Notes under the pieces: generated by a model
The model's database searches: none
What the model was told of the DNA's origin: nothing
Seen by the model: the letters and a program-made list of their open reading frames with translations, nothing else
NCBI GenBank assembly: GCA_963842525.1
Contig: CAWJGT010000009.1
Location: 1,216,001 to 1,280,000 of the forward strand
DNA: 64,000 nucleotides
Reading direction: 5' to 3'
Origin: an uncultured Holophagales bacterium
GTDB taxonomy: Bacteria > Acidobacteriota > Thermoanaerobaculia > Multivoradales > UBA5704
In this document: positions 1-64,000 of the stretch, one piece after another
Layout: the number at the start of each line of letters is the position of its first letter
How positions within the stretch are numbered: the stretch's first letter is position 1
Position numbers and translations under genes: made by a program

Positions 1-1
1 C

Positions 2-3000
2 GGGCCCGGGCAGGCGCTGTCGATCCTGGCCCGCCAGCACCCGGACCGCACGGCGGAGCGCCCGATCATCGCCTCCGCGCCGCACCGCCACGGCGGCGGG
101 TCGGACGCCGCCTTCCTGCTCGAAGCCCTCGGCCGCCTCTGGCTCGCGGGCGTCGACGTGGATTGGAAGCGCTTCCATGCCGTCCAGCCGCGCCGCAAGG
201 TCTCTTTGCCGACCTACCCCTTCGAGCGCCGGCGCTACTGGATCGACGTACGCCGCCCCGCGCCGCAGCCCGCCTCCCGGCCCGCGCTCGCCGACTGGTT
301 CTACGCGCCTGCCTGGAAGCCGGCGCCGCGTCCTCGCACAGTCGAGACCGCCCCGCAGCGCTGGCTGGTGGTCGGGGACGTCGGCGGTCTGGGAGAGGCG
401 CTCGCCGCGGAGCTGCGGCTGCGCGGGTACGAAGCCACAGTGCAGGCTGAGGGGTCGTCGCAGGCTGTCCTGCGGGAGCACCAGCCGGACGGCATTGCAT
501 GGCTGTGCGAAACCGGATCCTGCGATCCTTCCCCGCATCCGGAGCAGGCCGAGTCCGCCTTGCTCGCCCTGTTCTCCCTGGTCCAGGCTCTGGGAGAGCA
601 CCCCCTGGAGCTGGTCGTGGTGACGGCTGGTGCACAGGCGGTGACCGGCAGTGAGCGCCTGGCGCCCGAGCGGGCCGCTCTGGCCGCTGCGTGCCGGGTG
701 ATCCCACGGGAGCACGCCCACGTGGCCTGCCGCAGCATCGACCTGCCGCTGGAGGAGAGCCCGTCCGCCAAACTCCTCGCCGACGAGCTCCTCGCCGGCC
801 CGGCCGCCCCGGCCGTGGCCTGGCGCGGTGGACGCCGTTGGATCGAAGGCTTCGAGCAGGTCCGGTTGGAGCCTGCCGGAGCAGCCGATCTGCCACTCCG
901 TGAGCGCGGCGTCTATCTCGTCACCGGCGGCCTGGGCGGCATCGGTCTGGCCCTCGCCGGATTCCTGGCACGGCAGGTCCGCGCCCGCCTCGTCCTCGTC
1001 GGCCGCACAGCGCCGCAGGATCATGCCTCGCGCCACATCACCTCGATGGAGGAGCTGGGAGCAGAGGTGCTGGCGCTGTCGGCCGATGTGGCAGACGCTG
1101 GCCGCATGCGGGAGGTGCTGGATACGGCGCGCCGACGCTTTGGCGAGATCGACGGCGTGATCCACTGTGCCGGTGTGCCCGGCGGCGGCCTGATCCAGCT
1201 CCGCACGCCCGACGCGGTGGCGAACGTCTTCGCGGCCAAGGTGCGCGGCGCGTTCGTCCTCGCCGAGCTGCTGTGCGGCCGTCGCCTCGATTTCCTGGCC
1301 CTCTGTTCATCGTTAACCGCGGTCCTCGGCGGCGTCGGACAAGCCGACTACTGCGCGGCCAATGCCGTGCTCGACGCCTTCGCGTCCTGGTACGCCGGGG
1401 AGACCGGCACACCGACCGTGTCGATCGGCTGGGACGCCTGGAAGGACACCGGCATGGCGCTCGCCGGGATGCCGGAGGACGAGGCCGCAGAGCTCCTCGC
1501 CGGAGAGCTGCGCGACAAGCTGGTCTCGGAGGAAGGGGTTGAGGCCTTCCGTCGCGTGCTGGCAGCCGGCCTGCCTCACGTCCTGGTCTCCACCGCGGAT
1601 CTCGACACCGCCTTGGCACGGGCGCAGGAGGTCGGCTTGGCGGAGGTGGCGGCGCAAGCCGGGCGGTCCACCCATCCGCGGCCGGCCCTCGCGCGTCCCT
1701 ATGTGGCGCCTCGCGACGAGACGGAGAAACGGCTCGCCGTACTCTGGCAGGAGGTGCTTGGCGTCGATCCGGTCGGCGTCCACGACGAGCTGACCGAGCT
1801 TGGCGGGCACTCGCTGCTCGCGCTCCAGCTCCTCTGGCGGATGCGCGGCTCCTTCGGTGTCGACCTGGCCCTCGGCGCCCTGTTCGAGGCGCCCACCGTG
1901 GCCACCATGGCCGCGATCCTCCGCGACGACGAGGCACCGCGGCCCGCGGCTGTCTCGCCGCTGGTGCCCCTCCAGACGACTGGTGGGGGAGACAAGCCGC
2001 CGCTCTTCCTTGTCCATCCGGCCGGCGGCGGCCTTTCGGGTTACCGCGATCTGGCACTGCGCCTGGGTGCAGACCGGCCGGTTTGGGGGCTCCAGTCCCC
2101 GGGTCTGATGGACGGCGGCGAGCCGCCGGCGGATCTGGAGACGATGGCCGCCCTCTACGTCGAGGCGGTACGGTCGGTCGCTCCGGCGGGGCCGTACCTT
2201 CTCGGCGCCTGGTCCATGGGCGGCCTCATCGCCTATGAGATGGCGCGGCAGCTCACAGCCTTGGGGGAGGAGGTGGCGCTCCTTGCCCTGATTGACGCCC
2301 ACGTGCCGGTCCCCGGCCTGGAAGACCCGGAGCCCGAGGATGACGCGGCATTGCTTGCCGATCTTTTCCGTCTCCCGCCCGTGGCCGGCTCCGTGGACGA
2401 CGTGCTCGCCACTGCCCGCCAGGCTGGCACGATCGGCGAAGACTTCGGGCCGGCCGAGGCCGGGCGTCTGCTCCACGTGTTCCGGGCCAATGTTGCGGCG
2501 GTCGAGGCCTACCGGCCGCGGCCCTGGCCTGGACGAGCGCTTCTCCTGCGCTGCCGCGAGGCGCTCCCCAGCGCGCCGGCCGAGCCCACCCTCGGCTGGG
2601 GAGCTCTGGCCACAGGAGGCGTCGAGGTCGTCTACGTGCCCGGCGGGCATGGCGACCTGGTCTTCGAGCCGCACGCGGCGGTGCTTGCCGAGCGGCTCCG
2701 TGCCTGCCTCGCCGGGCCCGCGGCTCTGCATCAGCTTTTCGAGCGCTGGGCGGACTGCACGCCGGACGCGGTGGCGGTGGTCCTCGGCGACGACCAGCTC
2801 TCCTGCGGCGAGCTGGAGCGCCGCGCCAACCGGCTCGCCCGGCATCTGCGTGCGGCCGGGGTCGGACCGGAGGTGCTGGTGGGGCTGGCTCTCGACCGCT
2901 CCCTCGACCTGGTCACGGTGGCGCTCGCGGTCCTCAAAGCCGGCGGCGCCTATCTGCCGCTCGATCTCACCTATCCGCCGGAACGCCTCGACTTCATGAT

Positions 3001-6000
3001 CCGCGACGCGGGCACGAAGCTCCTCCTGACGCGGAGCACCCTCAACGAGAGCCGGGAGGAGATCAGCCGCGAGAGCGCCGAGCGCCTGTCGGACGGGACC
3101 GGTCCGGACAACCTGGCTTATGTGATCTACACCTCCGGCTCGACCGGCCGGCCCAAGGGAGTCCAGGTGCCGCACCGAGGGCTCCTGAACGTGGCCGCAG
3201 TGCAGTTGGAGACCTTCGCGGCGACGCCCGACAGCCGGGTTGCGCAGTTCGCCTCCTGGAGCTTCGACGCCTCGGCTTTCGACCTCCTGATGGCCTGGGG
3301 AGCCGGTGCTGCCCTGTGCCTGGTGCCCGAAGAGGCGCGGGTCCCGGGACCGGCCCTGGTCGAGCTGCTGCGCCGGCATCGGATCACACATGCCACGCTC
3401 TCCCCTTCGGTGCTGGCCGGGCTGCCCTCCTCCGCCGAGCTGCCGGATCTCGCTGCGCTCGTCGTCGCCGGCGAAGCCTGTCCCCAGGCGGTGGTGGACC
3501 ACTGGGCGATCGGAGGGCGACGGTTCTGGAACGCCTATGGCCCGACCGAGGCCACGATCTGGGCGACCGTCGCGGAGTGCTCGATCGGCGAACGGCCGCC
3601 GATCGGCGCTCCCATCGACGGGGTCCGCGCTGCTGTGCTCGACGCCGGTTTCGAGCCGGCCGAAACCGGAGAGCTGTACCTCGGCGGCATCGGTGTGACC
3701 CGCGGCTATCTCGGCCGGCCCGCGCTGACCGCGGAGCGTTTCGTGCCGGATGCCTGGAGCGGCGAGCCGGGAGCGCGCCTCTACGCCACCGGTGATCTGG
3801 TGCGCCGCCGGCCGGACGACGCGCTCGACTTCCTGGGGCGGATCGACCACCAGGTGAAGATCCGCGGACTGCGCGTCGAGTTGGGAGAGATCGAATCGCT
3901 GCTCGACACCCTGCCTGGCGTGTCCGGCAGCGCCGTCCTCGCCGTGGACGAGCGCTTGGTGGCTTACATCGTCCCCGCCGGAGACTCCCCGACGCTCGCC
4001 GATTTGCGCAAGGGTCTGCGCGAGCGTCTGCCGGAGCACATGGTCCCCTCGACCTTTGTCGTCCTCGACGCCTGGCCCCTCACCCCCAGCGGCAAGGTGG
4101 ACCGGCCGGCTCTCCCTCGTCCAGAGCGCGGCCGCCGCGGCGATGCAGACTTGATCGCACCACGAACCCCGGAGGAAGAAGCGCTGGCAACGATCTGGCG
4201 CGACATCCTCGGCCTGGAAGAGCTCGGGGTCCGCGACGACCTTCTGGAGCTGGGCGCCCACTCGCTGGTCTTCGGCCGCTTCACCGCCCGGGTCCGCGAA
4301 GAGCTGGGCCGCGAGCTCCCCCTCCGCGAAATCTTCGACCATCCCACTGTGGCCGGCCTCGCCGCCTGTCTCCAGCGTGCCGCAGCGCTGCCCCCTCTGC
4401 CTCCGATCACCGCCATGCCTCGCGAAGGTCTGCTGCCGCTCTCCTTCGCCCAGGAGCGGATCTGGTTTCTGGAGCAGCTCTCGCCCGGCATCCTGGCCTA
4501 CAACGCCCAGGCCGAGCTGCGCTTCCGCGGGCCGCTCGACCCCGGCCTCTACGCTCGGGTGCTCGCCGAGGTGGTGCGGCGGCACGAGGTTCTGCGCACC
4601 GGGTTTCCGGAGGTGGACGGCCAGCCGGTCCAGGTGATCCACCCGCCGTATACGCCCGCCCTGCCCCTGGTCGATCTGATCGGCCTTCCCGCCGCCATAC
4701 GGGAGACCGAGACCGGGCGGCTGATCGGTGTCCTGATCCAACAGCCGTTCGACACGACCCGGCCGCCTCTCGTCCGCTGCACGCTGCTGCGCCTGAACGC
4801 GGAGGAGCACGCCCTCCTCCACATGGAGCACCACATCGTCCACGACGGCTGGTCGTTCGGCGTGTTCCTGGCCGAGATCGAAGCGCTCTACGAGGCGTTC
4901 GCTACCGGCCGCCCCTCGCCACTGCCGGAGCCGCCCATCCAGTACGCCGACTATGCCCTCTGGCAGCGGCAGTGGATGCGGGGCGAGGTTCTGGACCGGC
5001 ACCTTTCGTTCTGGCGGCAGCGGCTCGCGGGCAGCCCGCCGCTCCTCGAGCTGCCCACCGACCGGCCGCGCCCACGGGTCCAGCGTTTCCGCGGCGCCGG
5101 TCCCCGGATCACCCTGCCGCGCGACCTCTACACCGGCCTGCGCACCCTCGCGCGGCGCGAAGGGGTCACGCTCTACACGGTCATGCTGGCCGCGTTTGAC
5201 GCACTTCTCCAGCGCTACGCGGGCTGCGACGACGTCCTGGTCGGCGCCGGCGTGGCGAACCGGCGGGCCCGCCAGCTCGAAGGGATGATCGGCATGGTGG
5301 TCAACACCCTGGTACTGCGCACCTCGCTGGCCGGCGATCCGAGCTGGCGCGAGCTGCTGCGCCGGGTGCGCGACACGGTCGTCGAGGCGCGGGAATGGGA
5401 GGACATGCCGTTCGAGCAGCTCGTGCGCGAGCTGGCGCCCGGCCGCGACCTGGACCGCAACCCGCTGTTCCAGGTGATGTTCGGCTTTCACGACGCGGCC
5501 GTGCCGGACCTCGACTTCGCCGGCCTGCGCGGCACCGTGCGCGAGATCCACAACGGCTCGGCCAAGACCGACATCAACATCGTCGGAGTGCCTCGCGCCG
5601 AGCAGCGCGTCGGCCGAGTCGGGAGTGGGGGAGAGGACTTGGTTCTCATCTGGGAATACCGGACCGACCTCTTCGACGCGGCGACGATCGAGCGCATGAT
5701 CGGTCACTACCGCACCCTGCTGTCCGCCGCGCTCGCGGAGCCCGAGCGGCGCCTCTCGGAGCTTCCCCTCCTGGGAGACGAGGAGAGGCGCCAGGTGCTC
5801 GGTGCCTGGAGCGGCGCCGAGGCCGGGCATATTTGGCCGCGAGAGGCGTCGATCCCGGAGCTGTTCGCTGCCGTGGCCGCCGCGTCTCCCGATGCGGTGG
5901 CGATCGAATGCGGCACGGAATGCCTCACCTATGGCGAGCTCGACCGCCGGGGCCATCAGCTCGCCTGGCGCCTGCGTGCCCTGGGAGTCGGTCCGGATAC

Positions 6001-8603
6001 TGCCGTGGGCCTGGCGATCGAGCGTTCTCCGGAGCTGATCGTGGGCATGCTCGGCATCCTCCAGGCCGGCGGCTGCTATGTGCCGCTGGACCTGGTCTAC
6101 CCGGCCGAGCGCCTGGCCTGGATGGCGGCCGATGCGGGGCTGGATGTGGTGGTCACCTGCGGCGGCGCGCCGCTCGACCTGCACGTCGCCACCGTAGTCG
6201 ATCTCCGTGGCGAGGCCTGGGAAGCCCCTCACCCCCCTGGCCCCCCTCTCCCATCCGCCCTCCCTGCCTCCCGGGAGAGGGGGGAAGAGGCACTGCCAGA
6301 GAGCCTTAGTGCGGGGGCTCCCCTCTCCCGGAGGGCGGGAGGGCGGATGGGAGAGGGGTCGGGGGTGAGGGGCCAAGGCTTGCGCAGGACTTTCCAGACA
6401 TCCCCCGACAGCCTGGCCTATGTGATGTACACCTCCGGCTCGACCGGACAGCCCAAGGGGGTCGCGGTGACCCACCGCGGCGTGGTGCGGCTGGCCCGCG
6501 GCGGTGTCGGCGACGGCGACACCCTCCCCGGACCCGAGGAGGTACTGCTCCACATCGCTCCTCCGTCCTTCGACGCCTCGACCTTCGAGGTCTGGTGGAC
6601 GCTGCTCCACGGCGGCCGGCTCGCGGTCCTGCGCGAGCGCACCCCGTCCCTCGCCGAGCTTGGGGAGGCCGTCGTGCGGCACCGCGTGACCACCCTCCAC
6701 CTGACCGCCGGCCTCTTCCACCAAGTGGTCGATGAGCACCTGGAGGGTCTCCGCACCGTGCCGCAACTGCTCACCGGCGGCGACGTGGTCTCGGCGTCCC
6801 ATGTCCGCCGGGCCCTTGAAGCTCTTCCCGGCCGCCGGCTGGTCCACTGCTATGGGCCGACCGAGAACACCACCTTCACCTGCTGCCACGTCATGGCCGG
6901 ACCGGACGAGGCGCCCGATCCGCTGCCCATTGGCCGGCCGATTGCCGGCACCCGGGTCTACCTCCTGGACTCATGGCTGCGGCCGGTGCCCACGGGCGTC
7001 CCGGGCGAGCTGCTCACCGGCGGCGACGGCCTGGCTCGCGGCTATCTCGGCCGTCCGGGTCTGACCGCGGAGAGGTTCATCCCCGATCCCTTGACGCGAG
7101 AGCCCGGGGCGCGGCTCTACCGGACCGGCGACCTGGCGCGCTTCCGGCCGTCCGGCGCGATCGAGTTCCTGGGTCGGATCGACCGCCAGGTGAAGGTCCG
7201 CGGCTTCCGCATCGAGCCTGGAGAGGTCGAATCCGCGCTCGCCTCCTGCCCCGGGATCGGTGAGGCGGTCGTGGTGGTGCGCGACGACGCGGCCGAGAAG
7301 AGCCTGGTGGCGTATCTCACCCCGTCTTCCCCGCTGGCTGACGAGGCGGCCGGAACGGGAGCTCGCCGCCGCGGTCCGCGCCCTCCTCGCCGGGATGCTG
7401 CCCGACTACATGGTGCCCTCGGCCTTCATGGTCCTCCCGGTCCTGCCTCTCACGCCGAACGGCAAGGTGGACCGCGCGGCTCTGCCGGCTCTGGCTGCCC
7501 CGGCGGTAGACGCGTCCCGGGCGACCGCCTTCGTGCGCGCCCGCGGCCCCGTCGAGGAACGGCTGGCCGGACTCTGGGCTGAGGTGCTGGGTGTCGGCCG
7601 GGTGGGTATCCACGACAACTTCTTCCACCTGGGCGGCCATTCGCTCCTCGCCACCCGTCTGATCGCCCGGGTGCGCCGCGCCTTCGAGGTCGACCTGCCG
7701 GTCCATGCCGTCTTCGAAGGCGCCACGGTCGCGGGCATGGCGGCGCTGATCGCCGAGCGCCGCACCGGCGCGCCGGCACGGGAGGTCTCGCCGCTGATCA
7801 CCCTCCAGCCGTCAGGCGACCGGCCTCCGCTCTTCTTCCTTCACCCGGTCGGCGGCGGTGTTTCCAGTTATGCCTTCGTGTCCCGCCACCTGGCGCCGGA
7901 CCAGCCCTGCTTCGGCCTCCAGGCGCCCGGCCTGCTCGACGACCGTGAGCCGTTCGACCGGATCGAGCCCATGGCCGCCTTGTACGTGAAAGCCATCCGG
8001 GAGCGGTGGCCGGAGGGGCCCTATCTGCTCGCCGGCTGGTCGCTCGGCGGCTGGCTGGCCTTCGAGGTGGCCCAACAGCTTGCCGCCGGCGGAGGAGACG
8101 TGGCCCTCCTCGCCCTGCTCGACACGTCGAGGATCCGGCCCGAAGAGGTCGAGGAGGAGATGGACGACGCCACGCTGCTCGCCGATCTCTTCAACTTCGA
8201 CCTCGAGCGGACCGGCGGCGGGCCATGGACCCTCGAAGCCGTGATCGACGAGGCGAGGAGCACGGGCCAGGTGGAGGAGACCTTCGGGCTCGACCAGGCC
8301 CGCCGCCTGCTGCGGGTGCTCAAGAGCAACGCCAAAGCTCTCGACGCCTATGTGGCCCTGCCCTACCCGGGCCGCATCACGCTCCTGCGCTGCGACAAGT
8401 CCGCTGTGGCAGGGGCATCGGCCGATCCCACCCGAGGCTGGGGGAGCGTGGCGATTGGAGGGGTGGGAGGCGTGGACATCCGGCCCGTACCCGGCAGTCA
8501 CGCCTCGATCGTCCACGAGCCCCACGCGGGCCCGGTGGCCGAGACGTTGCGCCAGGCGGTCGGCGAGGCCCTGGCGGTGCGCCTGGGCGTCCTCTCGGTT
8601 TGA
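2..8603 (+). CDS. Hybrid type I PKS-NRPS, 5'-partial (AT C-terminus-KR-ACP-TE-A-T-C-A-T-TE); apparent +1 frameshift near 7357
   Basis: Frame is open from position 2 (GPGQALS...[25 protein letters not shown]). Motifs: KR GGLGGIG and YCAAN; ACP LGGHSL; TE GAWSMGG; A domains YTSGSTGxPKG, YGPTE, TGDL; T LGAHSL; [10 protein letters not shown]; T LGGHSL; terminal TE GWSLGG. Removing one G at ~7357 joins ORFs 158..7582 and 7260..8603. Confidence 0.93.
6224..6373. repeat. 150-bp palindromic REP/MITE-like element inserted in frame in the second A domain
   Basis: Terminal inverted repeat GCCCCTCACCCC...GGGGTGAGGGGC encloses two mutually complementary CCCTCTCCC...GGGAGAGGG hairpins. Same family as 31637-31792. 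Confidence 0.85.
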
Positions 8604-8629
8604 GCTTTTTCAAGGAGCCAAGAACGATC

Positions 8630-9734
8630 ATGACCGTAGCAGCGTTTCCAACCCAGCTTGTCAGCCCCGTCGTGAGCTCCCACAACGAGTGGGACCCTCT
8701 CGAAGAGGTGATCGTCGGCGTCGTCGATGGCGCCGCTGTCCCGGAATGGCATCCGACCCTGCCGGTCACCATGCCACGCAGCCAGTGGTCGTTCTTCCGT
8801 GAAAACGGCGGACGCCCGTTTCCGAAAGAGCGGATCGATGCGGCGCGGAAGGACCTGGAGGGGTTGGTGCACCTCCTGGAGGAGGAAGGGGTGACGGTGC
8901 GCCGGCCGGAGGTGCGCGACTTCGCACGGCCCTATAGCACGCCCGAGTGGAGCAGCGCGGGCGGCCTCTATGCCGCCATGCCGCGCGACCTCCTGCTGGT
9001 CGTCGGCGACGAGATCATCGAGAGCCCGGTCGCCTGGCGCTCGCGCTACTTCGACGTGCACGCCTTCCGCCCCCTGCTCAAGGAATACTTCCAGAAAGGA
9101 GCGCGCTGGACCGCCGCACCTCTGCCGCAGCTTTCCGACGCGCTCTACCGGCCGGACCGCGCGGCGGCCGAAGAGGAGCGCGACTCCGAAGACTTCGATT
9201 CGGTGATCACCGAGCACGAGCCGACCTTCGACGCGGCCGATTTCATGCGGATGGGGCGTGACCTCTTCGTGCAGCAGAGCCACGTCACCAACCGGTTTGG
9301 CATCGAATGGATGCGCCGCCACCTGGGGCCCGACTATCGCGTCCACGTCCTGCCGGTCCGCGACGCGCACCCGATGCACATCGACGCCTCGTTCGTCCCC
9401 CTGGCCCCGGGGAAGGTCCTGGTCAACATCGAGCGCGTCCCCAAGCTTCCCCCCATGTTCCGCGGCTGGGACGTCATTCCCGCGCCGCCGCCAGAGATGC
9501 CGGCGGGCACTACTCTCTATATGACCAGCCGGTGGATCTCGATCAACCTGCTGTCGCTCGATGGCGAGCGTGTGCTGATCGAGAAGCACGAAGACGGCCT
9601 GGCGCGGGTGCTCAAAAACCACGGCTTCAAGCCGATCCGCTGCCCCTTCACCAACTTCTACGCCTTCGGAGGCTCCTTCCACTGCGCCACCCTGGACATC
9701 AAGCGGCGCGGCGAGCTTCCAGTCGTACTTCTGA
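8630..9734 (+). CDS. Amidinotransferase (glycine/inosamine-phosphate amidinotransferase family)
   Basis: SHNEWDPLEEVIVG, MPRD, FDAAD, HID, GGSFHCATLD; AAGGAG RBS. Removing one base at ~9717 gives the end RRGELQSYF* at 9734; the uncorrected ORF runs to 9832. Confidence 0.9.
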
Positions 9735-9774
9735 AGCGCTTGCCTGAAACCCTGGTGCATGCTATGCATACTCG

Positions 9775-10050
9775 ATGTGGGTCGAATGGGACGAGAGCAA
9801 GGCTGCCAGCAACGAACGCAAGCACGGAGTGACCTTTGAGGAAGCGGCGACCTGCTTCTACGACCCGCACCAGGTGGCCTTCTACGACCCGGACCACAGC
9901 GACGAGGAGGATCGGGACGTCCTGATCGCCCGCTCGGAAGGCGGCAGATTGCTGCTCGTCGTCTACACCCTCCGAAGCGAGGCGGTCCGGATCATCTCGG
10001 CTCGGCCGACGACGAAAAGGGAGACTCGGGACTATGAGAGAGGAATATGA
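9775..10050 (+). CDS. brnT: BrnT family toxin
   Basis: EWDESKAASNERKHGVTFEEA...DHSDEEDR...RIISAR signature. Confidence 0.92.
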   Translation: MWVEWDESKAASNERKHGVTFEEAATCFYDPHQVAFYDPDHSDEEDRDVLIARSEGGRLLLVVYTLRSEAVRIISARPTTKRETRDYERGI

Positions 10051-10355
10051 TCTCGCCAAGCTGAAGGTCAAGCGGCGGGGGCCTCTGCCTGCCTTTCGTG
10101 ATGCCGAGGGGCGGCCGATGAAAGTCCGCATCACCATCACGCTGGATCAGGATCTGGTGGAGCATTTCAAGGCAGAGGCCGCGAAGCCAGGTGCTCTGCC
10201 TTACCAGACCCAGATCAACCAGGCTCTCCGTAAAGCATTGATGGACGATGAGCTGCGGCCGCAGCAGACCGAAGCCATCAAGGCGGCGCTGCTCAAGGAC
10301 CCGGACTTCTTGCGCGCTGTAGCCCGTCGGATCGAGGCCCAGGGGAGCTCCATAG
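10034..10355 (+). CDS. brnA: BrnA family antitoxin (end corrected for a probable +1 error at ~10343)
   Basis: MREEYD...KVRITITLDQDLVEHFK...YQTQINQALR; overlaps brnT. The uncorrected ORF reads into the tandem repeat. Confidence 0.85.
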
Positions 10356-10420
10356 GCGACCTTTCCGGCCGGATCGGTCCCATCCCACCGCCGGAATTCC
10401 CCTTTCCCGGCCGTCTGGTC

Positions 10421-10850
10421 CCGCGGGACCGGCAAGGTTCCCCGCGGGGTCATGGACATTCCCCGCGGTGGCGCGCAGCGGTGCCGCGGGACCGGCGGTG
10501 TTCGCCGCGGGGCCATGGACACTGCCCGCGGTGGCGCGCAGCGGTGCCGCGGGACCGGCGGTGCTCGCCGCGGTGCCATGGACACTGCCCGCGGTGGCGC
10601 GCAGTGGTGCCGTGGGACCGGCAGTGTTCGCCGCGGTGCCATGGACACTGCCCGCGGTGGCGCGCAGTGGTGCCGCGGGACCGGCAGTGTTCGCCGCGGT
10701 GCCATGGACACTCGCCGCGGTGGCGCGCAGTGGTGCTGTGGGACCGGCGGTGTTCGCCGCGGTGCCATGGACACTCGCCGCGGTGGCGCACAGCGGTGCC
10801 GCGGGACCGGCAGTGTTCGCCGCGGTGCCATGGACACTGCCCGCGGTGGC
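10421..10850. repeat. 63-bp tandem repeat (~7 copies) built of three 21-bp subunits, flanked by an imperfect ~23-bp direct repeat
   Basis: CCGCGG at 10421, 10442, 10463 ... 10841, with variants at ~10610 and ~10736. CCGCCGGAATTCCCC occurs at 10388 and 10854. Confidence 0.92.
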
Positions 10851-10898
10851 CCCCCGCCGGAATTCCCCCTCCCGGCGCTCTGTTATGCTCTGCCGCCT

Positions 10899-12287
10899 AT
10901 GTCGGAGCCCTCCCCCCCGATCCATCGCCCCCGTGTCGGGATGATCAGCCTTGGATGCCCGAAGAACCTCGTCGACAGCGAGGTGATGCTCGGGGAGCTT
11001 GCGCGCCGGGGGTATGAGGTCGTCAACGACCTGGAGAGCGCGGAGACGGTGGTGATCAACACCTGCGCCTTCATCGAGGAGGCCCAGCAGGAGTCGATCG
11101 ATACGATCCTGGAGGTCGTGGGGCGTAAGGGGAAGGGAGTCGAGAAGGTGCTGGTCGCCGGTTGCATGGTCAACCGGTTCGGCGACCAGCTTGCCAGGGA
11201 GATCCCCGAGATCGACGGCTTCGTGGGGCTCGACCAGCTCCGCGACGTGGGCAACGTGGTCCAACTCGGAGGCGGGCCGCCGCTGCCGGCGCCCTCGCAC
11301 CTGGTCTTCGACCACACCGCGCCGCGCATGCTCACCACCCGCGGCTTCGCCTACCTGAAGGTCGCGGAGGGGTGCAACAACCCGTGCACGTTCTGCGCGA
11401 TCCCCATCTGGCGCGGAAAGTTCCGCAGCCGCACGATCGAGGACCTGGTGGCCGAGGCCAAGCGGCTCGAAGAAGGCGGCATCGCCGAGCTGAACCTGAT
11501 CGCCCAGGACACCACCCGCTACGGCGAGGACTTGGGGATGCGCCGCCATGGGCTGCTGCGCCTGGTCGAGGCCCTGCTTGCCGGGACCTCGATCCCCTGG
11601 ATCCGGTTCCTCTACGCCTACCCGACCACGCTCGACGAGGATCTGCTGCGGCTCATGGGCACCGAGGAGCGCTTCTGCTCCTATCTCGACATGCCGCTCC
11701 AGCACAGCCACGGCGACATCCTGTCTGCCATGCGCCGGGGAGGCGATGCCAAGCGCTACCTCCGCCTGCTGGAGCGGGCTCGCGAGCTGGCACCCGATGT
11801 CTTTCTCCGCTCGACCTTCATCGTGGGCTTTCCCGGCGAGACCGAGGAGCATTTCCGCGATCTGCTGGGCTTCGTCCGGCAGGCCCGGTTCGACCACCTG
11901 GGCGGGTTCGCCTACAGCCCGGAGGAGGACACGCCCGGAGCGCAGCTCCCCAACCGGGTGCCGAAGAACGTGGCGCGGCGACGGCTGCGCCAGCTCCTGG
12001 AGGCCCAGAGGCCGATCGCCTTGGAGCAGCGCCGCCGGCTGGTCGGCCAGCGGCTGCGGGTCCTGGTCGAAGGCCCTTGCGAAGAGTCCGAGCACCTGCT
12101 CCAGGGGCGGCATCACGGCATGGCCCCGGAGATCGACGGCCGCCTGCTGATCAACGACGGCTCCGCCCCCGTGGGATCGCTGGTCGAGGTCGAGATCACC
12201 GAGGCCCATGCCGACGACCTCGTCGGGCACATCGTGGGCCCCGAAGGGCTCGCGGGCGTCGAGACCGCATCTGCGGTCACCGTGTAG
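10899..12287 (+). CDS. rimO: Ribosomal protein S12 methylthiotransferase RimO
   Basis: SLGCPKNLVDSE, INTCAFI, radical SAM motif EGCNNPCTFC, FIVGFPGET, APEIDG TRAM domain; TGTTATGCT extended -10-like motif at 10881. Confidence 0.95.
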   Translation: MSEPSPPIHRPRVGMISLGCPKNLVDSEVMLGELARRGYEVVNDLESAETVVINTCAFIEEAQQESIDTILEVVGRKGKGVEKVLVAGCMVNRFGDQLAREIPEIDGFVGLDQLRDVGNVVQLGGGPPLPAPSHLVFDHTAPRMLTTRGFAYLKVAEGCNNPCTFCAIPIWRGKFRSRTIEDLVAEAKRLEEGGIAELNLIAQDTTRYGEDLGMRRHGLLRLVEALLAGTSIPWIRFLYAYPTTLDEDLLRLMGTEERFCSYLDMPLQHSHGDILSAMRRGGDAKRYLRLLERARELAPDVFLRSTFIVGFPGETEEHFRDLLGFVRQARFDHLGGFAYSPEEDTPGAQLPNRVPKNVARRRLRQLLEAQRPIALEQRRRLVGQRLRVLVEGPCEESEHLLQGRHHGMAPEIDGRLLINDGSAPVGSLVEVEITEAHADDLVGHIVGPEGLAGVETASAVTV

Positions 12288-12352
12288 ACCTGCTAGACTC
12301 CCGCGCCGATGCGGGGCCGGCCGGCTCCGCCCACCCGGAGCCACCCTGGTCC

Positions 12353-13321
12353 ATGCTTGTCGTCGACGACGCGTACAACAGCACAGATCTGCCGCGTGGT
12401 GTGATCGCGACCATCGGCAACTTCGACGGCGTCCACCGCGGCCAGCGCGCCATCCTCGACCAGGTGGTGCAGCGCGCCGAGGAGCTGGGTGTCCCGTCGG
12501 CCCTGATCACTTTCGACCCCCATCCTCTCGCGGTCCTGCGGCCCGACCAGGCGCCGGTCACTCTCACGACACGGCAGCAGAAGGAAAAGCTGATCGAGGA
12601 GGCGGGCGTCTCGGTGCTCCTGGTCCTGCGCTTTACTCCTGACTTCGCGCGCCTCCCGGCCCGCCAGTTCGTGCGCGACTTCCTCCATGCGCGGCTCGGC
12701 GTCCAGGAGGTCTGCGTCGGCGCCACCTTCACCTTTGGTCACGGGCGGGAAGGGAATCTGGAATTGTTACAGGAGATGGGAGGGGAGCTCGGCTTCCAGG
12801 CCTGTGGGGTCGAGGAGGTGCTCTACCAGGGCGATCGGATCTCCAGCACCCGCATCCGCAGGGCCATCACCGAAGGGAAGGTCGGGGATGCCGCGGCCAT
12901 GCTGGGACGTCCCTATGCGGTCGCCGGCAAGATCGTGCGCGGCGACCGCATGGGAAAGCGGCTCGGCTGGCCGACGATCAACCTGCAATGGGACAACAAG
13001 CTGCTGCCGCTGGACGGCGTCTATGCCGGGCGGGTCTTCTTCCCGAGCTATCCTGCCACCTTCGACTGCGTGACCAACATCGGCACGCGGCCGACGGTCT
13101 ATGAGAACTACCAGCGGGTCGTGGAGAGCCACATCCTGGACTTCAAGTCCGACGTCTACGGCGAGCGGGTGGAGCTCTCCTTCTACAAGCGGTTGCGCGA
13201 GGAGCGGATCTTCCCCAACGTGATGGACCTCTCGGCCCAGATCGCCCGGGACGTGGAGGCCACGCGGGAGTACTTCGCGCGGCGGCGGCTGGAACAAGAA
13301 GGGGCGACGATCGAGTTGTAG
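12353..13321 (+). CDS. ribF: Bifunctional riboflavin kinase/FAD synthetase
   Basis: IGNFDGVHRGQ, TFDPHP, ISSTRIR, GWPTIN, NIGTRPT, ESHILDF. Confidence 0.95.
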   Translation: MLVVDDAYNSTDLPRGVIATIGNFDGVHRGQRAILDQVVQRAEELGVPSALITFDPHPLAVLRPDQAPVTLTTRQQKEKLIEEAGVSVLLVLRFTPDFARLPARQFVRDFLHARLGVQEVCVGATFTFGHGREGNLELLQEMGGELGFQACGVEEVLYQGDRISSTRIRRAITEGKVGDAAAMLGRPYAVAGKIVRGDRMGKRLGWPTINLQWDNKLLPLDGVYAGRVFFPSYPATFDCVTNIGTRPTVYENYQRVVESHILDFKSDVYGERVELSFYKRLREERIFPNVMDLSAQIARDVEATREYFARRRLEQEGATIEL

Positions 13322-13387
13322 ACTTCGACATGGCGGGCCGGCCACCGCTCCGGCGGCACACCGGACCCGCCCCAGAGGGAGACAAAC

Positions 13388-13717
13388 ATGGCCAGTGACA
13401 AGATCTTTGCAATCACCGAGCAGAACTTCGAGGCCGAGGTGCTCAAGTCGGAGACGCCGGTGCTGGTGGATTTCTGGGCCGCCTGGTGCGGCCCGTGCCG
13501 GATGGTGGCGCCGCTGCTGGACGAGCTCGCCGATGAGAACGACGGCAAGGTGCGCATTGCCAAGCTCAACGTGGATGAGAACCAGGAGCTCGCTTACAAG
13601 TTCCAGGTCTCGAGCATCCCGACCTTCATCCTGTTCAAGAACGGAGAGATGGCGGACCGTATGATGGGCGCCATGCCCAAGTCCGCCTTCCAGGGCTTCA
13701 TCGACCGGAACACCTAA
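13388..13717 (+). CDS. trxA: Thioredoxin
   Basis: VDFWAAWCGPCRM, SIPT. Confidence 0.96.
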   Translation: MASDKIFAITEQNFEAEVLKSETPVLVDFWAAWCGPCRMVAPLLDELADENDGKVRIAKLNVDENQELAYKFQVSSIPTFILFKNGEMADRMMGAMPKSAFQGFIDRNT

Positions 13718-13722
13718 ACCGC

Positions 13723-14940
13723 ATGGCGAGCCGCCTTGCGGATCTGTCCGCCGGGCTGGCGGAGCTGGGCTGTGAGGCCCTGCTCGTGCTGGCCCGGTCG
13801 GCGCAGGACCCGGACCTCGCACCCTTCGTCGGCTCCGTCCACCTCGGGGAGTGCCAGCTCGTGGCTCCCCGTGGTGGACCGGCCCATCTCGCCTATCTCA
13901 CCCCCATGGAACGGGACGAGGCGGCCTCGACGGGCCTCGCCCTGATCACGCCCGAGAACCTCGACCTCGCCCAGCGGTCGAGCGAAGCCTCCGAGCCGCA
14001 GGATCTTCTCGCCGAAGTCGCCGGCAAGTCGCTGGCGCGAGCCGGCCTCGCGCCGGGCCGCATCGCATTGGCCGGGCACGGCCCCGCCGGAGTGATCCAG
14101 GCCGCCTGCGCCCGCCTCGCCCGCGAGGGCTGGGTCTTCGTACCTGGCAACGGGCTCGTCCTCGCCGCCCGCAAGCGCAAGACCCCGGCCGAGGTTGCGG
14201 AGATCCGGACCGCCGCCGAGGGGACCTGCGCCGCACTGCGCTCCGTGGCCCGGCTGCTGGCCGCAGCCGTTGTCCGGGAAGGAGAGCTGTGGCTGGAGAG
14301 CGAGCCTCTGCGTGTTGCTCGTCTCCGTGCCGAGGTCGGCCAGGTCCTGGCCGGGCTCGGGCTGGAGCAGCCGCGCGGGAACATCATCGCTCCGGCGGAG
14401 GAGGGTGCAGTGCCGCACTCGACCGGCACGCCCGACCGCATCCTCCGCGCCGGCGAGTCGCTGGTCGTCGACCTCTTCCCCCGCAACGCCCTGTTCGCCG
14501 ACTGCACCCGCACCTTCTGCGTCGGAACCCCTGCGCCGGCGCTGGCCCGTGCCCATGCCGCGGTCCTGGAAACGCTCGAAGAGGCGCATCTGCGCGCCGC
14601 TCCCGGCGTCCGCGGCTGGGACCTTCAGGAGACCGTCTGCGTCCGCTTCACGGCGCACGGCTACCTCACCCCGATCTCGGATCCCGGCACCACCAGCGGC
14701 TATGTCCACAACCTCGGCCACGGGGTGGGCTTCGACCTCCACGAGCAGCCGATCTTCAAGAAGGTCTCGGGAGCCGAAGGAGTCCTCCGCGAAGGCGACG
14801 TCTTCACCCTGGAGCCGGGGCTCTACCATCCGGACGAGAGGCATGCGGTGCGTCTGGAGGACCTGGTCTGGCTGGGGCCGGACGGGCCGGAGAGCCTGAC
14901 GCCGCTGCCGCACGACCTCGACCCGCGCGCGTACGGCTGA
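13723..14940 (+). CDS. M24 family (Xaa-Pro) metallopeptidase
   Basis: VVDLFP, ADCTRT, HNLGHGVGFDLHE, TLEPGLY, RLED. Confidence 0.9.
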   Translation: MASRLADLSAGLAELGCEALLVLARSAQDPDLAPFVGSVHLGECQLVAPRGGPAHLAYLTPMERDEAASTGLALITPENLDLAQRSSEASEPQDLLAEVAGKSLARAGLAPGRIALAGHGPAGVIQAACARLAREGWVFVPGNGLVLAARKRKTPAEVAEIRTAAEGTCAALRSVARLLAAAVVREGELWLESEPLRVARLRAEVGQVLAGLGLEQPRGNIIAPAEEGAVPHSTGTPDRILRAGESLVVDLFPRNALFADCTRTFCVGTPAPALARAHAAVLETLEEAHLRAAPGVRGWDLQETVCVRFTAHGYLTPISDPGTTSGYVHNLGHGVGFDLHEQPIFKKVSGAEGVLREGDVFTLEPGLYHPDERHAVRLEDLVWLGPDGPESLTPLPHDLDPRAYG

Positions 14941-14994
14941 ATTTCAGCCTGCTGCTCGGCGGCAACATACGCCTCGCCGATGCGGTGGTCAGTT

Positions 14995-15011
14995 GTACCA
15001 GTCTCTGGTAC
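14995..15011. promoter_or_regulatory. Inverted repeat upstream of the yefM-like gene, probable autoregulatory operator
   Basis: GTACCAG-tct-CTGGTAC, 10 bp before the antitoxin start; resembles TGTACA-type YefM operators. Confidence 0.5.
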
Positions 15012-15021
15012 CATTCCCGCC

Positions 15022-15294
15022 ATGAGAGAGATGTCAGCTCACGATTTCCGGAGCCACCTTCGCAGCGCGGTCGAGAAGGTAGTGGAAGACCACGTTCCTC
15101 TCCGTGTCAAGAGGCGTGGTGGGCAGGATTTTGTGGTCGTCAGCGCCGAGGATTGGGAGCGGGAGCAGGAGACGCTGTACATCCTTCAGAACAAGTCGCT
15201 CATGGAGCAGATCGAGCGCTCGCTGAAGACCCATCGGGAAGGGACAGGCTACCGTCCCTCCCCGGAGGAGCTGGATGCGCTCGATCGTGTTTGA
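15022..15294 (+). CDS. yefM: Phd/YefM family antitoxin
   Basis: FRSHLRSAVEKVVEDHVPLRV...VVVSAEDWEREQETLYIL. Confidence 0.88.
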   Translation: MREMSAHDFRSHLRSAVEKVVEDHVPLRVKRRGGQDFVVVSAEDWEREQETLYILQNKSLMEQIERSLKTHREGTGYRPSPEELDALDRV

Positions 15295-15541
15295 AGGCGA
15301 CACCTGGGAGCGCTACGAGGATCTGCGCCAGCGCGAACCCGCGTTGCACCGTGTCCTCTGCCGGCAGATCAAGGAGATGCAGCGGGGAGACCCTGCCAGC
15401 GGCGCCGGCAAGCCCGAGGCTTTCAAGCACGCCCTGAGCGGATGCTGGTCCCGCCGGCTCTCCCTCAAGGACCGGCTCATCTACCGGTTCAACGACGAAA
15501 ACCTCTACGTGATCGCCATCGGCGGGCACTACGAAAGCTAA
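15275..15541 (+). CDS. yoeB: Txe/YoeB family toxin
   Basis: GKPEAFKHALSGCWSRR...DRLIY...GHY; overlaps the antitoxin gene. Confidence 0.9.
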   Translation: MRSIVFEGDTWERYEDLRQREPALHRVLCRQIKEMQRGDPASGAGKPEAFKHALSGCWSRRLSLKDRLIYRFNDENLYVIAIGGHYES

Positions 15542-15560
15542 CTGCTCTGAGGATTCTCAA

Positions 15561-16493
15561 ATGCATACCGACGCCGAGCCGGAAACACCAGAGAGCACCT
15601 GGCCCTCGCTTCCCTATGCGGACTGGCGGGACACCTACGCGACCCTGCACCGCTGGTCGCAGATCGTCGGCAAGACACGCCTCGCGCTGGCGCCGATGGT
15701 GAACCATTGGTGGCAGGTACCCTTCTACGTGAGCGCTCGCGGGCTGACCACGTCGGCCATGCCCTACGGCGGGAGGCACGAGGTCGAAATCGAGTTCGAT
15801 TTCCTCGCCCATGAGCTGGTTTTCCGCACCAGCGAAGGAGAACGGCGCGCGATGCCGCTCGTCGCGCGCAGCGTCGCCGACTTCTATGCGGAGTACATGA
15901 GCATTCTCGATGGGCTCGGCGTCGGCGCAAAGATCTGGCCGGTGCCGGTGGAGCTACCGGACGCGGTGCCGTTCGCCGACGACCGCGAGCACGCGGCATA
16001 CGATCCGGCAATGGCCCAGCGCTTCTGGCAGGTGTTGATCCAGGCGGACCGGGTCTTCCAGTCCTTCCGCGGGGAGTTCCTCGGCAAGTCGAGCCCGTCG
16101 CACCTCTTCTGGGGGGCTCTCGATCTAGCCGTAACGCGCTTTTCAGGCCGGACAGCACCGCCGCATCCCGGCGGCATGCCGAACGTCGGCGACTGGGTGA
16201 TGCGGGAAGGCTACTCGCATGAGCTGTCGAGCGCCGGCTTCTGGCCAGGTGGCGAGCCGCTTCCGGAGCCGGTGTTCTACTCCTACGCCTACCCGACCCC
16301 CGAAGGTTTCGCCGACGCTCCTGTCCGTCCTGAAGGAGCCTACTTCCATGCCGGGATGGGGGAGTTCGTCCTCCCCTACGAGACCGTGCGGTCTGCGGCG
16401 GATCCCGATGCCGCTCTCCTCGACTTCCTCCAGAGCACCTACGAGGCCGCTGCCAACGCGCTGCATTGGGATCGAAGCGCGCTGGAGCGCTAG
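15561..16493 (+). CDS. Conserved protein, DUF5996-like
   Basis: WPSLPYADWRDTYATLHRWSQIVGK, NHWW, DLAVTRFSGR, YSHELSSAGFWPG. Confidence 0.8.
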   Translation: MHTDAEPETPESTWPSLPYADWRDTYATLHRWSQIVGKTRLALAPMVNHWWQVPFYVSARGLTTSAMPYGGRHEVEIEFDFLAHELVFRTSEGERRAMPLVARSVADFYAEYMSILDGLGVGAKIWPVPVELPDAVPFADDREHAAYDPAMAQRFWQVLIQADRVFQSFRGEFLGKSSPSHLFWGALDLAVTRFSGRTAPPHPGGMPNVGDWVMREGYSHELSSAGFWPGGEPLPEPVFYSYAYPTPEGFADAPVRPEGAYFHAGMGEFVLPYETVRSAADPDAALLDFLQSTYEAAANALHWDRSALER

Positions 16494-16555
16494 GTCCCTG
16501 GCCGCGCAGGGTTCGGCGCCAGCCAGGTGTAGACGATCAAGTGCCGGGCGTTCAT

Positions 16556-16607
16556 GTAGGGGCGGCCCTTGTGGCCGCCCTCCGGAAGGGCACCCACAAG
16601 GTGCGCC
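16556..16607. repeat. GTAG-type REP hairpin with a degenerate inverted partner (REPIN-like)
   Basis: GTAG-GGGCGGCC-cttgt-GGCCGCCC followed by GGGCACCCACAAGGTGCGCC. Confidence 0.65.
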
Positions 16608-17417
16608 GGGAAAATAAGGTGCTTGACAAGAACGGCCCACATAGAAGGTGATTCGGCAGGCCCGGCGGGGGCCTTCCACGTGGTCTGGAGGCGCCTCGTC
16701 TTGGGCAGATCGACCTCCCAGACCTGCTCCAGCTAGCGGCAGCTTCCTCGGGCCAGACGGTCTGCGGCTGCACACCCTCCATCGTCCGCGACGGTCCGAG
16801 GCAGAGGAGACCCCCTGGCCGTACGATGACCAGCCGTTGCTGCGGCTGGGCTGATCACCGTGCAGCCTCGTTACCCCTTTCGATTTCCTAGAATTCAAGG
16901 AGTTGGCTTTTGAGCAGAGGTTGCTTCAGTGGTAAGGAGGAGGCCGACGCTGGGGTGGGATTGCCAAAGATCGGGTGACAAGACCAATGCCCGATACACG
17001 CTGTGAGCCTGCACCTCGAACGGGTGGGCTTCGCACTGTAGCTGGTAAGATCGCCGCGCCATGAAACACCCAATTCGCATCCAGTCCCAAGTCAGCCGCA
17101 ATCCGGAGCTTTCCGTCGACCAGTTCACCGTGATGCAAAGGCAGAGGCCGTTCCTGATCATGAACGGCGCGATGTACAGCAATTCGAGCGCTTCGAATTC
17201 CTCGCAGCTCCTGCCGTTCGAATCCACTCCGATCACCGTGGGGGTCCGGATGACCTTCGAGGGGCAGGGGCCGGGTGGGCGGGACATCGGCGGCGGTATG
17301 ATCGAACGTGCTGGAATCTGATGACGAATCAGGCGATGGTGAAGGGGCTGTTCGGGCAGTGAGGGTCTGATCCCGGCAGCTTCCTTTCGAATCGCTGCCG
17401 GGCACCCGGTACCGCTG

Positions 17418-17714
17418 TCAGGCGGGGTTGTCGCCAGCGTCAGGCTGAGCCGGAGCCGGATTACCGGCCGAAAGCTCTTGCAGGTTGGCGACCAGGCTCT
17501 TGCCGGTGACCGACGTCGCATAGGAGTTGGCGGCCACCAGAAGCAGCCCGAGGGGGCCGAACGCGATCCTGGCGATCGTTCCGCCAATGAAGTGGAGCGC
17601 GCCTTCGCCGACCTTGCCATCCAGGAGAAGGCTCGCTCCCGGAGCTACGGTCTCGCCAGCGAGCTTCAAAGCGCGGGACAAAAGGACGCTAGTGGACGAT
17701 TCGGACTGTGGCAC
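17418..17714 (-). CDS. Small hydrophobic protein, DUF6072-like
   Basis: GTG start with GGAGG RBS; KLAGETVAPGASLLLDGK...GLLLVAANSYATSVTGK. Confidence 0.6.
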   Translation of the reverse strand: MPQSESSTSVLLSRALKLAGETVAPGASLLLDGKVGEGALHFIGGTIARIAFGPLGLLLVAANSYATSVTGKSLVANLQELSAGNPAPAQPDAGDNPA

Positions 17715-17986
17715 GGCGTTGCCTCCCATCATCGTCTGTGCTTGTTGATGAGCCTCTTTATACCACATCCGGCGGAGAGGTGAAAGTCCTCTCGCCTCTA
17801 CAAGTGCGCCAGACCCCATCTTCCGCGACAGCGCCGCCCTCGCCCCTGAAATGAAAACCGGTGGCCGGTCACAGACTTGGTACAGCGGGCGAACTAGCCG
17901 AGGTCGCCCGATCCTCCCGACGTTTGCCGAGCAGACGTTCACGCGTGGATTCGTCGGGGACCAAGAATTCAACAAGGAGTGATCCC

Positions 17987-20389
17987 ATGAGAAACCGCCT
18001 TGATTTGCCGCGTTGGACCCCCTTCGCCCTTATGTTCGTCCTCATCCTGTTGCCCTGGGTGGTCGGCGCACAGCCCTTCCCAAGTGATCCATTCCTCGGC
18101 GAGTACCCGGACGTCGGTCCCGTCAGCCCTTTGCACTTCCGGACCTTTCAATGGCCGCTTGGCTTCGAGAGCTACGGCCCTCGGACGCACGTCAATGCCG
18201 GCACAGCTTGGAGCTACAACCCTGGCCACGCCTATCTCGGCATCCTCGACCATGGTTTCGCGTATCACCTGAATGGCACCGGGCCGATCCTTGTCCATCC
18301 GGACCTGGATGCCAACTTCCGCCGGCATCTTTCTCCCTGGTCTCATATATGGCAGCCCGGTGATGATCTTCAATTACTCGGCCTTGCCGAGGACAACCCC
18401 CCCCACCCCTACGGCCACGGAATGCACGTCGCGGGCATCGCTGCCGGAGTCGAGAACGGCCAGGGCATCGTGGGCATCTGCAGACAATGCAGCACGCTGC
18501 TGGGCAACCTTTCTCGTATTTATGACAGCACCGACTATGGGGCGAGCAGCGTGCACGTGCATACGTGGCCAGCGAAATGGCTGCAGGCGTTGATCGAGCG
18601 CGGAGCGCAGGTCGTCAACATGAGCTTCGGCAATCAAGACGAGGCCACGTACCCGAACATGCGCGCAGTGATCGAGGGGATCGCCGCCGAGCGCGACGTG
18701 GTCCTGGTTGCCGCCGCTGGCAATGACGGCATCGGGAATGCAGACTTTCCGGCGCGCCACCCCTACGTGATCGGGGTTGCGGCCTCCAGCCCGCAGGGGC
18801 TGCGGTGGGACGAGCTCGGGCCACAGTGCCGGCAGGCGGGCGAATGCGCTTCCAACTATGGAATGAACGTGACTGTGGGAGCCCCGGGCCAGGACGTGCT
18901 ATCGGCGTGGATTCCTGGCGCCAACAACAATACCGCCAACCCGATGGCGTCCCTCTGTGGCGACGCTCTCCACAGCCAGGAGATGGGTGCCGGCATGGTC
19001 CATCCGGCGGCGACGCAGGCGGACGGCTTCGGCCTGTGTACGGGGACCTCCATGGCCGCCCCCCACGTGACGGGGGTGGCAGGTCTGGTGCGCTCGGTCA
19101 ACCCGTTGCTGCCGGCGGCGCAGGTGCGGTCGGTCATCGAAAGCACGGCTGCGCCGACCGACGCGAACTTGGGATTCGGCGTGGTCAACGCCGGTGAGGC
19201 GGTCGAGAAAACCTTGGGCCAGGTGAGGGGGGTACAGGTCAGAAACCGGCTGACTCCTCTCTTCAGTCTCTACAGCCCGTTGGCGGAAGATCTCTTCTAT
19301 ACGACCGTTCCGCAGATGGCGACGGCGGCGATCCAGGACGTGCGGCGGCCGCAGTATTCGGTTCCCGGGGATCCGGCGAGTTGGCCATTCTCGGAAGCCT
19401 CACCCTACAGCAGCGCCGCCGACCCTGCGGTCGGATTCGCCTATACGGCTTTTCCGGGGGGCGGCGCACAGGTCCCCGCGGCAGCCGTCTACCTCTTCAC
19501 GGGCGACGTCAACCCGCTCACCGGCGACCGCGACCTGATATCGCTCTACCGTCTTAGCTACGTGGCGGCATCGGCGACCAATCCGAACAATCGAGATCAC
19601 GCCTACGTCACCGACGCTGCCGGCATCTCCGCCTACCAGTCGGTGGGGTACAAGCTCGACGGGATCGAGGGCTACCTCGTACGGTCCAGTGCCGCTCAGC
19701 CAGCAGGCACCGTCCGCCTTCTGCGGCGTTACAATCCCGGCCGTGACGACCATGCCATTTTTCCCGAAAGCCAACTCGCCGCCATGGCGGCCCAGGGCTA
19801 CACAGACGGTAACCTGGTGCTCGGCTACGTGTATCCGAACCAGGACACGGACAGCGACGGTCTGATCGACGGTTTCGAAACCGCCATTCTGGGCACAGAT
19901 ACCAGCCGCGCCGATTCCGATTGCGATGGAGCGAACGATGGCGCCGAGTATCCGCTGACGGGCTTGCCGGTGAGCGATCCGCTGGATGGCCAATGCCAGC
20001 CACGCAGCGACCTCGCCGTCAGACTGCTCACGACGAAAATCCGGCCGGATGGAGTGGATCTGAGCTTCCGCCTGACCAATCTCGGTCCGAACGGTTCGGC
20101 GGCGACTACAGGTGCGATCTCGTTCTCGTCGGACGCAGGGTATGGCGTTTCGGCACCCACGGGGTGCGTCCTCACTTATGCCTCCAAGCGATATGGTACG
20201 GGTCTGGCCTATGCATGCCCATTCCCGACGCTCGTGCCTCTCGCGAAGTACGATTTCGTGTTCACGATTACGACTTTCGGCAAGGGGCCCGCTCTCTCCG
20301 TGGAAGGCTCGGTGCCAGTCGATCAGCCGGTGGTGGATCCGAATGGCGCCAACAACACCGCAGTGACGACTCTTAAAGGAGACGGGTAG
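17987..20389 (+). CDS. Secreted S8 subtilase with C-terminal accessory domains
   Basis: Signal peptide; catalytic motifs ILDHG, HGMHVAG, AAAGN, GTSMAAPHVTG; then YRL/DH repeats, a DTDSDGLIDG Ca-binding-like motif and a DUF11-like end (DPNGANNTA). Confidence 0.88.
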   Translation: MRNRLDLPRWTPFALMFVLILLPWVVGAQPFPSDPFLGEYPDVGPVSPLHFRTFQWPLGFESYGPRTHVNAGTAWSYNPGHAYLGILDHGFAYHLNGTGPILVHPDLDANFRRHLSPWSHIWQPGDDLQLLGLAEDNPPHPYGHGMHVAGIAAGVENGQGIVGICRQCSTLLGNLSRIYDSTDYGASSVHVHTWPAKWLQALIERGAQVVNMSFGNQDEATYPNMRAVIEGIAAERDVVLVAAAGNDGIGNADFPARHPYVIGVAASSPQGLRWDELGPQCRQAGECASNYGMNVTVGAPGQDVLSAWIPGANNNTANPMASLCGDALHSQEMGAGMVHPAATQADGFGLCTGTSMAAPHVTGVAGLVRSVNPLLPAAQVRSVIESTAAPTDANLGFGVVNAGEAVEKTLGQVRGVQVRNRLTPLFSLYSPLAEDLFYTTVPQMATAAIQDVRRPQYSVPGDPASWPFSEASPYSSAADPAVGFAYTAFPGGGAQVPAAAVYLFTGDVNPLTGDRDLISLYRLSYVAASATNPNNRDHAYVTDAAGISAYQSVGYKLDGIEGYLVRSSAAQPAGTVRLLRRYNPGRDDHAIFPESQLAAMAAQGYTDGNLVLGYVYPNQDTDSDGLIDGFETAILGTDTSRADSDCDGANDGAEYPLTGLPVSDPLDGQCQPRSDLAVRLLTTKIRPDGVDLSFRLTNLGPNGSAATTGAISFSSDAGYGVSAPTGCVLTYASKRYGTGLAYACPFPTLVPLAKYDFVFTITTFGKGPALSVEGSVPVDQPVVDPNGANNTAVTTLKGDG

Positions 20390-20391
20390 TC

Positions 20392-20944
20392 GTGCGCGGC
20401 GACGTGGATGGCGTGGTGCTGACAGGTGTGTCGCACACCATAGCCCCTGCCTTGGGGGAGGCCTTGGCGGCTCTGTATCCGGCGAGCCTCGATCCACGCT
20501 TTTCCGGGCAGAGCATCCCGGATGGCTATCTCACCACCCAAACCCGGCGATCGCACCCTCTTCTACCATCTGCCGTCGGCCGACCCCCTGGTCATCGCGC
20601 TCGACGAGCAGACCAAGGAGACCGTCACCACGGGTGAGCTCGACACGGCTCTGCCCGCGCTCGGCCTGTCGAGCGCGATCCACGTTCCGGTGCTCGTGGT
20701 CGTCGGCGATTTCGATCTGGCGTTCTGCGAAGAGCCGTCGTGCTCGGGGTCCGGCAGCCTCGCCGGCGAGCCGAGCTTCTACCCGGCGGATGCCTGCGCC
20801 GAGACGGCGATCATCCCTGGAGCGGGGCACGACCTGAACCTGCACTTTCAGGCCCAGATCGCATATGACGCCGTGCTGGAGTGGATGGACCGGCGCGTCG
20901 GCCGCAACACGAAGGCTCCGCCGCCGTCTCCCTGCCAGCCGTAG
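20392..20944 (+). pseudogene. C-terminal fragment of an alpha/beta hydrolase
   Basis: DVDGVVLTG...GYLTT, PVLVVVGDFD, GAGHDLNLH. The N-terminal half with the nucleophile is missing; frameshift at ~20537. Confidence 0.65.
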
Positions 20945-21352
20945 CTTCCCTCGGGCCAGAGAAGCTTGCGACGGCACAGAGAAGCTTGCAATGGGCCAGC
21001 GAAGTTTGCAGCGGGCCGTTGGAAGCTTCTTTCGGGCCAGCGAAGCTTGCACTGGCGCAACGAAGCTTCCGTCGGTCCAGGGAAGCTTGCAGTGGCGCAG
21101 AGAAGCTTGTGACGGGCCAGCGAAGCTTGCAGTCGTCCAGGGAAGCTTGCCATGAGCCGTTGGAAGCTTCCGTCGAGCCAGGGAAGCTTGCAATGGCGCA
21201 GAGAAGCTTGTGACGGGCCAGCGAAGCTTGCAGTGGTCCAGGGAAGCTTGCCATGAGCCGTTGGAAGCTTCCGTCGGGCCAGCGAAGCTTGCAATGGCAC
21301 AGCGAAGCTTGCGACAGGCCAGCGAAGCTTGCAGTGCGACGTTGCAGGCTTC
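20942..21352. repeat. 20-21-bp period tandem array with GAAGCTT core (~19-21 units)
   Basis: AAGCTT at 20962, 20982, 21023, 21043 ... 21325; higher-order ~101-bp duplication. Confidence 0.92.
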
Positions 21353-21434
21353 CGTTGAGTCAGGGAGGCTTGGGGCGGCGGGACGGAGGGAGAAAAGCCG
21401 GAGGCGTGCCCAGGGCATGCCTCCGGCAGGGGGA

Positions 21435-21806
21435 CTACGGGGTGGGCTCAGGCTCAGGCGGAAGGGTGGGAAGGGAGGCGGGCTTTTTACGGCCGCGGAA
21501 CGGCTGGAGGTTGAACTCGGCCAGCTTCTCGGCGCGGATGCCGAAATGCTGCTTCACCGCCAGGCGCAGCACGGTGCCCAAGCGTTCCGCCTCATCCAGC
21601 GTCTCCCTGAGTTGCTTCGAGGTCTCCTGCTTTTCCGCCCTCAAGAACCCCTGACGGTTGGCCAACTCCAGAGCCCTGGCCACCATCCCGTCGTACCGGG
21701 TGAGGCTGACGTCGAGGTGCAGCAGAATCTCGCGGTTGGTGCTCAGGGCGTCGCGGAACCTCTGCAGGCCGCCCAGCCTCCCCGTGTTCGTCGTCTCTCG
21801 AGCCAT
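21435..21806 (-). CDS. Hypothetical helical/coiled-coil protein (~123 aa)
   Basis: AAGGAG RBS; ...KQETSKQLRETL...HFGIRAEKLAEFNLQPFRGRK with a Pro-rich tail. Confidence 0.7.
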   Translation of the reverse strand: MARETTNTGRLGGLQRFRDALSTNREILLHLDVSLTRYDGMVARALELANRQGFLRAEKQETSKQLRETLDEAERLGTVLRLAVKQHFGIRAEKLAEFNLQPFRGRKKPASLPTLPPEPEPTP

Positions 21807-21973
21807 GCTCGTTCTCCTTGAGCCGTACTCTGGAGCGCCGGAATTGGCGCCAAGGGTCCGGCTCTTCTGCGAGCACATTGACGCCACGAGCGCAAGCCCC
21901 CAAATCGGCAGAAGGGCTATTCTGGGCGTAAAGCGCACAAATCAAAAGAGATAGACAGCGCGATCGGTGAGGT

Positions 21974-22000
21974 GATTTGTACCGATGATCGGTACAAATC
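21974..22000. promoter_or_regulatory. Perfect 13-bp inverted repeat, operator-like
   Basis: GATTTGTACCGAT-g-ATCGGTACAAATC in an AT-richer intergenic region. Confidence 0.55.
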
Positions 22001-22046
22001 AACGGATGGACCGTGAGGAGACCGGAGCGCAGTCGCTTCGGGCGCG

Positions 22047-22865
22047 TCAGCGGGACGCGCCCGTGAGCTGATCGAAGACCTCGAGCACGGTCTCGGGCCG
22101 GGTCCGGACCCGGTAGTCGTCGGTCAGGTCGACCCAGCGGATGGTGCCGGTCGGATCGATCAGCAGCTCCGCCGGGCGTGCGACGTCCGTGCCGGTGCCT
22201 CCGTCCGGGTGCAAGAGGTCATAGCGCCGGAGGACCTCGGCCTTGGGATCGCTGAGGAAGGTATAGGTCCAGCCGGTCTTCGCCAGGTGTGCGCGTGTCG
22301 CCTCGGGAGGATCGACGCTGATCGCCACGGGGCGGATGCCGCGAGCCGCGAACTCGGGAAGCTTTTCCTGGAAACTCCGTAACTCGGAGTTGCAGAACGG
22401 TCACCAGTAGCCGCGGTAGAAGATGAGGACCACCCAGGAGCCCGGAGCGCCCCCTCCCGCGGGTCCGTCGGCTCGAGGACCCAGGAGGTCGTAGAGCCGT
22501 ACCGAGCGGCCCTGGGTGTCGGCCAGGGTGAAGTCGGGGGCCTTCTCGCCGACCGCAGGAGCCTCCGCGGAGGCCGGCAACTGCCGCGACATGGCCACCG
22601 TGAAAAACAGGAATATCCCGACGACGGCCAAGCTGAGGAGCGCGAGGATCGGGCCTGTGATGCGGCCCCGGTAACGCTCCGACTGGCGGAAGGCGCGGGC
22701 GAGACCGGTGCCCAGCAGCGCCAGGCCGAGGGCGAAGAGCAGCCAGCTTGTCCAGGGAACGTCCCGCGTCACGGGGAAGCGGTAAAAGAACAGGAAATAG
22801 CTCAGGAACGCGATCACGCAGACGAGGAACCCGGCGAGGGGGAGGAAATTGCGCTGACGTGACAT
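22047..22865 (-). CDS. Membrane-anchored AhpC/TSA (peroxiredoxin-like) selenoprotein; in-frame UGA at 22401-22403
   Basis: APDFTLAD...FYRGYW-TGA-PFCNSELR...AISVD continues in the same frame, giving a UxxC motif. A hairpin follows the UGA; there are three N-terminal hydrophobic segments. Confidence 0.88.
22361..22397 (-). promoter_or_regulatory. Candidate bacterial SECIS hairpin
   Basis: mRNA after the UGA reads ccguucugc-AACUCCG-aguua-CGGAGUU-uccaggaa. Confidence 0.6.
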
Positions 22866-22995
22866 GAGAGGAGTCTACAGCTCCTTTCCTCCCGATCCAA
22901 GCTAGACTGTGCGGAATGCCGCTCAAGGGACGCACGCCGCCCCGGCGCCCACCGCTTCCAAGGAGCACTGTCCCTCCGAAGTAGACGGGTTTGTC

Positions 22996-25383
22996 CTACC
23001 GATAGAGCAGCGCTGGCCGCCGGTTTCTACGCCAGGCAGCGTGATCGGCGGCGTCTGCCGCCAGGATCTCCTCGACCGTCTTCCCCGCTCGCAGGCGCTC
23101 GAACAGCCGCGGAGTGCCGACGAGGCGGGTGAGGGCATCGCCGCCGTCTCGCCAAGCGAAGCCGGGCTGGCGAGAGAGTGCTGCGAGGAGGGTGACCCCG
23201 AGCCGGTAGGGCTCGGCCGTCGCCGGATCGGCGACTCTCACGCCCAGGCCGCGGCATTCCTGGTCCGCATACTTGGGCTGCGGCGCAGCGGGCGAGGCCC
23301 TGGGGGTGAAGCGGGCGGGCTCGAGGTGGAAGCCCGGCGCGGCGGCCGTAAGGCTGGAGGGATCGAGCCAGGGAGCGCCGAGGAGCAGGAAGGGCGACTC
23401 CGTTCCCCGGCCCTCCGAAAGGTTGGTGGCCTCCAGGAGAGCCGTGCCGGGATAGGCCAGGGCGGATTCGGCGCTGCGCAGGTTGGGCGACGGCGGCACC
23501 CACGGCCGGCCGGTGTCGGCCCAGGTCATGCGCCGCGTCCAGCCGGTCATGGGCACGACCGTGAGGCGCGCCGGCCGCTCGAGGTGCGCATTGACGTAGG
23601 TGGCCATCTCGCCGAGCGTCAGACCGTGCACGAGCGGTCCCGGGGCGAGGTTGAGGAAGCTCGCCGGGACGACGTCCCGCGGCGCGCTCACCGGGCCTTC
23701 GATCCGCTCTCCACCCAGAGGATTGGGGCGATCGAGCACCACGAAATCGATCCCCGCATCCGCCGCCGCTTCGAGGGCGAGGATGAGCGTGCTGGCGTAG
23801 GTGTAGAAGCGTACTCCGGCGTCCTGGAGGTCGAAGACCAGCGCGTCGATCCCCGCGAGGTCGGCGGGCTGTGGCCGGCGCCGCTCGCCGTAGAGGCTCA
23901 CGACCGGCAGACCGCTCACCGGATCGAGGCCGCTCTCGACGCCCTCGCCCGCAGCGGCTTGGCCTCGCAGCCCGTGCTCGGGGGCGAAGAGCCGAACCAC
24001 GTTCAGCCCGCGCGCTCGGAGCGCCTCGACGGCGTGGCGGCCGTCCGTTGTCACCGATGCCGGATGGACGATCAGGCCCACCCGTTTCCCGTCGAGAGCC
24101 GTGATCTCGCCGCCGGCGATCCGTTCCAAGCCCACCCGCACCCGCGACCCTCCAAGCGCCCGGACCACGGCATCGGCCACCGCCGGTCGTACCTCGCGGA
24201 TGAGGTTGTTCTCCCGCGTGGGATGGACGCGGTTGGTCAGCAGGATGACGTAGAGCTGCCGCTCCGGATCGATCCAGAGCGAGGTGCCGGTGAAGCCGGT
24301 GTGCCCGAACGAACGGGGACCGAACAGCGTGCCGGCGGAGGAGCCCTCCGCGGACTTCGCGTCCCAGCCCAGGGCGCGATCCGAGCCGGGGATTCCGGCC
24401 CGGCGGGTGAACAGCTCGGCGGTCTCGCGGGAGACGATGCGATGGTGGTCCAAGACGCCGCCGTTCAGGATCATCCGGGCGAAGCGGGACAGGTCTCCGG
24501 CGGTGCCGAAGAGCCCGGCGTGGGGAGCGACGCCGCCGAGTGCGAAGGCGTTCTCGTCGTGCACCTCCCCCTGGACGACACGGCGGCGCCATGGATCGTC
24601 TTCAGTGGGAGCGATCCGCGGCCACAGGGCGGCCGGCGGCCGGAAGAGGGTGTGGCGCATCCGCAGCGGCTCGAACACCCTCTCGCGTACGAACGCGTCC
24701 AGAGGCTGGCCCGTGGCCCGTTCCAGGATCTCGCCGAGGAGGATCATGCCCAGGTCGCTGTAGATGGAGCGGCTGCCCGGCGGGTATTCGAGGTCCATGG
24801 CCTGGATGCGTTCGAGATAGGCTGCCTTGCCCCGTATCTCCTTGTAGAGCTGTGCCGTCGCAGGAAGGCCGGCCGAGTGGGTGAGCAGATGGCGCACCGT
24901 CACCAGCTCTTTCCCCGGCCCGCGAAATCCCGGCAGAAGCTCCTGCACCGGCTGGTCGAGGCGGAGCCAGCCCTCGTCGACGAGGATCATGGCCATGGTC
25001 GTGGTGGCCACCACCTTGGTGAGGCTGGCGAGGTCGTAGAGCGTCTCGGCGGTCACCCGAGGGGCATCCGGGCCGTAGGAGAGGCGGCCGAAGGGGTGCA
25101 GGTGGATCAGGGCTCCCTGATGTCCGACCGCCAGGACGCCGCCCGGGAAGGCGCCTCGCTCCACATAGCCGTCGAGGAGGCGGTCCACCTCCTCCAGGTC
25201 TCGCGAGACCGGGAACGGCGGAGTGACGGGAGATAGGAACCGGCAGCTCGCCGCGAGAAGTGCAGCGAGGGCGAAGCCGGCGAGGAATCGACCCCGCCTG
25301 GGGATTGCCGGGAATGGACGCACGGATTGATAGCCTAGCGGTTGCTGCCGGGTATGAACAATCAGACCCGCCGCGGTGTCCAT
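22996..25383 (-). CDS. Serine hydrolase (beta-lactamase family) fused to NamZ/DUF1343 exo-N-acetylmuramidase-like domain; probable lipoprotein
   Basis: LASLTKV, LLTH, YSD, GEVHDENA, HAGLF, GHTGFTG, then FAPEHG, DLQDAGVRFYTY, VLDRPNP, WVPPSPN; lipobox LAASC. Start may be the GTG at 25323. Confidence 0.88.
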   Translation of the reverse strand: MDTAAGLIVHTRQQPLGYQSVRPFPAIPRRGRFLAGFALAALLAASCRFLSPVTPPFPVSRDLEEVDRLLDGYVERGAFPGGVLAVGHQGALIHLHPFGRLSYGPDAPRVTAETLYDLASLTKVVATTTMAMILVDEGWLRLDQPVQELLPGFRGPGKELVTVRHLLTHSAGLPATAQLYKEIRGKAAYLERIQAMDLEYPPGSRSIYSDLGMILLGEILERATGQPLDAFVRERVFEPLRMRHTLFRPPAALWPRIAPTEDDPWRRRVVQGEVHDENAFALGGVAPHAGLFGTAGDLSRFARMILNGGVLDHHRIVSRETAELFTRRAGIPGSDRALGWDAKSAEGSSAGTLFGPRSFGHTGFTGTSLWIDPERQLYVILLTNRVHPTRENNLIREVRPAVADAVVRALGGSRVRVGLERIAGGEITALDGKRVGLIVHPASVTTDGRHAVEALRARGLNVVRLFAPEHGLRGQAAAGEGVESGLDPVSGLPVVSLYGERRRPQPADLAGIDALVFDLQDAGVRFYTYASTLILALEAAADAGIDFVVLDRPNPLGGERIEGPVSAPRDVVPASFLNLAPGPLVHGLTLGEMATYVNAHLERPARLTVVPMTGWTRRMTWADTGRPWVPPSPNLRSAESALAYPGTALLEATNLSEGRGTESPFLLLGAPWLDPSSLTAAAPGFHLEPARFTPRASPAAPQPKYADQECRGLGVRVADPATAEPYRLGVTLLAALSRQPGFAWRDGGDALTRLVGTPRLFERLRAGKTVEEILAADAADHAAWRRNRRPALLYR

Positions 25384-25444
25384 AGCGCCGGGACCAGCGC
25401 CCTCCGGTTTTCCGCCGGCGGCGCAGCCGGCCCCTCCGGTCGCC

Positions 25445-27253
25445 ATGACAGTTGCCAGTCGCAGGAGAATCCAGTACGAGGACTTCGCGCTGGAGATCCT
25501 CCCCCAGGATGGCGGGTACGGCGTCAGGGTGCGGGCGCCGTTCCATGGCCCAGAGAGCCCGTTCCAGCCGCCGTTCGATCCTTCAGAGACCGAGCGGATC
25601 ATGGCGGTCCTGGAGCGCACGGTCCGCGGCAGTGGCCTGGATCTCGGCCGTGATCTGAAGACCGCGGCGCCCGAGGAGGCCGCCCTGCCGTCCGCTTCGG
25701 ACGTTGGCGCGGCACTGTTCCAGTCGCTCTTTCCCGGCCCGGTTCTGGAGAGGTTTCTCCTGCGCCGCGGGCAAGCCGCGGCGCGCGAAGGCTGCGGTCT
25801 GCGCATCCGGCTCCTGCTCGATCCCTCGCGGCCGGAGCTCGCTGTGCTGTGCTCTCTGCCCTGGGAGCTGCTCTACCGCGACGGTTTTCTCAGCCGCGAC
25901 GTCCTGACGCCGGTCGTGCGCTGCCTGGATACCCGCAGCCCCTGGGCCGGCACCCCGGCGCCGGTGGGCGACCGCCTGCGCATCCTGGTGGCCATGGCCA
26001 GCCCGCCGGGCTACGCGCCGCTCGACCTGCCGCGCGAGCGGAGGAGGATCGAGGAGGCCTGGGGAGGGATCGATGGAATGGAGATCGCGTTCCTCGTGGG
26101 GGCCACCCTCGCCGGCCTGCGTCAGGAGCTGCGCGACTCTCCATTCGAGGTGCTCCACTTCATGGGCCACGGCGCGCTCGACCACGAGTCCGGCGAAGGG
26201 CTGCTTCTGTTCGAGGACCCGCAAGGCGGGGCGCACCTTGTGTCGGGCGCGATGCTCGCCGAGACCTGCCGCGGCCCTCGCGGACTGCGAATGGTGTTCT
26301 TGAACGCCTGCGACACCGGCAGGCTGCCGCGCCGCGGTGGGCAGGACCCCTTCACCGGCGCGGCCTCGGCTCTGGTGATGAGCGGTGCTCCGGCCGTGGT
26401 GGCGATGCAGTTCCCCATCTCGGACGCGGCGGCGGTCGCTTTCAGCGGCGCGGTCTACACGGCCCTGGCGGCCGGCGATCCCGTCGATGCCGCAGTGGCC
26501 GAAGGACGGTTGGCCGTCTATCAGTCGTCTCCCAGTTCTCTGGAGTGGGCGACGCCGGTGCTGTTTCTCAGCACGGCGGAAGGGGTGGTGCACGAGCTGG
26601 AGAGGGCGAGGGGGCAGCGATCGTGGCTCGCCGCGGCTCCTGCGGTCGCCGCCATGCTCGTTCTCCTCACCCTTGCCGTCGTGCTTTGGGTCGCGCACCA
26701 TCGCGCGGCGGTTCAGCGACAGGCCGCTTTTTCGCTGGGGGCTTCCCTCGCCATGTTGGGGCAATCGAGCGAGGCCGCAGGGAGGCCTATTTTTGAACGG
26801 GAGCTGGCGCGGCTTGATCTCGAGCCCAACGAAGAGAAAGTGTTGTTCGAGACCTATCAGAAGCTCGAAGAAAATCGCCAGGCAGAAAGGATCGGCTCCG
26901 CGGAGCTCGCGGAAGGTGTGGAGCAACTTCGGCGCGTCGTCGCGGTGCGGCTCCAGATGCTGGCCGGGGCCGGCGCAGTCCCCTACATGGTCCTCGGATA
27001 CAACGTCTCCCACCTTTATCTTGTGCTGGGCCACTGGGACCAGCTCGAAACGCAGTCGGCCGCTCGCGTGGCGGCGAACGATATCAAGGCGATTCTCACC
27101 ATCGCACCGCAGGTCCAGCTATCCGCCGAGATCCGGCAGGCGATGGAGGGATTGGGCTCGCGCGACCTCGAAAGACAGGAGGAGCGCGCCGCCGTCCTGC
27201 AGACCCTCGGGGAGATCCTGCGGTTTTTCCAGAGAGACAACCAGGGAGGCTGA
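25445..27253 (+). CDS. CHAT domain (caspase-like) protein with a TM helix and C-terminal helical domain
   Basis: LPWELL, LHFMGHG, VFLNAC, VAMQFPISD, EWATPVL; TM segment AVAAMLVLLTLAVVLWV. Confidence 0.88.
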   Translation: MTVASRRRIQYEDFALEILPQDGGYGVRVRAPFHGPESPFQPPFDPSETERIMAVLERTVRGSGLDLGRDLKTAAPEEAALPSASDVGAALFQSLFPGPVLERFLLRRGQAAAREGCGLRIRLLLDPSRPELAVLCSLPWELLYRDGFLSRDVLTPVVRCLDTRSPWAGTPAPVGDRLRILVAMASPPGYAPLDLPRERRRIEEAWGGIDGMEIAFLVGATLAGLRQELRDSPFEVLHFMGHGALDHESGEGLLLFEDPQGGAHLVSGAMLAETCRGPRGLRMVFLNACDTGRLPRRGGQDPFTGAASALVMSGAPAVVAMQFPISDAAAVAFSGAVYTALAAGDPVDAAVAEGRLAVYQSSPSSLEWATPVLFLSTAEGVVHELERARGQRSWLAAAPAVAAMLVLLTLAVVLWVAHHRAAVQRQAAFSLGASLAMLGQSSEAAGRPIFERELARLDLEPNEEKVLFETYQKLEENRQAERIGSAELAEGVEQLRRVVAVRLQMLAGAGAVPYMVLGYNVSHLYLVLGHWDQLETQSAARVAANDIKAILTIAPQVQLSAEIRQAMEGLGSRDLERQEERAAVLQTLGEILRFFQRDNQGG

Positions 27254-27254
27254 G

Positions 27255-28290
27255 ATGGGCAAACCGGGTGCTACGGATTGGACAGGAGCCGCGACACATT
27301 CGCCGGAAGCTCAGCCGTGCCGAGGCTGTCCTTGACGAGCTCGCCCGCGGCGGCAGCACGGTGTCGGTGGAAGACCGTGGGAAGGCGGAAGACGTTCTGC
27401 TGGGTCTGCTCTGGACCGCAGGTCCCGCCGAAGGTGCACGGGCGCGGCAGGGCCTGCTGCGGCTTGCAGAGCACGGAACCCGGGAAGATCGCGTGCGGAT
27501 CGCGGCCGAGGCCGCCGCAGCCGGACCGCGTGGGAGTGCGCTCTTCGACGCCCTGCTGAGGCCCGAGGACAACGTGCTGAGCCCGGAGGAGAAGGCACTG
27601 GTGCGGGCCGCCTTGGACGAATCGCCGGAAAAGACTCTGCAGATCCTCGCGGGCTTCCTCGCCAAGTCCGCCGGTAAGGAGCCTTCGATCCCGAAGGCTC
27701 TCCGCGACCATGGCGAGCAGGCCGTCCTGCCTCGTAGAGGTCACACACCGGCACCGCAGGCGCGCACCCGTCCGGATGGCAACGGTGATGGCCGCCCGGA
27801 GGATCGCGTGGAGGACCTCATGGATCGCGATCACCCCCTGGGGGAGAGGACTGCCCTGGCCGTGCAGCTCGGGGCGGCAGCGCTGCCTTTCCTGCTGGCG
27901 CAGCTCCGCGCCGGCGACAGGGGTGAGGAAGCCGAGCTGTTCCTCCGCGTCCTGGGCCGGAATCCGCAGGTGCGGCGGACGCTCTATGCGGAGCTCCGCA
28001 AGATGGATGCGGGGGCGGATTCGGAGCTGCATGGACGAATCCAGCCGATCCTGCGCGACATCGAGCTGCACGCCCGCGGCCCCCGGGACGACGCTGATGG
28101 AGGGCACGTCCGGCCCCGGGACGGCGGGGGAGGAACCACTCTGTTGGAGAGGGCACTCGACCTCTGCGATGCGAGGGAGCTTGTTCTTCTTGCGACCGGC
28201 CGCGAAACCACGGCGGTCCGCCTGACCCTGGTCCGCCTCGGGGCGTTGCGAAAGGCCGCAGACCCGAAGGCTCCCGCGAGGAGGGAATGA
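27255..28290 (+). CDS. Hypothetical alpha-helical protein (probable +1 error at ~27307)
   Basis: ATG at 27255 with GGAGG RBS. Removing one A in GGAAGCTC joins it to ORF 27268..28290; coupled to both neighbours. Confidence 0.6.
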
Positions 28291-28291
28291 C

Positions 28292-31200
28292 ATGCCGAGC
28301 TGGCCCGTCTTCCAAGTCCGCATGCGTCCGGCCGACCCGGCGGAGAGGGATTTCCACCTTCTGGAGGAGCTGGCGAAGCCGCCGGCCTGCCTGACCGGGG
28401 GGAGCGTCTGGTGCTGGGTCTATCACGACCCCCTGGGCATCCGGGAGGTCGTGCTCAGCGGCCACACCGAGTCCGCCACCTGTCTGCAGGCGAGCAACAT
28501 CCTCATCGAGGCCCTCCGCCGGCTCGACGGCCCTGTGTCCTGGATGCTGACATGCGGCGCGGCCCACTTCCGGGTCGAAGCACTCTCAGCTACGGCGCAG
28601 GAGATCCTCGGCGTCGCCATGGCGAGTCTTCGAGAGCTGGCGGAAAACACCGGGCTCGTGACGGTCCTCGATCGCGACTGGAGTCTGCTCGCAGCGCTCC
28701 GAGACGACCTGCAGGCCCGGACCGGAGCCAAACCGCCAATGGTCGTCCTACCCATTCCGAAGGACGGTCGGGTTGCCGACTATGTCCCGCTGGTACCGGG
28801 GCGTGACCCTGGTGGGGAACCGCTGGAGTTTCGCCTGGAGGGATGGGACTTCGACTGCCCGGAGCTCCAGGCCGTGGCCAACATTCACCTGCGCAACATG
28901 CGCCGGGAGCTTCTCCGGGACGCCCTCCGGCGCCGCGGGATCTATCGTTCCTGGCTCAAAGAGTGGACCGAAATGTGGGTGCGGCGGCTCCACTGGCTCC
29001 CTGAGGAACAGGCTCAGGGCGTCACGATCAAGATCCCTCCGCCTGGCAACCGGCCCGGAGTCTCCGAGACGGAGGAAGCCATCGCGCGGTTTTTGCGGGC
29101 GTTGCCTGAGTTTCTGGACAAGGGGCAGACCTGGCCCGAACAGTTGGAGCACGAGAACAGCCAGGTTCCCTACGGGTTGTGGAGCGCCACTGATCTGGAC
29201 GAACGACACTGGCCGGAGACGATCCAGGTGGTGGACTACCAGAGGGGCATCAAGACCTCACGGCCTGCCAAGCCTACCGATCCGCCGTTCATCTGGCGCG
29301 AGCGCCTGCGCTATCAGGATTCCGGTTTCATTTCGCAATGCCTGCTTTTCATTCGCAAGATGGATGACCTTATCCGTCCCTACGAGGAACTGGAGACGCG
29401 GCTGGCGGGGTGCCAGGACCCGCAGGCAGTGGAACTGGAGCCTGGCATGGCCGTGGTCGCGGAGATCTCCCGGCGGATCGTGATCGAGACCATGATCCGC
29501 GGTTGGCCGTCGTTCTATCTCGACGACCCGCGGGACCGGGCGGTGTTCGAACGCCTGGGCCTGCAAGGTTCGTCCACGAGCCTGGTCGATCCTGGCTCGC
29601 CAAGCCCGGCGCCGCGGTGTGGCCCTGGAGCCGCTCCTGGAGGACAACGTGGTCTTCGACGTGCGTTTCGACTCCGACCTCGGCTGCACGATCCGGCCTC
29701 TGGTGCTGGTGGACGATGCGGCGCATGCCCAGGTCCACGGCAGCCGGATGGGCGCCAGCGTCTTCATTCCCCTGTGGACGCGCCGGACCTGCCGGCCGCT
29801 CGACGGCGAGGTCCTCGGCCTGGCCGCCGGCAACCGCGAGCGCGCGCAGCGGCTGGTGGAGATGGCGAGCCGTCGCGCCGGAGGACCGGACGCCTCGGCC
29901 GAGGCGGCGGCGGAGCTTCTGCGCAAGGCCCTGGCCTGCCATCCCGCGGAGGCCGGATACCGCATCCTGCGGGAGTGGTCGCGGCGGTTGGGCAGAGAGA
30001 CGGCGTCGGAATTCCAACGGGCGCGGGAGCTGGTGGAGGCTCAGGCGCTCTGCCGGCGCCTGCGCCATGGCGAGGCCCGGCCCCGCATCGCGGCTCACCT
30101 CGCCGCGGAGCCCGACCCGGTGCCCGATGCCCTGGTGATGGCAGCGCTCTGCGAGCTGGCAGGAGGTTGGGACCTGGCACAGCAGGTCGAGGAGCTGGAG
30201 GAGGCGGCCAAGAATCATGATGCGCTCATTCCCCGCTACAACGACCTCGTCGAGAAGGCACGTACGCTGCGGGCCGAGCTGCCTAGGGAGAACGCATTGG
30301 GCCCTCTACAGGGTTTCGTCTTCGGGTCGAGGCGCACCCTGGACTTGTTCTCGAGGCTTCAGGTTTTAGAGGGGCAGTTGCAGCAGGCCGGCGAGCAGTT
30401 GCACCGGGAGGAGGCCCGTTGCGACCGCCTTCAGAAGACGCTGGGACAGCGTCGCCAGACGGCCGAGACCGCCATCCGCGAGGCATTAGCGGATCCCGCC
30501 TCGATCTCCGCCGACCGGCCTGCCCTCGCCCGCGTTGCTCGTGAAGCCCCGGACGAGCTGGAAGCGGTGCTCGCCGGCGAAGGGCTCCTGCCCCTGCGGC
30601 AATCCGAAGCCTTCGATCGCCGCTACGACGGTGTCCGCAAGCTGGTTGATATCCGGGGAGCCCTGGAGATCTTGCAAGCCCTGGCTGAGGTGCGCTACCG
30701 GATCGACCATGATCCGCAATGCTTGGCCCTGAAGAAAGAGGCCCAGGAGCTGCTGCGGCTCTCCCGCGACGTCAGGCTGCCGCCCCGCCTCGAGGAAAAC
30801 CTGAAGGATCTGATCGCGGAGCTCGACCGTGGAGAAGGAGACCGCATCCTGCATCGCACTCTTCTGGCTGCCCTCGACGATGCCATGGGGGGCGCTGTGT
30901 CCGCGGTCCATGATCGAAGGAGCGACACCTCTCTCCCGGCGACGTCCTACGGCGAAGATCTGGAGATCCGCGTCCAGGTACTGCAATGCATCGACCTGCG
31001 GTACCGGCTGGCCCTTGAAGCCCTGCTCGGCGCCCGGGTGGCTCTGGCGCGCGTCGCCTCCCAACCCTGGACCGTGCTCGACTCCGGGCTGATAGAGCTG
31101 CCGGACGGAGCCGGCCTCGGTTTCGACGCCACGTCCGGCACGGTCTTCGTAGACTCGCCGGACAGTCGCACCCCGCTCCTGCGCATCGACGGCATCGCGC

Positions 31201-31571
31201 CCGAAGAGACGGACCACCTCGCCCTCTTCTTCACCGACCCGGCACTGCCTGCCCGGATCGACTTTCGCGCCCCCTCGCCCGCTGAGGGCCTGCTCCTGAC
31301 CGAGGTCGAGCCGGGTCTCCTCTGGCATGTCTGGCGAGACGCCTTGGCCCTGGTGCAGACCGAGCTTCTGTGCTCCCTGAGCTTCTTTTCGTACCGGGCA
31401 TGCCTGTACCCGGAGCTCTCGCCCTCCCTGACCGAGGCGGGCCGGCGCATGGAGGCGAGGATGGAGGAGGCCGTGCCGCGGGACGTGCCGGAGGTCGACT
31501 GGCAGTGGAGCAACCCAGGGCCGCGCTGGAGCCGCCTGCTCGGCCGCCGCGTTCGCAGGGTCCCCGGGTGA
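28292..31571 (+). CDS. Large hypothetical protein with coiled-coil region (probable +1 error at ~29581)
   Basis: ORF 28292 is protein-like to ~29580 and continues in the frame of ORF 29619..31571; no family recognised. Confidence 0.6.
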
Positions 31572-31636
31572 GCCCTACCCCGGCTTGACAGGGACTCGTC
31601 AAAGTCGGGCGGAGGCGGAGTTTTCCCCGCCCCAAG

Positions 31637-31792
31637 ACCCTCACCCCCTGGCCCCCTCTCCCACCCGCACTCCCATCCACCCGGGAGAGGGGGAACCCCC
31701 AACACTCTTTTTTCTCAAGACCTTGGGCGGTGGCGCCCCCTCTCCCGGGTGGGCGTGAGTGCGGGTGGGAGAGGGGGACGGGGGGTGAGGGT
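31637..31792. repeat. 156-bp palindromic REP/MITE-like element between convergent genes
   Basis: ACCCTCACCCC...GGGGTGAGGGT ends with two CCCTCTCCC/GGGAGAGGG hairpins; same family as 6224-6373. Confidence 0.85.
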
Positions 31793-31833
31793 GGGCGGAG
31801 GGAGGCCCCCGCTACGACGACTTTGACGGAGCC

Positions 31834-33340
31834 CTACCCCGGCTTGACCCAGATCTTGACGCTGCCGGCGGGGGCGGCCGCCAGATAGGTTCCGGGCTGC
31901 ACCGAGGCGCCTGCCGCCACCAGGAGGTCGAGGGCATTGCCCTGGGATGTCCCCGGCTTGATGGGCACCAGCGTCTCCACTTTGATGCGCCGCCGGCGGC
32001 CGAGGAGATCGCGGGCCCACTCCGTGGAGAGGATCGCTCCCGGCTCACCGCCGGGCTCGGCCGGTTGCTTGACCACGCCAGCGAGGCGCTTCCTGCCGCC
32101 GGCAGAGACCACCGCCCTGAAATCGGGCCGCAGCCACCGGCGCTTCCGGAAGAGGAAAACCAGGGCCAGGACCGTCTGGAACAGCAGGAACAGCCCCAGC
32201 GCCATCAACAGGACGAGGAGGGCTGTAGTAGCCGTCCCGGCCTCGCGGCGCCAAAGAGCGGAGGCGACCGCGGGAAGGGCGGCGGTCCCCATCTCCAGCA
32301 GATGGAGCTTTTCCTGGCGAATCAGCAGCAGCTCCGCCCGCTCCTGGGAAGAGCGCGGACGGTAACCGGCGGCGGCCAGAGCCTCGGCCGCGAGCCGGCG
32401 GCCGGGACCGGATTGCTTGCTGCGCCGCAGCAGGGCCGGGAAGGCGGGGGCGCCGATCCGGACGAGCGCCTGGACGGCAGTCGCCGCAGCGGGCTTATCG
32501 AGCTGCTGGATCAAAGCGCTGATGGCGTTGTCTCCCAGAGCGCGCAAGGCCTTTACAGCCTCGTCCTGCAGCTCGGTATCCTGCAGACGAAACCCCAGGC
32601 CCACGGCGGCCTTGGGGCTGCGGGTCTGGCCCAGCGCTGCGATGGCATCGCGTCTCCCCTCCACCGGCAGCGATGCATCGGCGGCGACGGCGAGAAGGCC
32701 GTCCACATCGCGCGTCTGCCTCAGCCGCTCAACCCGGTCCGACAGCTCCTGGAGGCTCCCGCTGCTTCCTCTGCTCTTCGAGCGCCGCCTCTTGCTGCTG
32801 CCGGGCCCGGGCCGCCTCTTCCTCCAACATCCGCTGGAAGCGGGCCTCTGGAGTCTCCTCGCCGGCCTCGGCAATGGATAGCAGGTTGCGCTCGAGGAGC
32901 CCCGTCGCAGACAGAGGATCTGTGAGGTCCTTCAGCCCCTGCGCCAGGAACTCGGCAAGGGATGCATCGGAAAAGATCCTGGTCTGCGCCGCGAAGGTCA
33001 GCCGCGCCTTCCCCTCGAACTGCTTGTAAAGCCTGTTCTCGCCCGGGTAGGCGCTATCGAAGGTCTGAGCGAGCACGGCGGCGGCAAAGAGGAGCAACTG
33101 GGCCTGTGTCCGGTCCTCCTCGCCGGAGGAGCGGTGGAGGAGCACGGAGGTTTCCCGCAGCAGGTCGAAGAAGATTGCAGTCATCTCCTCCGAATTGCCG
33201 AGCACCACCATCCGCATGGCATAGATGTCCTGGCGCGACAAGGCCTCCGCGAACTCCTCGAACGCCGTGGCGCGCGAGCTCTGCGGAACAGCGAGGGCGA
33301 GAAGAAGTATGGTTCCGATGATCGTACGGGTCTGGCTCAT
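31834..33340 (-). CDS. Secreted/membrane HEAT-repeat protein (probable +1 error at ~32755)
   Basis: Signal peptide MSQTRTIIGTILLLALAV, coiled coil, PBS-lyase HEAT-like repeats (AIAALG, AVKALRALG, AVQALVRIG), TM helix near the C-terminus. Confidence 0.7.
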
Positions 33341-33434
33341 GTTCCGCTATAGACCCCGCCGTTCGGAAAAGTGGGTAGAGCCGGACCGCTCGGGATTGCC
33401 CGGGGCCACCCCCGGTGATAGCCTCGCCAGCCGC

Positions 33435-35108
33435 TTGGCCATACCCTCTCGCTTCACCGCCTGGGCCCTCGGGCTTGCATCGATCCTCGCGCTCGGCTGC
33501 GGGAAACAGCCGGCCGGGCCGGATGCGCCCGCTGCGCCGGCCCGGGGCGCGGGCTCGTCCAAGGTGAGGCCCATCGATGCCGACTGGGTGACGATCTACG
33601 ATCCGAAGCTCGCCTGGAACGGCTATACGCTCACGCTGCACGAGATCCGCATTCCGGTCCTGCTCGACATGAATGGGCGGCCGGTGCACAGTTGGCCCGA
33701 GGCGCGTCTCAAGACGCGGGTGCGCCTGCTCCCCGACGGCTCCATCCTCGGGATCGGCATGGGCCGGCAGGTCGTCGAGTATGACTGGGAGGGCCGGCGG
33801 ACGTGGGAATTCCGCACCACCGGCGCGATCCCGCACCACGACGTCCTCCGTCTCGCCAACGGCAATACGCTGGTGCTGGTCCTGAAGGACGGAGAGGGCG
33901 CCGACACGCTGTTCGAGGTCGACCGCGCCGGGCAGGTGGTCTGGACCTGGCGAGCGGCCGAGCGTCTCGGCGCGCTGATCCCGCCGCGGCCGGCGCACCC
34001 GAACGACATCACCCACATCAACTCGCTCCAGGAGCTTCCGGAAAACCCCTGGTACACCGCCGGGGACGCACGCTTCCGGCCGGGCAACCTCCTGCTCTCG
34101 GCGCGCAACCTCAATACCATTTTCATTGTTGATCGTCCGAGCGGCGAGGTCGTCTGGAGCTTCAAAGACGGGCTCGACCGGCAGCACGAGGCGCTGATGA
34201 ACGGTCCGGATCTGCTTGCGCCGGGCATGATCCAGCTCTTCAACAACCGGCTGCGGAGCTTCGCGAGCGATCGCCAGAGCGAGCTGATTGAGCTCGATCC
34301 CCGCGACAATTCAGCGGTCTGGAAATACCGGTCGCCCGGCTTCTTCTCACCAACCGGAGGCGTGCAGCAGGCGCTGCCCAACGGCAACGTCCTGGTCACC
34401 TCGACCCGGGGTGGACGGGTTTTCGAGGTCACGCGAGAGGGCGAGATTGCCTGGGAGTGGGTGCCGCCGTACGAGCCGGTGCGCGCCGTCCGCGTGGCCC
34501 CGGACGCCTGCCCCCAACTCGCGAAACTCGCCGCTCCGATCCAAACGGCCGTTGTGCCTCCGCCCGGCTACCGGTACGTCGACCGCGAGTCCTACCGTTT
34601 CGCCCGCCGGGGCTCCCGGATGAAGGCCATCGTGAGCGGCGAGCCGCGCATGGTGCTCAAGCAGGAGACCGACTGCCGCGATCTGGTGCTGCCGGCCACA
34701 GCCAGGCTCAGGGTCGGTTACGGCATCGACCGCGGGCGGCTCCGCGGTACAGGCAGGGCGGACCGGCCTCCCCGGTTCGCGGTGCGCCTGCGTCCCACCG
34801 GCGCGTCTGCGGAGATCGATCTCCTGCAGGATGCCGTGGGGTTGGAAGGTCCCGCGTGGCGGCAGCGGACGATCCCTCTCGACGCCTACGGCCTTCAATC
34901 CGTGAGGCTGTGCGTCGCGATCGACGGAAGCGAGCCTGGCGAGCGCTTCGCCTACTGGGAGCAGCCCCTGATCGCCGCTGCCGGCGACGCCCGTGTGAGG
35001 ATGGGGGAGGACGAGGACGACGAAGCCGCGCCCGCCCAGCACGACCTGAGCCCCGAAGAGCTGGAGGTCCGCCGCCGGCACCTCAAGGCGCTGGGCTACG
35101 CCGGGTGA
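33435..35108 (+). CDS. Arylsulfotransferase (ASST)-like lipoprotein
   Basis: HHDVLRLANGN, HINSL, LLSARN, RQHEA, QALPNGNVLVT, LKALGY tail; lipobox LALGC. Start is uncertain. Confidence 0.8.
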   Translation: MAIPSRFTAWALGLASILALGCGKQPAGPDAPAAPARGAGSSKVRPIDADWVTIYDPKLAWNGYTLTLHEIRIPVLLDMNGRPVHSWPEARLKTRVRLLPDGSILGIGMGRQVVEYDWEGRRTWEFRTTGAIPHHDVLRLANGNTLVLVLKDGEGADTLFEVDRAGQVVWTWRAAERLGALIPPRPAHPNDITHINSLQELPENPWYTAGDARFRPGNLLLSARNLNTIFIVDRPSGEVVWSFKDGLDRQHEALMNGPDLLAPGMIQLFNNRLRSFASDRQSELIELDPRDNSAVWKYRSPGFFSPTGGVQQALPNGNVLVTSTRGGRVFEVTREGEIAWEWVPPYEPVRAVRVAPDACPQLAKLAAPIQTAVVPPPGYRYVDRESYRFARRGSRMKAIVSGEPRMVLKQETDCRDLVLPATARLRVGYGIDRGRLRGTGRADRPPRFAVRLRPTGASAEIDLLQDAVGLEGPAWRQRTIPLDAYGLQSVRLCVAIDGSEPGERFAYWEQPLIAAAGDARVRMGEDEDDEAAPAQHDLSPEELEVRRRHLKALGYAG

Positions 35109-35125
35109 GACAGACCTCCTCCCAA

Positions 35126-35296
35126 GATCCTCACCTGTCCGCCCATTCCGACGATGAGGACCGGTATCTGACAGTGGGCCGCTCGGTTCAAAGGCGACTC
35201 CTGATCGTAGCCCATACGGAACGCGGCAACCGCATCCGTATCATTAGTGCCAGGGAACTGACACGCTCTGAGAGAGAAGCCTATGAAGAAGGATGA
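35126..35296 (+). pseudogene. N-terminally truncated BrnT toxin remnant
   Basis: HSDDEDRYLTVGRS..RLLIVAHTERGNRIRIISARELTRSERE, with no start codon and no WD..K N-terminus. Confidence 0.75.
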
Positions 35297-35516
35297 GGAA
35301 GACGACGATCTCGAGCCAGAGTACGATCTTCGGACACTCTTGAAGGGAAGCGTACGAGGCAAGTATGCCGAGCGCTTCCAGCAAGGGACCAACCTGGTTC
35401 TCCTCGACCCTGAGGTGGCCGCGGCGTTTCCGAATCACCAGGCGGTCAACGACGCTCTGCGGTTGGTGATCCAGCTTTCCCAGATCACAGGGATCAACAA
35501 AAAGATGGCCACCTGA
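35283..35516 (+). CDS. BrnT-associated antitoxin
   Basis: DDLEPEYD...RGKYAERFQQGTNLVLLDPEVAAAF...VNDALR. Confidence 0.8.
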   Translation: MKKDEEDDDLEPEYDLRTLLKGSVRGKYAERFQQGTNLVLLDPEVAAAFPNHQAVNDALRLVIQLSQITGINKKMAT

Positions 35517-35534
35517 TCCGCAGCAGAGCCTGCA

Positions 35535-36320
35535 TCAGAGCCGACGCTCCACCGCAGGCTGCGTCTTCACGCCGAGGAACGTCCCGCGTTCGTGGGACCT
35601 GTACGGTCCCTCCAGCATCGACTCCGCGATCTTGGGAGCCATGCCGTCGTACTGCTCCAGCACCAGGTCGAAGCCGGCGTCGTGGAGCGCCTGGAGGAGG
35701 TGCTCCCGGCGGATCCAGAAGGAGCGCCGGTTGTCCCACGAGGCCCAGCGCTTCGCCTCCCGGTCCTGGAATTCGCGGTCGTCCGCGAACTCCGTGAACC
35801 AGCGCCCCTCGAGCCCTTCGTTGACGTCCAAATCGGAAAGACTCAGCGCAGGGTTGGGCCTCTCCGTCGAGAAATGAGTGTTGAGGAGAAGGGCCCGCTG
35901 CGTCACGCCGGACAGGATCTCCAGGAACCGCCGCGGCCGGTCGAGGTGGTAGAAGAGGCCGCAGCAGAACACGGCGTCGAAGGTGCCGTAGCGGGCGATG
36001 TTCCAGGCGTCGTCCTGCACGAACTCCAGATGCGGCATGTCGACGCGCTCCTTGACATAGCGGCATGCGGCGATGTTGCTGTCGCGGACTTCCAGCCCGA
36101 GGACGCGGAATCCCATCCGGGCGAGCTCGACGGCATACCCGCCTTCGAGGCATCCCAGGTCGGCGAGCCGGAAACGGCTCTTGTCGCCGGGGAAGAGGGC
36201 GCCCAGGGCCCGCCGCGCCGAGGCGAGCCAGGGGTAGTTCTCCATCGACTCGGCCATCTCGGGCTTGGTGAAGCTCCCGTCGTCCAGGCGGATGTTGTGG
36301 GCGGTGAACTCGACGGGCAT
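35535..36320 (-). CDS. Class I SAM-dependent methyltransferase
   Basis: ADLGCLEGGY, FDAVFCCGLFYHL. Confidence 0.85.
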   Translation of the reverse strand: MPVEFTAHNIRLDDGSFTKPEMAESMENYPWLASARRALGALFPGDKSRFRLADLGCLEGGYAVELARMGFRVLGLEVRDSNIAACRYVKERVDMPHLEFVQDDAWNIARYGTFDAVFCCGLFYHLDRPRRFLEILSGVTQRALLLNTHFSTERPNPALSLSDLDVNEGLEGRWFTEFADDREFQDREAKRWASWDNRRSFWIRREHLLQALHDAGFDLVLEQYDGMAPKIAESMLEGPYRSHERGTFLGVKTQPAVERRL

Positions 36321-36404
36321 TGCCGCAGGATGCTATGGGAGCACTCGATGGGGGTCAACGCGGGGGACGGCGGTGCGCGTCGTCCCCCGGGAGGTCTCCT
36401 GCCG

Positions 36405-36878
36405 CTACGGCGACTCGATGAAGAAGCCCACGACGTCCACGATGAGGTGGACCGAGCCCGAGGCGACCACGAACGGACGGAGGTTGATCTTGCCGTCGTT
36501 CGACAGCTCCACGATGGCGTTGTTGGCGAGGGTCGCTCCGGCGACGAAGTTGAGTGTGCTGGTGGGCGGCGGTTGCGCGAGGTCCGCCGCATAGACGGTC
36601 AGATGGCCTTGGCTGGTCGGCTGGGTGACCGTCACGTTGAGCACCACCGCGGTGGCCAGAGGTGACACGCCGCAGCGCGTGATCCCAACGACGTCGAGCA
36701 GCCGCGAGGTGTTGGCGCTGGGCGTGACCGGTCCGCCCGTCCAGCTCACCACCGGGCTTGCCTGCGACACGGTGCCCGAGGCGGGGGAGGCGGCGCGTGT
36801 TTGCGCGGGGAGAAGAAGACCGAGAAGGATGGAGAAAACACAGGGGAACGGGAGGAGCCGATGCAGGGTTGTGGGCAT
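36405..36878 (-). CDS. Small secreted protein with a C-terminal beta-sandwich module, possibly an internally deleted remnant
   Basis: Signal peptide, ASPASGTVS, then CGVSPLATAVVLNVTVTQPTSQGHLTVY...HLIVDVVGFF. Confidence 0.6.
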   Translation of the reverse strand: MPTTLHRLLPFPCVFSILLGLLLPAQTRAASPASGTVSQASPVVSWTGGPVTPSANTSRLLDVVGITRCGVSPLATAVVLNVTVTQPTSQGHLTVYAADLAQPPPTSTLNFVAGATLANNAIVELSNDGKINLRPFVVASGSVHLIVDVVGFFIESP

Positions 36879-37042
36879 GCCTCTGATCCCTCCAAGATAA
36901 AAACGACCGGCAATCCCCCTTTGCAAGAAATCTTCCCGACCCTTGGTCTCATGAGCATGGCTCTATCGAGAGGGGTTCTACCGGATGGACAAGCCGCCCT
37001 TTTTGGGGGTACTCTGCCGCTCCATCGAACGAGGAAACACCC

Positions 37043-37324
37043 ATGCCCATCATGCGTTGGCTCCAGAAACTGTTCAGCTCCCGGCCGGCTCCGGCCGGCG
37101 TCGACCGCGAGGCGCTCAGGCGCAACGATCCCTGCTGGTGCGGGAGCGGCAAGAAATACAAGAAGTGCCACCTGGCGAAGGACTCGGCGGAGCGGATCGA
37201 GGCTGCCTTTGCGGCCCGCACCGCGGCCCAGAGGAAGGGCGGGGACGGCCTGACCCGCGGTGCCGCCAAGCCCAAGGCCCGCCAGCCCGAGGAGGCGAGC
37301 CAGTGGAAGGGGGGCAAGCGCTAG
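37043..37324 (+). CDS. SEC-C motif protein
   Basis: RNDPCWCGSGKKYKKCH. Confidence 0.85.
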   Translation: MPIMRWLQKLFSSRPAPAGVDREALRRNDPCWCGSGKKYKKCHLAKDSAERIEAAFAARTAAQRKGGDGLTRGAAKPKARQPEEASQWKGGKR

Positions 37325-37347
37325 ACCGAGCCGGGAGACGGGACGAG

Positions 37348-38448
37348 GTGGCCGAGCGCGATTCCATCGAGATCGGCGGTGCGCCGGTCGTCACCCTCGC
37401 CAGGCCGGAGCCGCTGGACGCGAGCAGGCCCGCCTTTCTGAGCGCCCAGATCCTGCCGGGGCGCGGGATGATGACCCTCCAGATCCGCGCCCGCCTGCCG
37501 CGGCTCGGCGACGTCGACCTGCTCGCGGCGCCTCCTCTCGACAAGGTCCGTGAGATCCTGGACGACGGGCGGGAAGACTTCCCGGGCAACGCGTCCTACA
37601 CCATGGGCGGGGCGCTCCTCATCCCCTACGCGAACCGCATCCGCGGGGAGCCTTCGCCGGACGGAAGGACCATCCGCGCGGAGGTGCTCGGCCGGCCGGT
37701 TCAACTGCCTGCCAATTGGGGAGGGCGGAAGCCGGGCGCCGAGAGGTACGCGATGCACGGCCTCTTCCTTGCCTCCCGCGTCGATGCGCTCGTCCGCGAG
37801 ACCACGGAGGAGGAGGACCGCCTGCGGGCGTCCTTCCAGGCCGGCGACTTCGACCACCGCTGGCTGTCGGCCACCGACCTGTCGTTCGAGGACGTCCTGC
37901 GCAGCGAGTCGTTCATCCTCACGATCACCGCCAGGAACGTGGGCGGCGAGCCTCTGCCCATGGGAATCGGCTGGCACCCGTATTTTGTGATTCCGAGCGG
38001 CCGGCGGCAGCAGGCGCGGATGCGAATTCCGGCCCGCCGACGCACCGTGGTGAATGATTACGACGAGGTGCTGCCCACCGGCGAGGTCGTGCCGGTCGCC
38101 GGCACTCCCTACGACTTTTCGCCGCCCGGCGGCAGGCCGCTCGGCGGTCTCTTCCTGGACGACTGCTTCGTGGACCTCGAACGGTCGGCGGAAGGTCATG
38201 TGGTCGCGGAGATCGTCGATCCGGAAGCGTCCTATGGCCTGCGCATCGTGGCCGCCGCGCCGCACGTCAAGGCCATCCAGGTCTATGCCCCGCCGGATGG
38301 ATCGTTCATTGCTCTCGAGCCGCAATTCAACTGGGCCGACCCGTTCGGACCACAATGGGGTCCGGACGTCGATACCGGGATGGCGATCCTCGCACCGGGC
38401 GCGTCCGCCGTCTACTCCGTGCGTCTGGAGCTGTTCGAGCCTTCATAA
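37348..38448 (+). CDS. Aldose 1-epimerase family protein
   Basis: PYANRI, AMHG, GWHPYF, LDDCF, ALEPQ. Confidence 0.88.
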   Translation: MAERDSIEIGGAPVVTLARPEPLDASRPAFLSAQILPGRGMMTLQIRARLPRLGDVDLLAAPPLDKVREILDDGREDFPGNASYTMGGALLIPYANRIRGEPSPDGRTIRAEVLGRPVQLPANWGGRKPGAERYAMHGLFLASRVDALVRETTEEEDRLRASFQAGDFDHRWLSATDLSFEDVLRSESFILTITARNVGGEPLPMGIGWHPYFVIPSGRRQQARMRIPARRRTVVNDYDEVLPTGEVVPVAGTPYDFSPPGGRPLGGLFLDDCFVDLERSAEGHVVAEIVDPEASYGLRIVAAAPHVKAIQVYAPPDGSFIALEPQFNWADPFGPQWGPDVDTGMAILAPGASAVYSVRLELFEPS

Positions 38449-38453
38449 AGCGC

Positions 38454-39914
38454 ATGGGCGAAAACGTTGTCATCCTCGGCGCCGACGCGGTGGGGACCTG
38501 CGCCGCCCTCGTTCTCAAAAAGATGGGTTTTGCCGTCGAGCTCGTCGACGCGGCGCCGGACATCCTGTGGGGCAACGCGCACGCGGCCTTCGTCCACCAG
38601 GGCGATGGCATTGAATCCTACGCGCGGGCCGATCGATCCGTCGGAAGATTCTGCATCGACGCCTCGTTCGTCAAGGGATTGCTCTATCCGCTGAGCGTCC
38701 TCAGGACACGCGTCTGCGACGCAAGCAACCCGATCCGTTACCTGGCGGCGAACGCCTCGCTGCTCGGCGCTCTCTACCGCAACGAAGAGCACTTGCGAGC
38801 GCATTTCGAGCGCCGGTTCGAGGCCGTGCGGAGCGCGACCGGATGGAGCGAGGAGGTGGCCCGCGAGGTCTTCCTGCGGGACCCGCGCTCCTTCTCGCAC
38901 CGTCTCGCACCGGCGGAGCACGCGGATGTCGGCGGTGTCGCCGGCGTCGCTGGTGGATGCGCCGGGTCGAGCTTCGGCGTCAACATGCCGCATTACTACG
39001 CCTTCCTCAAGGCTGCCCTGGCCGAGGCCGGCGTCCCGTTCCACCCCAACTCGGATGTCGAGGTCGTCGAGAAGGTCGGCACCCGCTATGTGGTCCATGC
39101 AGGCGGGCTGAGCTTGCCGGCGGACTACGTGCTGGTGACAGGCCATCGGACTCCTGACCTGGCCGCGCGGTTCCGCGGCGCGTCACTCGACCCGGGCTTT
39201 TCTGGCGTCTGTCTCGTCAAGAGCATGGTGCTTTTCCGGCTGCCCGCCACCGGCGATCCGGCGCAGCGGGCCGCCCTGCGGCACATCGATTTCCTGTTCG
39301 AGGGCGAAACGGTCCTGACGTTCTTCTGTGTCGTGCCGCCCACTGCAACCGAGGACGGGCTTGCCGCGGCGTATCCCCCAAGTGAAAGCGCGCCGCGCAG
39401 GATTCGTTTCGATCTTGATAACCCTCCTCCCGCGGGCTGGGACGATGTGGAGACTGCAAGTGAAGACCTCCGGGCGGAGGAGGTTCTCCGCGACCTCTCC
39501 AGGTTCTATCCCGCCCTGGCGGATGATGCCGAGCCCGCCGGAGCCATCTGGCGGCCCGTGGTCCACTTCCGCCCTCCAAGCAACGGCGCTTCCCGGTTAT
39601 TCCTTTCCAGCGCGGACCGGCGCGTCAGCCTGTGGGTGTCCCCCAAGTGGACCAACGCCGAGCTCGTCGCGCTCCTGGCCGTGGACCAGGTGTGCCGGCG
39701 CTTGCGCGGCAAGGGACTGCCTAAACGGGGGACGACCCGCTTCGGTCCCACCGGCCTGGATGTGGCGGAGATCGCCCAGCAGATCCACTTCCGGGACGTC
39801 CGGATGCGGGCCGAGGACGCGCGGCGGGAGAGGGGGAACGTGCCGGATGAAAGGGATAGAATCGATCAATTCTTCCGTCTTTTCCCCTCTCCCGCTTCGC
39901 GGGGGAGGGGCTAG
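38454..39914 (+). CDS. Putative FAD-dependent oxidoreductase with degenerate Rossmann motif
   Basis: N-terminal VVILGADAVGTCAALVLKKMGFAVELVD. Confidence 0.55.
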   Translation: MGENVVILGADAVGTCAALVLKKMGFAVELVDAAPDILWGNAHAAFVHQGDGIESYARADRSVGRFCIDASFVKGLLYPLSVLRTRVCDASNPIRYLAANASLLGALYRNEEHLRAHFERRFEAVRSATGWSEEVAREVFLRDPRSFSHRLAPAEHADVGGVAGVAGGCAGSSFGVNMPHYYAFLKAALAEAGVPFHPNSDVEVVEKVGTRYVVHAGGLSLPADYVLVTGHRTPDLAARFRGASLDPGFSGVCLVKSMVLFRLPATGDPAQRAALRHIDFLFEGETVLTFFCVVPPTATEDGLAAAYPPSESAPRRIRFDLDNPPPAGWDDVETASEDLRAEEVLRDLSRFYPALADDAEPAGAIWRPVVHFRPPSNGASRLFLSSADRRVSLWVSPKWTNAELVALLAVDQVCRRLRGKGLPKRGTTRFGPTGLDVAEIAQQIHFRDVRMRAEDARRERGNVPDERDRIDQFFRLFPSPASRGRG

Positions 39915-39924
39915 GGGAGGGGGC
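39884..39924. repeat. Half copy of the CCCTCTCCC...GGGAGGGG palindromic repeat family
   Basis: CCCCTCTCCCGCTTCGCGGGGGAGGGGCTAGGGGAGGGGG, overlapping the upstream stop codon. Confidence 0.55.
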
Positions 39925-39925
39925 T

Positions 39926-40687
39926 ATGCGAGTCGTCATCGTCACCGGTGGCGCTGCCGGAATCGGCCGCGCCACCGCCCGCCGCTTCGCCCGGGACGGC
40001 GCCCGGGTGGCGGTCTGGGACGTCAAGGCGGAGGACCCGGAGGCGCTCTGCGCCGAGCTGCGCGAGGCCGGCGGGGGGGCCGTGTTCCAGCAGGTCGACG
40101 TGACGGACGCGGCGGCCGTCGAAGCCGCGGTGGCCGCCGTGGTCGAGCGCTGGGGGCGGATCGACGTGCTGGTCAACAACGCCGGGATCGTGCGCGACGG
40201 CCAGCTCGTCAAGTGGAAGGACGGGCAGAAGATTTCCGAGATGAGCGAGCGGGACTTCGACGCCGTGGTCTCGGTCAACCTCAAGGGGGTTTTCCTCTGC
40301 ACACGCGCCGTGGCGCCGCACATGATCGCCGGCGGCGGCGGTGTGATTTTGAATGCCTCGTCGGTGGTCGGGCTCTACGGCAACTTCGGCCAGACCAACT
40401 ACGCTGCGACCAAGGCGGGTGTCGTCAACATGACCCGCACCTGGGCGCGCGAGCTGGGCCGGTACAAGATCCGGGTGAACGCCGTGGCCCCGGGGTTCAT
40501 CGCCACGGAGATGGTCCGGGCCATGCCTGAAAAGATCCTGAGCAACATGGTGGAGCACACGCCGATCGGCCGCATGGGGGAGCCGGAGGACATCGCCGAG
40601 GCCTATTTCTGGCTTGCCTCGGATGCCGCCGGCTTTGTCCATGGTACGGTCCTCTCCGTGGACGGCGGCCTGGTGATCGGTACTTGA
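39926..40687 (+). CDS. fabG: SDR oxidoreductase, 3-oxoacyl-ACP reductase-like
   Basis: TGGAAGIG, NNAG, GNFGQTNYAATK, VNAVAPGFI. Confidence 0.85.
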   Translation: MRVVIVTGGAAGIGRATARRFARDGARVAVWDVKAEDPEALCAELREAGGGAVFQQVDVTDAAAVEAAVAAVVERWGRIDVLVNNAGIVRDGQLVKWKDGQKISEMSERDFDAVVSVNLKGVFLCTRAVAPHMIAGGGGVILNASSVVGLYGNFGQTNYAATKAGVVNMTRTWARELGRYKIRVNAVAPGFIATEMVRAMPEKILSNMVEHTPIGRMGEPEDIAEAYFWLASDAAGFVHGTVLSVDGGLVIGT

Positions 40688-41502
40688 GAGCCTTCACTCC
40701 CCGTGCGCCGGGCCTTCTGACCCACCGCGTCACCGGCCAGGGGGAGCCGTTGCTGCTGCTCAACGGCGCGCTGATGAGCATCGCGGCGTGGCAGCCGGTG
40801 GTGCCCGCGCTCGAACCTCTCTTCAAGGTCGTGCGCTGCGACTTCCGCGGGCAGCTCTTCTCGCCGGGCGAGGCCCCGCCGGACTTCGGCGCGCATGTGG
40901 CGGACGTGCTCGCGGTGCTCGACCATCTCGGGCTCGACCGGGTGCACGTGGCCGGCGTCTCCTTCGGATCGCTCGTGGCGCTGCGGCTCGCGGCGGAGCA
41001 TCCCGGCCGGATCGCTTCCGTGGCCGCGATCACTTCGACCGAGCGCATCAAGGACGAGACCTGGCGCGACCTCGACGAGCTGCGGGACGCCTGCAGGGCG
41101 GCCGCCGCCGGCGGCGACCCCCGGCGCATCTTCGACCTCACCCTCCCGATGTACAGCGCCGGCTACAGGAGCACGCAAGGCGAGAGCCTGGCCCTGCAGC
41201 GGGATTGGATCCAAGCGCTGCCCGAGGTCTGGTTCCGGGGGATCGCGGCCCTTCTTGCCGCGGTCGAGGGGCTCGACATGCGGCCCGACCTGCCACGCAT
41301 CCAATGCCCGGTGCTGGTCGTGGCCGCGGAGGAGGACACCACGTTCCCCCTGGAGCACTCGCGGGCGCTGGCCGGGGCGATCTCCGGGGCTCGGCTCGTG
41401 GTGGTGCCCGGCGTGGGCCACGGGATGGTCATCGAAAAGCCGGACCGCCTCGGCGAGATCCTCGCGTCCTTCTTCGGCCCGCGCCGCAGGGTCCAGGTGT
41501 GA
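40684..41502 (+). CDS. Alpha/beta hydrolase
   Basis: DFRGQ, GVSFG nucleophile motif, GHG. Confidence 0.85.
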   Translation: MRAFTPRAPGLLTHRVTGQGEPLLLLNGALMSIAAWQPVVPALEPLFKVVRCDFRGQLFSPGEAPPDFGAHVADVLAVLDHLGLDRVHVAGVSFGSLVALRLAAEHPGRIASVAAITSTERIKDETWRDLDELRDACRAAAAGGDPRRIFDLTLPMYSAGYRSTQGESLALQRDWIQALPEVWFRGIAALLAAVEGLDMRPDLPRIQCPVLVVAAEEDTTFPLEHSRALAGAISGARLVVVPGVGHGMVIEKPDRLGEILASFFGPRRRVQV

Positions 41503-41563
41503 CGGCGGTCCCTCGTTGGATTATGATTCCGGTGACCGGAGCATCTACAACACTGCTGGAGGA

Positions 41564-42163
41564 GTGACGCGGTCGGGCACCCTCTGCAGCCGCTCCCGAC
41601 CTCCAAGGAGGCTGCGTGACGAGGTGGTTGAAGCGGGTCCGCGCTACCAACTGGTCATCCCGGACCTGCCCGGGCACGGCGAGAGCGCGCCGCGGGAAGG
41701 GCCTCTGACCCTCCGGGGCGAGCTCGACGGCCTCGACGCAGCCATCCGCAAGCTCGAGGAGGGCGAGCGCGTGATCCTGATCGGCAATGCCTTTGGCGGC
41801 TGGCTGTCGCTCATCTATGCTCGCGAGCATCCGGAGAGGGTCGAGCGCCTGGTCCTGGTGAACAGCGTCGGCCTCTCCTTCGACGCCGCAGGGCTCGATA
41901 CCCTGCCGGAAAACCGGGAGCAGGCGCAACGCATGGTGCAATCCCTCGGCGACCCGAACGCACGGCCGGCTCCGGGCTTCGTCCTCAAGCGCGAGGTGAC
42001 TCTGCGCCTGCTCAACGGCCTGCCCGGCGCGCGCCTGCACATCCTTCCGCGGTGCGGCCACCTGCCGCAGCAGCAATGCACGGACGCCTTTCTGAAGACC
42101 CTCCTGGAGATCCTCGGCTCTCCGCCGCCGCCCATCCCGGAGCCGTTCTCCCCGGTTCCTTGA
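41564..42163 (+). pseudogene. Degenerate, internally deleted paralogue of the downstream alpha/beta-fold gene
   Basis: Shares DLPGH..SAPR.G.LTLRGELDGL, YAREHPERVERLVLVNSVG and LPRCGHLPQQ with 42183..43124, but lacks the N-terminus and a central segment. Confidence 0.65.
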
Positions 42164-42182
42164 GCCCCTGTCGGTAGACCAC

Positions 42183-43124
42183 GTGACAAGGCCGGCGAAG
42201 CGGGCTCTCTGGGCGTTGGCGATCCTGGCCGTGGGCGCAGCCGTGGCGCTCGCAGCGGTCTACTACACCCGCCCGCTCGACGTCCTCTCCTGGTACCACC
42301 GGAGGGCCCTCTCGCGGGCCGGCCTGAAGGAGGAGTGGGTTCCAGCCCCTGGCGGGCAGCTCGCGGTCTGGACCGGCGGCCGGGGGAAGACCCTCGTCCT
42401 CGTCCACACCTTGAGCGACCACGCCGGCACCTGGCACGCGGTCGTCCCCGAGCTGCTCCAGCACTATCGTCTGCTGCTCCTCGATCTCCCCGGGCACCGC
42501 GACAGCGCGCCGCGGCAGGGGGAGCTGACCCTCCGTGGCGAGCTCGACGGCCTCGCCGCTGCGGTCCGGGAGCGCGGCGGGCAGGATCCCGTCGTCCTGG
42601 TGGGCAACGGGGTCGGAGGGTGGCTGGCTCTCAGCTACGCCCGGGAGCATCCGGAGAGGGTCGAGCGCCTGGTGCTGGTCAACAGCGTCGGGCTCTCGTT
42701 CGACCTCGGGGAGATCGCCCTCGTGCCCAGGGACAGGGAGGAGGCGCGGCGCTTCGTGGACGCCCTGTACGGTCCGGACACGCCGCCGACACCGGACTTC
42801 ATCCTGGACGATGTGGTCCGGAAGAGCCGGAGGAACCCCTTCACGCGGCTGCTGGCCAATCTGCGCAGCACCGACATGCTGGACGACCGCCTGACCGAGA
42901 TCCGCGTCCCCGCCGACCTGATCTGGGGCGAGGCGGACGGGATCGTGACGCGCGACGTGACACGGCGCCTGCTCGACGGCCTGCCGGGTGCCCACCTGCA
43001 CACCCTCCCGCGGTGTGGCCATCTCCCGCAGCAGGAATGTCCGGAGGCCTTCCTGAAGACCCTCCGGGACCTCCTCGGCTCGCCGCCGCCGGCGCTGCCC
43101 GCGCCGTCCTCATCTTTTCCTTGA
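42183..43124 (+). CDS. Exported alpha/beta hydrolase-fold protein
   Basis: Signal/TM N-terminus, DLPGH, GNGVGG at the nucleophile elbow, WGEAD, CGHLPQ. Confidence 0.82.
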   Translation: MTRPAKRALWALAILAVGAAVALAAVYYTRPLDVLSWYHRRALSRAGLKEEWVPAPGGQLAVWTGGRGKTLVLVHTLSDHAGTWHAVVPELLQHYRLLLLDLPGHRDSAPRQGELTLRGELDGLAAAVRERGGQDPVVLVGNGVGGWLALSYAREHPERVERLVLVNSVGLSFDLGEIALVPRDREEARRFVDALYGPDTPPTPDFILDDVVRKSRRNPFTRLLANLRSTDMLDDRLTEIRVPADLIWGEADGIVTRDVTRRLLDGLPGAHLHTLPRCGHLPQQECPEAFLKTLRDLLGSPPPALPAPSSSFP

Positions 43125-43181
43125 AGATCTGAAATAGATCGGCGGGCCGGATCACTCCTTTTAGAGAGGAGGGTTCCCACC

Positions 43182-43436
43182 GTGAGGCACTCGATCTCGA
43201 AAGACGTCCTCGACCGGTTCGCTCTCGGCCACGCCACTCCCCAGGAGAGGAAGGCCATTGCCGTCCACCTCCTCCACGGCTGTGACATCTGTGCCAAGAC
43301 GTTGCGGGCCGTGGCCTGGCCTGGGGCAGCGAAACGCGACCGGATCTCCGCCCGGGATGAACCCGAGAGCCCTCCGGGCCGTATGAAGAGAGGGAGCGGA
43401 CGAAATAGAACCTCGTCCGGCGTCACTCCAAGGTGA
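43182..43436 (+). CDS. Small protein with an H-x-C-x2-C (zf-HC2/anti-sigma-like) N-terminus
   Basis: HSISKDVLDRFALG...IAVHLLHGCDIC; GGAGG RBS. Confidence 0.5.
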   Translation: MRHSISKDVLDRFALGHATPQERKAIAVHLLHGCDICAKTLRAVAWPGAAKRDRISARDEPESPPGRMKRGSGRNRTSSGVTPR

Positions 43437-43484
43437 GGGGATGAGCGCGCCGTCCGCGTTCATCCTGGCAAGGAGGTAAGCACC

Positions 43485-43772
43485 GTGGCACAGCGAATTG
43501 CGGAACCCGGCCTGGATCGTTGGTCGGCAGGGTTTGCCCTGCGTGAGGAGAGCCCGATCATCGTCGCCCATCTCGCGGAGGGATGCCCATCCTGCACCGC
43601 GGGGCTCGAAGTGTTCCACCAGGTCGACGCGCCGGACCCGGCGCGCCAGGCCGTCCTCGAGCTCTTCGAGCGCGAGCTCCTCTCGACCCTCCAGGCGTCG
43701 GGCAGCTCCGTGCAGGCGCTCCACGCCGCCCTGGCGGGGATCGCGCTGAGCGGCGAAAAGCGCGCCGATTAG
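43485..43772 (+). CDS. Small protein with a zf-HC2-like motif
   Basis: IVAHLAEGCPSC; AAGGAGG RBS. Confidence 0.5.
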   Translation: MAQRIAEPGLDRWSAGFALREESPIIVAHLAEGCPSCTAGLEVFHQVDAPDPARQAVLELFERELLSTLQASGSSVQALHAALAGIALSGEKRAD

Positions 43773-43786
43773 ACCTACCCTCCTGT

Positions 43787-43830
43787 CCCTCTCCCTGCCG
43801 CCTCGCGCGAGGCAGGGAGAGGGGCTTTGT
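43787..43830 (+). terminator. 13-bp stem hairpin (terminator-like or REP-like)
   Basis: CCCTCTCCCTGCC...GGCAGGGAGAGGG followed by GCTTTGT. Confidence 0.5.
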
Positions 43831-43877
43831 CGGACATCCGCAGCAAAGTCAGCTCCTCTCGCTCCTCTCCCTTTGTG

Positions 43878-43906
43878 TTGACGCTACAGGTGTTTCCCTA
43901 TAGCAT
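43878..43906 (+). promoter_or_regulatory. Sigma70-type promoter upstream of the Thr/Cys-repeat gene
   Basis: TTGACG-N17-TAGCAT. Confidence 0.55.
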
Positions 43907-44073
43907 CTGAACAACACTTGAATAACGTGTTCTGAGCCGGATATGCAAATACGAGCACAAGCGTACCCGAGCACTCAGCCCTCGGTCCGTTCGCCTCCAT
44001 GACGGCTTTCCTCTTGGTGCTCCGATCCCAGCCCTCGACGAGACCAACCACCATTTCTCATAGGGGATGAATC

Positions 44074-45612
44074 GTGAATCCATTTACCCGGTTTGTGCAG
44101 GGCCCGCTGACTCAGGACCTGTGTAGCGGGGGGGCCGTCACGGCCGGCGGCCCCACAGTCTGCGGCGGCATCCGGACTTGCGGCGGCTGTCCTGGCGGCG
44201 AGATCACCGCCGCATCGCTTTGTGACATCGTGACCTGCGGCGGCCCCACAGCCTGTGGCGGCATCCGCACCTGCGGCCAGCTCACCTGCGGCGGGCCCAC
44301 GGAGTGCGGCATCGACACCTGTGGCCGGACCTGCCTCATCACCTGTGGTGGTCCGACCTGGTGCGGCGGCATTCAGACCTGCGGCCAGACGTGCGCCCAG
44401 ACCTGTCAACAGATCACTTGCGGCGGGCAGACCAACTGCGGCGGTGTGCGCACCTGTGGCGAGACCTGCCACCACCTCACCTGCGGCGGGCAGACGAACT
44501 GCGGCGGTGTCCAGACCTGCGGCCAGACCTGCATCCTGATCACCTGCGGCGGCGGGCAGACCAACTGCGGCGGTGTGCGCACTTGCGGCGAGACCTGCCA
44601 GATCACCTGTGGTGTGCCGACGCAGTGCGGTGGTGTGCGCACCTGTGGCGAGACCTGCCAGATCACCTGCGGTGGGCAGACGCAGTGCGGTGGCATCCAG
44701 ACCTGTGGCGAGACCTGCCAGAAGATCACCTGCGGCGGACCGACCGAGTGCGGTGGCATCGAGACCTGCGGCCACACCTGCTCTCCGGCCATCACCTGCG
44801 GCGGCGCGACCGAATGCGGCGGCATCCGGACCTGCGGCGAGACCTGCCAGAAGATCACCTGCGGCGGCGCGACCGAATGCGGTGGCATCCGGACCTGCGG
44901 CCAGACCTGCTCCCCCGAGATCACCTGCGGCGGGCCGACGGAGTGCGGTGGCATCCGGACCTGCGGCCAGACCTGCAATCAGATCACCTGTGGCGGACCG
45001 ACCCAATGCGGCGGCATCCAGACCTGCGGCCATACCTGCTTGCCCGCCATCACCTGCGGCGGACCGACGGAGTGCGGCGGCATCCGGACCTGCGGCCAGA
45101 CCTGCCACCAGATCACCTGTGGCGGACCGACCCAGTGCGGCGGCGTCGAGACCTGCGGCCATACCTGCTCGCCCATGATCACCTGCGGCGGGAAAACCGA
45201 ATGCGGCGGCATCCAGACCTGCGGTCAGACTTGCCAGATGATCACCTGTGGCGGGAAGACGGAGTGCGGCGGCATCGAGACCTGCGGCCGGACCTGCTCT
45301 CCCGCCATTACCTGTGGCGGGAAGACCGAGTGCGGTGGCATCCAGACCTGCGGCGAGACCTGCCAACCGATCACCTGCGGAGGGAAAACGCAGTGTGGCG
45401 GCATTGAGACGTGCGGGCCGGCCTGCCCTCCGGGCACCTTCGGGCCCGAGCATACCTGCGGCATCATCTGCCTCCCCGAGGAGAAGTCCGAAAAGGCCGG
45501 AGGCCCCATCACACAGGGTCCCATGACCCAATGTGCTGGCGTCCAGACCTGCGGCTGCCCCGGAGGTGGCAAAGAGGGCGGCTCGGGCGGCAAGGGGGAG
45601 AAGGGCGCGTGA
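44074..45612 (+). CDS. 512-aa Thr/Cys/Gly repeat protein; putative giant lanthipeptide precursor/substrate
   Basis: About 20 copies of (I/L/V)TCGGxTxCGG(I/V)xTCGxTC plus 1-3 linker residues. Copies differ at synonymous third positions (TGC/TGT, GGC/GGT). First gene of the kinase-lyase-LanC run. Confidence 0.85.
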   Translation: MNPFTRFVQGPLTQDLCSGGAVTAGGPTVCGGIRTCGGCPGGEITAASLCDIVTCGGPTACGGIRTCGQLTCGGPTECGIDTCGRTCLITCGGPTWCGGIQTCGQTCAQTCQQITCGGQTNCGGVRTCGETCHHLTCGGQTNCGGVQTCGQTCILITCGGGQTNCGGVRTCGETCQITCGVPTQCGGVRTCGETCQITCGGQTQCGGIQTCGETCQKITCGGPTECGGIETCGHTCSPAITCGGATECGGIRTCGETCQKITCGGATECGGIRTCGQTCSPEITCGGPTECGGIRTCGQTCNQITCGGPTQCGGIQTCGHTCLPAITCGGPTECGGIRTCGQTCHQITCGGPTQCGGVETCGHTCSPMITCGGKTECGGIQTCGQTCQMITCGGKTECGGIETCGRTCSPAITCGGKTECGGIQTCGETCQPITCGGKTQCGGIETCGPACPPGTFGPEHTCGIICLPEEKSEKAGGPITQGPMTQCAGVQTCGCPGGGKEGGSGGKGEKGA

Positions 45613-45631
45613 TGTAAGCTGACCTGCGATG

Positions 45632-45672
45632 CGGAGGCCCGGTCCCGCACTCTCTGGCGGGGCCGGGCTCCG
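45632..45672 (+). terminator. GC-rich intergenic stem-loop between the precursor and modification genes
   Basis: CGGAG(G)CCCGGTCCCGC-actctctg-GCGGGGCCGGGCTCCG, no U tail. Confidence 0.5.
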
Positions 45673-45701
45673 TCTCCGGGCCTTCGGACATCGAACGAGA
45701 C

Positions 45702-46800
45702 ATGCTGGTCCAACCCGAAAACGTCGTCCATTACCTGGCCGAGCGCCGGCTGCTGACCTTGCAGTCGGTGGTCGAAGGCGACTTCATGGTCTTCGATCAG
45801 TCGAGCCGGAACTACAACCTCAAGGTGCTGCGGCGGAAGTCCCCCGGCTTCTTCATCAAGCAGGTGCGCACCCGCACATCCGCCTACACCCTCACGCTGG
45901 AGCGGGAGGCGAAGTGTTACGAGATGGCGGCGCGCAACCCCCGCTTCGGCGCCATGGCCGCGCTCCTGCCCAGGTGCCACCACTGGGACGCGGCGAGGAC
46001 GATCCTCGTCCTCGAGATGCTTCCCGATGCCGAGAGCCTCTGGGAGCACCATCAGCGGCTGGGCCGGTTCCCGCGCGAGATCGCGGAGCCTCCAGGGAGA
46101 CAAGCTCGGCACCTACCACCGCCAGGCGGAGCTGTTCTTCCCCGCCCTGGAGGAGCTGCACCTGTTCGAGAAAAAGCTCCCCTGGATCCTCTCGATCCAC
46201 GAGACCCATCCGCAGTACCTGAGCCAGATGAGCCAGGGCAACGCCCAGCTCCTGCAGATCCTGCAGGACTATCCCGGGCTCACCCGCGCCCTCGACGCCC
46301 TCAAGCGCTCCTGGGTCTTCCGCGGGCTGATCCACGGCGACATCAAGTGGGAGAACCTCCTCCTGTACCGCGAGCGCCCGGAGGACCCGCCGGACATCCG
46401 GGTCATCGACTGGGAGATGGCCGACCTCGGCGACGAGTGCTGGGACACGGGGGCGATCTTCCAGGCCTACCTGAGCTTCTGGATCTTCATGCTGCCTCTC
46501 AGCCCCACCGTCAGCCTGGAGCAGGCATCGGAGATCTCGCCGTTCAAGGGCGAGGACATGCAGGTGGCCCTGGCCGCCTTCTGGACCCGCTATGCAGCGG
46601 CCCGCGGCTTCGGCCGCGCCACGTCGCGCCGCTACCTCGAACGGTGCATGGCCTGCGCCGCCGCGCGCATGGTCCAGACGGCCTACGAAGGGATCCAGCG
46701 GTCGCCCCAGATCACGCCCCAGGCGCTCTGCCAGCTCCAGATGAGCATGAACATCCTGCGCGATCCGGCCGCTGCCGTCGGCCAGATGGTGGGGCTGTGA
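45702..46800 (+). CDS. Aminoglycoside-phosphotransferase-like kinase (LanK-like); probable +1 error at ~46089
   Basis: SSRNYN, FFIKQ, LIHGDIKWENLL, VIDWEMA. Removing one C in GAGCCTCCAG joins ORFs 45702 and 46027. Confidence 0.85.
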
Positions 46801-46813
46801 GGAGGGCCGCACG

Positions 46814-47881
46814 TTGAGCACGATGGACTGGCAGGAGGCCCTCGACCAGGTCTTCGCGGCCATCCGCATCGAGTCGCCGCACGAGCTGACGTTCGCGGAG
46901 AGGAAATTCGCCGTACCGGCGGCGGCCGCCCCGGCCGGTAATGGCGCGGCGGGTGCGGCTGGTGCGGCGAAGGTGCCGCTGGTGGAGCTGCTCACCGACG
47001 TCCTCTACCGCTATGTCTACAGCCGGCCCTTCAAGCCGCCGCTTCCACCGCCTTCTCCGGACGGCCAGGAGCGCCAGGACTTCAGGCTCGACCCCGAGCT
47101 CAGCGCCGTCCTCTCCGCCGCCAACGCCTCGCGCGACCGCTGGGAGCACGGCTGGACCATCGGACAGATCCACTCCTCCGGCCAGATCACGGCGCAGCGC
47201 GGGAGCCGCTCGCGGTCGCTCTGGCCGGGCCAGTTCCTGAGCAAGGACGGTCCGGGTGCGCGCCCGCGGCCGGGGGCGCAGATCAGCATCTTCTATCCCC
47301 GCGAGTCCACGTCGCTCCAGCGCGGCTTCTACTACTGCTTCGGCGAGACCCCCGAGGACGAGAGCTTCACCCTCGGCCTGGTGCGGATCTACTGGCACGT
47401 CGGGCTCGCCGGGGCGCCGGAGCTGGTGCGGTCGCTCTCCGCGCGGCTCAACTTCTTCCAGGTGCCGTTCCGCATGAAGTGCTCGGTCATGCCCAGCCAG
47501 TACGACCGCACGGACGTGGCGGTCATCTACCTCGCCAAGCGCCTCTTCCCCTTCGTCGCCGACCTGCTCCAGGAGGTCTATCCCGCCGTGCGCCCGCACC
47601 TCGGGCCCGAGGTGCCGTTCTTCACCTGGCGCCTGGCCCCCGGGGTCGGCATCGCCGAGGACCCGGCCAACGGCGAGAGCTTCGGCCAGCACCGCTGCCG
47701 TCTCCTGGCGGAGTGCTGCTGGAGCTGCTTCCTGCGCGGCGATCAGGAAACGGCGTCGCGGCTGGCGGAGCTGCGCGTCGTGGCCGGCGCCCAGGGCACG
47801 GACCCGGAGCGCTTCCACCTCAACGCCGGCTCCCTGGACTGCTACGAGGCGTGCGCGACGGGGGAGGAATCATGGTCATGA
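46814..47881 (+). CDS. HopA1-family protein (LanY-like phospho-Ser/Thr lyase)
   Basis: GFYYCFG, VRIYWH, PFRMK, YDRTDVAVIY, LAPGVGIAEDP..GESFGQHRC. Confidence 0.85.
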   Translation: MSTMDWQEALDQVFAAIRIESPHELTFAERKFAVPAAAAPAGNGAAGAAGAAKVPLVELLTDVLYRYVYSRPFKPPLPPPSPDGQERQDFRLDPELSAVLSAANASRDRWEHGWTIGQIHSSGQITAQRGSRSRSLWPGQFLSKDGPGARPRPGAQISIFYPRESTSLQRGFYYCFGETPEDESFTLGLVRIYWHVGLAGAPELVRSLSARLNFFQVPFRMKCSVMPSQYDRTDVAVIYLAKRLFPFVADLLQEVYPAVRPHLGPEVPFFTWRLAPGVGIAEDPANGESFGQHRCRLLAECCWSCFLRGDQETASRLAELRVVAGAQGTDPERFHLNAGSLDCYEACATGEESWS

Positions 47882-49200
47882 CCGAGACGCCCGCGATGCC
47901 TGGCGGCGCTGCCAGCCCGCAGCCGGCCGCGGAGCACCGGGCGCTCTTCCTGGAGACCGCGGCTTCGCTGGGCGCGCGGATCTGCCGCGACGCGCTGTGG
48001 GGCGACGGCGTCTGCAACTGGATCGGCTTCGCCATGGAGAGCCTGGGCGGGCGCTGGCGGCACGCCCACCGCGCCTATGGCGGCGAGCTCTATGGGGGGA
48101 CGAGCGGCATCGCCCTCTTCCTCGCCCGCCTGCACGCGGTGACCGGCGAGCGCATGTTCAAACGCACCGCACTGGGGGCGATCCGCCATGCCCTGGAGCA
48201 CGGCGCAAAAGAGATCGTGCCGACGGCGCGCATCGGCGCCTACAGCGGTTGCACCGGCCTCGCCGACGCAGCTCTCCAGATCGCCGTCCTCCTGGAGGAC
48301 GAGTCGCTGCGGGCGCCGGCCCTGGCTCTCCTGGAGGAAGCGGCGAGCGGCGAGACCGGCCGCAACTTCGACCTGCTGGCGGGCTCTGCCGGAGCGATCC
48401 CGCTGCTGCTGCGGGCCCACGCCGGGCACGAAGGTCAACCGGGGCCGGCTTCCCTGCAAGAGGCGGCGGTGCGCCTGGGCGACGACCTCCTGGCCGCCGC
48501 GGCGCGTGCCGACGACCGCTGGTCCTGGGGAGAATTCGGCATGCCGGGGGCGAAGCAGAAGGACAACCTCCTCGGCTTCTCCCACGGCGCCGGCGGCATC
48601 GGCTGGGCCCTGCTGGAGCTCCACCAGGCCACCGGCGAGGCGCGGTTCCGCGAGGCCGGCGAAGGGGCGTTCCGCCACGAGCGGCACTGGTTCGACCCAG
48701 AGCACGGCAACTGGCCGGACCTGCGGGACCCCGAGGTCTCGGGCGCGGCGGCAGCCTCGGACGTCCCGGCCTTCATGACCGCCTGGTGCCACGGCGCGGC
48801 GGGCCTCGGCTTGTCCCGCCTGCGCGCCTGGGAGCTGTCCGGCGACGAGGAGTGCCGGCGCGAGGCCGAGGTGGCCGTCGACACCACCCTGGAGAACCTC
48901 CGCGGCGGCACGGAGATGAGCCAGACCAACGACTCTCTGTGCCACGGCAGGGGAGGGAACTGCGAGACGCTGATCTACGGCTCCCAGGTCCTGGGCCGTC
49001 CCGAATGGCTGCAACGGGCCGAGGAGATCGGCCTCCGGGAGATCGAGACCTGCGCCGCGCAGCGCCTGCCCTGGCCCTGCGGCACCTACGGCAGCGTCGA
49101 AGTGCCCGGCCTCCTGCTGGGCCTCGCCGGCATCGGCTATTTCTATCTCCGCCTCGCCGACCCGGCCGGCACGCCGTCGGTCCTGATCCCGCTGCCGTAA
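47872..49200 (+). CDS. lanC: Lanthionine synthetase C-like cyclase
   Basis: LYGGTSG, DLLAGSAG, GFSHGAGG, Zn-ligand motifs AWCHG and LCHG, GLLLGLAGIGY; overlaps the upstream gene end. Confidence 0.9.
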   Translation: MVMTETPAMPGGAASPQPAAEHRALFLETAASLGARICRDALWGDGVCNWIGFAMESLGGRWRHAHRAYGGELYGGTSGIALFLARLHAVTGERMFKRTALGAIRHALEHGAKEIVPTARIGAYSGCTGLADAALQIAVLLEDESLRAPALALLEEAASGETGRNFDLLAGSAGAIPLLLRAHAGHEGQPGPASLQEAAVRLGDDLLAAAARADDRWSWGEFGMPGAKQKDNLLGFSHGAGGIGWALLELHQATGEARFREAGEGAFRHERHWFDPEHGNWPDLRDPEVSGAAAASDVPAFMTAWCHGAAGLGLSRLRAWELSGDEECRREAEVAVDTTLENLRGGTEMSQTNDSLCHGRGGNCETLIYGSQVLGRPEWLQRAEEIGLREIETCAAQRLPWPCGTYGSVEVPGLLLGLAGIGYFYLRLADPAGTPSVLIPLP

Positions 49201-49692
49201 CCTTCTTCGTGCATTCCGTTCCAATCGTGCACAACGATTCGGAAGCCGGCGGCGACGATTCGCCCGCATCATCCTGAATCCCGTCTCCGTCTCGCCACTA
49301 TTCGGTCATTCTGAAGGAGCATTCGACCTGTGCTCCCTCACATCAGAGGTTGGCTGTAGGATTCAAGAGAATGTCTCCTGCACATAGGGATCTGAGTCTG
49401 CGCCATTCGCAAACATTCCTGCGCATTCGGGAGCTCCGATGGTGGCATTGGACCTGGGCTCGGCAGCATTGGGATCGGCCGGCGTGTCATTTGTGCCGTG
49501 GTCCCAATGATTGGGAGCTCCTGAAGAAAGATTCCGCTCCCAAAGCGTCGTGCACGGACGTGGCTCGGAATGTTTGGCCTTGCAGCCTGAATAACTACTC
49601 AGCTCGTCGGAAAAATCCGCTTTGCCAGACGAATGGCCGGGAATCCGAAACCGATGCTGCCAGGCACGAGACGAATGGTGCGTCAGGACGAG

Positions 49693-51381
49693 CTAACGCC
49701 TGCCCGCCGAGGTCCGGTTGCGGCTCGGCTTCGGCTTCTTCTTCCGGCGCCGCTTCGCCGCGAGCGCCGCGGTGGCTTCGTCACGGAGAGTCTGCGCCGG
49801 CTCGAAGTCCGGCGCTCCTTCGATCGCCTGCTCGGCGTGCGCCAGAGCGGCCTCAGTGTCTCCGAGATGAAAGAGGCAGAGCCCGACGTTGAACACGGTC
49901 GCCGGATTGGACCCGTAGAGAGCAACCGACTGGCGGAAGAAGGAGAGGGCGTCCTCGTAGCATTGGATTTCCGTGAGCAGCACGCCAAGGTGGAAGGGCA
50001 GGTCGAGCGACTCGCGGATCGGGAAATAGACCCTCCAGATCTCGTGGACCGCGTGGTAGACCTCGACACGGAGGAGGTCCGGTGCCGTGCCCACCTGCTT
50101 CATCAGCGCGGGGAAGCAGCCCAGGAGGATGTTCGAGTCCCAGCCCGACAGGCGCAGCCAAGTCAGGAGCTCTTCCAGAGGGAGCTCTTCGTACCCCCTC
50201 TCGACGCTCTTCTTGAGATCGAAAAAGTCGTCCGGCCCCAGGCGCTCGATCGCATCATCGAAGGCTAGACGGGTCTCCAACAGGCCGCCCGGGGGCGTGC
50301 CGAACAGGCCGGCGACGATGCTCAGGCTGGAGTACAGGTGCGTCGTGCTCAGGAAGTCGCCGCCCTGGTGGACGAACCACCGGCCGAAGGCGTGGTAATT
50401 GACCATCATCGAGAAGCTGCCATGGACCGCCAGGCCCGGCTCGCTACGGCCGGTCAGCAGCTCCTCGCGGCTGAAGCCCTTGTCGCCGGAGAGCAGCAGG
50501 AGCCGGTTGTCCGACAGCCGGGCGAGCTGGCGCGCGCCACGGATGGCAGCGCAGGGGAAGAGAAAGGTCGTGTCGTCCAGGCTCGCCACGTACTCCTGGA
50601 GGATTCGGTCGAGCTCCGGATCGCCATAATAGTCGGCCGGGGCGGGACACTCCTCCCAGGAGACCACGATCCGCCCGAGCATCCCGGAGTCTTCGAGATC
50701 GATCTCTCCCTCCGGCGCGGCGAGCGTCGCCAGGCATTCGAAAAACTTTCCATCGTGGACCGAGAAGACGTCCTGGGGGATGCCGTCGAAGACGTAGTTC
50801 GCCAGAACGATGAGCGGATTGCGCAGCGTTTGCGGCGAGAGGACTTCCCCCGAGCAGGTGAGGCGGATCTCGAAGTCCTCTCCGGCGTCGTAGCGCGCAA
50901 AGTCGAGCACTCCGGATTCGACGAACGACTGGAGGTCCGGATGATTGCGCAGGTGGTCGAGGTTGTTCTCCGTGAAGTCGGTCAGGACATAGCGGACCGG
51001 CACATGGCTCAGCGGCGACCGGCCGAGCAGGTCAAGGAAGCGGTTGAGGAACAGGTACCCGAAGCGGCCGGCCCCGCAGCCGAGCTCGACGATGTAGACC
51101 GGATGCCGGAGGTCGAGCGGCGCGAACGAGCCCCGCTGCGGAGACGTCGTCCCCGAGCAGTCACGCAGCCAGCCGAGGACCACCTTGGCGTAGGAGTCAG
51201 CGATCCAGCCGTTGCTGGTGATGTAGTGAGGGACCTGCCCCTCGGTCCAGGCCCGGACCCCCTGCACGTCGAAGAACTTCCGCTGGAGCTGCCAGAGGAG
51301 CGACTCGGACAGGCGCTTGCCGTGTTCGAGGACGTGACTGGCGACGACCGTCTCGGCGGGGCCGCTCTCCGGATCAGGCAT
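49693..51381 (-). CDS. SAM-dependent methyltransferase (MidA/NDUFAF7-like) with C-terminal TPR
   Basis: VPHYITSN, VELGCGAGRFG, ANYVFD, HGSFSMMVN; TPR-like C-terminus. Confidence 0.8.
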   Translation of the reverse strand: MPDPESGPAETVVASHVLEHGKRLSESLLWQLQRKFFDVQGVRAWTEGQVPHYITSNGWIADSYAKVVLGWLRDCSGTTSPQRGSFAPLDLRHPVYIVELGCGAGRFGYLFLNRFLDLLGRSPLSHVPVRYVLTDFTENNLDHLRNHPDLQSFVESGVLDFARYDAGEDFEIRLTCSGEVLSPQTLRNPLIVLANYVFDGIPQDVFSVHDGKFFECLATLAAPEGEIDLEDSGMLGRIVVSWEECPAPADYYGDPELDRILQEYVASLDDTTFLFPCAAIRGARQLARLSDNRLLLLSGDKGFSREELLTGRSEPGLAVHGSFSMMVNYHAFGRWFVHQGGDFLSTTHLYSSLSIVAGLFGTPPGGLLETRLAFDDAIERLGPDDFFDLKKSVERGYEELPLEELLTWLRLSGWDSNILLGCFPALMKQVGTAPDLLRVEVYHAVHEIWRVYFPIRESLDLPFHLGVLLTEIQCYEDALSFFRQSVALYGSNPATVFNVGLCLFHLGDTEAALAHAEQAIEGAPDFEPAQTLRDEATAALAAKRRRKKKPKPSRNRTSAGRR

Positions 51382-51785
51382 GGGCTCAGCGTCTACGAAG
51401 TCTCGTCGCAATGCCTAGGATGGCTTGCAGCGTAGCACAGCTTGGGCACGCACTCGTCGCGTGAGCGGAGGAGCGGCTCCCCGGGGCCCCAGACCGGACC
51501 GCTCCTCATCAGCGCGTACATCGTCTGTCAAAGAACCACGACGGCGATCGCCAGAGGCATTCAGCCTCACCCGAGATCGATCTCAGGTCACCTCGGATCG
51601 ATCGAGAAAGCCCTGGATCGATCCACGGTCCTCCGACAAGCATCCAGATCCGCTGCGATACGCAAAGGTCCGCCTGGGTCGATCGGCGCTCGCCCCGCAG
51701 GGGCATCCCGGGCTCCCTGGATCGATCCAGCCTCACCCGATCAGCATCCAGCGTCACCCGATAGCCATTTGCCGGTCGAGCCTGA

Positions 51786-52502
51786 TCAAAGCTGCTTGGG
51801 TTTCTTCTTCTTTTTCTTCTTCTTCGGCCCGTCCCCTGAACTAAAAATCAATCGGCAGAATTCTCCTCCGTTGCGATTGAGAAATAGATAATTGCCATCT
51901 GTGGTTGGTGTTGCGGATATCTCGCTTCCGCTGTCGAACTTGATCGTGTAGCTGGTCTGACCCTTGATGGTGATTTTATTGGGCCAATCGGCCACCGCGC
52001 TGTGAGCCAGGTCTATGTAGGGCGGATCGTTTTGGACGAACGATCCCCTGACCCACTTGGTGCCAATCTTGATCTCAGCACCGACTCCCTTGACCTCCTG
52101 TGCCATTTGGATGGTTTGCCGACCATCTGCTGAAGGTCCAGCGGCCTTCGCTTGGGCTATCCGCCCGACCACTGCCTTCACGTGCGGTGCCAGGACAGGT
52201 CCTCGGAAAGTGCCAGCCATTCCCTGGGTGCTTTTCGCTTGGACGGTCCGCGTCAGCGCGCTCTGCACATGCGGTGCAAGAGGTAACACCTCAGCAGGCG
52301 CCTTAAGTTGAGTGACTACGCTGGCGGTCCTGGGTGGGACCGGGACCGACTTTGGCGCCGTTGGAGTAGACCGGATGGTCGAAGGCGGCTCTGCCGGCAT
52401 CTTCGCTTGAGCCGCCCTCAGGACGACCGCCTGCACATGCGCTGCCGGAACCCGAGCCGGGACGGTGGAGGGCGGCGGCGGCAACGTCGGCTTCTGGGGC
52501 AT
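51786..52502 (-). CDS. Hypothetical protein with a Pro/Ala-rich repeat N-terminus and Lys-rich tail
   Basis: AAGGAGG RBS; repeated A(A/P)HV(Q/K) and QAK/QLK motifs, then TIQMA and an AT-richer domain. Confidence 0.6.
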   Translation of the reverse strand: MPQKPTLPPPPSTVPARVPAAHVQAVVLRAAQAKMPAEPPSTIRSTPTAPKSVPVPPRTASVVTQLKAPAEVLPLAPHVQSALTRTVQAKSTQGMAGTFRGPVLAPHVKAVVGRIAQAKAAGPSADGRQTIQMAQEVKGVGAEIKIGTKWVRGSFVQNDPPYIDLAHSAVADWPNKITIKGQTSYTIKFDSGSEISATPTTDGNYLFLNRNGGEFCRLIFSSGDGPKKKKKKKKPKQL

Positions 52503-52867
52503 GGGCGCCTCCTTCAACCGTGGGCGAACTGCGGGCTTTCGGGCCTCTCGTCTCGCGGCCTTGTGGATTTCAGCGACTAGTGTAGCTCCAAATCCCCATG
52601 CCGGACAAGCTTTCCTCGGCAAAACACCCGGGCGCACCTATCCGGCGGAGCTTGCGGCGGAAACCCCGGGCGCCATTTCCGCGTACTCCTCGGCAAGGGG
52701 GAACAAGCCCATGACCATACAAAGCCATGTTCGCGCCGGCGGCAGCCCTTGGCTGGACTGAGCGTCCCGCTGCGAGGAGGTGAACGCCGATGAAGATGCA
52801 GAGCCATCTTCGTGCCGGTGCCATTCCCTGGGTCGATTGATCCGACGCGGGGCTTACGGCGACGGAG

Positions 52868-52923
52868 TCATCCGCCGTTTGCCGGGGTCACCGCCCAGAT
52901 CCTTCTCTGCGCTCAGGATGACA
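52868..52923. repeat. Degenerate GTCATCC...GGATGAC REP-like element
   Basis: GTCATCC...AGATCCTTCTCTGCGCTCAGGATGAC; related remnant GTCATTCTGAAGGAG at ~49305. Confidence 0.45.
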
Positions 52924-52986
52924 CGACGGAACGGATGCCGGCCCCGGTTCATCCCGTTCCCTGGCAACGTTTCGAACACCCTGGAG

Positions 52987-55900
52987 CTACGCCGCCGGCC
53001 GCAGCTCCTCTTTCCGTTTCGGTGCCCGTTTCGGCAGCAGCCGCCGGAGCGCGTCCCTGATCCCCTCCACGCCGCGCAGGTCGTCGAAGATCGAATAAAA
53101 GACCGGCGTTGCCACCAGGGTCAGCAACAGCGAGAGGGTCTGGCCGCCGATCACGACCACGGCGATGGCGCGGCGCTCTTCGGCGCCCGGGCCGGTGCCG
53201 AGGGCGAGGGGCAGCATGCCGGCCACCAGTGCGAGGGTGGTCATCAGGATCGGCCGCAGGCGGTCGCGGTTGCCCTGGAGGATGGCCTGGCTGCGCTCCA
53301 TTCCCTGGGATCTGAGATTGTTCATGTGATCGATCTGCAGGATGGCGTTCTTCTTGACCACGCCGAAAAGGACCAGGATCCCCAAGGCTGAGTAGAGGTT
53401 CAGTGTGTTGCCGGTCGCCCAGAGGGAGACGAGGGCGAAGGGGATCGACAGCGGCAGCGAGAGAAGGATGGTCAGCGGGTGGATCAGGCTCTCGAACTGC
53501 GAGGCCAGGATCATGTACATGAAGGCGATCGAGAGCACCAGGGCCCAGACGCAGCTCACGGTAGGTCCGCGCGAGCTCCCGCCCGCGTCCGCCCACCGAG
53601 GTGGAATAGGCCGGGGGCAGGTTCATCCCGTCCACCGCCCTCTGGAGCGCAGCGAGCCGCTCGGCCAGGGCATAGCCGCGGTCCACGCCGCCGCGTACGC
53701 TCACCTGCCGCTGCCGGTCGAGCCGTTCGATCCGCGAGGCAATGGTGGACTCTTCGATCCGCACCAGGCTGTCGAGCCGGACGAGCCCGCCCCGTCCGCT
53801 CGGGACAGCGAGGCGCTGGATCGTCGCCGGGTCGTTGCGCGCTCCTTCAGCCAGCCGGATCGCGACGTCGTAGTCGTCGTTGACCCCGGCGTCGTAAAAC
53901 CGCGAGACGCGCGGGTCGCCGCCCACGAGGAGGCGGAGCGCCGTGGCGATGTCGGTCATCCGGACGTCCAGGTCCGCGGCGCGGGCACGGTCCACCTGAG
54001 CCCGCACCTCGGGCTTGTCGAGCTTGAGCGAGGTATCGATATCGACGAAACCTCCCATGTTGCGGGCGTTCTGGCGCAGCCGGTCGGCGTAGGCATAGAG
54101 CGTGTCGAGGTCGGGCCCGCGCAAGGCGAAATCCACTTCGAAGTTGCCGCCGCCGATGTCGAACCGCGTGGCGTTGCGCAGCACACAGCGCAGGTCCTTG
54201 TGCTTCGTGAGACGGCGCCGCACCTCGTCCATCACGTCGGCCTGCCTGTAGTTGCCGCGGAACGCCTCCAGGGGATCGAGCCGCAGCAGGCCGCGGGCGA
54301 GGCGCCCGAGCGAGAAGGTCCGCTCGCCGTGCGGGGTGAGCCGGACGAAGACGTTGCCCTGGTTGACCGCGCCGAGGAAAGAGGTGCCTGCGGTGGAGAG
54401 GACCATGCGCACGCCGCGGACCTGGCGCAGCTCGGCCTCGACCTCGCGCATGGCATCGTCCATGGAGGCGAGGCTCGTTCCCTCGGGCGCGTTGACGTTC
54501 ATTTCGAATTCGGATTCATCGACCTCGGCGGGCATGTACTCCACAGGGACGAGCCGGTAGAGCGGGACGGTGGCGGCCATCACGACCAGACAGGACACGG
54601 CCACGAGGCCCCGGTGGGCCACGGCCGCCGCCAGCAGCCGCTGGTAGGCGCTGTCGAGCCGGGCGTAGAAGCCGCGCCGGGAGCGCGCCTCTTCGCCGGG
54701 CGTCATGCGCAGCAGGCGCGCGCTCATCATCGGCGTCAGGGTGAAGGAGACGAGCAGGGAGATCAGCACTGCCGCCGCGGCCGTGATGCCGAACTGGAAG
54801 AGGAAGCGCCCGGCGACGCTCGACATGAAGGAGACGGGGATGAAGATCACCACCAGCGAGAAGGTCGTGGCCAGCACGGCGAAGCCGATCTCGGCCGTGG
54901 CCGCGCGCGCCGCCTCGAAGGTGGTCATCCGCTTTTCCTCGACGAAGCGGAAGACGTTTTCCAGCACCACGATGGCGTCGTCGATCACCACGCCGACCAT
55001 GAGCACCAGGGCCAGCATGGTGACGCTGTTGAGGGTGAAATCCAGGGCTTTCATGACGCCGAAGGTGGCGATGACCGAGGCCGGGATGGCCACGGCGGCG
55101 ATGACGGTCGAGCGCCAGCTCCGCATGAAGGCGAGCACCACCAGCGAGGCGAGGATGCTGCCCAGGATCAGGTGGAGGTCGATCTCGTGCAGGGCGGCAT
55201 AGATGTAGCGCGACTGGTCGCGGACGACCCGCAGCTCGATGTCCGCGGGGAGCTCGGTGCGGACCCGTTCCAGGGCCTCCTTGGCCCCCTCGATCACCTC
55301 GACCGTGTTCGCCCCCGACTGCCGCATCACTTCCAGGGTGACGGTCGGCACGCCGTCGAGCCGGACGACCGACCGCTGCTCCTTGGTGCCGTCCTCGGCG
55401 CGGCCGAGGTCGCGGATGCGGATCGGCTGGCCGCGGACCGTGCGGACCACAAGGTCGTCGAAGGCCCGCGGCTCGGTCAGCCGGCCCAGGGTGCGCACGG
55501 TCATTTCGCGCAGGGGGCCGGTGAGGTTGCCGCCGGGCACGCTGCTGTTCTGCCGCACGAGGGCGTCGCGCACCTCGGTGACGGGGATCTGGTAGGCCTC
55601 CAGACGGTCGGGCTCGAGCCAGACGTTGATCGCCCGCTCGAGGCCGCCGGCCAGGCGCACCTCGCCGACGCCCGACGCCCGCTCGACCTGTGGTTTTACG
55701 ACTTTGTCGGCGATCTCGGCGAGCTCCTCGATGGAGCGGGGGCCGGCGACCGCGACGATCAGGGCCGGCGTGACGTCGTTGTTGAACTTGGAGATCTCGG
55801 AAAGGAGAGCATTCTCGGGCAGGTCACCCGCCACGGAGGCCACCCGGTCGCGGACGTCCTCTGTCGCCGCGTCGATGTCGCGGTCGAGGCGGAAGGTGAT

Positions 55901-56179
55901 GAGCGTGAAGGAGACGCCCGCGGCGGAGATCGAGCGCAGCTCCTCGATCCCTGCGACGGTGTTGACCGCCTCCTCGATCTTCTGCGAGACCTCGGTCTCG
56001 ACCTCTTCAGGGGAGGCGCCCGGCAGGAAGATGCGGACGGTGACGGTGGGGAGGTCGACGGCGGGGAAGCGGTCGATGTCGAGCCCGGCATAGCTGGCCG
56101 CGCCGATCACCACCAGCCCAAGGATGAGCATGGCAGCGAAGACCGGCCGGCGGATGCAGATCTCGGCGAGCTTCTGCAC
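52987..56179 (-). CDS. AcrB/AcrD/AcrF family RND efflux permease (probable +1 error at ~53552)
   Basis: [35 protein letters not shown]; ORFs 56179 and 52987 join. Confidence 0.93.
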
Positions 56180-56320
56180 GGTCGTCCCCCCCTCGGCAGA
56201 GGGTGAGTGAAAAGTGAAACCTGTTTCATAAGTAAGGTGCTATAGGTCTATCAAAGCGAGCCGGGGGGACAGCGAAGCCCGGCTGCCTTCGTGCCTGCAC
56301 ATTTGTGCTATGCTGTTGTC

Positions 56321-56563
56321 ATGGCCAAGCAACTGACGATCCGTGGTGTGTCAGAGGAAGTCGGGCAGAGGCTGGAGAGCTTGAGCCGGGCCCGGGGTCA
56401 GAGCGTGAACGCGATGGTGCTCGAGATCATCGAGGCAGCCGTCGGGGTGCATGAGCGGCGACGTAGGCTGGCTCGCTACGCGACTTGGACTCCCGAAGAC
56501 CTGGCAGAATTCAACGAAGTGCTTGCGGCACAGCGGACGATCGATGATCCCCTCTGGCGCTGA
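56321..56563 (+). CDS. vapB: FitA/VapB-like ribbon-helix-helix antitoxin
   Basis: KQLTIRGV...GQSVN; GCACA-TT-TGTGC inverted repeat and TGCTATGCT -10-like motif upstream. Confidence 0.8.
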   Translation: MAKQLTIRGVSEEVGQRLESLSRARGQSVNAMVLEIIEAAVGVHERRRRLARYATWTPEDLAEFNEVLAAQRTIDDPLWR

Positions 56564-56981
56564 GTTCGCCGGCCGGTTGGTTCTCGATACATCTGCTTAT
56601 TCTCATTTCCGGGCGGCAGACGAGCGCGTTCTCGACCTCATTGCTGCTGCCGAGATCGTTTTTCTCCCAACCGTCGTCCTGGGTGAGCTGGAGGCCGGCT
56701 TCAACCTCGGTCGGCGAGAACGAGAGAACCGTACTCTCCTGGCCGAGTTCCTTGCCGAGCCCTTCGTCTCGATTCTGCCCGTAACACCTGCGGTCGCCCG
56801 CCGCTACGGCAGGCTGTTCGCCGATCTACGGCGAGCCGGCACTCCGATCCCGATCAACGATATCTGGATTGCAGCAACTACCCACGATTGCGGAGGGCAT
56901 CTCCTGACTTTTGACGGGGACTTTGACCACATCTCCTCGTTGGATTGTACGGTGCTGACGCCTCTTGATTCGGCTTCTTGA
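56544..56981 (+). CDS. vapC: VapC PIN-domain toxin
   Basis: VLDTSAY, VLGEL, PIPINDIWIAA, LLTFDGDF. Confidence 0.92.
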   Translation: MIPSGAEFAGRLVLDTSAYSHFRAADERVLDLIAAAEIVFLPTVVLGELEAGFNLGRRERENRTLLAEFLAEPFVSILPVTPAVARRYGRLFADLRRAGTPIPINDIWIAATTHDCGGHLLTFDGDFDHISSLDCTVLTPLDSAS

Positions 56982-57006
56982 CACCGCATACGCTGCGTCG
57001 CGAGTC

Positions 57007-60000
57007 CTATTCGTCGCGCCGCTGAAGCTCTCGCGCTCCCCTGAAGTTGCTGAGGACCAGTGCGTCGACAATCGCGCGGTATGTGGGCTTTGACTCCAGT
57101 CCAAGAATGGGAGAGTCGCGAAGTTGAGCAAGCCAGCTCACGAGAAGGAATCCACTCGTCCGCGCGGTTCCATCTTCGTCGACCACCAAGCTACGGACCC
57201 ATTCAAGGCCAGGGGCTACTTGTTCTTGGACTGGCTGTGCCTGCAGGAAACCGACGAGCGCATCAACGCACGACATTTGACCGCAGGCCCGCTCAAGCCA
57301 TTCGTCCATGTGGCTCGATATCGCGATCAGCGGGAACCAGTTGGCGCGAGCCCTCGCCAAAACCGCATCCAGGTCGTCCGGGTACCCAAAGGCACTCGGA
57401 CTCGGTATGAGGTTCTGAAGCAGCTTCTCATCTGGGCGCAGGCGGCGGGTGGTTGGCGCAACGCGAAGGTTTGCCAAACCCAACTCCATCAACTGCGGCC
57501 ACACCTCCACCAGCGACGGTACGAAATGCGTCTCGTGGGTGGCCACGATGGTCAGAGCGTGTAGGTAATCAGCTTGGGCGTCAGGTGACGCACACAGTCG
57601 CTCCGCGAGCTCCACGACGACAGGCCGGTCCGTGGCTGCTGCCCAGCGCAACACCGCTGAGGCGAAACTGGCGTGCTGCTCATGACGCAAGTGATAGTTG
57701 TGTTCCTCGGCCCAATGACAGGCCGTGCGGGCGTAAGCATCGAGCAAGCCATCGCGCAGCCGCTCGGCGCGCGCCTTGATACAAGTTTCACCTTGAGCCG
57801 CGTCGAGCGTACAGATCGCAGCCGGAGCGATGTGCGTGAGCATCAAGTGTCGGACAGGTCTCTCCGCAAGTGCAACAAAGACGTCGCCGATGATCGGTTC
57901 CATCTGCCGGCGTAGATTTTCGAAGCGATCACCCAGAGCCACGCTTCTTGCGCCGGCTTCAATCGCCGGCCACAGCAACTCGTGCCAACAACGCCCCTCC
58001 GCCATCTGCCAGCAAGGCTGTCCAGAAATGACGCGCAAGCCTTCGGCGGCATTCTGCCGAACCTCAATGGAGGGGCTACTCGTACCCGCAGTCAGAGCCG
58101 CGGCGAGTACGGTGAGAGCCTCAGTCGCCTCGCGCGGCGGTTCTGCCGGATGCTGTTCATCGTCTGTATCCACAAATGCTAACGGGAGAGCGAGAGCGGC
58201 TTGCCGATCCGCACCATAAAAGTAAAGTTGTTCGCCGCCGAACTGATCTTTGTAGGGACCCGTGGCACAATAAATTAAGAGGCTGAAAGCCCATTCTAGG
58301 CTCAGATCAGGGACACTTAGCCCATTCGCGGCGTTTTGAAAAACAGCCGCAGCCACTCCAGCAAGAGCCTGCAGAATGTCGAGTGGTTCGTCGAGCGGTT
58401 CGCTCTCGAGGTTCCGCGCGGCGCGGAAGTCATCGGCCAACTCCGGGCTTTCCGGCGGTGTTGCAAGAGCGGCGCGATATGGGGTCACTAAGCGCGGTCG
58501 ATAGCGGTTCTGCAATCGATACATCTCTGTGACTTTCGCCGAGTGTGCCTGAGCTGGGGCCAAGGCCTGCACTACATCCTCTGGTACCTGCAACTCCAAG
58601 ATATGATGTCCTTCGTGCGCGCGTAGCGAGTAGGCATCCCAGTCAAGGTGTGCCGCCCACTGCCGCACGTGCGGCGGCGCAGTCTCACCTCCGGCTGCTT
58701 CGACCAAGCGGCGTCCGACAGCGCGCAGCCGCTCGACCGCCTTGTCGTCCCCACGCTGCGCGGCCGCAAGCACAAGCCGGGTAGCGACCTCGCGAGGAGT
58801 CCAACCCCGCCGGTCGTGGCCTGCCAGTTTCGGCGCGTCCGGACCCTGCACATGCAGGAAGCCTTCCGATGTGGCCCTGCCGAGCTCCAACTGCCAGATA
58901 TCTGGTGCGGCAAGGAACCCGTCGAGCTCGTCGACAACCTTCTCGATGTGCCGGACCAGGAAGCCATACACCAGGCCGGCCGTGGCGAGGGTGGTCGCGT
59001 CTCGCATCAGCCAGGTGGCGATGGCTCGCGGCGAGACATCCATCTGCACCTGTTCGTCCAGAAACATCTCGAGCGCAAAGAGTGCGCTCATACACGGGTA
59101 CGGGCCGAAGGAGGAGCCTCGGTACCAAGACCATACGTGAGAGTCGCCGACAAACACGCGACTTCCGGCCCCGAGCAGTTCTATCTGCAGCCCCTCGCCT
59201 TCCGCCTGCTGGGGTGCGGATTCGGTGAAACGAAAACCTACGTTGCGCAGTGCCTCGATGCGCCCGTGGGCGCCATGATCAAGCATCCGGTTGATCAGCG
59301 CTAGCCCGTGTGGGAGATCTCGGCGTAACAGCGGCAGAAACGGTCCCCGGTACCAAGCGGCCATCGGCGTGTTCGAACCCACCGCCTTCGTGACTTGGCC
59401 GCGCGAGGTAGTAAGCCTCGGCCAGGTCGGCCAACAGCGCCGGATCCTGCTTGGACATAAGCATCGCCACATCAGGGCTTTCTACGACCGGCGCCAGAAA
59501 GTCGGGCGCCAGCTGCGCGATAGTGCGCAGAGCGGCGGTGCTGGCTTCATTGTTCTCACTGCCCAGCAGCCCCAGCGATTCAAGCCTTTCCTTCTCACCA
59601 TGCTCGATCTCACGGCGCATGAGCACATCACGCACACGCGACCGTAGCGGACGGTACGACGTAACGTCCTGGCCGGCAACCTCGAGGTGCGCAACGCCTC
59701 GCAGCCAAGAGAGAACAAGCTCAAGGACAGGATCAACGCGATAGGATCTCGGCCGATCGAGCATCCCGGCTGTGTCCACCAACCACGACACCATAGGAGC
59801 ACCGATGACTGGATCGCAAGCACCGGCTTGCGAAAAGCGCAGCTTGAGAGTGCGTATGGCCTCGGTTCGCATCTCGGCGTTGTCGAGGAGCGCCGGGGTC
59901 AGCTCACTCAGCGCTCGATCTGCCCAACCCGCGGTCAGCAAGCCCTCCCACGGCAACTCGGCCCACCGCGCTCCATGCGTGGTTGACAGCTCAGAGAACT

Positions 60001-61948
60001 CTACTTGCAGTTGCGCCCACTGCGCGGCGATGCTGCCGCCACGCTCCGCAGCCTGAAGCCGTGCCTGCGCGAACAGGCGCGTTGCGCGAATCGCCCAACG
60101 AGGAGCTGGCGAGGCCACTACCACCTGCAGCCCATTATATTGCAGTAAACGGGCCGTCGCGAAGTCACGAAGGACGTCCGAGAAGAACCGATCCCCAGCT
60201 TCCCACATGGCCAAGCGGCCCTGCGACAGGAGAATGCCGTCGGAGCGCAATGACGCGAGGGCGGCGCCAGTCGTCACGTGGCTCGGCGTGCCGCTCAGAA
60301 GCTGACGAGCGACGTCGATAAGCGCGCTGTCGCGGTCATCGGGAGAGACGCTGCCAACTGTTTTTTCGTCCTGGCGGATCAGGCTTGACCATACCGTCGC
60401 GAAGATCTCAGCCTCTGATGAAAGCGTCTCCGGCAGGCCGCGACCGCCCTGTGCGGCTTTGAGTAGCAATTCGACCAAACCGATACGGCGCAACAACCAG
60501 ACTGCTCGCGGGTCGGATGCGAGCCGAGCAAATTCTGGGATGGCTTGGACGAGCGCGGCGATCTCGCCAGCGGACAGGGGAATGACGACGAACTCTAAAG
60601 TCTTGTCAACGCCTCGTATCTTCAGCAGCTCGAGGACCGCTCCGGCCGCGTCGTCGCGGACCACCAGAACAGTCGTCATCCCGACGGCCATGGCGGCACT
60701 CAGCAGTGCGCCCAACGCTCCGGATTCGCCCTCCTGGACCGCCTCGGCCCCATCAAGGACCAATACGCTCACAGGAGCGGAAGGAGCCGCGGCGAGCAGA
60801 TCGGTGGGGCCCAGGCCCAGGACGGCCTTCATGCTCACCGCTGGGCTGGGCAGATCTCGGAGGCTCATCGCTAGAGCAACGCCGCCGGAAGCTCTGATCG
60901 CGTCGATTGCCGCGAGTGTCAATGCCGACTTGCCGACATCCGGCTCGCCGCGGACTACCACCGCGCTACCGGCTGGCGCAGTCGAGATCAGCTCGACAAG
61001 CTCGTTCTGACGATGCGAGCGGTCAAGAGTGAAAGTTGTTGCACCTGCTACAGGCAGCGAGCGCTGTGTCCGGTGTTGAAGCTCGGATTCCAAAAGGCTG
61101 ATCTGTGGCCGCGCGCTAACGAAGTCCGGCGAGGCATCAAGCAAACCGAACGAGCGCAACTCTCGACGCACCATGGCCCGCGTGAGCCCACCGGCGCGGA
61201 TCGCAGCCTGGGAGGCGATCTCCACAAGGCGGAGACGTAGATCCTCGGCTCGCGAGACGTCACCTGTGAGAGCCCGCAGTCGCGCAACGACGTTCGTCCG
61301 CCCGGGCGCCACGTCACCTTCCAACTGCAAGTCGATAACGAAGAGACCGCGGAGGAGCTGCCAGCTGAGCTCAGTTGCGCTCTGCCTCGGCTCATTTTCC
61401 AAGCCCTGATGGCCCAGAGCCGCTTCCACGATCTCATCGACGTTCTTCAGCCGCGATCGCACCTTGCTGGAGTGAGCGCCGGCTGCATTGATGGCGGCTT
61501 GAAAGCTGGCTCTGCTGGGTTGCCGTCGAGCAACATCAGTAAGAGCTGCCAGCTCACTTGTAGCCCCGGACGCACGCGCAACCGCCAAGCCAAGTCGCAT
61601 TTGACCAGCGGCGATTGCCTCCCCCTCCTGAACTACAAATTGGAGGAAGTCGGCGAACAACCTAACGGTGGAGTCCTTACTCTTGCCGATTGTGGGCCGA
61701 CGCCTGCATGCTACTCGCAGCATGCGCTCGGCGCCGGGCGAGATCCCATGGATGATCACGTCGTCTCTCTGGGAGTGAGCCTCTTGCTGCATGGCCACCT
61801 GCGTGGGCGTGAAGTCATCGCCAAGGCCCTCCACCGGCTGCCCCAAGAGCAGGCTTGCCAGCGCCGAGCCTGCGTACTCCTGCTCCAGGTGCACGCCGCC
61901 GCCACCGGTCGCATATGGGCTGCTGCCTGCTTTACCAGACTGAGGCAC
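57007..61948 (-). CDS. Large (~1640 aa) STAND/AAA-like NTPase with a putative N-terminal nuclease-like domain; frame break at ~59370-59410
   Basis: SSPYATGGGG N-terminus, Walker A GEPDVGKS, Walker B VLVLDGAE, long helical C-terminus; codon usage less GC-biased than the flanks. Confidence 0.72.
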
Positions 61949-62183
61949 CGTGGCTCCTATCGTTGATGCGCCTGCCTCCAGGGCACGAAACGAGACAATT
62001 GTCTCATCCGGGACCTCTGCAGGCTAGATCCACAAGGAAGCACAACGTAGGTGAGCCCCCGATCGCAAGGCGTTTCTGATCGCTGGGGTGCGTCGATAAC
62101 CTTGATCCACAACCTGGCCACATAGACTTCCAGGTCATGTTTGACGAAGATCTGCCCACCGCTCGGCTCTTGTTTCGGTTCGC

Positions 62184-63227
62184 TCAAGGCTTGGGGCGCT
62201 TGAGTTTTTTCTTCTCTGGCAGTTTTTTCGCCTCATCTTCGAGCTGCTTGAAGGTGTCGGCCTCCGCCTCGGCTTCGAGTTGGGCACGGCGACGAGCAGC
62301 GAAGCGGTCATACTCCTGCTCTGCGATGGCGTCAGCCTGTTCGCGACTGACTTTGCCGGCGTCGGGCAGGATGGCGCGCTCGTTCAAGCGCAGGAAATCC
62401 TCGAGCCGGGTCTGCCAGGTGTGCAGGAAGATCTGCTTGCGCCGCCGGGCCTGGTCCTCGGCGAAATCGAGAAACATGACGACGATACGGTTCAGCTCGT
62501 TGATCTCGTCCTCGCGCAGGTAGTTCTTGGCCACGGTCACATCGGCCTTGCGGACCACGCCGCTCTTCCACGTTGTCAGCCCCATGTTGGGCTGGGCAGA
62601 GTCGGCCCGCTCGGCGATCAGCTCGGGCGCGGTCTTGCCGGTGGCGGCGAAGTGCAGCTTGTTCTGCACCGTTTGGAAGAAGACCTGCGTCTCCGGCTCG
62701 GAGGGCGAATAGTCGGCTGCCAGCGCAAGGATCTCCCGAACGCGCAGATACACCCGGCGCTCGCTGGCCCGGATGTCGCGGATGCGCTCCTGCAACTCGT
62801 CGAAGTAATCCGTATGTCCCTTGCCCGGCGGATTCTTGAGCCGCTCGTCGTCCAGCGTGAACCCCTTGACGAGATACTCGTTCAAGCGCGCCGTCGCCCA
62901 TTGGCGGAACTGGGTGCCGCGCGGAGACTTCACGCGGTAGCCCACGCCGATGACCACCTCCAGGTTGTAGTGTTGCGTCTCGTAGCTCTTGCCGTCTGCC
63001 GCAGTTATCCGGAATTTCCGGATAACTGCGGCCTCGGACAGCTCACCCTCCGCGAAGATGTTCTGAATGTGCTCGTTGATGGTGCGGACGTCTTTCCTGA
63101 ATAGCTCCGCCATCAGCTTTTGCGTGAGCCAGATGGTGTCATCTTCGAACCGGCACTGGATGCGCGTGCGGCCGTCTTCGGTCTGGTAGAGGATGATGCT
63201 GGTTTGCGGCGCTTCGTTGTCTGGCAT
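62184..63227 (-). CDS. rhuM: RhuM family protein
   Basis: IILYQTEDG, WLTQKLMAELF, VGYRVKSPRGTQFRQWAT, IRDIRASE, VQNKLH, AKNYL. Confidence 0.92.
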   Translation of the reverse strand: MPDNEAPQTSIILYQTEDGRTRIQCRFEDDTIWLTQKLMAELFRKDVRTINEHIQNIFAEGELSEAAVIRKFRITAADGKSYETQHYNLEVVIGVGYRVKSPRGTQFRQWATARLNEYLVKGFTLDDERLKNPPGKGHTDYFDELQERIRDIRASERRVYLRVREILALAADYSPSEPETQVFFQTVQNKLHFAATGKTAPELIAERADSAQPNMGLTTWKSGVVRKADVTVAKNYLREDEINELNRIVVMFLDFAEDQARRRKQIFLHTWQTRLEDFLRLNERAILPDAGKVSREQADAIAEQEYDRFAARRRAQLEAEAEADTFKQLEDEAKKLPEKKKLKRPKP

Positions 63228-63335
63228 GGTCAAAGAATCCCCTGAATCTGGCCCGCCATGCGTTCCTTATAGGGGAGCTTTGTCCCGGCGTCAAGATATT
63301 TGGGAGGGTGTTGCCGGGTGGGGTGGGATCGGGGA

Positions 63336-64000
63336 CTACGCCGCCGGCCGCAGCTCTTCCTTCTTCGGCGCCAGCCGGCGGAAGGCGTCCTTGAGGCCCG
63401 CCACCCCGCGCAGGTCTTCGAAGATCGAATAGAAGACCGGGGTGGCGACCAGGGTCAGCAGCAGCGAGAGGGTCTGGCCGCCGATGACCACCACGGCGAT
63501 GGCGCGGCGCTCCTCGGCGCCCGGGCCGGTGCCGAGGGCGAGCGGCATCATGCCGGCCACCAGCGCGAGGGTGGTCATCAGGATCGGCCGCAGCCGGTCC
63601 CGGTTGGCCTGGAGGATGGCGGCGCCGCGCTCCATCCCTTTCGACCGCAGGCCGTTCATGTGGTCGATCTGCAGGATGGCGTTCTTCTTGACCACGCCGA
63701 AGAGGACCAGGACGCCCAAAGCGGAATAGAGGTTCAGCGTGTTGCCGGTCACCCACAACGAGAAGAAGGCGAAGGGGACGGACAGGGGCAGCGAGATGAG
63801 GATGGTCAGCGGGTGGACCAGGCTCTCGAACTGCGAGGCCAGGATCATGTACATGAAGGCGATCGACAGGGTCAGGGCGAAGAGGAACTCGCGGTAGGTC
63901 CGCGCCAGCTCCCGGCCGCGCCCACCCACGGATGTGGAATAACCCGGCGGCAGGTCCATCTCGGTCACTGCCTGCTGGAGGGCCTCCAGCCGGTCGGCCA
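63336..64000 (-). CDS. RND efflux permease, C-terminal part (5'-partial); paralogue of 52987..56179
   Basis: [42 protein letters not shown]. Confidence 0.9.
   Translation of the reverse strand, partial: ADRLEALQQAVTEMDLPPGYSTSVGGRGRELARTYREFLFALTLSIAFMYMILASQFESLVHPLTILISLPLSVPFAFFSLWVTGNTLNLYSALGVLVLFGVVKKNAILQIDHMNGLRSKGMERGAAILQANRDRLRPILMTTLALVAGMMPLALGTGPGAEERRAIAVVVIGGQTLSLLLTLVATPVFYSIFEDLRGVAGLKDAFRRLAPKKEELRPAA

Follow-up and report, generated by a model that had tools for sequence, protein, structure and literature searches.

The DNA analyzed here (hereafter called the window) is a stretch of 64,000 nucleotides from an uncultured Holophagales bacterium. It contains four co-oriented and closely spaced genes: a gene encoding a repeat protein, followed by lanK, lanY, and lanC. 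The repeat gene (44074 to 45612, plus strand) begins with a GTG codon, has AGGGGA 8 nt 5' of the start, and encodes a putative LanA-like substrate of 512 amino acids (aa), including 86 Thr, 86 Cys, 122 Gly, and 8 Ser residues. Ahead of the repeat gene, a consensus scan found a site resembling a promoter, TTGACG-17-TAGCAT (43878 to 43906, plus strand); this is only a pattern match, with one hit against the 0.3 expected from shuffled sequences. The gap between the repeat gene and lanK is occupied by a GC-rich hairpin (45619 to 45687, plus strand; core stem, 45631 to 45672) with a minimum free energy of -54.7 kcal/mol and a z score of -2.1. No clean U tract follows this hairpin in the window. A strong hairpin was found after the repeat gene in 19/19 loci, with stem sequences that differ by clade. 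Two antisense open reading frames (ORFs) on the minus strand (43975 to 45531 and 44406 to 44978) were rejected as shadow frames of the GC-rich repeat. The plus-strand frame is the coding one, because its T/C/G codons change only synonymously, its start and the N-terminal box described below are conserved, and the four genes share one orientation.

The protein is made of about 19 near-identical Thr/Cys/Gly units of 21 or 22 aa each. The repeat array (44230 to 45429, plus strand; residues 53 to 452) is regular from 44385 to 45427, where a higher-order repeat of 129 nt overlies the units of 63 nt; in this part, Tandem Repeats Finder reported periods of 63 nt, 129 nt (8.2 copies of 43 aa), and 258 nt, and 21-aa units alternate with 22-aa units from residue 197 to residue 432. 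An alignment of 17 units gave the consensus I-T-C-G-G-x-T-x-C-G-G-[IV]-x-T-C-G-x-T-C, followed by a linker of 1 to 6 residues. The Thr positions were kept in 17/17, 17/17, 17/17, and 16/17 aligned units, and all four Cys positions were kept in 17/17; 15 of the 18 split units contained four Thr and four Cys. The variable positions are x7, x9, x14, and x18, together with the linker. Comparison of the units with each other gave a dN/dS ratio of 0.01 for the T/C/G codons (with a dS of 0.52) and of 1.3 for the four x codons, these values being rough Nei-Gojobori estimates for repeats that may evolve in concert. Along the chain, Thr and Cys alternate almost strictly, and the breaks in this order (four TT and four CC) all lie near the ends. 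Fifty-nine of the 86 Cys residues immediately follow a Thr, and 21 follow T-x. Contiguous Cys motifs are scarce (CC, 0; CxC, 1; CxxC, 1), with Cys residues mostly spaced by 4 to 6 residues.

Outside the array, the first Cys is residue 17, and no hydrophobic stretch was found at the N terminus (maximum 12-aa Kyte-Doolittle mean of 1.05 over the first 52 aa). The C-terminal part (45430 to 45609, plus strand) consists of one GPITQGPMTQCAGVQTCG module and a Gly/Lys/Glu tail; the homologues also have charged tails, with differing sequences. Four Ser residues lie in the array, all in CSPx linkers, and the other four are found in the N-terminal part and the tail. The linkers are short and no cleavage motif is conserved between the units. 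The initial annotation, made from the sequence of the window, had described equal numbers of Thr and Cys with four of each per unit, hypervariable positions, a 43-aa higher-order repeat of alternating units, about 16 residues before the first Cys, a charged Gly-rich tail, and neither a signal peptide nor a cleavage motif, all of which agree with our analysis; its statement that Ser is almost confined to linkers holds within the array. No family in Pfam or NCBIfam matched the repeat protein, the N-domain proteins described below, or proteins P0001 to P0004, and a search of the ESM Atlas gave no usable match to the repeat protein.

The gene lanK (45702 to 46800, plus strand) encodes an APH-type Ser/Thr kinase (PF01636, 31.4 bits; cutoff, 23.2). 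Its catalytic motif HGDxKxxN and a DWE motif are present and are invariant across 22 sequences, and its scores against the NCBIfam LxmK equivalog model (24.6 and 32.5 bits) are far under the cutoff of 315. In the assembly of the window, a single additional C at 46089 puts the two parts of lanK in different frames, which could mean that the system is dead in this strain. The insertion was seen in comparison with 4/4 close relatives, LanK is intact in 18/18 relatives, and the extra base is absent from 6/6 contigs covering the site in four soil runs, one of these contigs being about 99% identical to the window over 151 nt. Three other LanC-like genes of the same genome are also broken up across frames, a hint that assembly indel errors may be the origin of the split genes. 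The next gene, lanY (46814 to 47881, plus strand), has a TTG start with GAGGAGG upstream and encodes a HopA1-type phosphoSer/phosphoThr lyase (PF17914, 112.6 bits; cutoff, 22.7), the sole HopA1 family match in the genome. The best PDB matches of LanK and LanY were chains A and B, respectively, of a single entry, 9dk1 (for LanY, 9dk1_B, "Lyase," E value of 2.8e-10). The last gene, lanC (47872 to 49200, plus strand), encodes a zinc-type lanthionine cyclase (PF05147, 184 bits; LanM C-terminal model TIGR03897, E value of 3e-82), whose motifs SHG, WCHG, and CHG (zinc ligands Cys, Cys, and His; acid-base) align with those of LicM2. Its start is the ATG at either 47872 or 47878, the latter overlapping the lanY stop codon as ATGA; the enzyme genes are thus linked by ATGA and ribosome-binding-site overlaps.

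According to PMC12291118 and PMC11186320, class Vb lanthipeptide systems are defined by LanK (PF01636), LanY (PF17914), and LanC, and mSmoA is the sole class Vb product described; in PMC9486802, a LanK/LanY pair is reported to carry out dehydration in vitro. Class Va, as presented in PMC11186320, forms rings without LanC and leaves some dehydrobutyrine (Dhb) free. As in class Vb so described, the window has a standalone APH-type PF01636 kinase, a HopA1-type PF17914 lyase, and a LanC with zinc ligands side by side and adjoining a substrate gene, and a Pfam search (E value of ≤0.01) of the 11 ORFs in 39926 to 51411 and of the ORFs common to the loci found neither a LanD decarboxylase nor LanX, the class Va markers. 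The substrate differs: instead of a short peptide made up of a leader and a single core, it is a 512-aa protein with about 19 tandem units behind a 16-residue box. The acidobacterial host and the low score of the kinase against the LxmK model also set the window apart from the class Vb reference.

The four-gene arrangement is conserved. The order repeat gene-lanK-lanY-lanC was found in 18 of 21 acidobacterial loci, and the other three are on contigs ending in or before LanK; six loci extracted earlier gave figures identical to those of six of the 21 and were counted once. An orthologous LanY was present in 7 of 101 genomes of relatives, and these were exactly the seven with a real precursor match. 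Weak precursor matches in two other genomes (G002 and G011) were discarded as spurious, with 19 to 28% identity, no LanY orthologue, and, at locus L019, no lan genes. When the ORFs flanking the loci were clustered, nothing was conserved outside the four genes and no shared protease or transporter was found; the loci of relatives lack the three hydrolase genes that the window carries upstream. A large Cys/Thr-rich repeat protein was also encoded upstream of LanK in 4/4 Verrucomicrobiia/Longimicrobium loci and in 4/5 further acidobacterial loci.

Among close relatives, the precursor is only 45 to 49% identical, compared to 76 to 93% for the enzymes, and both the number and the sequence of the units change fast. 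The conservation of Thr in the homologues (78%) is similar to that of Cys (84%), compared to 7% for Glu and 4% for Lys, and Ser is the commonest replacement of Thr (60 of 243 Thr substitutions); such counts come from kin that are not independent and from flexible repeat alignments. Variable Thr next to conserved Cys, the pattern that the initial annotation had named as speaking against its reading, was therefore not what we found. The Thr/Cys ratio was 1.01 ± 0.07 (r = 0.97; n = 19 homologues). Covariation was detected, in that units with a Thr at position 18 tend to be followed by units with a Cys at position 3 (87/6 versus 50/73; Fisher P = 4e-17). It was not used for ring assignment, because unit types are not all in the same register and the related sequences are not independent.

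We then considered how such a protein could be recognized. The repeat protein starts with MNPFTRFVQGPLTQ; a class-I-type leader of type MKKLKLDLDALEVDSF is absent, and no NCBIfam leader model matches it. Its first 16 residues form a box, MNPFTRFVQGPLTQDL (44074 to 44121, plus strand), with the pattern FxxGP[LI]TQ, which is conserved in 18/18 full-length homologues, G10, P11, T13, and Q14 being invariant in all of them. In distant relatives, the repeats are separated from the N-domain by a related box, F-x-x-G-x-[LIV]-x-x-D-[YFL]. The box is thus a putative minimal leader or recognition element, and the earlier remark that no leader was evident is right for a classical leader and needs amendment for the N terminus as a whole. 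A model of the complex between LanK of a relative and residues 1 to 50 of that relative's own precursor scored 0.83, compared to 0.00 for the best of three controls. In the calibration, 116 of 157 solved complexes attained this level, as did 2 of 215 mismatched pairs, counts that hold only roughly since our own alignments were used. The runs had at least 40% of their contacts in common, with a partner pLDDT of at least 48. In the model, which covers LanK alone and may owe its score to solved kinase-lyase entries already known to the predictor, precursor residues 1 to 13 and 16 to 18 touch a conserved surface of LanK. Recognition through the C-terminal tail or the repeat itself, as suggested in the initial annotation, is not supported by these results, which point to the N-terminal box.

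Several other proteins resemble the repeat protein in part. The module T-x-C-G-G-[IV]-x-T-C-G, often followed by x-T/G-C, also occurs in peptides P0005, P0007, P0013, P0046, P0048, and L065 1048-1566, which, unlike the window protein, are 74 to 178 aa long with 2 to 6 modules and carry a classical class-I-type leader, MKKLKLDLDALEVDSF...GTVHG. P0007 gave a weak match to the pinensin leader model (E value of 0.048), below its cutoff. In one Longimicrobium genome, peptides with the leader MKKLKLDLDALEVDSF adjoin LanB and LanC, not LanK/LanY. The leader-bearing P0007 form was found in none of 400 sampled genomes of the phylum, where only the window's own repeats matched. To our knowledge, none of these leader-bearing peptides has been characterized. 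A second group, in Longimicrobium, Verrucomicrobiia, and other Thermoanaerobaculia (L041 to L044 and L071 to L074), comprises Cys/Thr-rich repeat proteins of 321 to 709 aa encoded directly upstream of LanK-LanY-LanC, with the F-x-x-G-x-[LIV]-x-x-D-[YFL] box immediately before the repeats. They differ from the window protein in having a beta-rich N-terminal domain of ~85 aa (N-domain), other repeat sequences, and more Thr plus Ser than Cys. The N-domain is absent from the window's genome and is a separate ORF immediately upstream in L025 and L029. A Foldseek search of the PDB with its model gave no match at an E value of ≤0.001 (one weak SH3-like row had a probability of 0.77), and only unnamed clusters were found in the ESM Atlas. 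Short Thr/Cys-rich repeats are also known from the beetle beta-helical antifreeze protein, a secreted, disulfide-bonded protein with 12-aa TCT repeats and a regular beta-helix; the AlphaFold2 model of the window protein is also a solenoid. The likeness to CrpA/CrpC of Methanococcus voltae is one of concept: in PMC13692751, RiPP-type thioether cross-links are described on a large Cys-rich protein with the enzyme gene adjoining, although there the enzyme is a radical SAM protein, the links are ranthionine, the host is an archaeon, and the sequence is unrelated to that of the window protein. A literature search of journals open without subscription returned no paper on such giant repeat substrates.

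From its sequence and gene context, the 512-aa repeat protein is probably the substrate of the three-protein lanthionine synthetase encoded just downstream. Because its gene directly precedes those of a thioether-ring kinase, lyase, and cyclase, it is probably a protein-sized relative of the lanthipeptides, which are small antibiotics stapled by rings. The earlier suggestion that its Thr residues are dehydrated and pair with Cys receives good, if indirect, support from the adjoining enzymes, the Cys-like conservation of Thr, the Thr/Cys ratio near 1, the conserved gene order, the co-occurrence with LanY, and the presence of the module behind class-I-type leaders. LanK would bind the N-terminal box (FVQGPLTQ) and phosphorylate the Thr residues of the repeats again and again, LanY would remove the phosphate to give Dhb, and the zinc enzyme LanC would join Cys thiols to Dhb to give methyllanthionine rings. 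Since Thr and Cys alternate 1:1 and most Cys residues come directly after a Thr, each Cys must pair with a nonadjacent Dhb. Two topologies may be envisaged, either a chain of small rings in which Cys is joined to the next downstream Thr (i+3 to i+5) or overlapping rings in which Dhb is joined to the second downstream Cys (i+5 to i+8). A single chain could hold as many as about 80 rings.

What becomes of the modified chain can be viewed in two ways. The precursor could be cut between units after modification to yield about 20 different four-ring lanthipeptides of 21 to 22 aa, i.e., a combinatorial library. The four hypervariable positions per unit and the linker, with a dN/dS of about 1.3, the presence of only a few modules in the relatives behind classical leaders, and the fast evolution of the precursor compared to the enzymes are consistent with such a library. 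However, no conserved cleavage motif is found in the short linkers, no protease or transporter gene is common to the loci, and the window's upstream hydrolases are not shared by relatives, so that we consider this outcome unlikely. As the conserved core comes without a protease, a transporter, or a cleavage motif, a protein-sized product is favored, namely an uncleaved, covalently stapled rod or solenoid.

It could also be argued that the repeat protein stays unmodified and acts as a structural or metal-binding protein rich in Cys, either a beta-solenoid with a Cys ladder or a metallothionein-like protein, and that its position next to the lan genes has no functional meaning. AlphaFold2 folded the unmodified chain confidently from a single sequence as a beta-solenoid (pTM, 0.73; pLDDT, 85 to 93 over residues 170 to 440), so a functional unmodified fold is conceivable, and another organism has secreted proteins whose repeats are similar (ITCGGATSCGGIQTCGSTC), although none of LanK, LanY, and LanC is encoded within 8 kb of them. 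This idea is difficult to reconcile with the conserved gene order, the strict co-occurrence with LanY, and the Cys-like conservation of Thr, for which Ser is the commonest substitute, and a Foldseek search of the PDB with the solenoid model gave no match at an E value of ≤0.001. Since the N terminus is not signal-like, any disulfides would need to be made in the cytoplasm. Metallothioneins are small and have dense CC, CxC, and CxxC clusters; the size of the protein and its scarcity of such motifs fit poorly with the metallothionein-like alternative raised in the initial annotation. An unmodified protein is thus quite improbable. Even less probable is dehydration with few or no rings (with class Va, as described in PMC11186320, as a precedent) or conversion of Cys/Thr to azoles, because all complete loci have kept a LanC whose zinc site is intact and the azole (TOMM) reading was rejected for want of a cyclodehydratase, reductase, or decarboxylase family among the 11 ORFs in 39926 to 51411.

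Returning to the protein-sized, stapled product, we tentatively propose, as a conjecture with somewhat less than even prospects, a "lanthi-protein" of ~50 kDa with roughly 19 solenoid turns and as many as four methyllanthionine bridges to staple each turn, made by LanK/LanY/LanC reading a box of 13 to 18 residues. Instead of being a small antibiotic, it would remain uncleaved and serve as a scaffold or material of extreme stability. In soil Acidobacteriota, Gemmatimonadota, and Verrucomicrobiota, the enzyme trio would normally be paired with related giant substrates that have an added N-terminal domain. The peptides in which lanthionine chemistry is known have about 20 to 40 residues. If our interpretation is true, conserved tandem-repeat substrates of 250 to 600 residues carry this chemistry to protein size, which raises the questions of how one kinase/lyase/cyclase set handles about 80 sites with a minimal leader and which ring topology a strictly alternating Thr/Cys chain adopts. 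The N-terminal box is a candidate compact recognition tag, and, together with the 21-aa modular scaffold and its four freely variable positions, it could serve the engineering of stapled repeat proteins. For the bacteria themselves, the finding would raise the question of what job such a protein does in soil.

The gene for the repeat protein lies at 44074-45612 on the forward strand, with a GTG start, an AGGGGA sequence 8 nt upstream, and a product of 512 aa containing 122 Gly, 86 Thr, and 86 Cys residues and just 8 Ser. Alignment of 17 units gave the consensus I-T-C-G-G-x-T-x-C-G-G-[IV]-x-T-C-G-x-T-C (x, variable position), with a short linker after it. Every one of the four Cys positions was kept in 17/17 units, and the four Thr positions were kept in 17/17, 17/17, 17/17, and 16/17. 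Units of 21 and 22 aa alternate from residue 197 onward, and in 44385-45427, Tandem Repeats Finder detected period lengths of 63, 129, and 258 nt. Read in sequence order, Thr and Cys residues alternate, and the breaks (four TT and four CC) are all close to the chain ends. Cys comes right after Thr 59 times and after T-x 21 times; CC, CxC, and CxxC occur 0, 1, and 1 times, respectively. Between units, nearly all change at the Thr, Cys, and Gly codons was synonymous (dS of 0.52 and dN of 0.004), and dN/dS was about 1.3 at the four x positions, these values being rough estimates with concerted evolution of the repeats possible. Because codon change at Thr, Cys, and Gly was almost only synonymous, the repeat pattern is under protein-level selection in the forward frame. 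The description of Thr/Cys units in the initial annotation was thus borne out by the unit alignment, the residue counts, and the codon changes. Long antisense ORFs over the gene were rejected as shadow frames.

The homologous repeat proteins, 280 to 604 aa long, have a much higher rate of evolution than the enzymes; in one example, the repeat protein was 45 to 49% identical to that of the window where the enzymes were 76 to 93% identical. Their Thr/Cys ratio was 1.01 ± 0.07 (r = 0.97, n = 19). Local alignments to 18 homologues showed conservation levels of 84% for Cys, 78% for Thr, and 83% for Gly, versus 7% for Glu, 9% for Arg, and 4% for Lys, figures to be read with the flexibility of repeat alignments and the kinship of the genomes in mind. 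Thr was therefore not lost where Cys was kept, the pattern that the initial annotation had named as speaking against its reading; the most frequent replacement of Thr was Ser (60/243 substitutions).

Three genes on the same strand directly follow the repeat gene: lanK (45702-46800), an APH-type kinase gene (PF01636, 31.4 bits) whose product weakly resembles the class V kinase LxmK; lanY (46814-47881), for a HopA1-family protein (PF17914, 112.6 bits); and lanC (starting at 47872 or 47878 and ending at 49200), for a LanC-like cyclase (PF05147, 184 bits) whose nearest relative is a LanM cyclase domain. The ribosome-binding site of lanY is overlapped by the lanK stop, and the lanY stop and one candidate lanC start overlap as ATGA. 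LanC retains the SHG, WCHG, and CHG motifs when aligned with LicM2. The best solved relatives share entry 9dk1, where the lyase matched chain B ("Lyase") and the kinase of a relative matched chain A ("Kinase"). Class V lanthipeptide pathways are defined in the literature by a standalone LanK (PF01636) plus LanY (PF17914), and subgroup Vb additionally has LanC, with mSmoA as its sole described member (PMC12291118, PMC11186320); dehydration in vitro by a kinase/lyase pair of the class V type has also been reported (PMC9486802). Since LanK, LanY, and LanC are all present, the enzyme set, judged by sequence, fits class Vb, and the trio would join that known class as a new member.

In the window, lanK is split over two frames by one extra C at 46089, as seen in an alignment with 4 close relatives. 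The kinase was uninterrupted (358 to 371 aa) in 18/18 relatives examined, and the extra base was missing from 6/6 site-covering contigs from 4 soil metagenome runs, one of which, of 151 nt, had a single other difference from the window lanK. The LANC_like family of the same organism's genome comprises 14 pieces, or about 11 genes, on contigs C1, C3, C9, C23, and C25; three of these genes each appear as two neighboring pieces that read in different frames, a hint of assembly indel errors. For the extra base in lanK, a fault in the assembly or a mutation private to the strain is more likely than an old pseudogene. Rich as it is in lanthionine cyclase genes, this genome has a single HopA1-type lyase.

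A search with the lyase alignment collected 25 loci: 21 from Thermoanaerobaculia or other Acidobacteriota, 1 from Verrucomicrobiia, and 3 from Longimicrobium and relatives. Six loci fetched by genome gave the same picture, were apparently the same records, and were left out of the count. The order repeat protein-kinase-lyase-cyclase was found in 18/21 acidobacterial loci, and the remaining 3 contigs stop in or just before the kinase. A lyase orthologue above 600 bits was present in 7/101 related genomes, exactly the 7 with a real repeat-protein match. A strong GC-rich hairpin separates the repeat gene and the kinase gene in 19/19 loci, with stem sequences differing by clade; a hairpin after the structural gene is a common arrangement in lantibiotic clusters. 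When the flanking ORFs were clustered, no additional gene was common to many loci.

Not found in the relatives' loci were a TPR protein encoded downstream in the window; three tandem alpha/beta-hydrolase paralogues (40684-43124, +), of which the middle one (about 41560-42163) has an open frame missing the N-terminal region and an internal stretch; and two small ORFs just upstream of the repeat gene (43182-43436, 84 aa, and 43485-43772, 95 aa; +), each with an H-x3-C-x2-C motif and no Pfam or NCBIfam match. Elsewhere in the window, a hybrid NRPS/PKS gene (2-8603, +) is already open at the window start; its product has KR, thioesterase, condensation, and carrier domains and two adenylation domains. 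The next ORF, in an overlapping frame, encodes a carrier-thioesterase protein. Located about 36 kb upstream of the repeat gene, these ORFs belong to a separate biosynthetic cluster. The reverse strand carries an AcrB-type RND transporter gene (52952-56239) and, further on, a separate C-terminal AcrB-like fragment beside a RhuM-family gene (the two together at 62187-63266 and 63339-63998); the fragment may represent an interrupted second transporter.

The initial annotation had seen no evident leader. This view was not supported: a box, [FY]-x-x-G-P-[LI]-T-Q, begins 5 to 6 residues after the start in 18/18 full-length homologues, with G10, P11, T13, and Q14 invariant. In more distant LanK-LanY-LanC clusters, the kinase gene is likewise preceded by one for a large Cys/Thr-rich repeat protein, 321 to 709 aa long (4/4 Verrucomicrobiia/Longimicrobium loci and 4/5 further acidobacterial loci). 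At the N terminus of these proteins is a beta-rich domain (about 85 aa), and a related box, F-x-x-G-x-[LIV]-x-x-D-[YFL], comes after it, immediately ahead of the repeats. The domain, with the motif string FVxRLVPDP...G[YF]xG...RLY...DILH...LW, is fused to the repeat proteins in loci L041-L044 and L071-L074 and is a separate ORF in loci L025 (3521-3844) and L029 (3622-3942), ending where the box-first precursor starts. It is absent from the window's genome and matched no Pfam or NCBIfam family; its AlphaFold2 model (pLDDT of about 80 over residues 40-101) gave only a weak SH3-like match.

A complex modeled from the kinase of a relative and the first 50 residues of that relative's precursor scored 0.83, versus 0.00 for the best of 3 controls. 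This mark was reached by 116/157 solved complexes and 2/215 mismatched pairs, a calibration that is only rough given that both partners were entered as author-supplied alignments. The runs had at least 40% of contacts in common, with a partner pLDDT of at least 48. The modeled contacts join precursor residues 1-13 and 16-18 to kinase residues 257-287 and 339-362, the latter stretch containing the invariant columns Q346, M349, and N350. The predicted complex supports binding of the box to the kinase, and the model may lean on solved kinase-lyase entries. A leader-kinase contact proposed for CaoA/CaoK (PMC9486802) parallels the contact modeled here.

Homology and gene context suggest that the repeat protein is probably the substrate of LanK, LanY, and LanC. 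The kinase would dock on the N-terminal box and phosphorylate Thr, the lyase would eliminate the phosphate to give dehydrobutyrine (Dhb), and the zinc cyclase would add Cys to Dhb. A Thr and the Cys right after it cannot close a ring with each other in the usual direction. Each Cys would thus have to pair with a nonadjacent Dhb, forming either successive small rings or rings that overlap; a covariation count for the topology was confounded by differing registers. The main alternative, a precursor cleaved into multiple cores, appears unlikely: no protease, transporter, or cleavage motif was conserved among the loci, and we therefore lean toward an uncleaved, protein-sized product. Less probable still is an unmodified structural or metal-binding protein. 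In its favor, AlphaFold2 run on the single sequence folded the unmodified chain into a beta-solenoid (pLDDT of 85 to 93 over residues 170-440; pTM of 0.73) with no significant PDB match. This model leaves the structural reading alive and is also compatible with a stapled solenoid. Dehydration only, or some other chemistry, is very improbable.

A search of 1.84 billion representatives gave just 50 matches at an E value of ≤1e-3 and 0 at ≤1e-30. Several were short proteins (74 to 178 aa) in which 2 to 6 copies of the same T-x-C-G-G-[IV]-x-T-C-G module come after a classical leader (MKKLKLDLDALEVDSF...GTVHG); one of them gave a weak, below-cutoff match to the pinensin leader model. The Longimicrobium genome G489 had 15 matches to one such leader-bearing peptide, one of them consisting of the leader and three ATQCGGVQTCGDGC modules. 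Peptides of this leader type form a large precursor family there, part of it adjoining LanB and LanC genes. At least 15 ORFs of this genome (loci L065-L070) have the leader M-K-K-L-x-L-x-L-D-A-L-x-V-x-S-F and highly diverse Cys-rich cores, several in tandem. Because the module stands behind classical leaders, and such leader peptides lie beside LanB and LanC genes, the module by itself appears to be a lanthipeptide core. However, two tandem genes whose secreted products combine ITCGGATSCGGIQTCGSTC-type repeats with a globular C-terminal part (locus L045, 5967-7535 and 7968-9305, +; an unrelated organism, 51% GC) count against this, since no LanK, LanY, or LanC gene was found within 8 kb.

We found no description of such a substrate in the literature, and it differs from all the described lanthipeptide precursors we found there. 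The nearest concept is CrpA, a Cys-rich protein with radical-SAM cross-links (PMC13692751). What is new lies in the putative substrate: 250 to 600 aa, a minimal leader, and tandem modules with four free positions, in a family conserved across soil Acidobacteriota with domain-bearing cousins in two other phyla.

Follow-up and report, generated by a model that had tools for sequence, protein, structure and literature searches.

A soil acidobacterial operon points to protein-sized bacterial products crosslinked by lanthionine

The peptides from which lanthionine chemistry is known are a few dozen residues long, and the operon described here raises the question of whether that chemistry may also be applied to whole proteins. 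The operon lies in a window of 64,000 nucleotides, by which we mean the whole stretch of DNA analysed (contig CAWJGT010000009.1 of assembly GCA_963842525.1, forward strand, from an uncultured Holophagales bacterium). An earlier note, made from the sequence alone, had described four closely spaced genes in one orientation, encoding a Thr/Cys-repeat protein, an APH-like kinase, a HopA1-like protein and a LanC, and all four were found on the + strand at window positions 44074-49200. The reading that we favour, at a probability of roughly 55%, is that they form one operon encoding a split lanthionine synthetase together with its own protein-sized substrate, the product of which most likely stays whole.

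Layout of the operon and its repeat protein

The features on which the argument draws are as follows, type 1 denoting precursors of the window's own 'TCGG' type.

43878..43906, + strand: sigma-70-like promoter 5' of the repeat-protein gene (TTGACG-17 nt-TAGCAT)
44074..45612, + strand: precursor-like repeat protein, 512 aa, GTG start after an AGGGGA ribosome-binding site
44074..44130, + strand: conserved N-terminal motif, residues 1-19, candidate recognition ('leader') element (alignment of 19 type-1 precursors)
44161..45396, + strand: repeat region, residues 30-441, about 18 units
45397..45609, + strand: C-terminal part, degenerate last repeats followed by a Gly/Lys/Glu-rich tail
45631..45673, + strand: GC-rich hairpin of high stability in the gap between precursor and kinase genes, a candidate for attenuation or mRNA stabilisation
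45702..46800, + strand: APH-type Ser/Thr kinase (LanK-like; PF01636) in two frames, extra base at 46089
46814..47881, + strand: HopA1-type phospho-Ser/Thr lyase (LanY-like), 355 aa, TTG start after AGGAGG
47872 (or 47878)..49200, + strand: stand-alone LanC of the LanM-cyclase type, its start overlapping the end of the HopA1 gene

The genes are separated by 89 nt and 13 nt and then overlap, and the promoter is the sole promoter-like site within 43400-49800; across four orthologous loci its TTGACG never varies, and the other hexamer is kept in part. The hairpin has a minimum free energy of -53 kcal/mol (z -4.25), and its consensus over 16 type-1 loci comprises 12 pairs, six of them with compensatory changes. 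Profile scans bear out the three enzyme assignments that had been proposed for checking by HMM search (APH PF01636, E 1.7e-7, with a score exceeding the family cut-off; HopA1 PF17914, E 2.3e-32; LANC_like PF05147, E 3.8e-54).

The repeat protein, for which roughly 80 Thr/Cys pairs had been estimated, contains 86 Thr and 86 Cys along with 122 Gly, and its repeat is real, Tandem Repeats Finder giving a period of 63 nt with 16.4 copies and 78% matches. The units take the form CGG[IV]xTCGxTC(x2-3)ITCGGxTx, with lengths of 21 and 22 aa alternating, and in all 15 regular units the four Thr, the four Cys and the Gly at positions 2, 3, 8 and 18 are invariant. There are 59 TC dipeptides, so that Cys directly adjoins Thr in most TC pairs; a ring between adjacent Thr and Cys in that order is not known to be documented, which counts against the reading that we favour. 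GC at third codon positions is 0.85 in the + frame vs 0.52 in a long antisense ORF, and Pfam and NCBIfam scans assigned the protein to no family.

The split kinase, the lyase and the cyclase

The kinase motifs HGDIKWEN and DWE are invariant among 17 orthologues. The intact 365-aa kinase orthologue of G003 matches the LxmK model of class V (NF038156) nearly from end to end (positions 24-343 of 347, E 1.5e-20), and since its score of 73.6 bits lies far under the equivalog cut-off of 315, the kinase is a distant relative of LxmK and not its equivalog.

In the window one surplus base, at 46089, breaks the kinase gene into two frames, as the earlier note had sensed in calling for a frame correction. 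Were the frameshift real, the operon would be a strain-specific dead system in decay, and reads of the window's own genome are not among the runs that we found. The base is, however, absent from two near-identical or related contigs of soil-metagenome runs (X1, 151 nt with one mismatch; X2, 3,993 nt) as well as from the orthologues, the three other genes are unbroken, and both halves of the kinase gene have a GC of 0.92-0.95 at third codon positions. Many other conserved genes of the assembly are also split across frames, among them an AcrB gene 7 kb from the operon and, in other parts of the genome, several genes for LanC and LanB, as indel errors would give. The frameshift is therefore probably an assembly indel, and a dead system seems decidedly unlikely.

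The HopA1-type protein scores 112.6 bits against PF17914 (cut-off 22.7), and in an eight-sequence consensus R191, K222 and R232 are invariant and a Tyr 17 residues past K222 is conserved; these match K219, R187, R229 and Y236 of CaoY (PMC9486802) by spacing only, and not by alignment with CaoY. The LanC scores 184 bits against PF05147 and matches positions 540-932 of TIGR03897, the LanM cyclase part, with E 2.9e-82. Its best sequence relative is the cyclase domain of the class II LanM enzyme LicM2 (PDB 6st5; E 2.2e-16), with which GFSHG, WCHG and CHG align, such that the zinc-ligand Cys/Cys-His motifs and the active-site His are present, and the motifs read in the earlier note thus stand for the kinase (HGDxxxEN, DWE) and LanC (WCHG/CHG) alike. 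Whereas in LanM the cyclase is fused to a dehydratase domain, the LanC of the window is a separate protein of 440 aa without that domain. Neither a LanB dehydratase nor a fused LanM, LanKC or LanL was found at the locus, kinase, lyase and cyclase being separate genes; PF04738 matches in the genome fall on contig C3 and at C9:1526001, about 260 kb from the operon.

The description of this machinery as class V-type fits the dehydratase half, kinase and HopA1, but not the presence of LanC, the 512-aa precursor or the lack of LanD. As in the LanK/LanY pairs of class V (CaoK-CaoY of cacaoidin, LxmK/LxmY, and TvaC/TvaD and TsaC/TsaD of the thioamitides), an APH-fold kinase and a HopA1-fold lyase are encoded side by side. 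The characterised class V pathways, in the excerpts of PMC9486802 and PMC11186320 drawn on here, have no LanC and often no known cyclase, act on short precursors, and have in common a cysteine decarboxylase of the LanD type (CaoD) that serves to form AviMeCys. The operon differs in having a LanC with intact motifs and in lacking both LanD and a second APH (LanX), the latter absent among the window ORFs scanned, and its precursor-like ORF encodes 512 aa where class V precursors are below 110 aa. That LanD, a protease and an ABC exporter are missing had been remarked on before, and none of the three was found among the scanned ORFs flanking the operon; PF02441 (LanD) matches in the genome are confined to contigs C3 and C11, while the window sits on C9.

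Linkage of the enzymes to long Cys/Thr-rich proteins

If the repeat protein is the substrate of these enzymes, as had been proposed, it should accompany them elsewhere, and a survey of triad neighbourhoods for long TC-repeat ORFs, which the earlier note had suggested, revealed homologous triads to be almost always linked to long Thr/Cys-rich proteins. Kinase, HopA1 and LanC occur together in 23 of 24 loci of the same order, and directly upstream of 20 of these 23 triads lies an ORF that is rich in Cys and Thr and no shorter than 245 aa, the other three having long Thr-rich or leader-domain ORFs in that place. The full triad is likewise present at 78 of the 80 best HopA1 relatives, from about nine phyla, the two misses being contig ends (18 of these 80 loci are already counted in the set of 24). 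In 59 of the 69 loci with enough upstream sequence, the kinase is closely preceded by a long Cys/Thr-rich ORF that passes a composition filter, and in five more by a homologous precursor with less Cys, Thr or Ser. By comparison, the window's own genome contains 21,579 ORFs of 150 aa or longer, of which only 18 pass the filter, and among those 18 the window protein alone reaches 10% for Cys as well as for Thr. On the sequences compared, then, the pairing of repeat protein and triad is not chance.

The only flank families common to more than 11 of the 80 loci are two precursor types, in 47 and 19 loci; every one of these is co-oriented and upstream, the distance having medians of 106 and 90 nt, respectively. 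Type 1 is that of the window, and the other is larger and carries at its N-terminus a folded domain of about 110 aa; this leader-domain type comprises 2,883 clusters, and at E up to 1e-10 the count is at least 1,663 clusters at 50% identity. No Pfam or NCBIfam family matched either type, and the precursor-like ORFs of the relatives range from 186 to 1,090 aa. In 19 type-1 proteins the Thr:Cys ratio has a median of 1.00 (range 0.81-1.17) and the two fractions correlate (r = 0.92). The HopA1 proteins of type-1 loci form a single clade in a quick tree (23 rows, 20 of them type-1 and three truncated upstream; SH-aLRT 100). At some loci (L058, L129) the triad stands behind Thr-rich proteins with little or no Cys, and the enzymes therefore need not always make thioethers.

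The alignment of 19 type-1 precursors gives the N-terminal motif M-N-P-F-T-x-F-x-Q-G-P-L-T-Q-x-L-C. We modelled a complex of the G003 orthologues, with alignments, from the kinase, HopA1 and the N-terminal 50 aa of the precursor. In the model, precursor residues 1-13 and 16-19 touch the C-lobe of the kinase, with a docking score of 0.75 (best of three controls, 0.00), contact agreement of at least 27% and partner pLDDT of at least 42; that mark is reached by 58 of 80 solved complexes and by 2 of 110 mismatched pairs. The model supports docking of the conserved N-terminus on the kinase, a predicted site that parallels the recognition of the CaoA leader by CaoK (PMC9486802). The linkage, the single HopA1 clade of the type-1 loci and the docking model together favour the repeat protein as the substrate of the kinase, HopA1 and LanC.

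AlphaFold2 models the unmodified repeat protein as a solenoid built from short strands; confidence is moderate over residues 110-400 (pLDDT 70-86), and pLDDT is below 50 over the C-terminal residues 444-512. The repeats may thus adopt a fold by themselves. Thr/Cys-rich beta-helical antifreeze proteins, secreted and disulfide-bonded, exist in insects, and it is conceivable that the protein is likewise an autonomous Cys-rich solenoid, disulfide-bonded or metal-, ice- or surface-binding, of which the enzymes modify few sites if they do not act on another substrate. Two tandem secreted proteins with the same TCGGxTxCGGxxTC motif do occur at one locus (L139) with no triad nearby. However, no N-terminal hydrophobic stretch is visible on reading the repeat protein, which would make disulfides unlikely, and Foldseek matched the solenoid-like model to no PDB fold at E 0.001 or better (best E 1.7). 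The parity of Thr and Cys and the invariance of every one of them fit pairing, and the near-universal triad linkage in the clade and the predicted docking on the kinase also speak against this alternative, which we regard as very improbable.

Proposed pathway and fate of the product

In the pathway that we infer, in every chemical step as in ring pattern, product fate and role, the 512-aa protein would be made in excess, the conserved hairpin lying 3' of its gene. Its short N-terminal motif would dock on the C-lobe of the kinase, itself paired with the HopA1-type lyase. The kinase would phosphorylate Thr along the repeats, the lyase would eliminate the phosphate to give dehydrobutyrine, and LanC would add neighbouring Cys thiols to the dehydrobutyrines, forming as many as 86 methyllanthionine bridges in all and four in each unit of 21/22 residues.

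The same chemistry could instead serve a multi-core precursor, from which an unlinked protease would release about 18 secreted lanthipeptides of 21-22 residues with four methyllanthionine rings each. Multi-core RiPP precursors typically consist of near-identical units in tandem, in alphaproteobacterial members (L093, L102 and L114) the repeats resemble cassettes of about 30 aa and a spacer recurs, and a subtilisin-like peptidase is encoded just downstream in 7 of the 80 loci and near L058 and L129. Multi-core precursors, however, have spacer-separated cores and a dedicated protease, whereas the units of the window abut with neither a spacer nor a recognisable cleavage motif between them. Across the loci neither a protease nor an exporter is conserved, and repeat number and unit sequence differ widely between close relatives. 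Release of separate peptides is thus unlikely, though it deserves weight, and because cleavage spacers, protease and exporter are not conserved with the module, the product would most likely be one densely crosslinked polypeptide, a 'lanthi-protein', although no export route was seen.

Loci of this enzyme set have been noted before, as 'HopA1-LanC' gene clusters (Eyles et al. 2021, PMC8153245). According to excerpts of the two sources, the precursor search of that work (RiPPER) was aimed at short peptides, only ORFs below 110 residues entered the CaoY survey (PMC9486802), and long repeat proteins fell outside both. Genome-mining tools seek short ORFs and would therefore miss these loci. A cysteine-rich protein, and not a short peptide, that receives RiPP-like thioether crosslinks from an adjacently encoded enzyme is described for CrpA/CrpC of Methanococcus voltae (PMC13692751), although that system, as excerpted, is archaeal, employs a radical SAM enzyme to form ranthionine and has no kinase, lyase or LanC.

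It may be, at slightly short of even odds, that many soil bacteria make ribosomal poly-(methyl)lanthionine polymers, in which the triad installs tens of thioether rings in repeat proteins of 250-1,100 residues. If so, such lanthi-proteins would constitute a new class of protein material with crosslinks, as opposed to antibiotics of ordinary size, and what the split synthetase recognises at the N-terminus would be either a motif of 17 residues or a folded domain of about 110. It would also offer a compact three-enzyme set for placing many thioether staples in a genetically encoded repeat bearing a 17-residue recognition tag.

The phyla with such loci are Acidobacteriota, Chloroflexota, Verrucomicrobiota, Gemmatimonadota, Dormibacterota, Bacteroidota, Planctomycetota and Pseudomonadota. 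A cultured carrier of a related type is Bradyrhizobium sp. LTSP885 (locus L093).

The operon and its kinase reading frame

The earlier note had described four co-oriented, closely spaced genes at window positions 44074-49200, and all four are present on the plus strand:

44074-45612, plus strand: repeat-protein gene; GTG start nine bases downstream of an AGGGGA site; product of 512 residues
45702-46800, plus strand: APH-type kinase gene, in two reading frames
46814-47881, plus strand: HopA1-type gene; PF17914, E 2.3e-32
47872 or 47878 to 49200, plus strand: LanC gene; PF05147, E 3.8e-54

The profile matches listed confirm the HopA1 and LANC_like assignments, and the repeat protein has no match in Pfam or NCBIfam. 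The motifs reported for the enzymes also hold: HGDIKWEN and DWE are invariant across 17 kinase orthologues, and WCHG and CHG of the LanC align, together with GFSHG, with LicM2 (6st5; E 2.2e-16). The LanC is akin to the cyclase part of class II LanM (TIGR03897 positions 540-932, E 2.9e-82). HopA1 is a single-copy gene in the window's genome (9.95 Mb, 34 contigs); the genomes closest to it were assembled from soil metagenomes and carry the label Thermoanaerobaculia (phylum Acidobacteriota). A search for terminator-like sites on the plus strand came up empty within and after the operon, and an Rfam scan of 43000-49800 returned no family with E of 0.1 or less. Contigs of the public metatranscriptome run X19 align to two stretches, 45701-45979 and 46183-46275, with some 94-97% identity; they come from a relative, and DNA carry-over is possible.

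The kinase had been flagged as needing frame correction, and its two frames do join once base 46089 is omitted; the joined kinase then resembles the intact orthologue (365 aa) encoded by a genome of the same genus (G003). This base is absent from a 151-nt contig (1 mismatch) of one soil run and from a 3,993-nt contig of another. A programmed frameshift was rejected, given that the orthologues read straight through. The AcrB gene 7 kb from the kinase is split the same way, an AcrB-type RND transporter lying over two frames (52949-56179 and 52987-53559, minus strand; profile positions 2-860 and 864-1020), which points to indel errors in the assembly, and, at other places in the genome, the matches to several LanC and LanB genes are likewise spread over adjacent frames. 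We consider an assembly indel at 46089 likelier than a true mutation. The frameshift may nonetheless be a real mutation in this strain, since no public run containing the window's genome was found (none held more than 23% of its sampled words); the four runs compared with the window consisted of contigs.

The repeat protein and its linkage to the triad

Where roughly 80 Thr/Cys pairs had been claimed for the 512-aa protein, we counted 86 Thr and 86 Cys, together with 122 Gly and only 8 Ser. A 29-residue N-terminal part is followed by about 18 units with the pattern CGG[IV]xTCGxTC(x2-3)ITCGGxTx. These alternate between 21 and 22 residues in length, which accounts for the periods of 63 nt and 129 nt that Tandem Repeats Finder reports. 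In the 15 regular units the four Thr, the four Cys and the Gly at positions 2, 3, 8 and 18 are all invariant and the intervening positions vary, yet by Tandem Repeats Finder the DNA of the copies is only about 78-80% alike. Such a pattern argues that the array is old and under selection, and not the result of recent expansion. A long antisense ORF (43975-45531) was rejected as a real gene on conservation and on third-codon-position GC (0.52, versus 0.85 in the repeat-protein frame). AlphaFold2 modelled the unmodified protein as a solenoid with moderate confidence; a Foldseek search of the PDB with this model returned nothing at E 0.001 or better (best E 1.7), and the ESM Atlas gave no usable match. 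A protein homologue search gave 4 matches from candidates preselected by shared words, a number that is therefore no measure of family size.

The proposed pairing of the triad (kinase, HopA1 and LanC) with a long Thr/Cys-rich protein recurs when triad neighbourhoods are surveyed. Of 300 genomes of the order, 46 encode a HopA1 relative at E up to 1e-10, a count that takes in the window's genome, and at 23 of 24 loci of the order kinase, HopA1 and LanC follow in that sequence, the exception being L011, with a fused HopA1-kinase and no LanC. Directly upstream of 20 of these 23 triads lies an ORF rich in Cys and Thr that is 245 aa or longer; at the remaining three the upstream ORFs are long, Thr-rich or leader-domain proteins.

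A wider HopA1 scan, with one genome per species, yielded 186 relatives, of which the best 80 were studied (18 already among the 24). The full triad is present in 78 of these best 80, the two misses lying at contig ends. Upstream sequence was assessed at 69 of them: loci having 1,200 nt or more of it, plus those where a shorter stretch already held a candidate ORF. At 59 of the 69, an ORF ending just before the kinase passed a composition filter (at least 150 aa, Cys at least 6%, Thr+Ser at least 10%), and five more carry a homologous upstream protein just under one of the two composition cut-offs. The other loci comprise one with a 584-aa Thr-rich protein without Cys, one with an 86-aa Thr/Cys repeat, and three with no candidate precursor upstream of the kinase. 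As background, the window's genome has 21,579 ORFs that reach 150 aa, and 18 of them pass the same filter. When flank ORFs of the best 80 loci were clustered, only two families were common to more than 11 loci, and both are the upstream precursor proteins.

Type 1 precursors, the window's 'TCGG' kind, were found at 19 loci in Thermoanaerobaculia and Blastocatellia/Pyrinomonadaceae. They consist of a conserved N-terminal motif of about 17 residues followed by TCGG-type repeats, have a median Thr:Cys ratio of 1.00 (range 0.81-1.17), and are accompanied by HopA1 proteins that form one clade in a quick tree. Type 2 precursors were found at 47 loci in many phyla, including the cultured Bradyrhizobium sp. 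LTSP885 (a count from BLAST clustering of flank ORFs; tree labelling was used for type 1 only). Their N-terminal domain of about 110 residues is modelled by AlphaFold2 with pLDDT above 90 over residues 20-80, a model for which Foldseek found nothing in the PDB at E 0.001 or better (best E 0.15), and is followed by heptad-like Cys/Pro/Thr(Ser) repeats. With a cut-off of E 0.001 a profile of the domain matched 2,883 clusters (50% identity), and with one of 1e-10 it matched 1,663; among the best 150 matches 131 extend at least 60 residues beyond the domain, and 127 of these satisfy the Cys/Thr filter. Metagenome scans gave 3 loci with query P0002 and no match with query P0003.

Several loci depart from this picture. 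L058 (9310-11265, minus strand) and L129 (4993-6747, plus strand) hold full triads behind long proteins in which Thr makes up 18-24% of the residues and Cys is scarce or absent. L011 (G026:C1; 7455-11514, minus strand) holds a distinct module of a related family, encoding its fused HopA1-kinase (712 aa) with a 334-aa Thr/Glu-rich repeat protein without Cys and an ORF read by eye as ATP-grasp-like; this may represent a graspetide-like multi-repeat substrate. At L139 (5967-9305, plus strand), on a contig with archaeal-looking neighbours by eye and without kinase, HopA1 or LanC, two secreted proteins encoded in tandem have TCGGATSCGG-type repeats and share a C-terminal domain listed as PF27846; the repeat motif of the window protein thus also occurs in secreted proteins without the triad enzymes.

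Proposed pathway and fate of the product

In class V lanthipeptide and thioamitide pathways an APH-like kinase paired with a HopA1-like lyase dehydrates Ser/Thr. For cacaoidin, it is the kinase that recognises the leader (PMC9486802). We infer each chemical step here: the kinase/lyase pair would dehydrate Thr of the precursor to dehydrobutyrines, to which LanC would then join Cys thiols. The equal numbers of Thr and Cys are compatible with one bridge per pair. In the window protein a Thr mostly has its nearest following Cys directly adjacent (59 TC dipeptides), and its nearest preceding Cys 3-5 residues away. Candidate ring patterns are thus a forward one, i to i+5/6/7, and one with the Cys ahead of the Thr, at i-3/4/5.

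A complex model of the G003 kinase and lyase with the first 50 precursor residues scored 0.75, the best of three controls scoring 0.00. Of 80 solved complexes 58 attained the mark used for such models, as did 2 of 110 mismatched pairs; the runs agreed on at least 27% of contacts, and partner pLDDT was at least 42. In the model, residues 1-13 and 16-19 of the precursor lie against the kinase at residues 257-287 and 339-362, and the kinase stretch under the modelled precursor is nearly invariant among orthologues. At 16 type 1 loci a stable hairpin, 6 of whose 12 pairs show compensatory changes, lies 3' of the precursor gene, which resembles the arrangement that keeps precursor transcripts in excess in lantibiotic operons.

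The finished product could be a whole protein or could be cut into multiple cores. Cassette-like repeats in alphaproteobacterial relatives and a peptidase adjoining some loci keep cutting alive as an explanation; however, there is no cleavage spacer between units, and no protease or exporter is conserved across loci, and this favours a product that stays whole.

A 2021 account already pointed to the kinase/HopA1/LanC trio as possibly a new lanthionine synthetase, with only short peptides sought alongside (PMC8153245), and the cacaoidin study gathered ORFs of fewer than 110 residues (PMC9486802), whereas the window precursor has 512. A 2026 paper shows thioether links made by radical-SAM chemistry on an archaeal protein rich in Cys, and terms such cases limited (PMC13692751). 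In the literature searched, supplementary files aside, we found no account of long Thr/Cys repeat substrates or of natural lanthionine-crosslinked proteins. The enzyme folds are already known; what is new is their arrangement and the very large substrate class.

Neighbouring and related genes

The window's organism seems rich in lanthipeptide-type genes, its genome holding 14 LANC_like matches, spread over about 10 places, and 7 of LanB type (contigs C1, C3, C9, C23, C25). Two small ORFs at 43182-43772 (plus strand; 84 and 95 aa) each carry an H-x3-C-x2-C motif, which we take to be of the kind found in anti-sigma factors; they have no Pfam match, and the region upstream of the operon in G003 does not conserve them. 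Convergent with the operon is the gene of a 572-aa protein (49693-51411, minus strand) that has TPR repeats at its C-terminus, gives a weak methyltransferase-like match, and was not seen beside the orthologous operon of G003. A 283-aa ORF without family (51786-52637, minus strand) ends in eight Lys, reads as a Phe run on the other strand, and may be a homopolymer-tract artefact. At 62184-63968 (minus strand) a RhuM-family gene adjoins a lone C-terminal piece of another AcrB-type gene (profile positions 838-1020). A large hybrid NRPS/PKS-type gene (158-8603, plus strand; 2,474 aa), with KR, thioesterase, two AMP-binding, condensation and carrier domains, is followed by a carrier-thioesterase protein, with no apparent tie to the operon.
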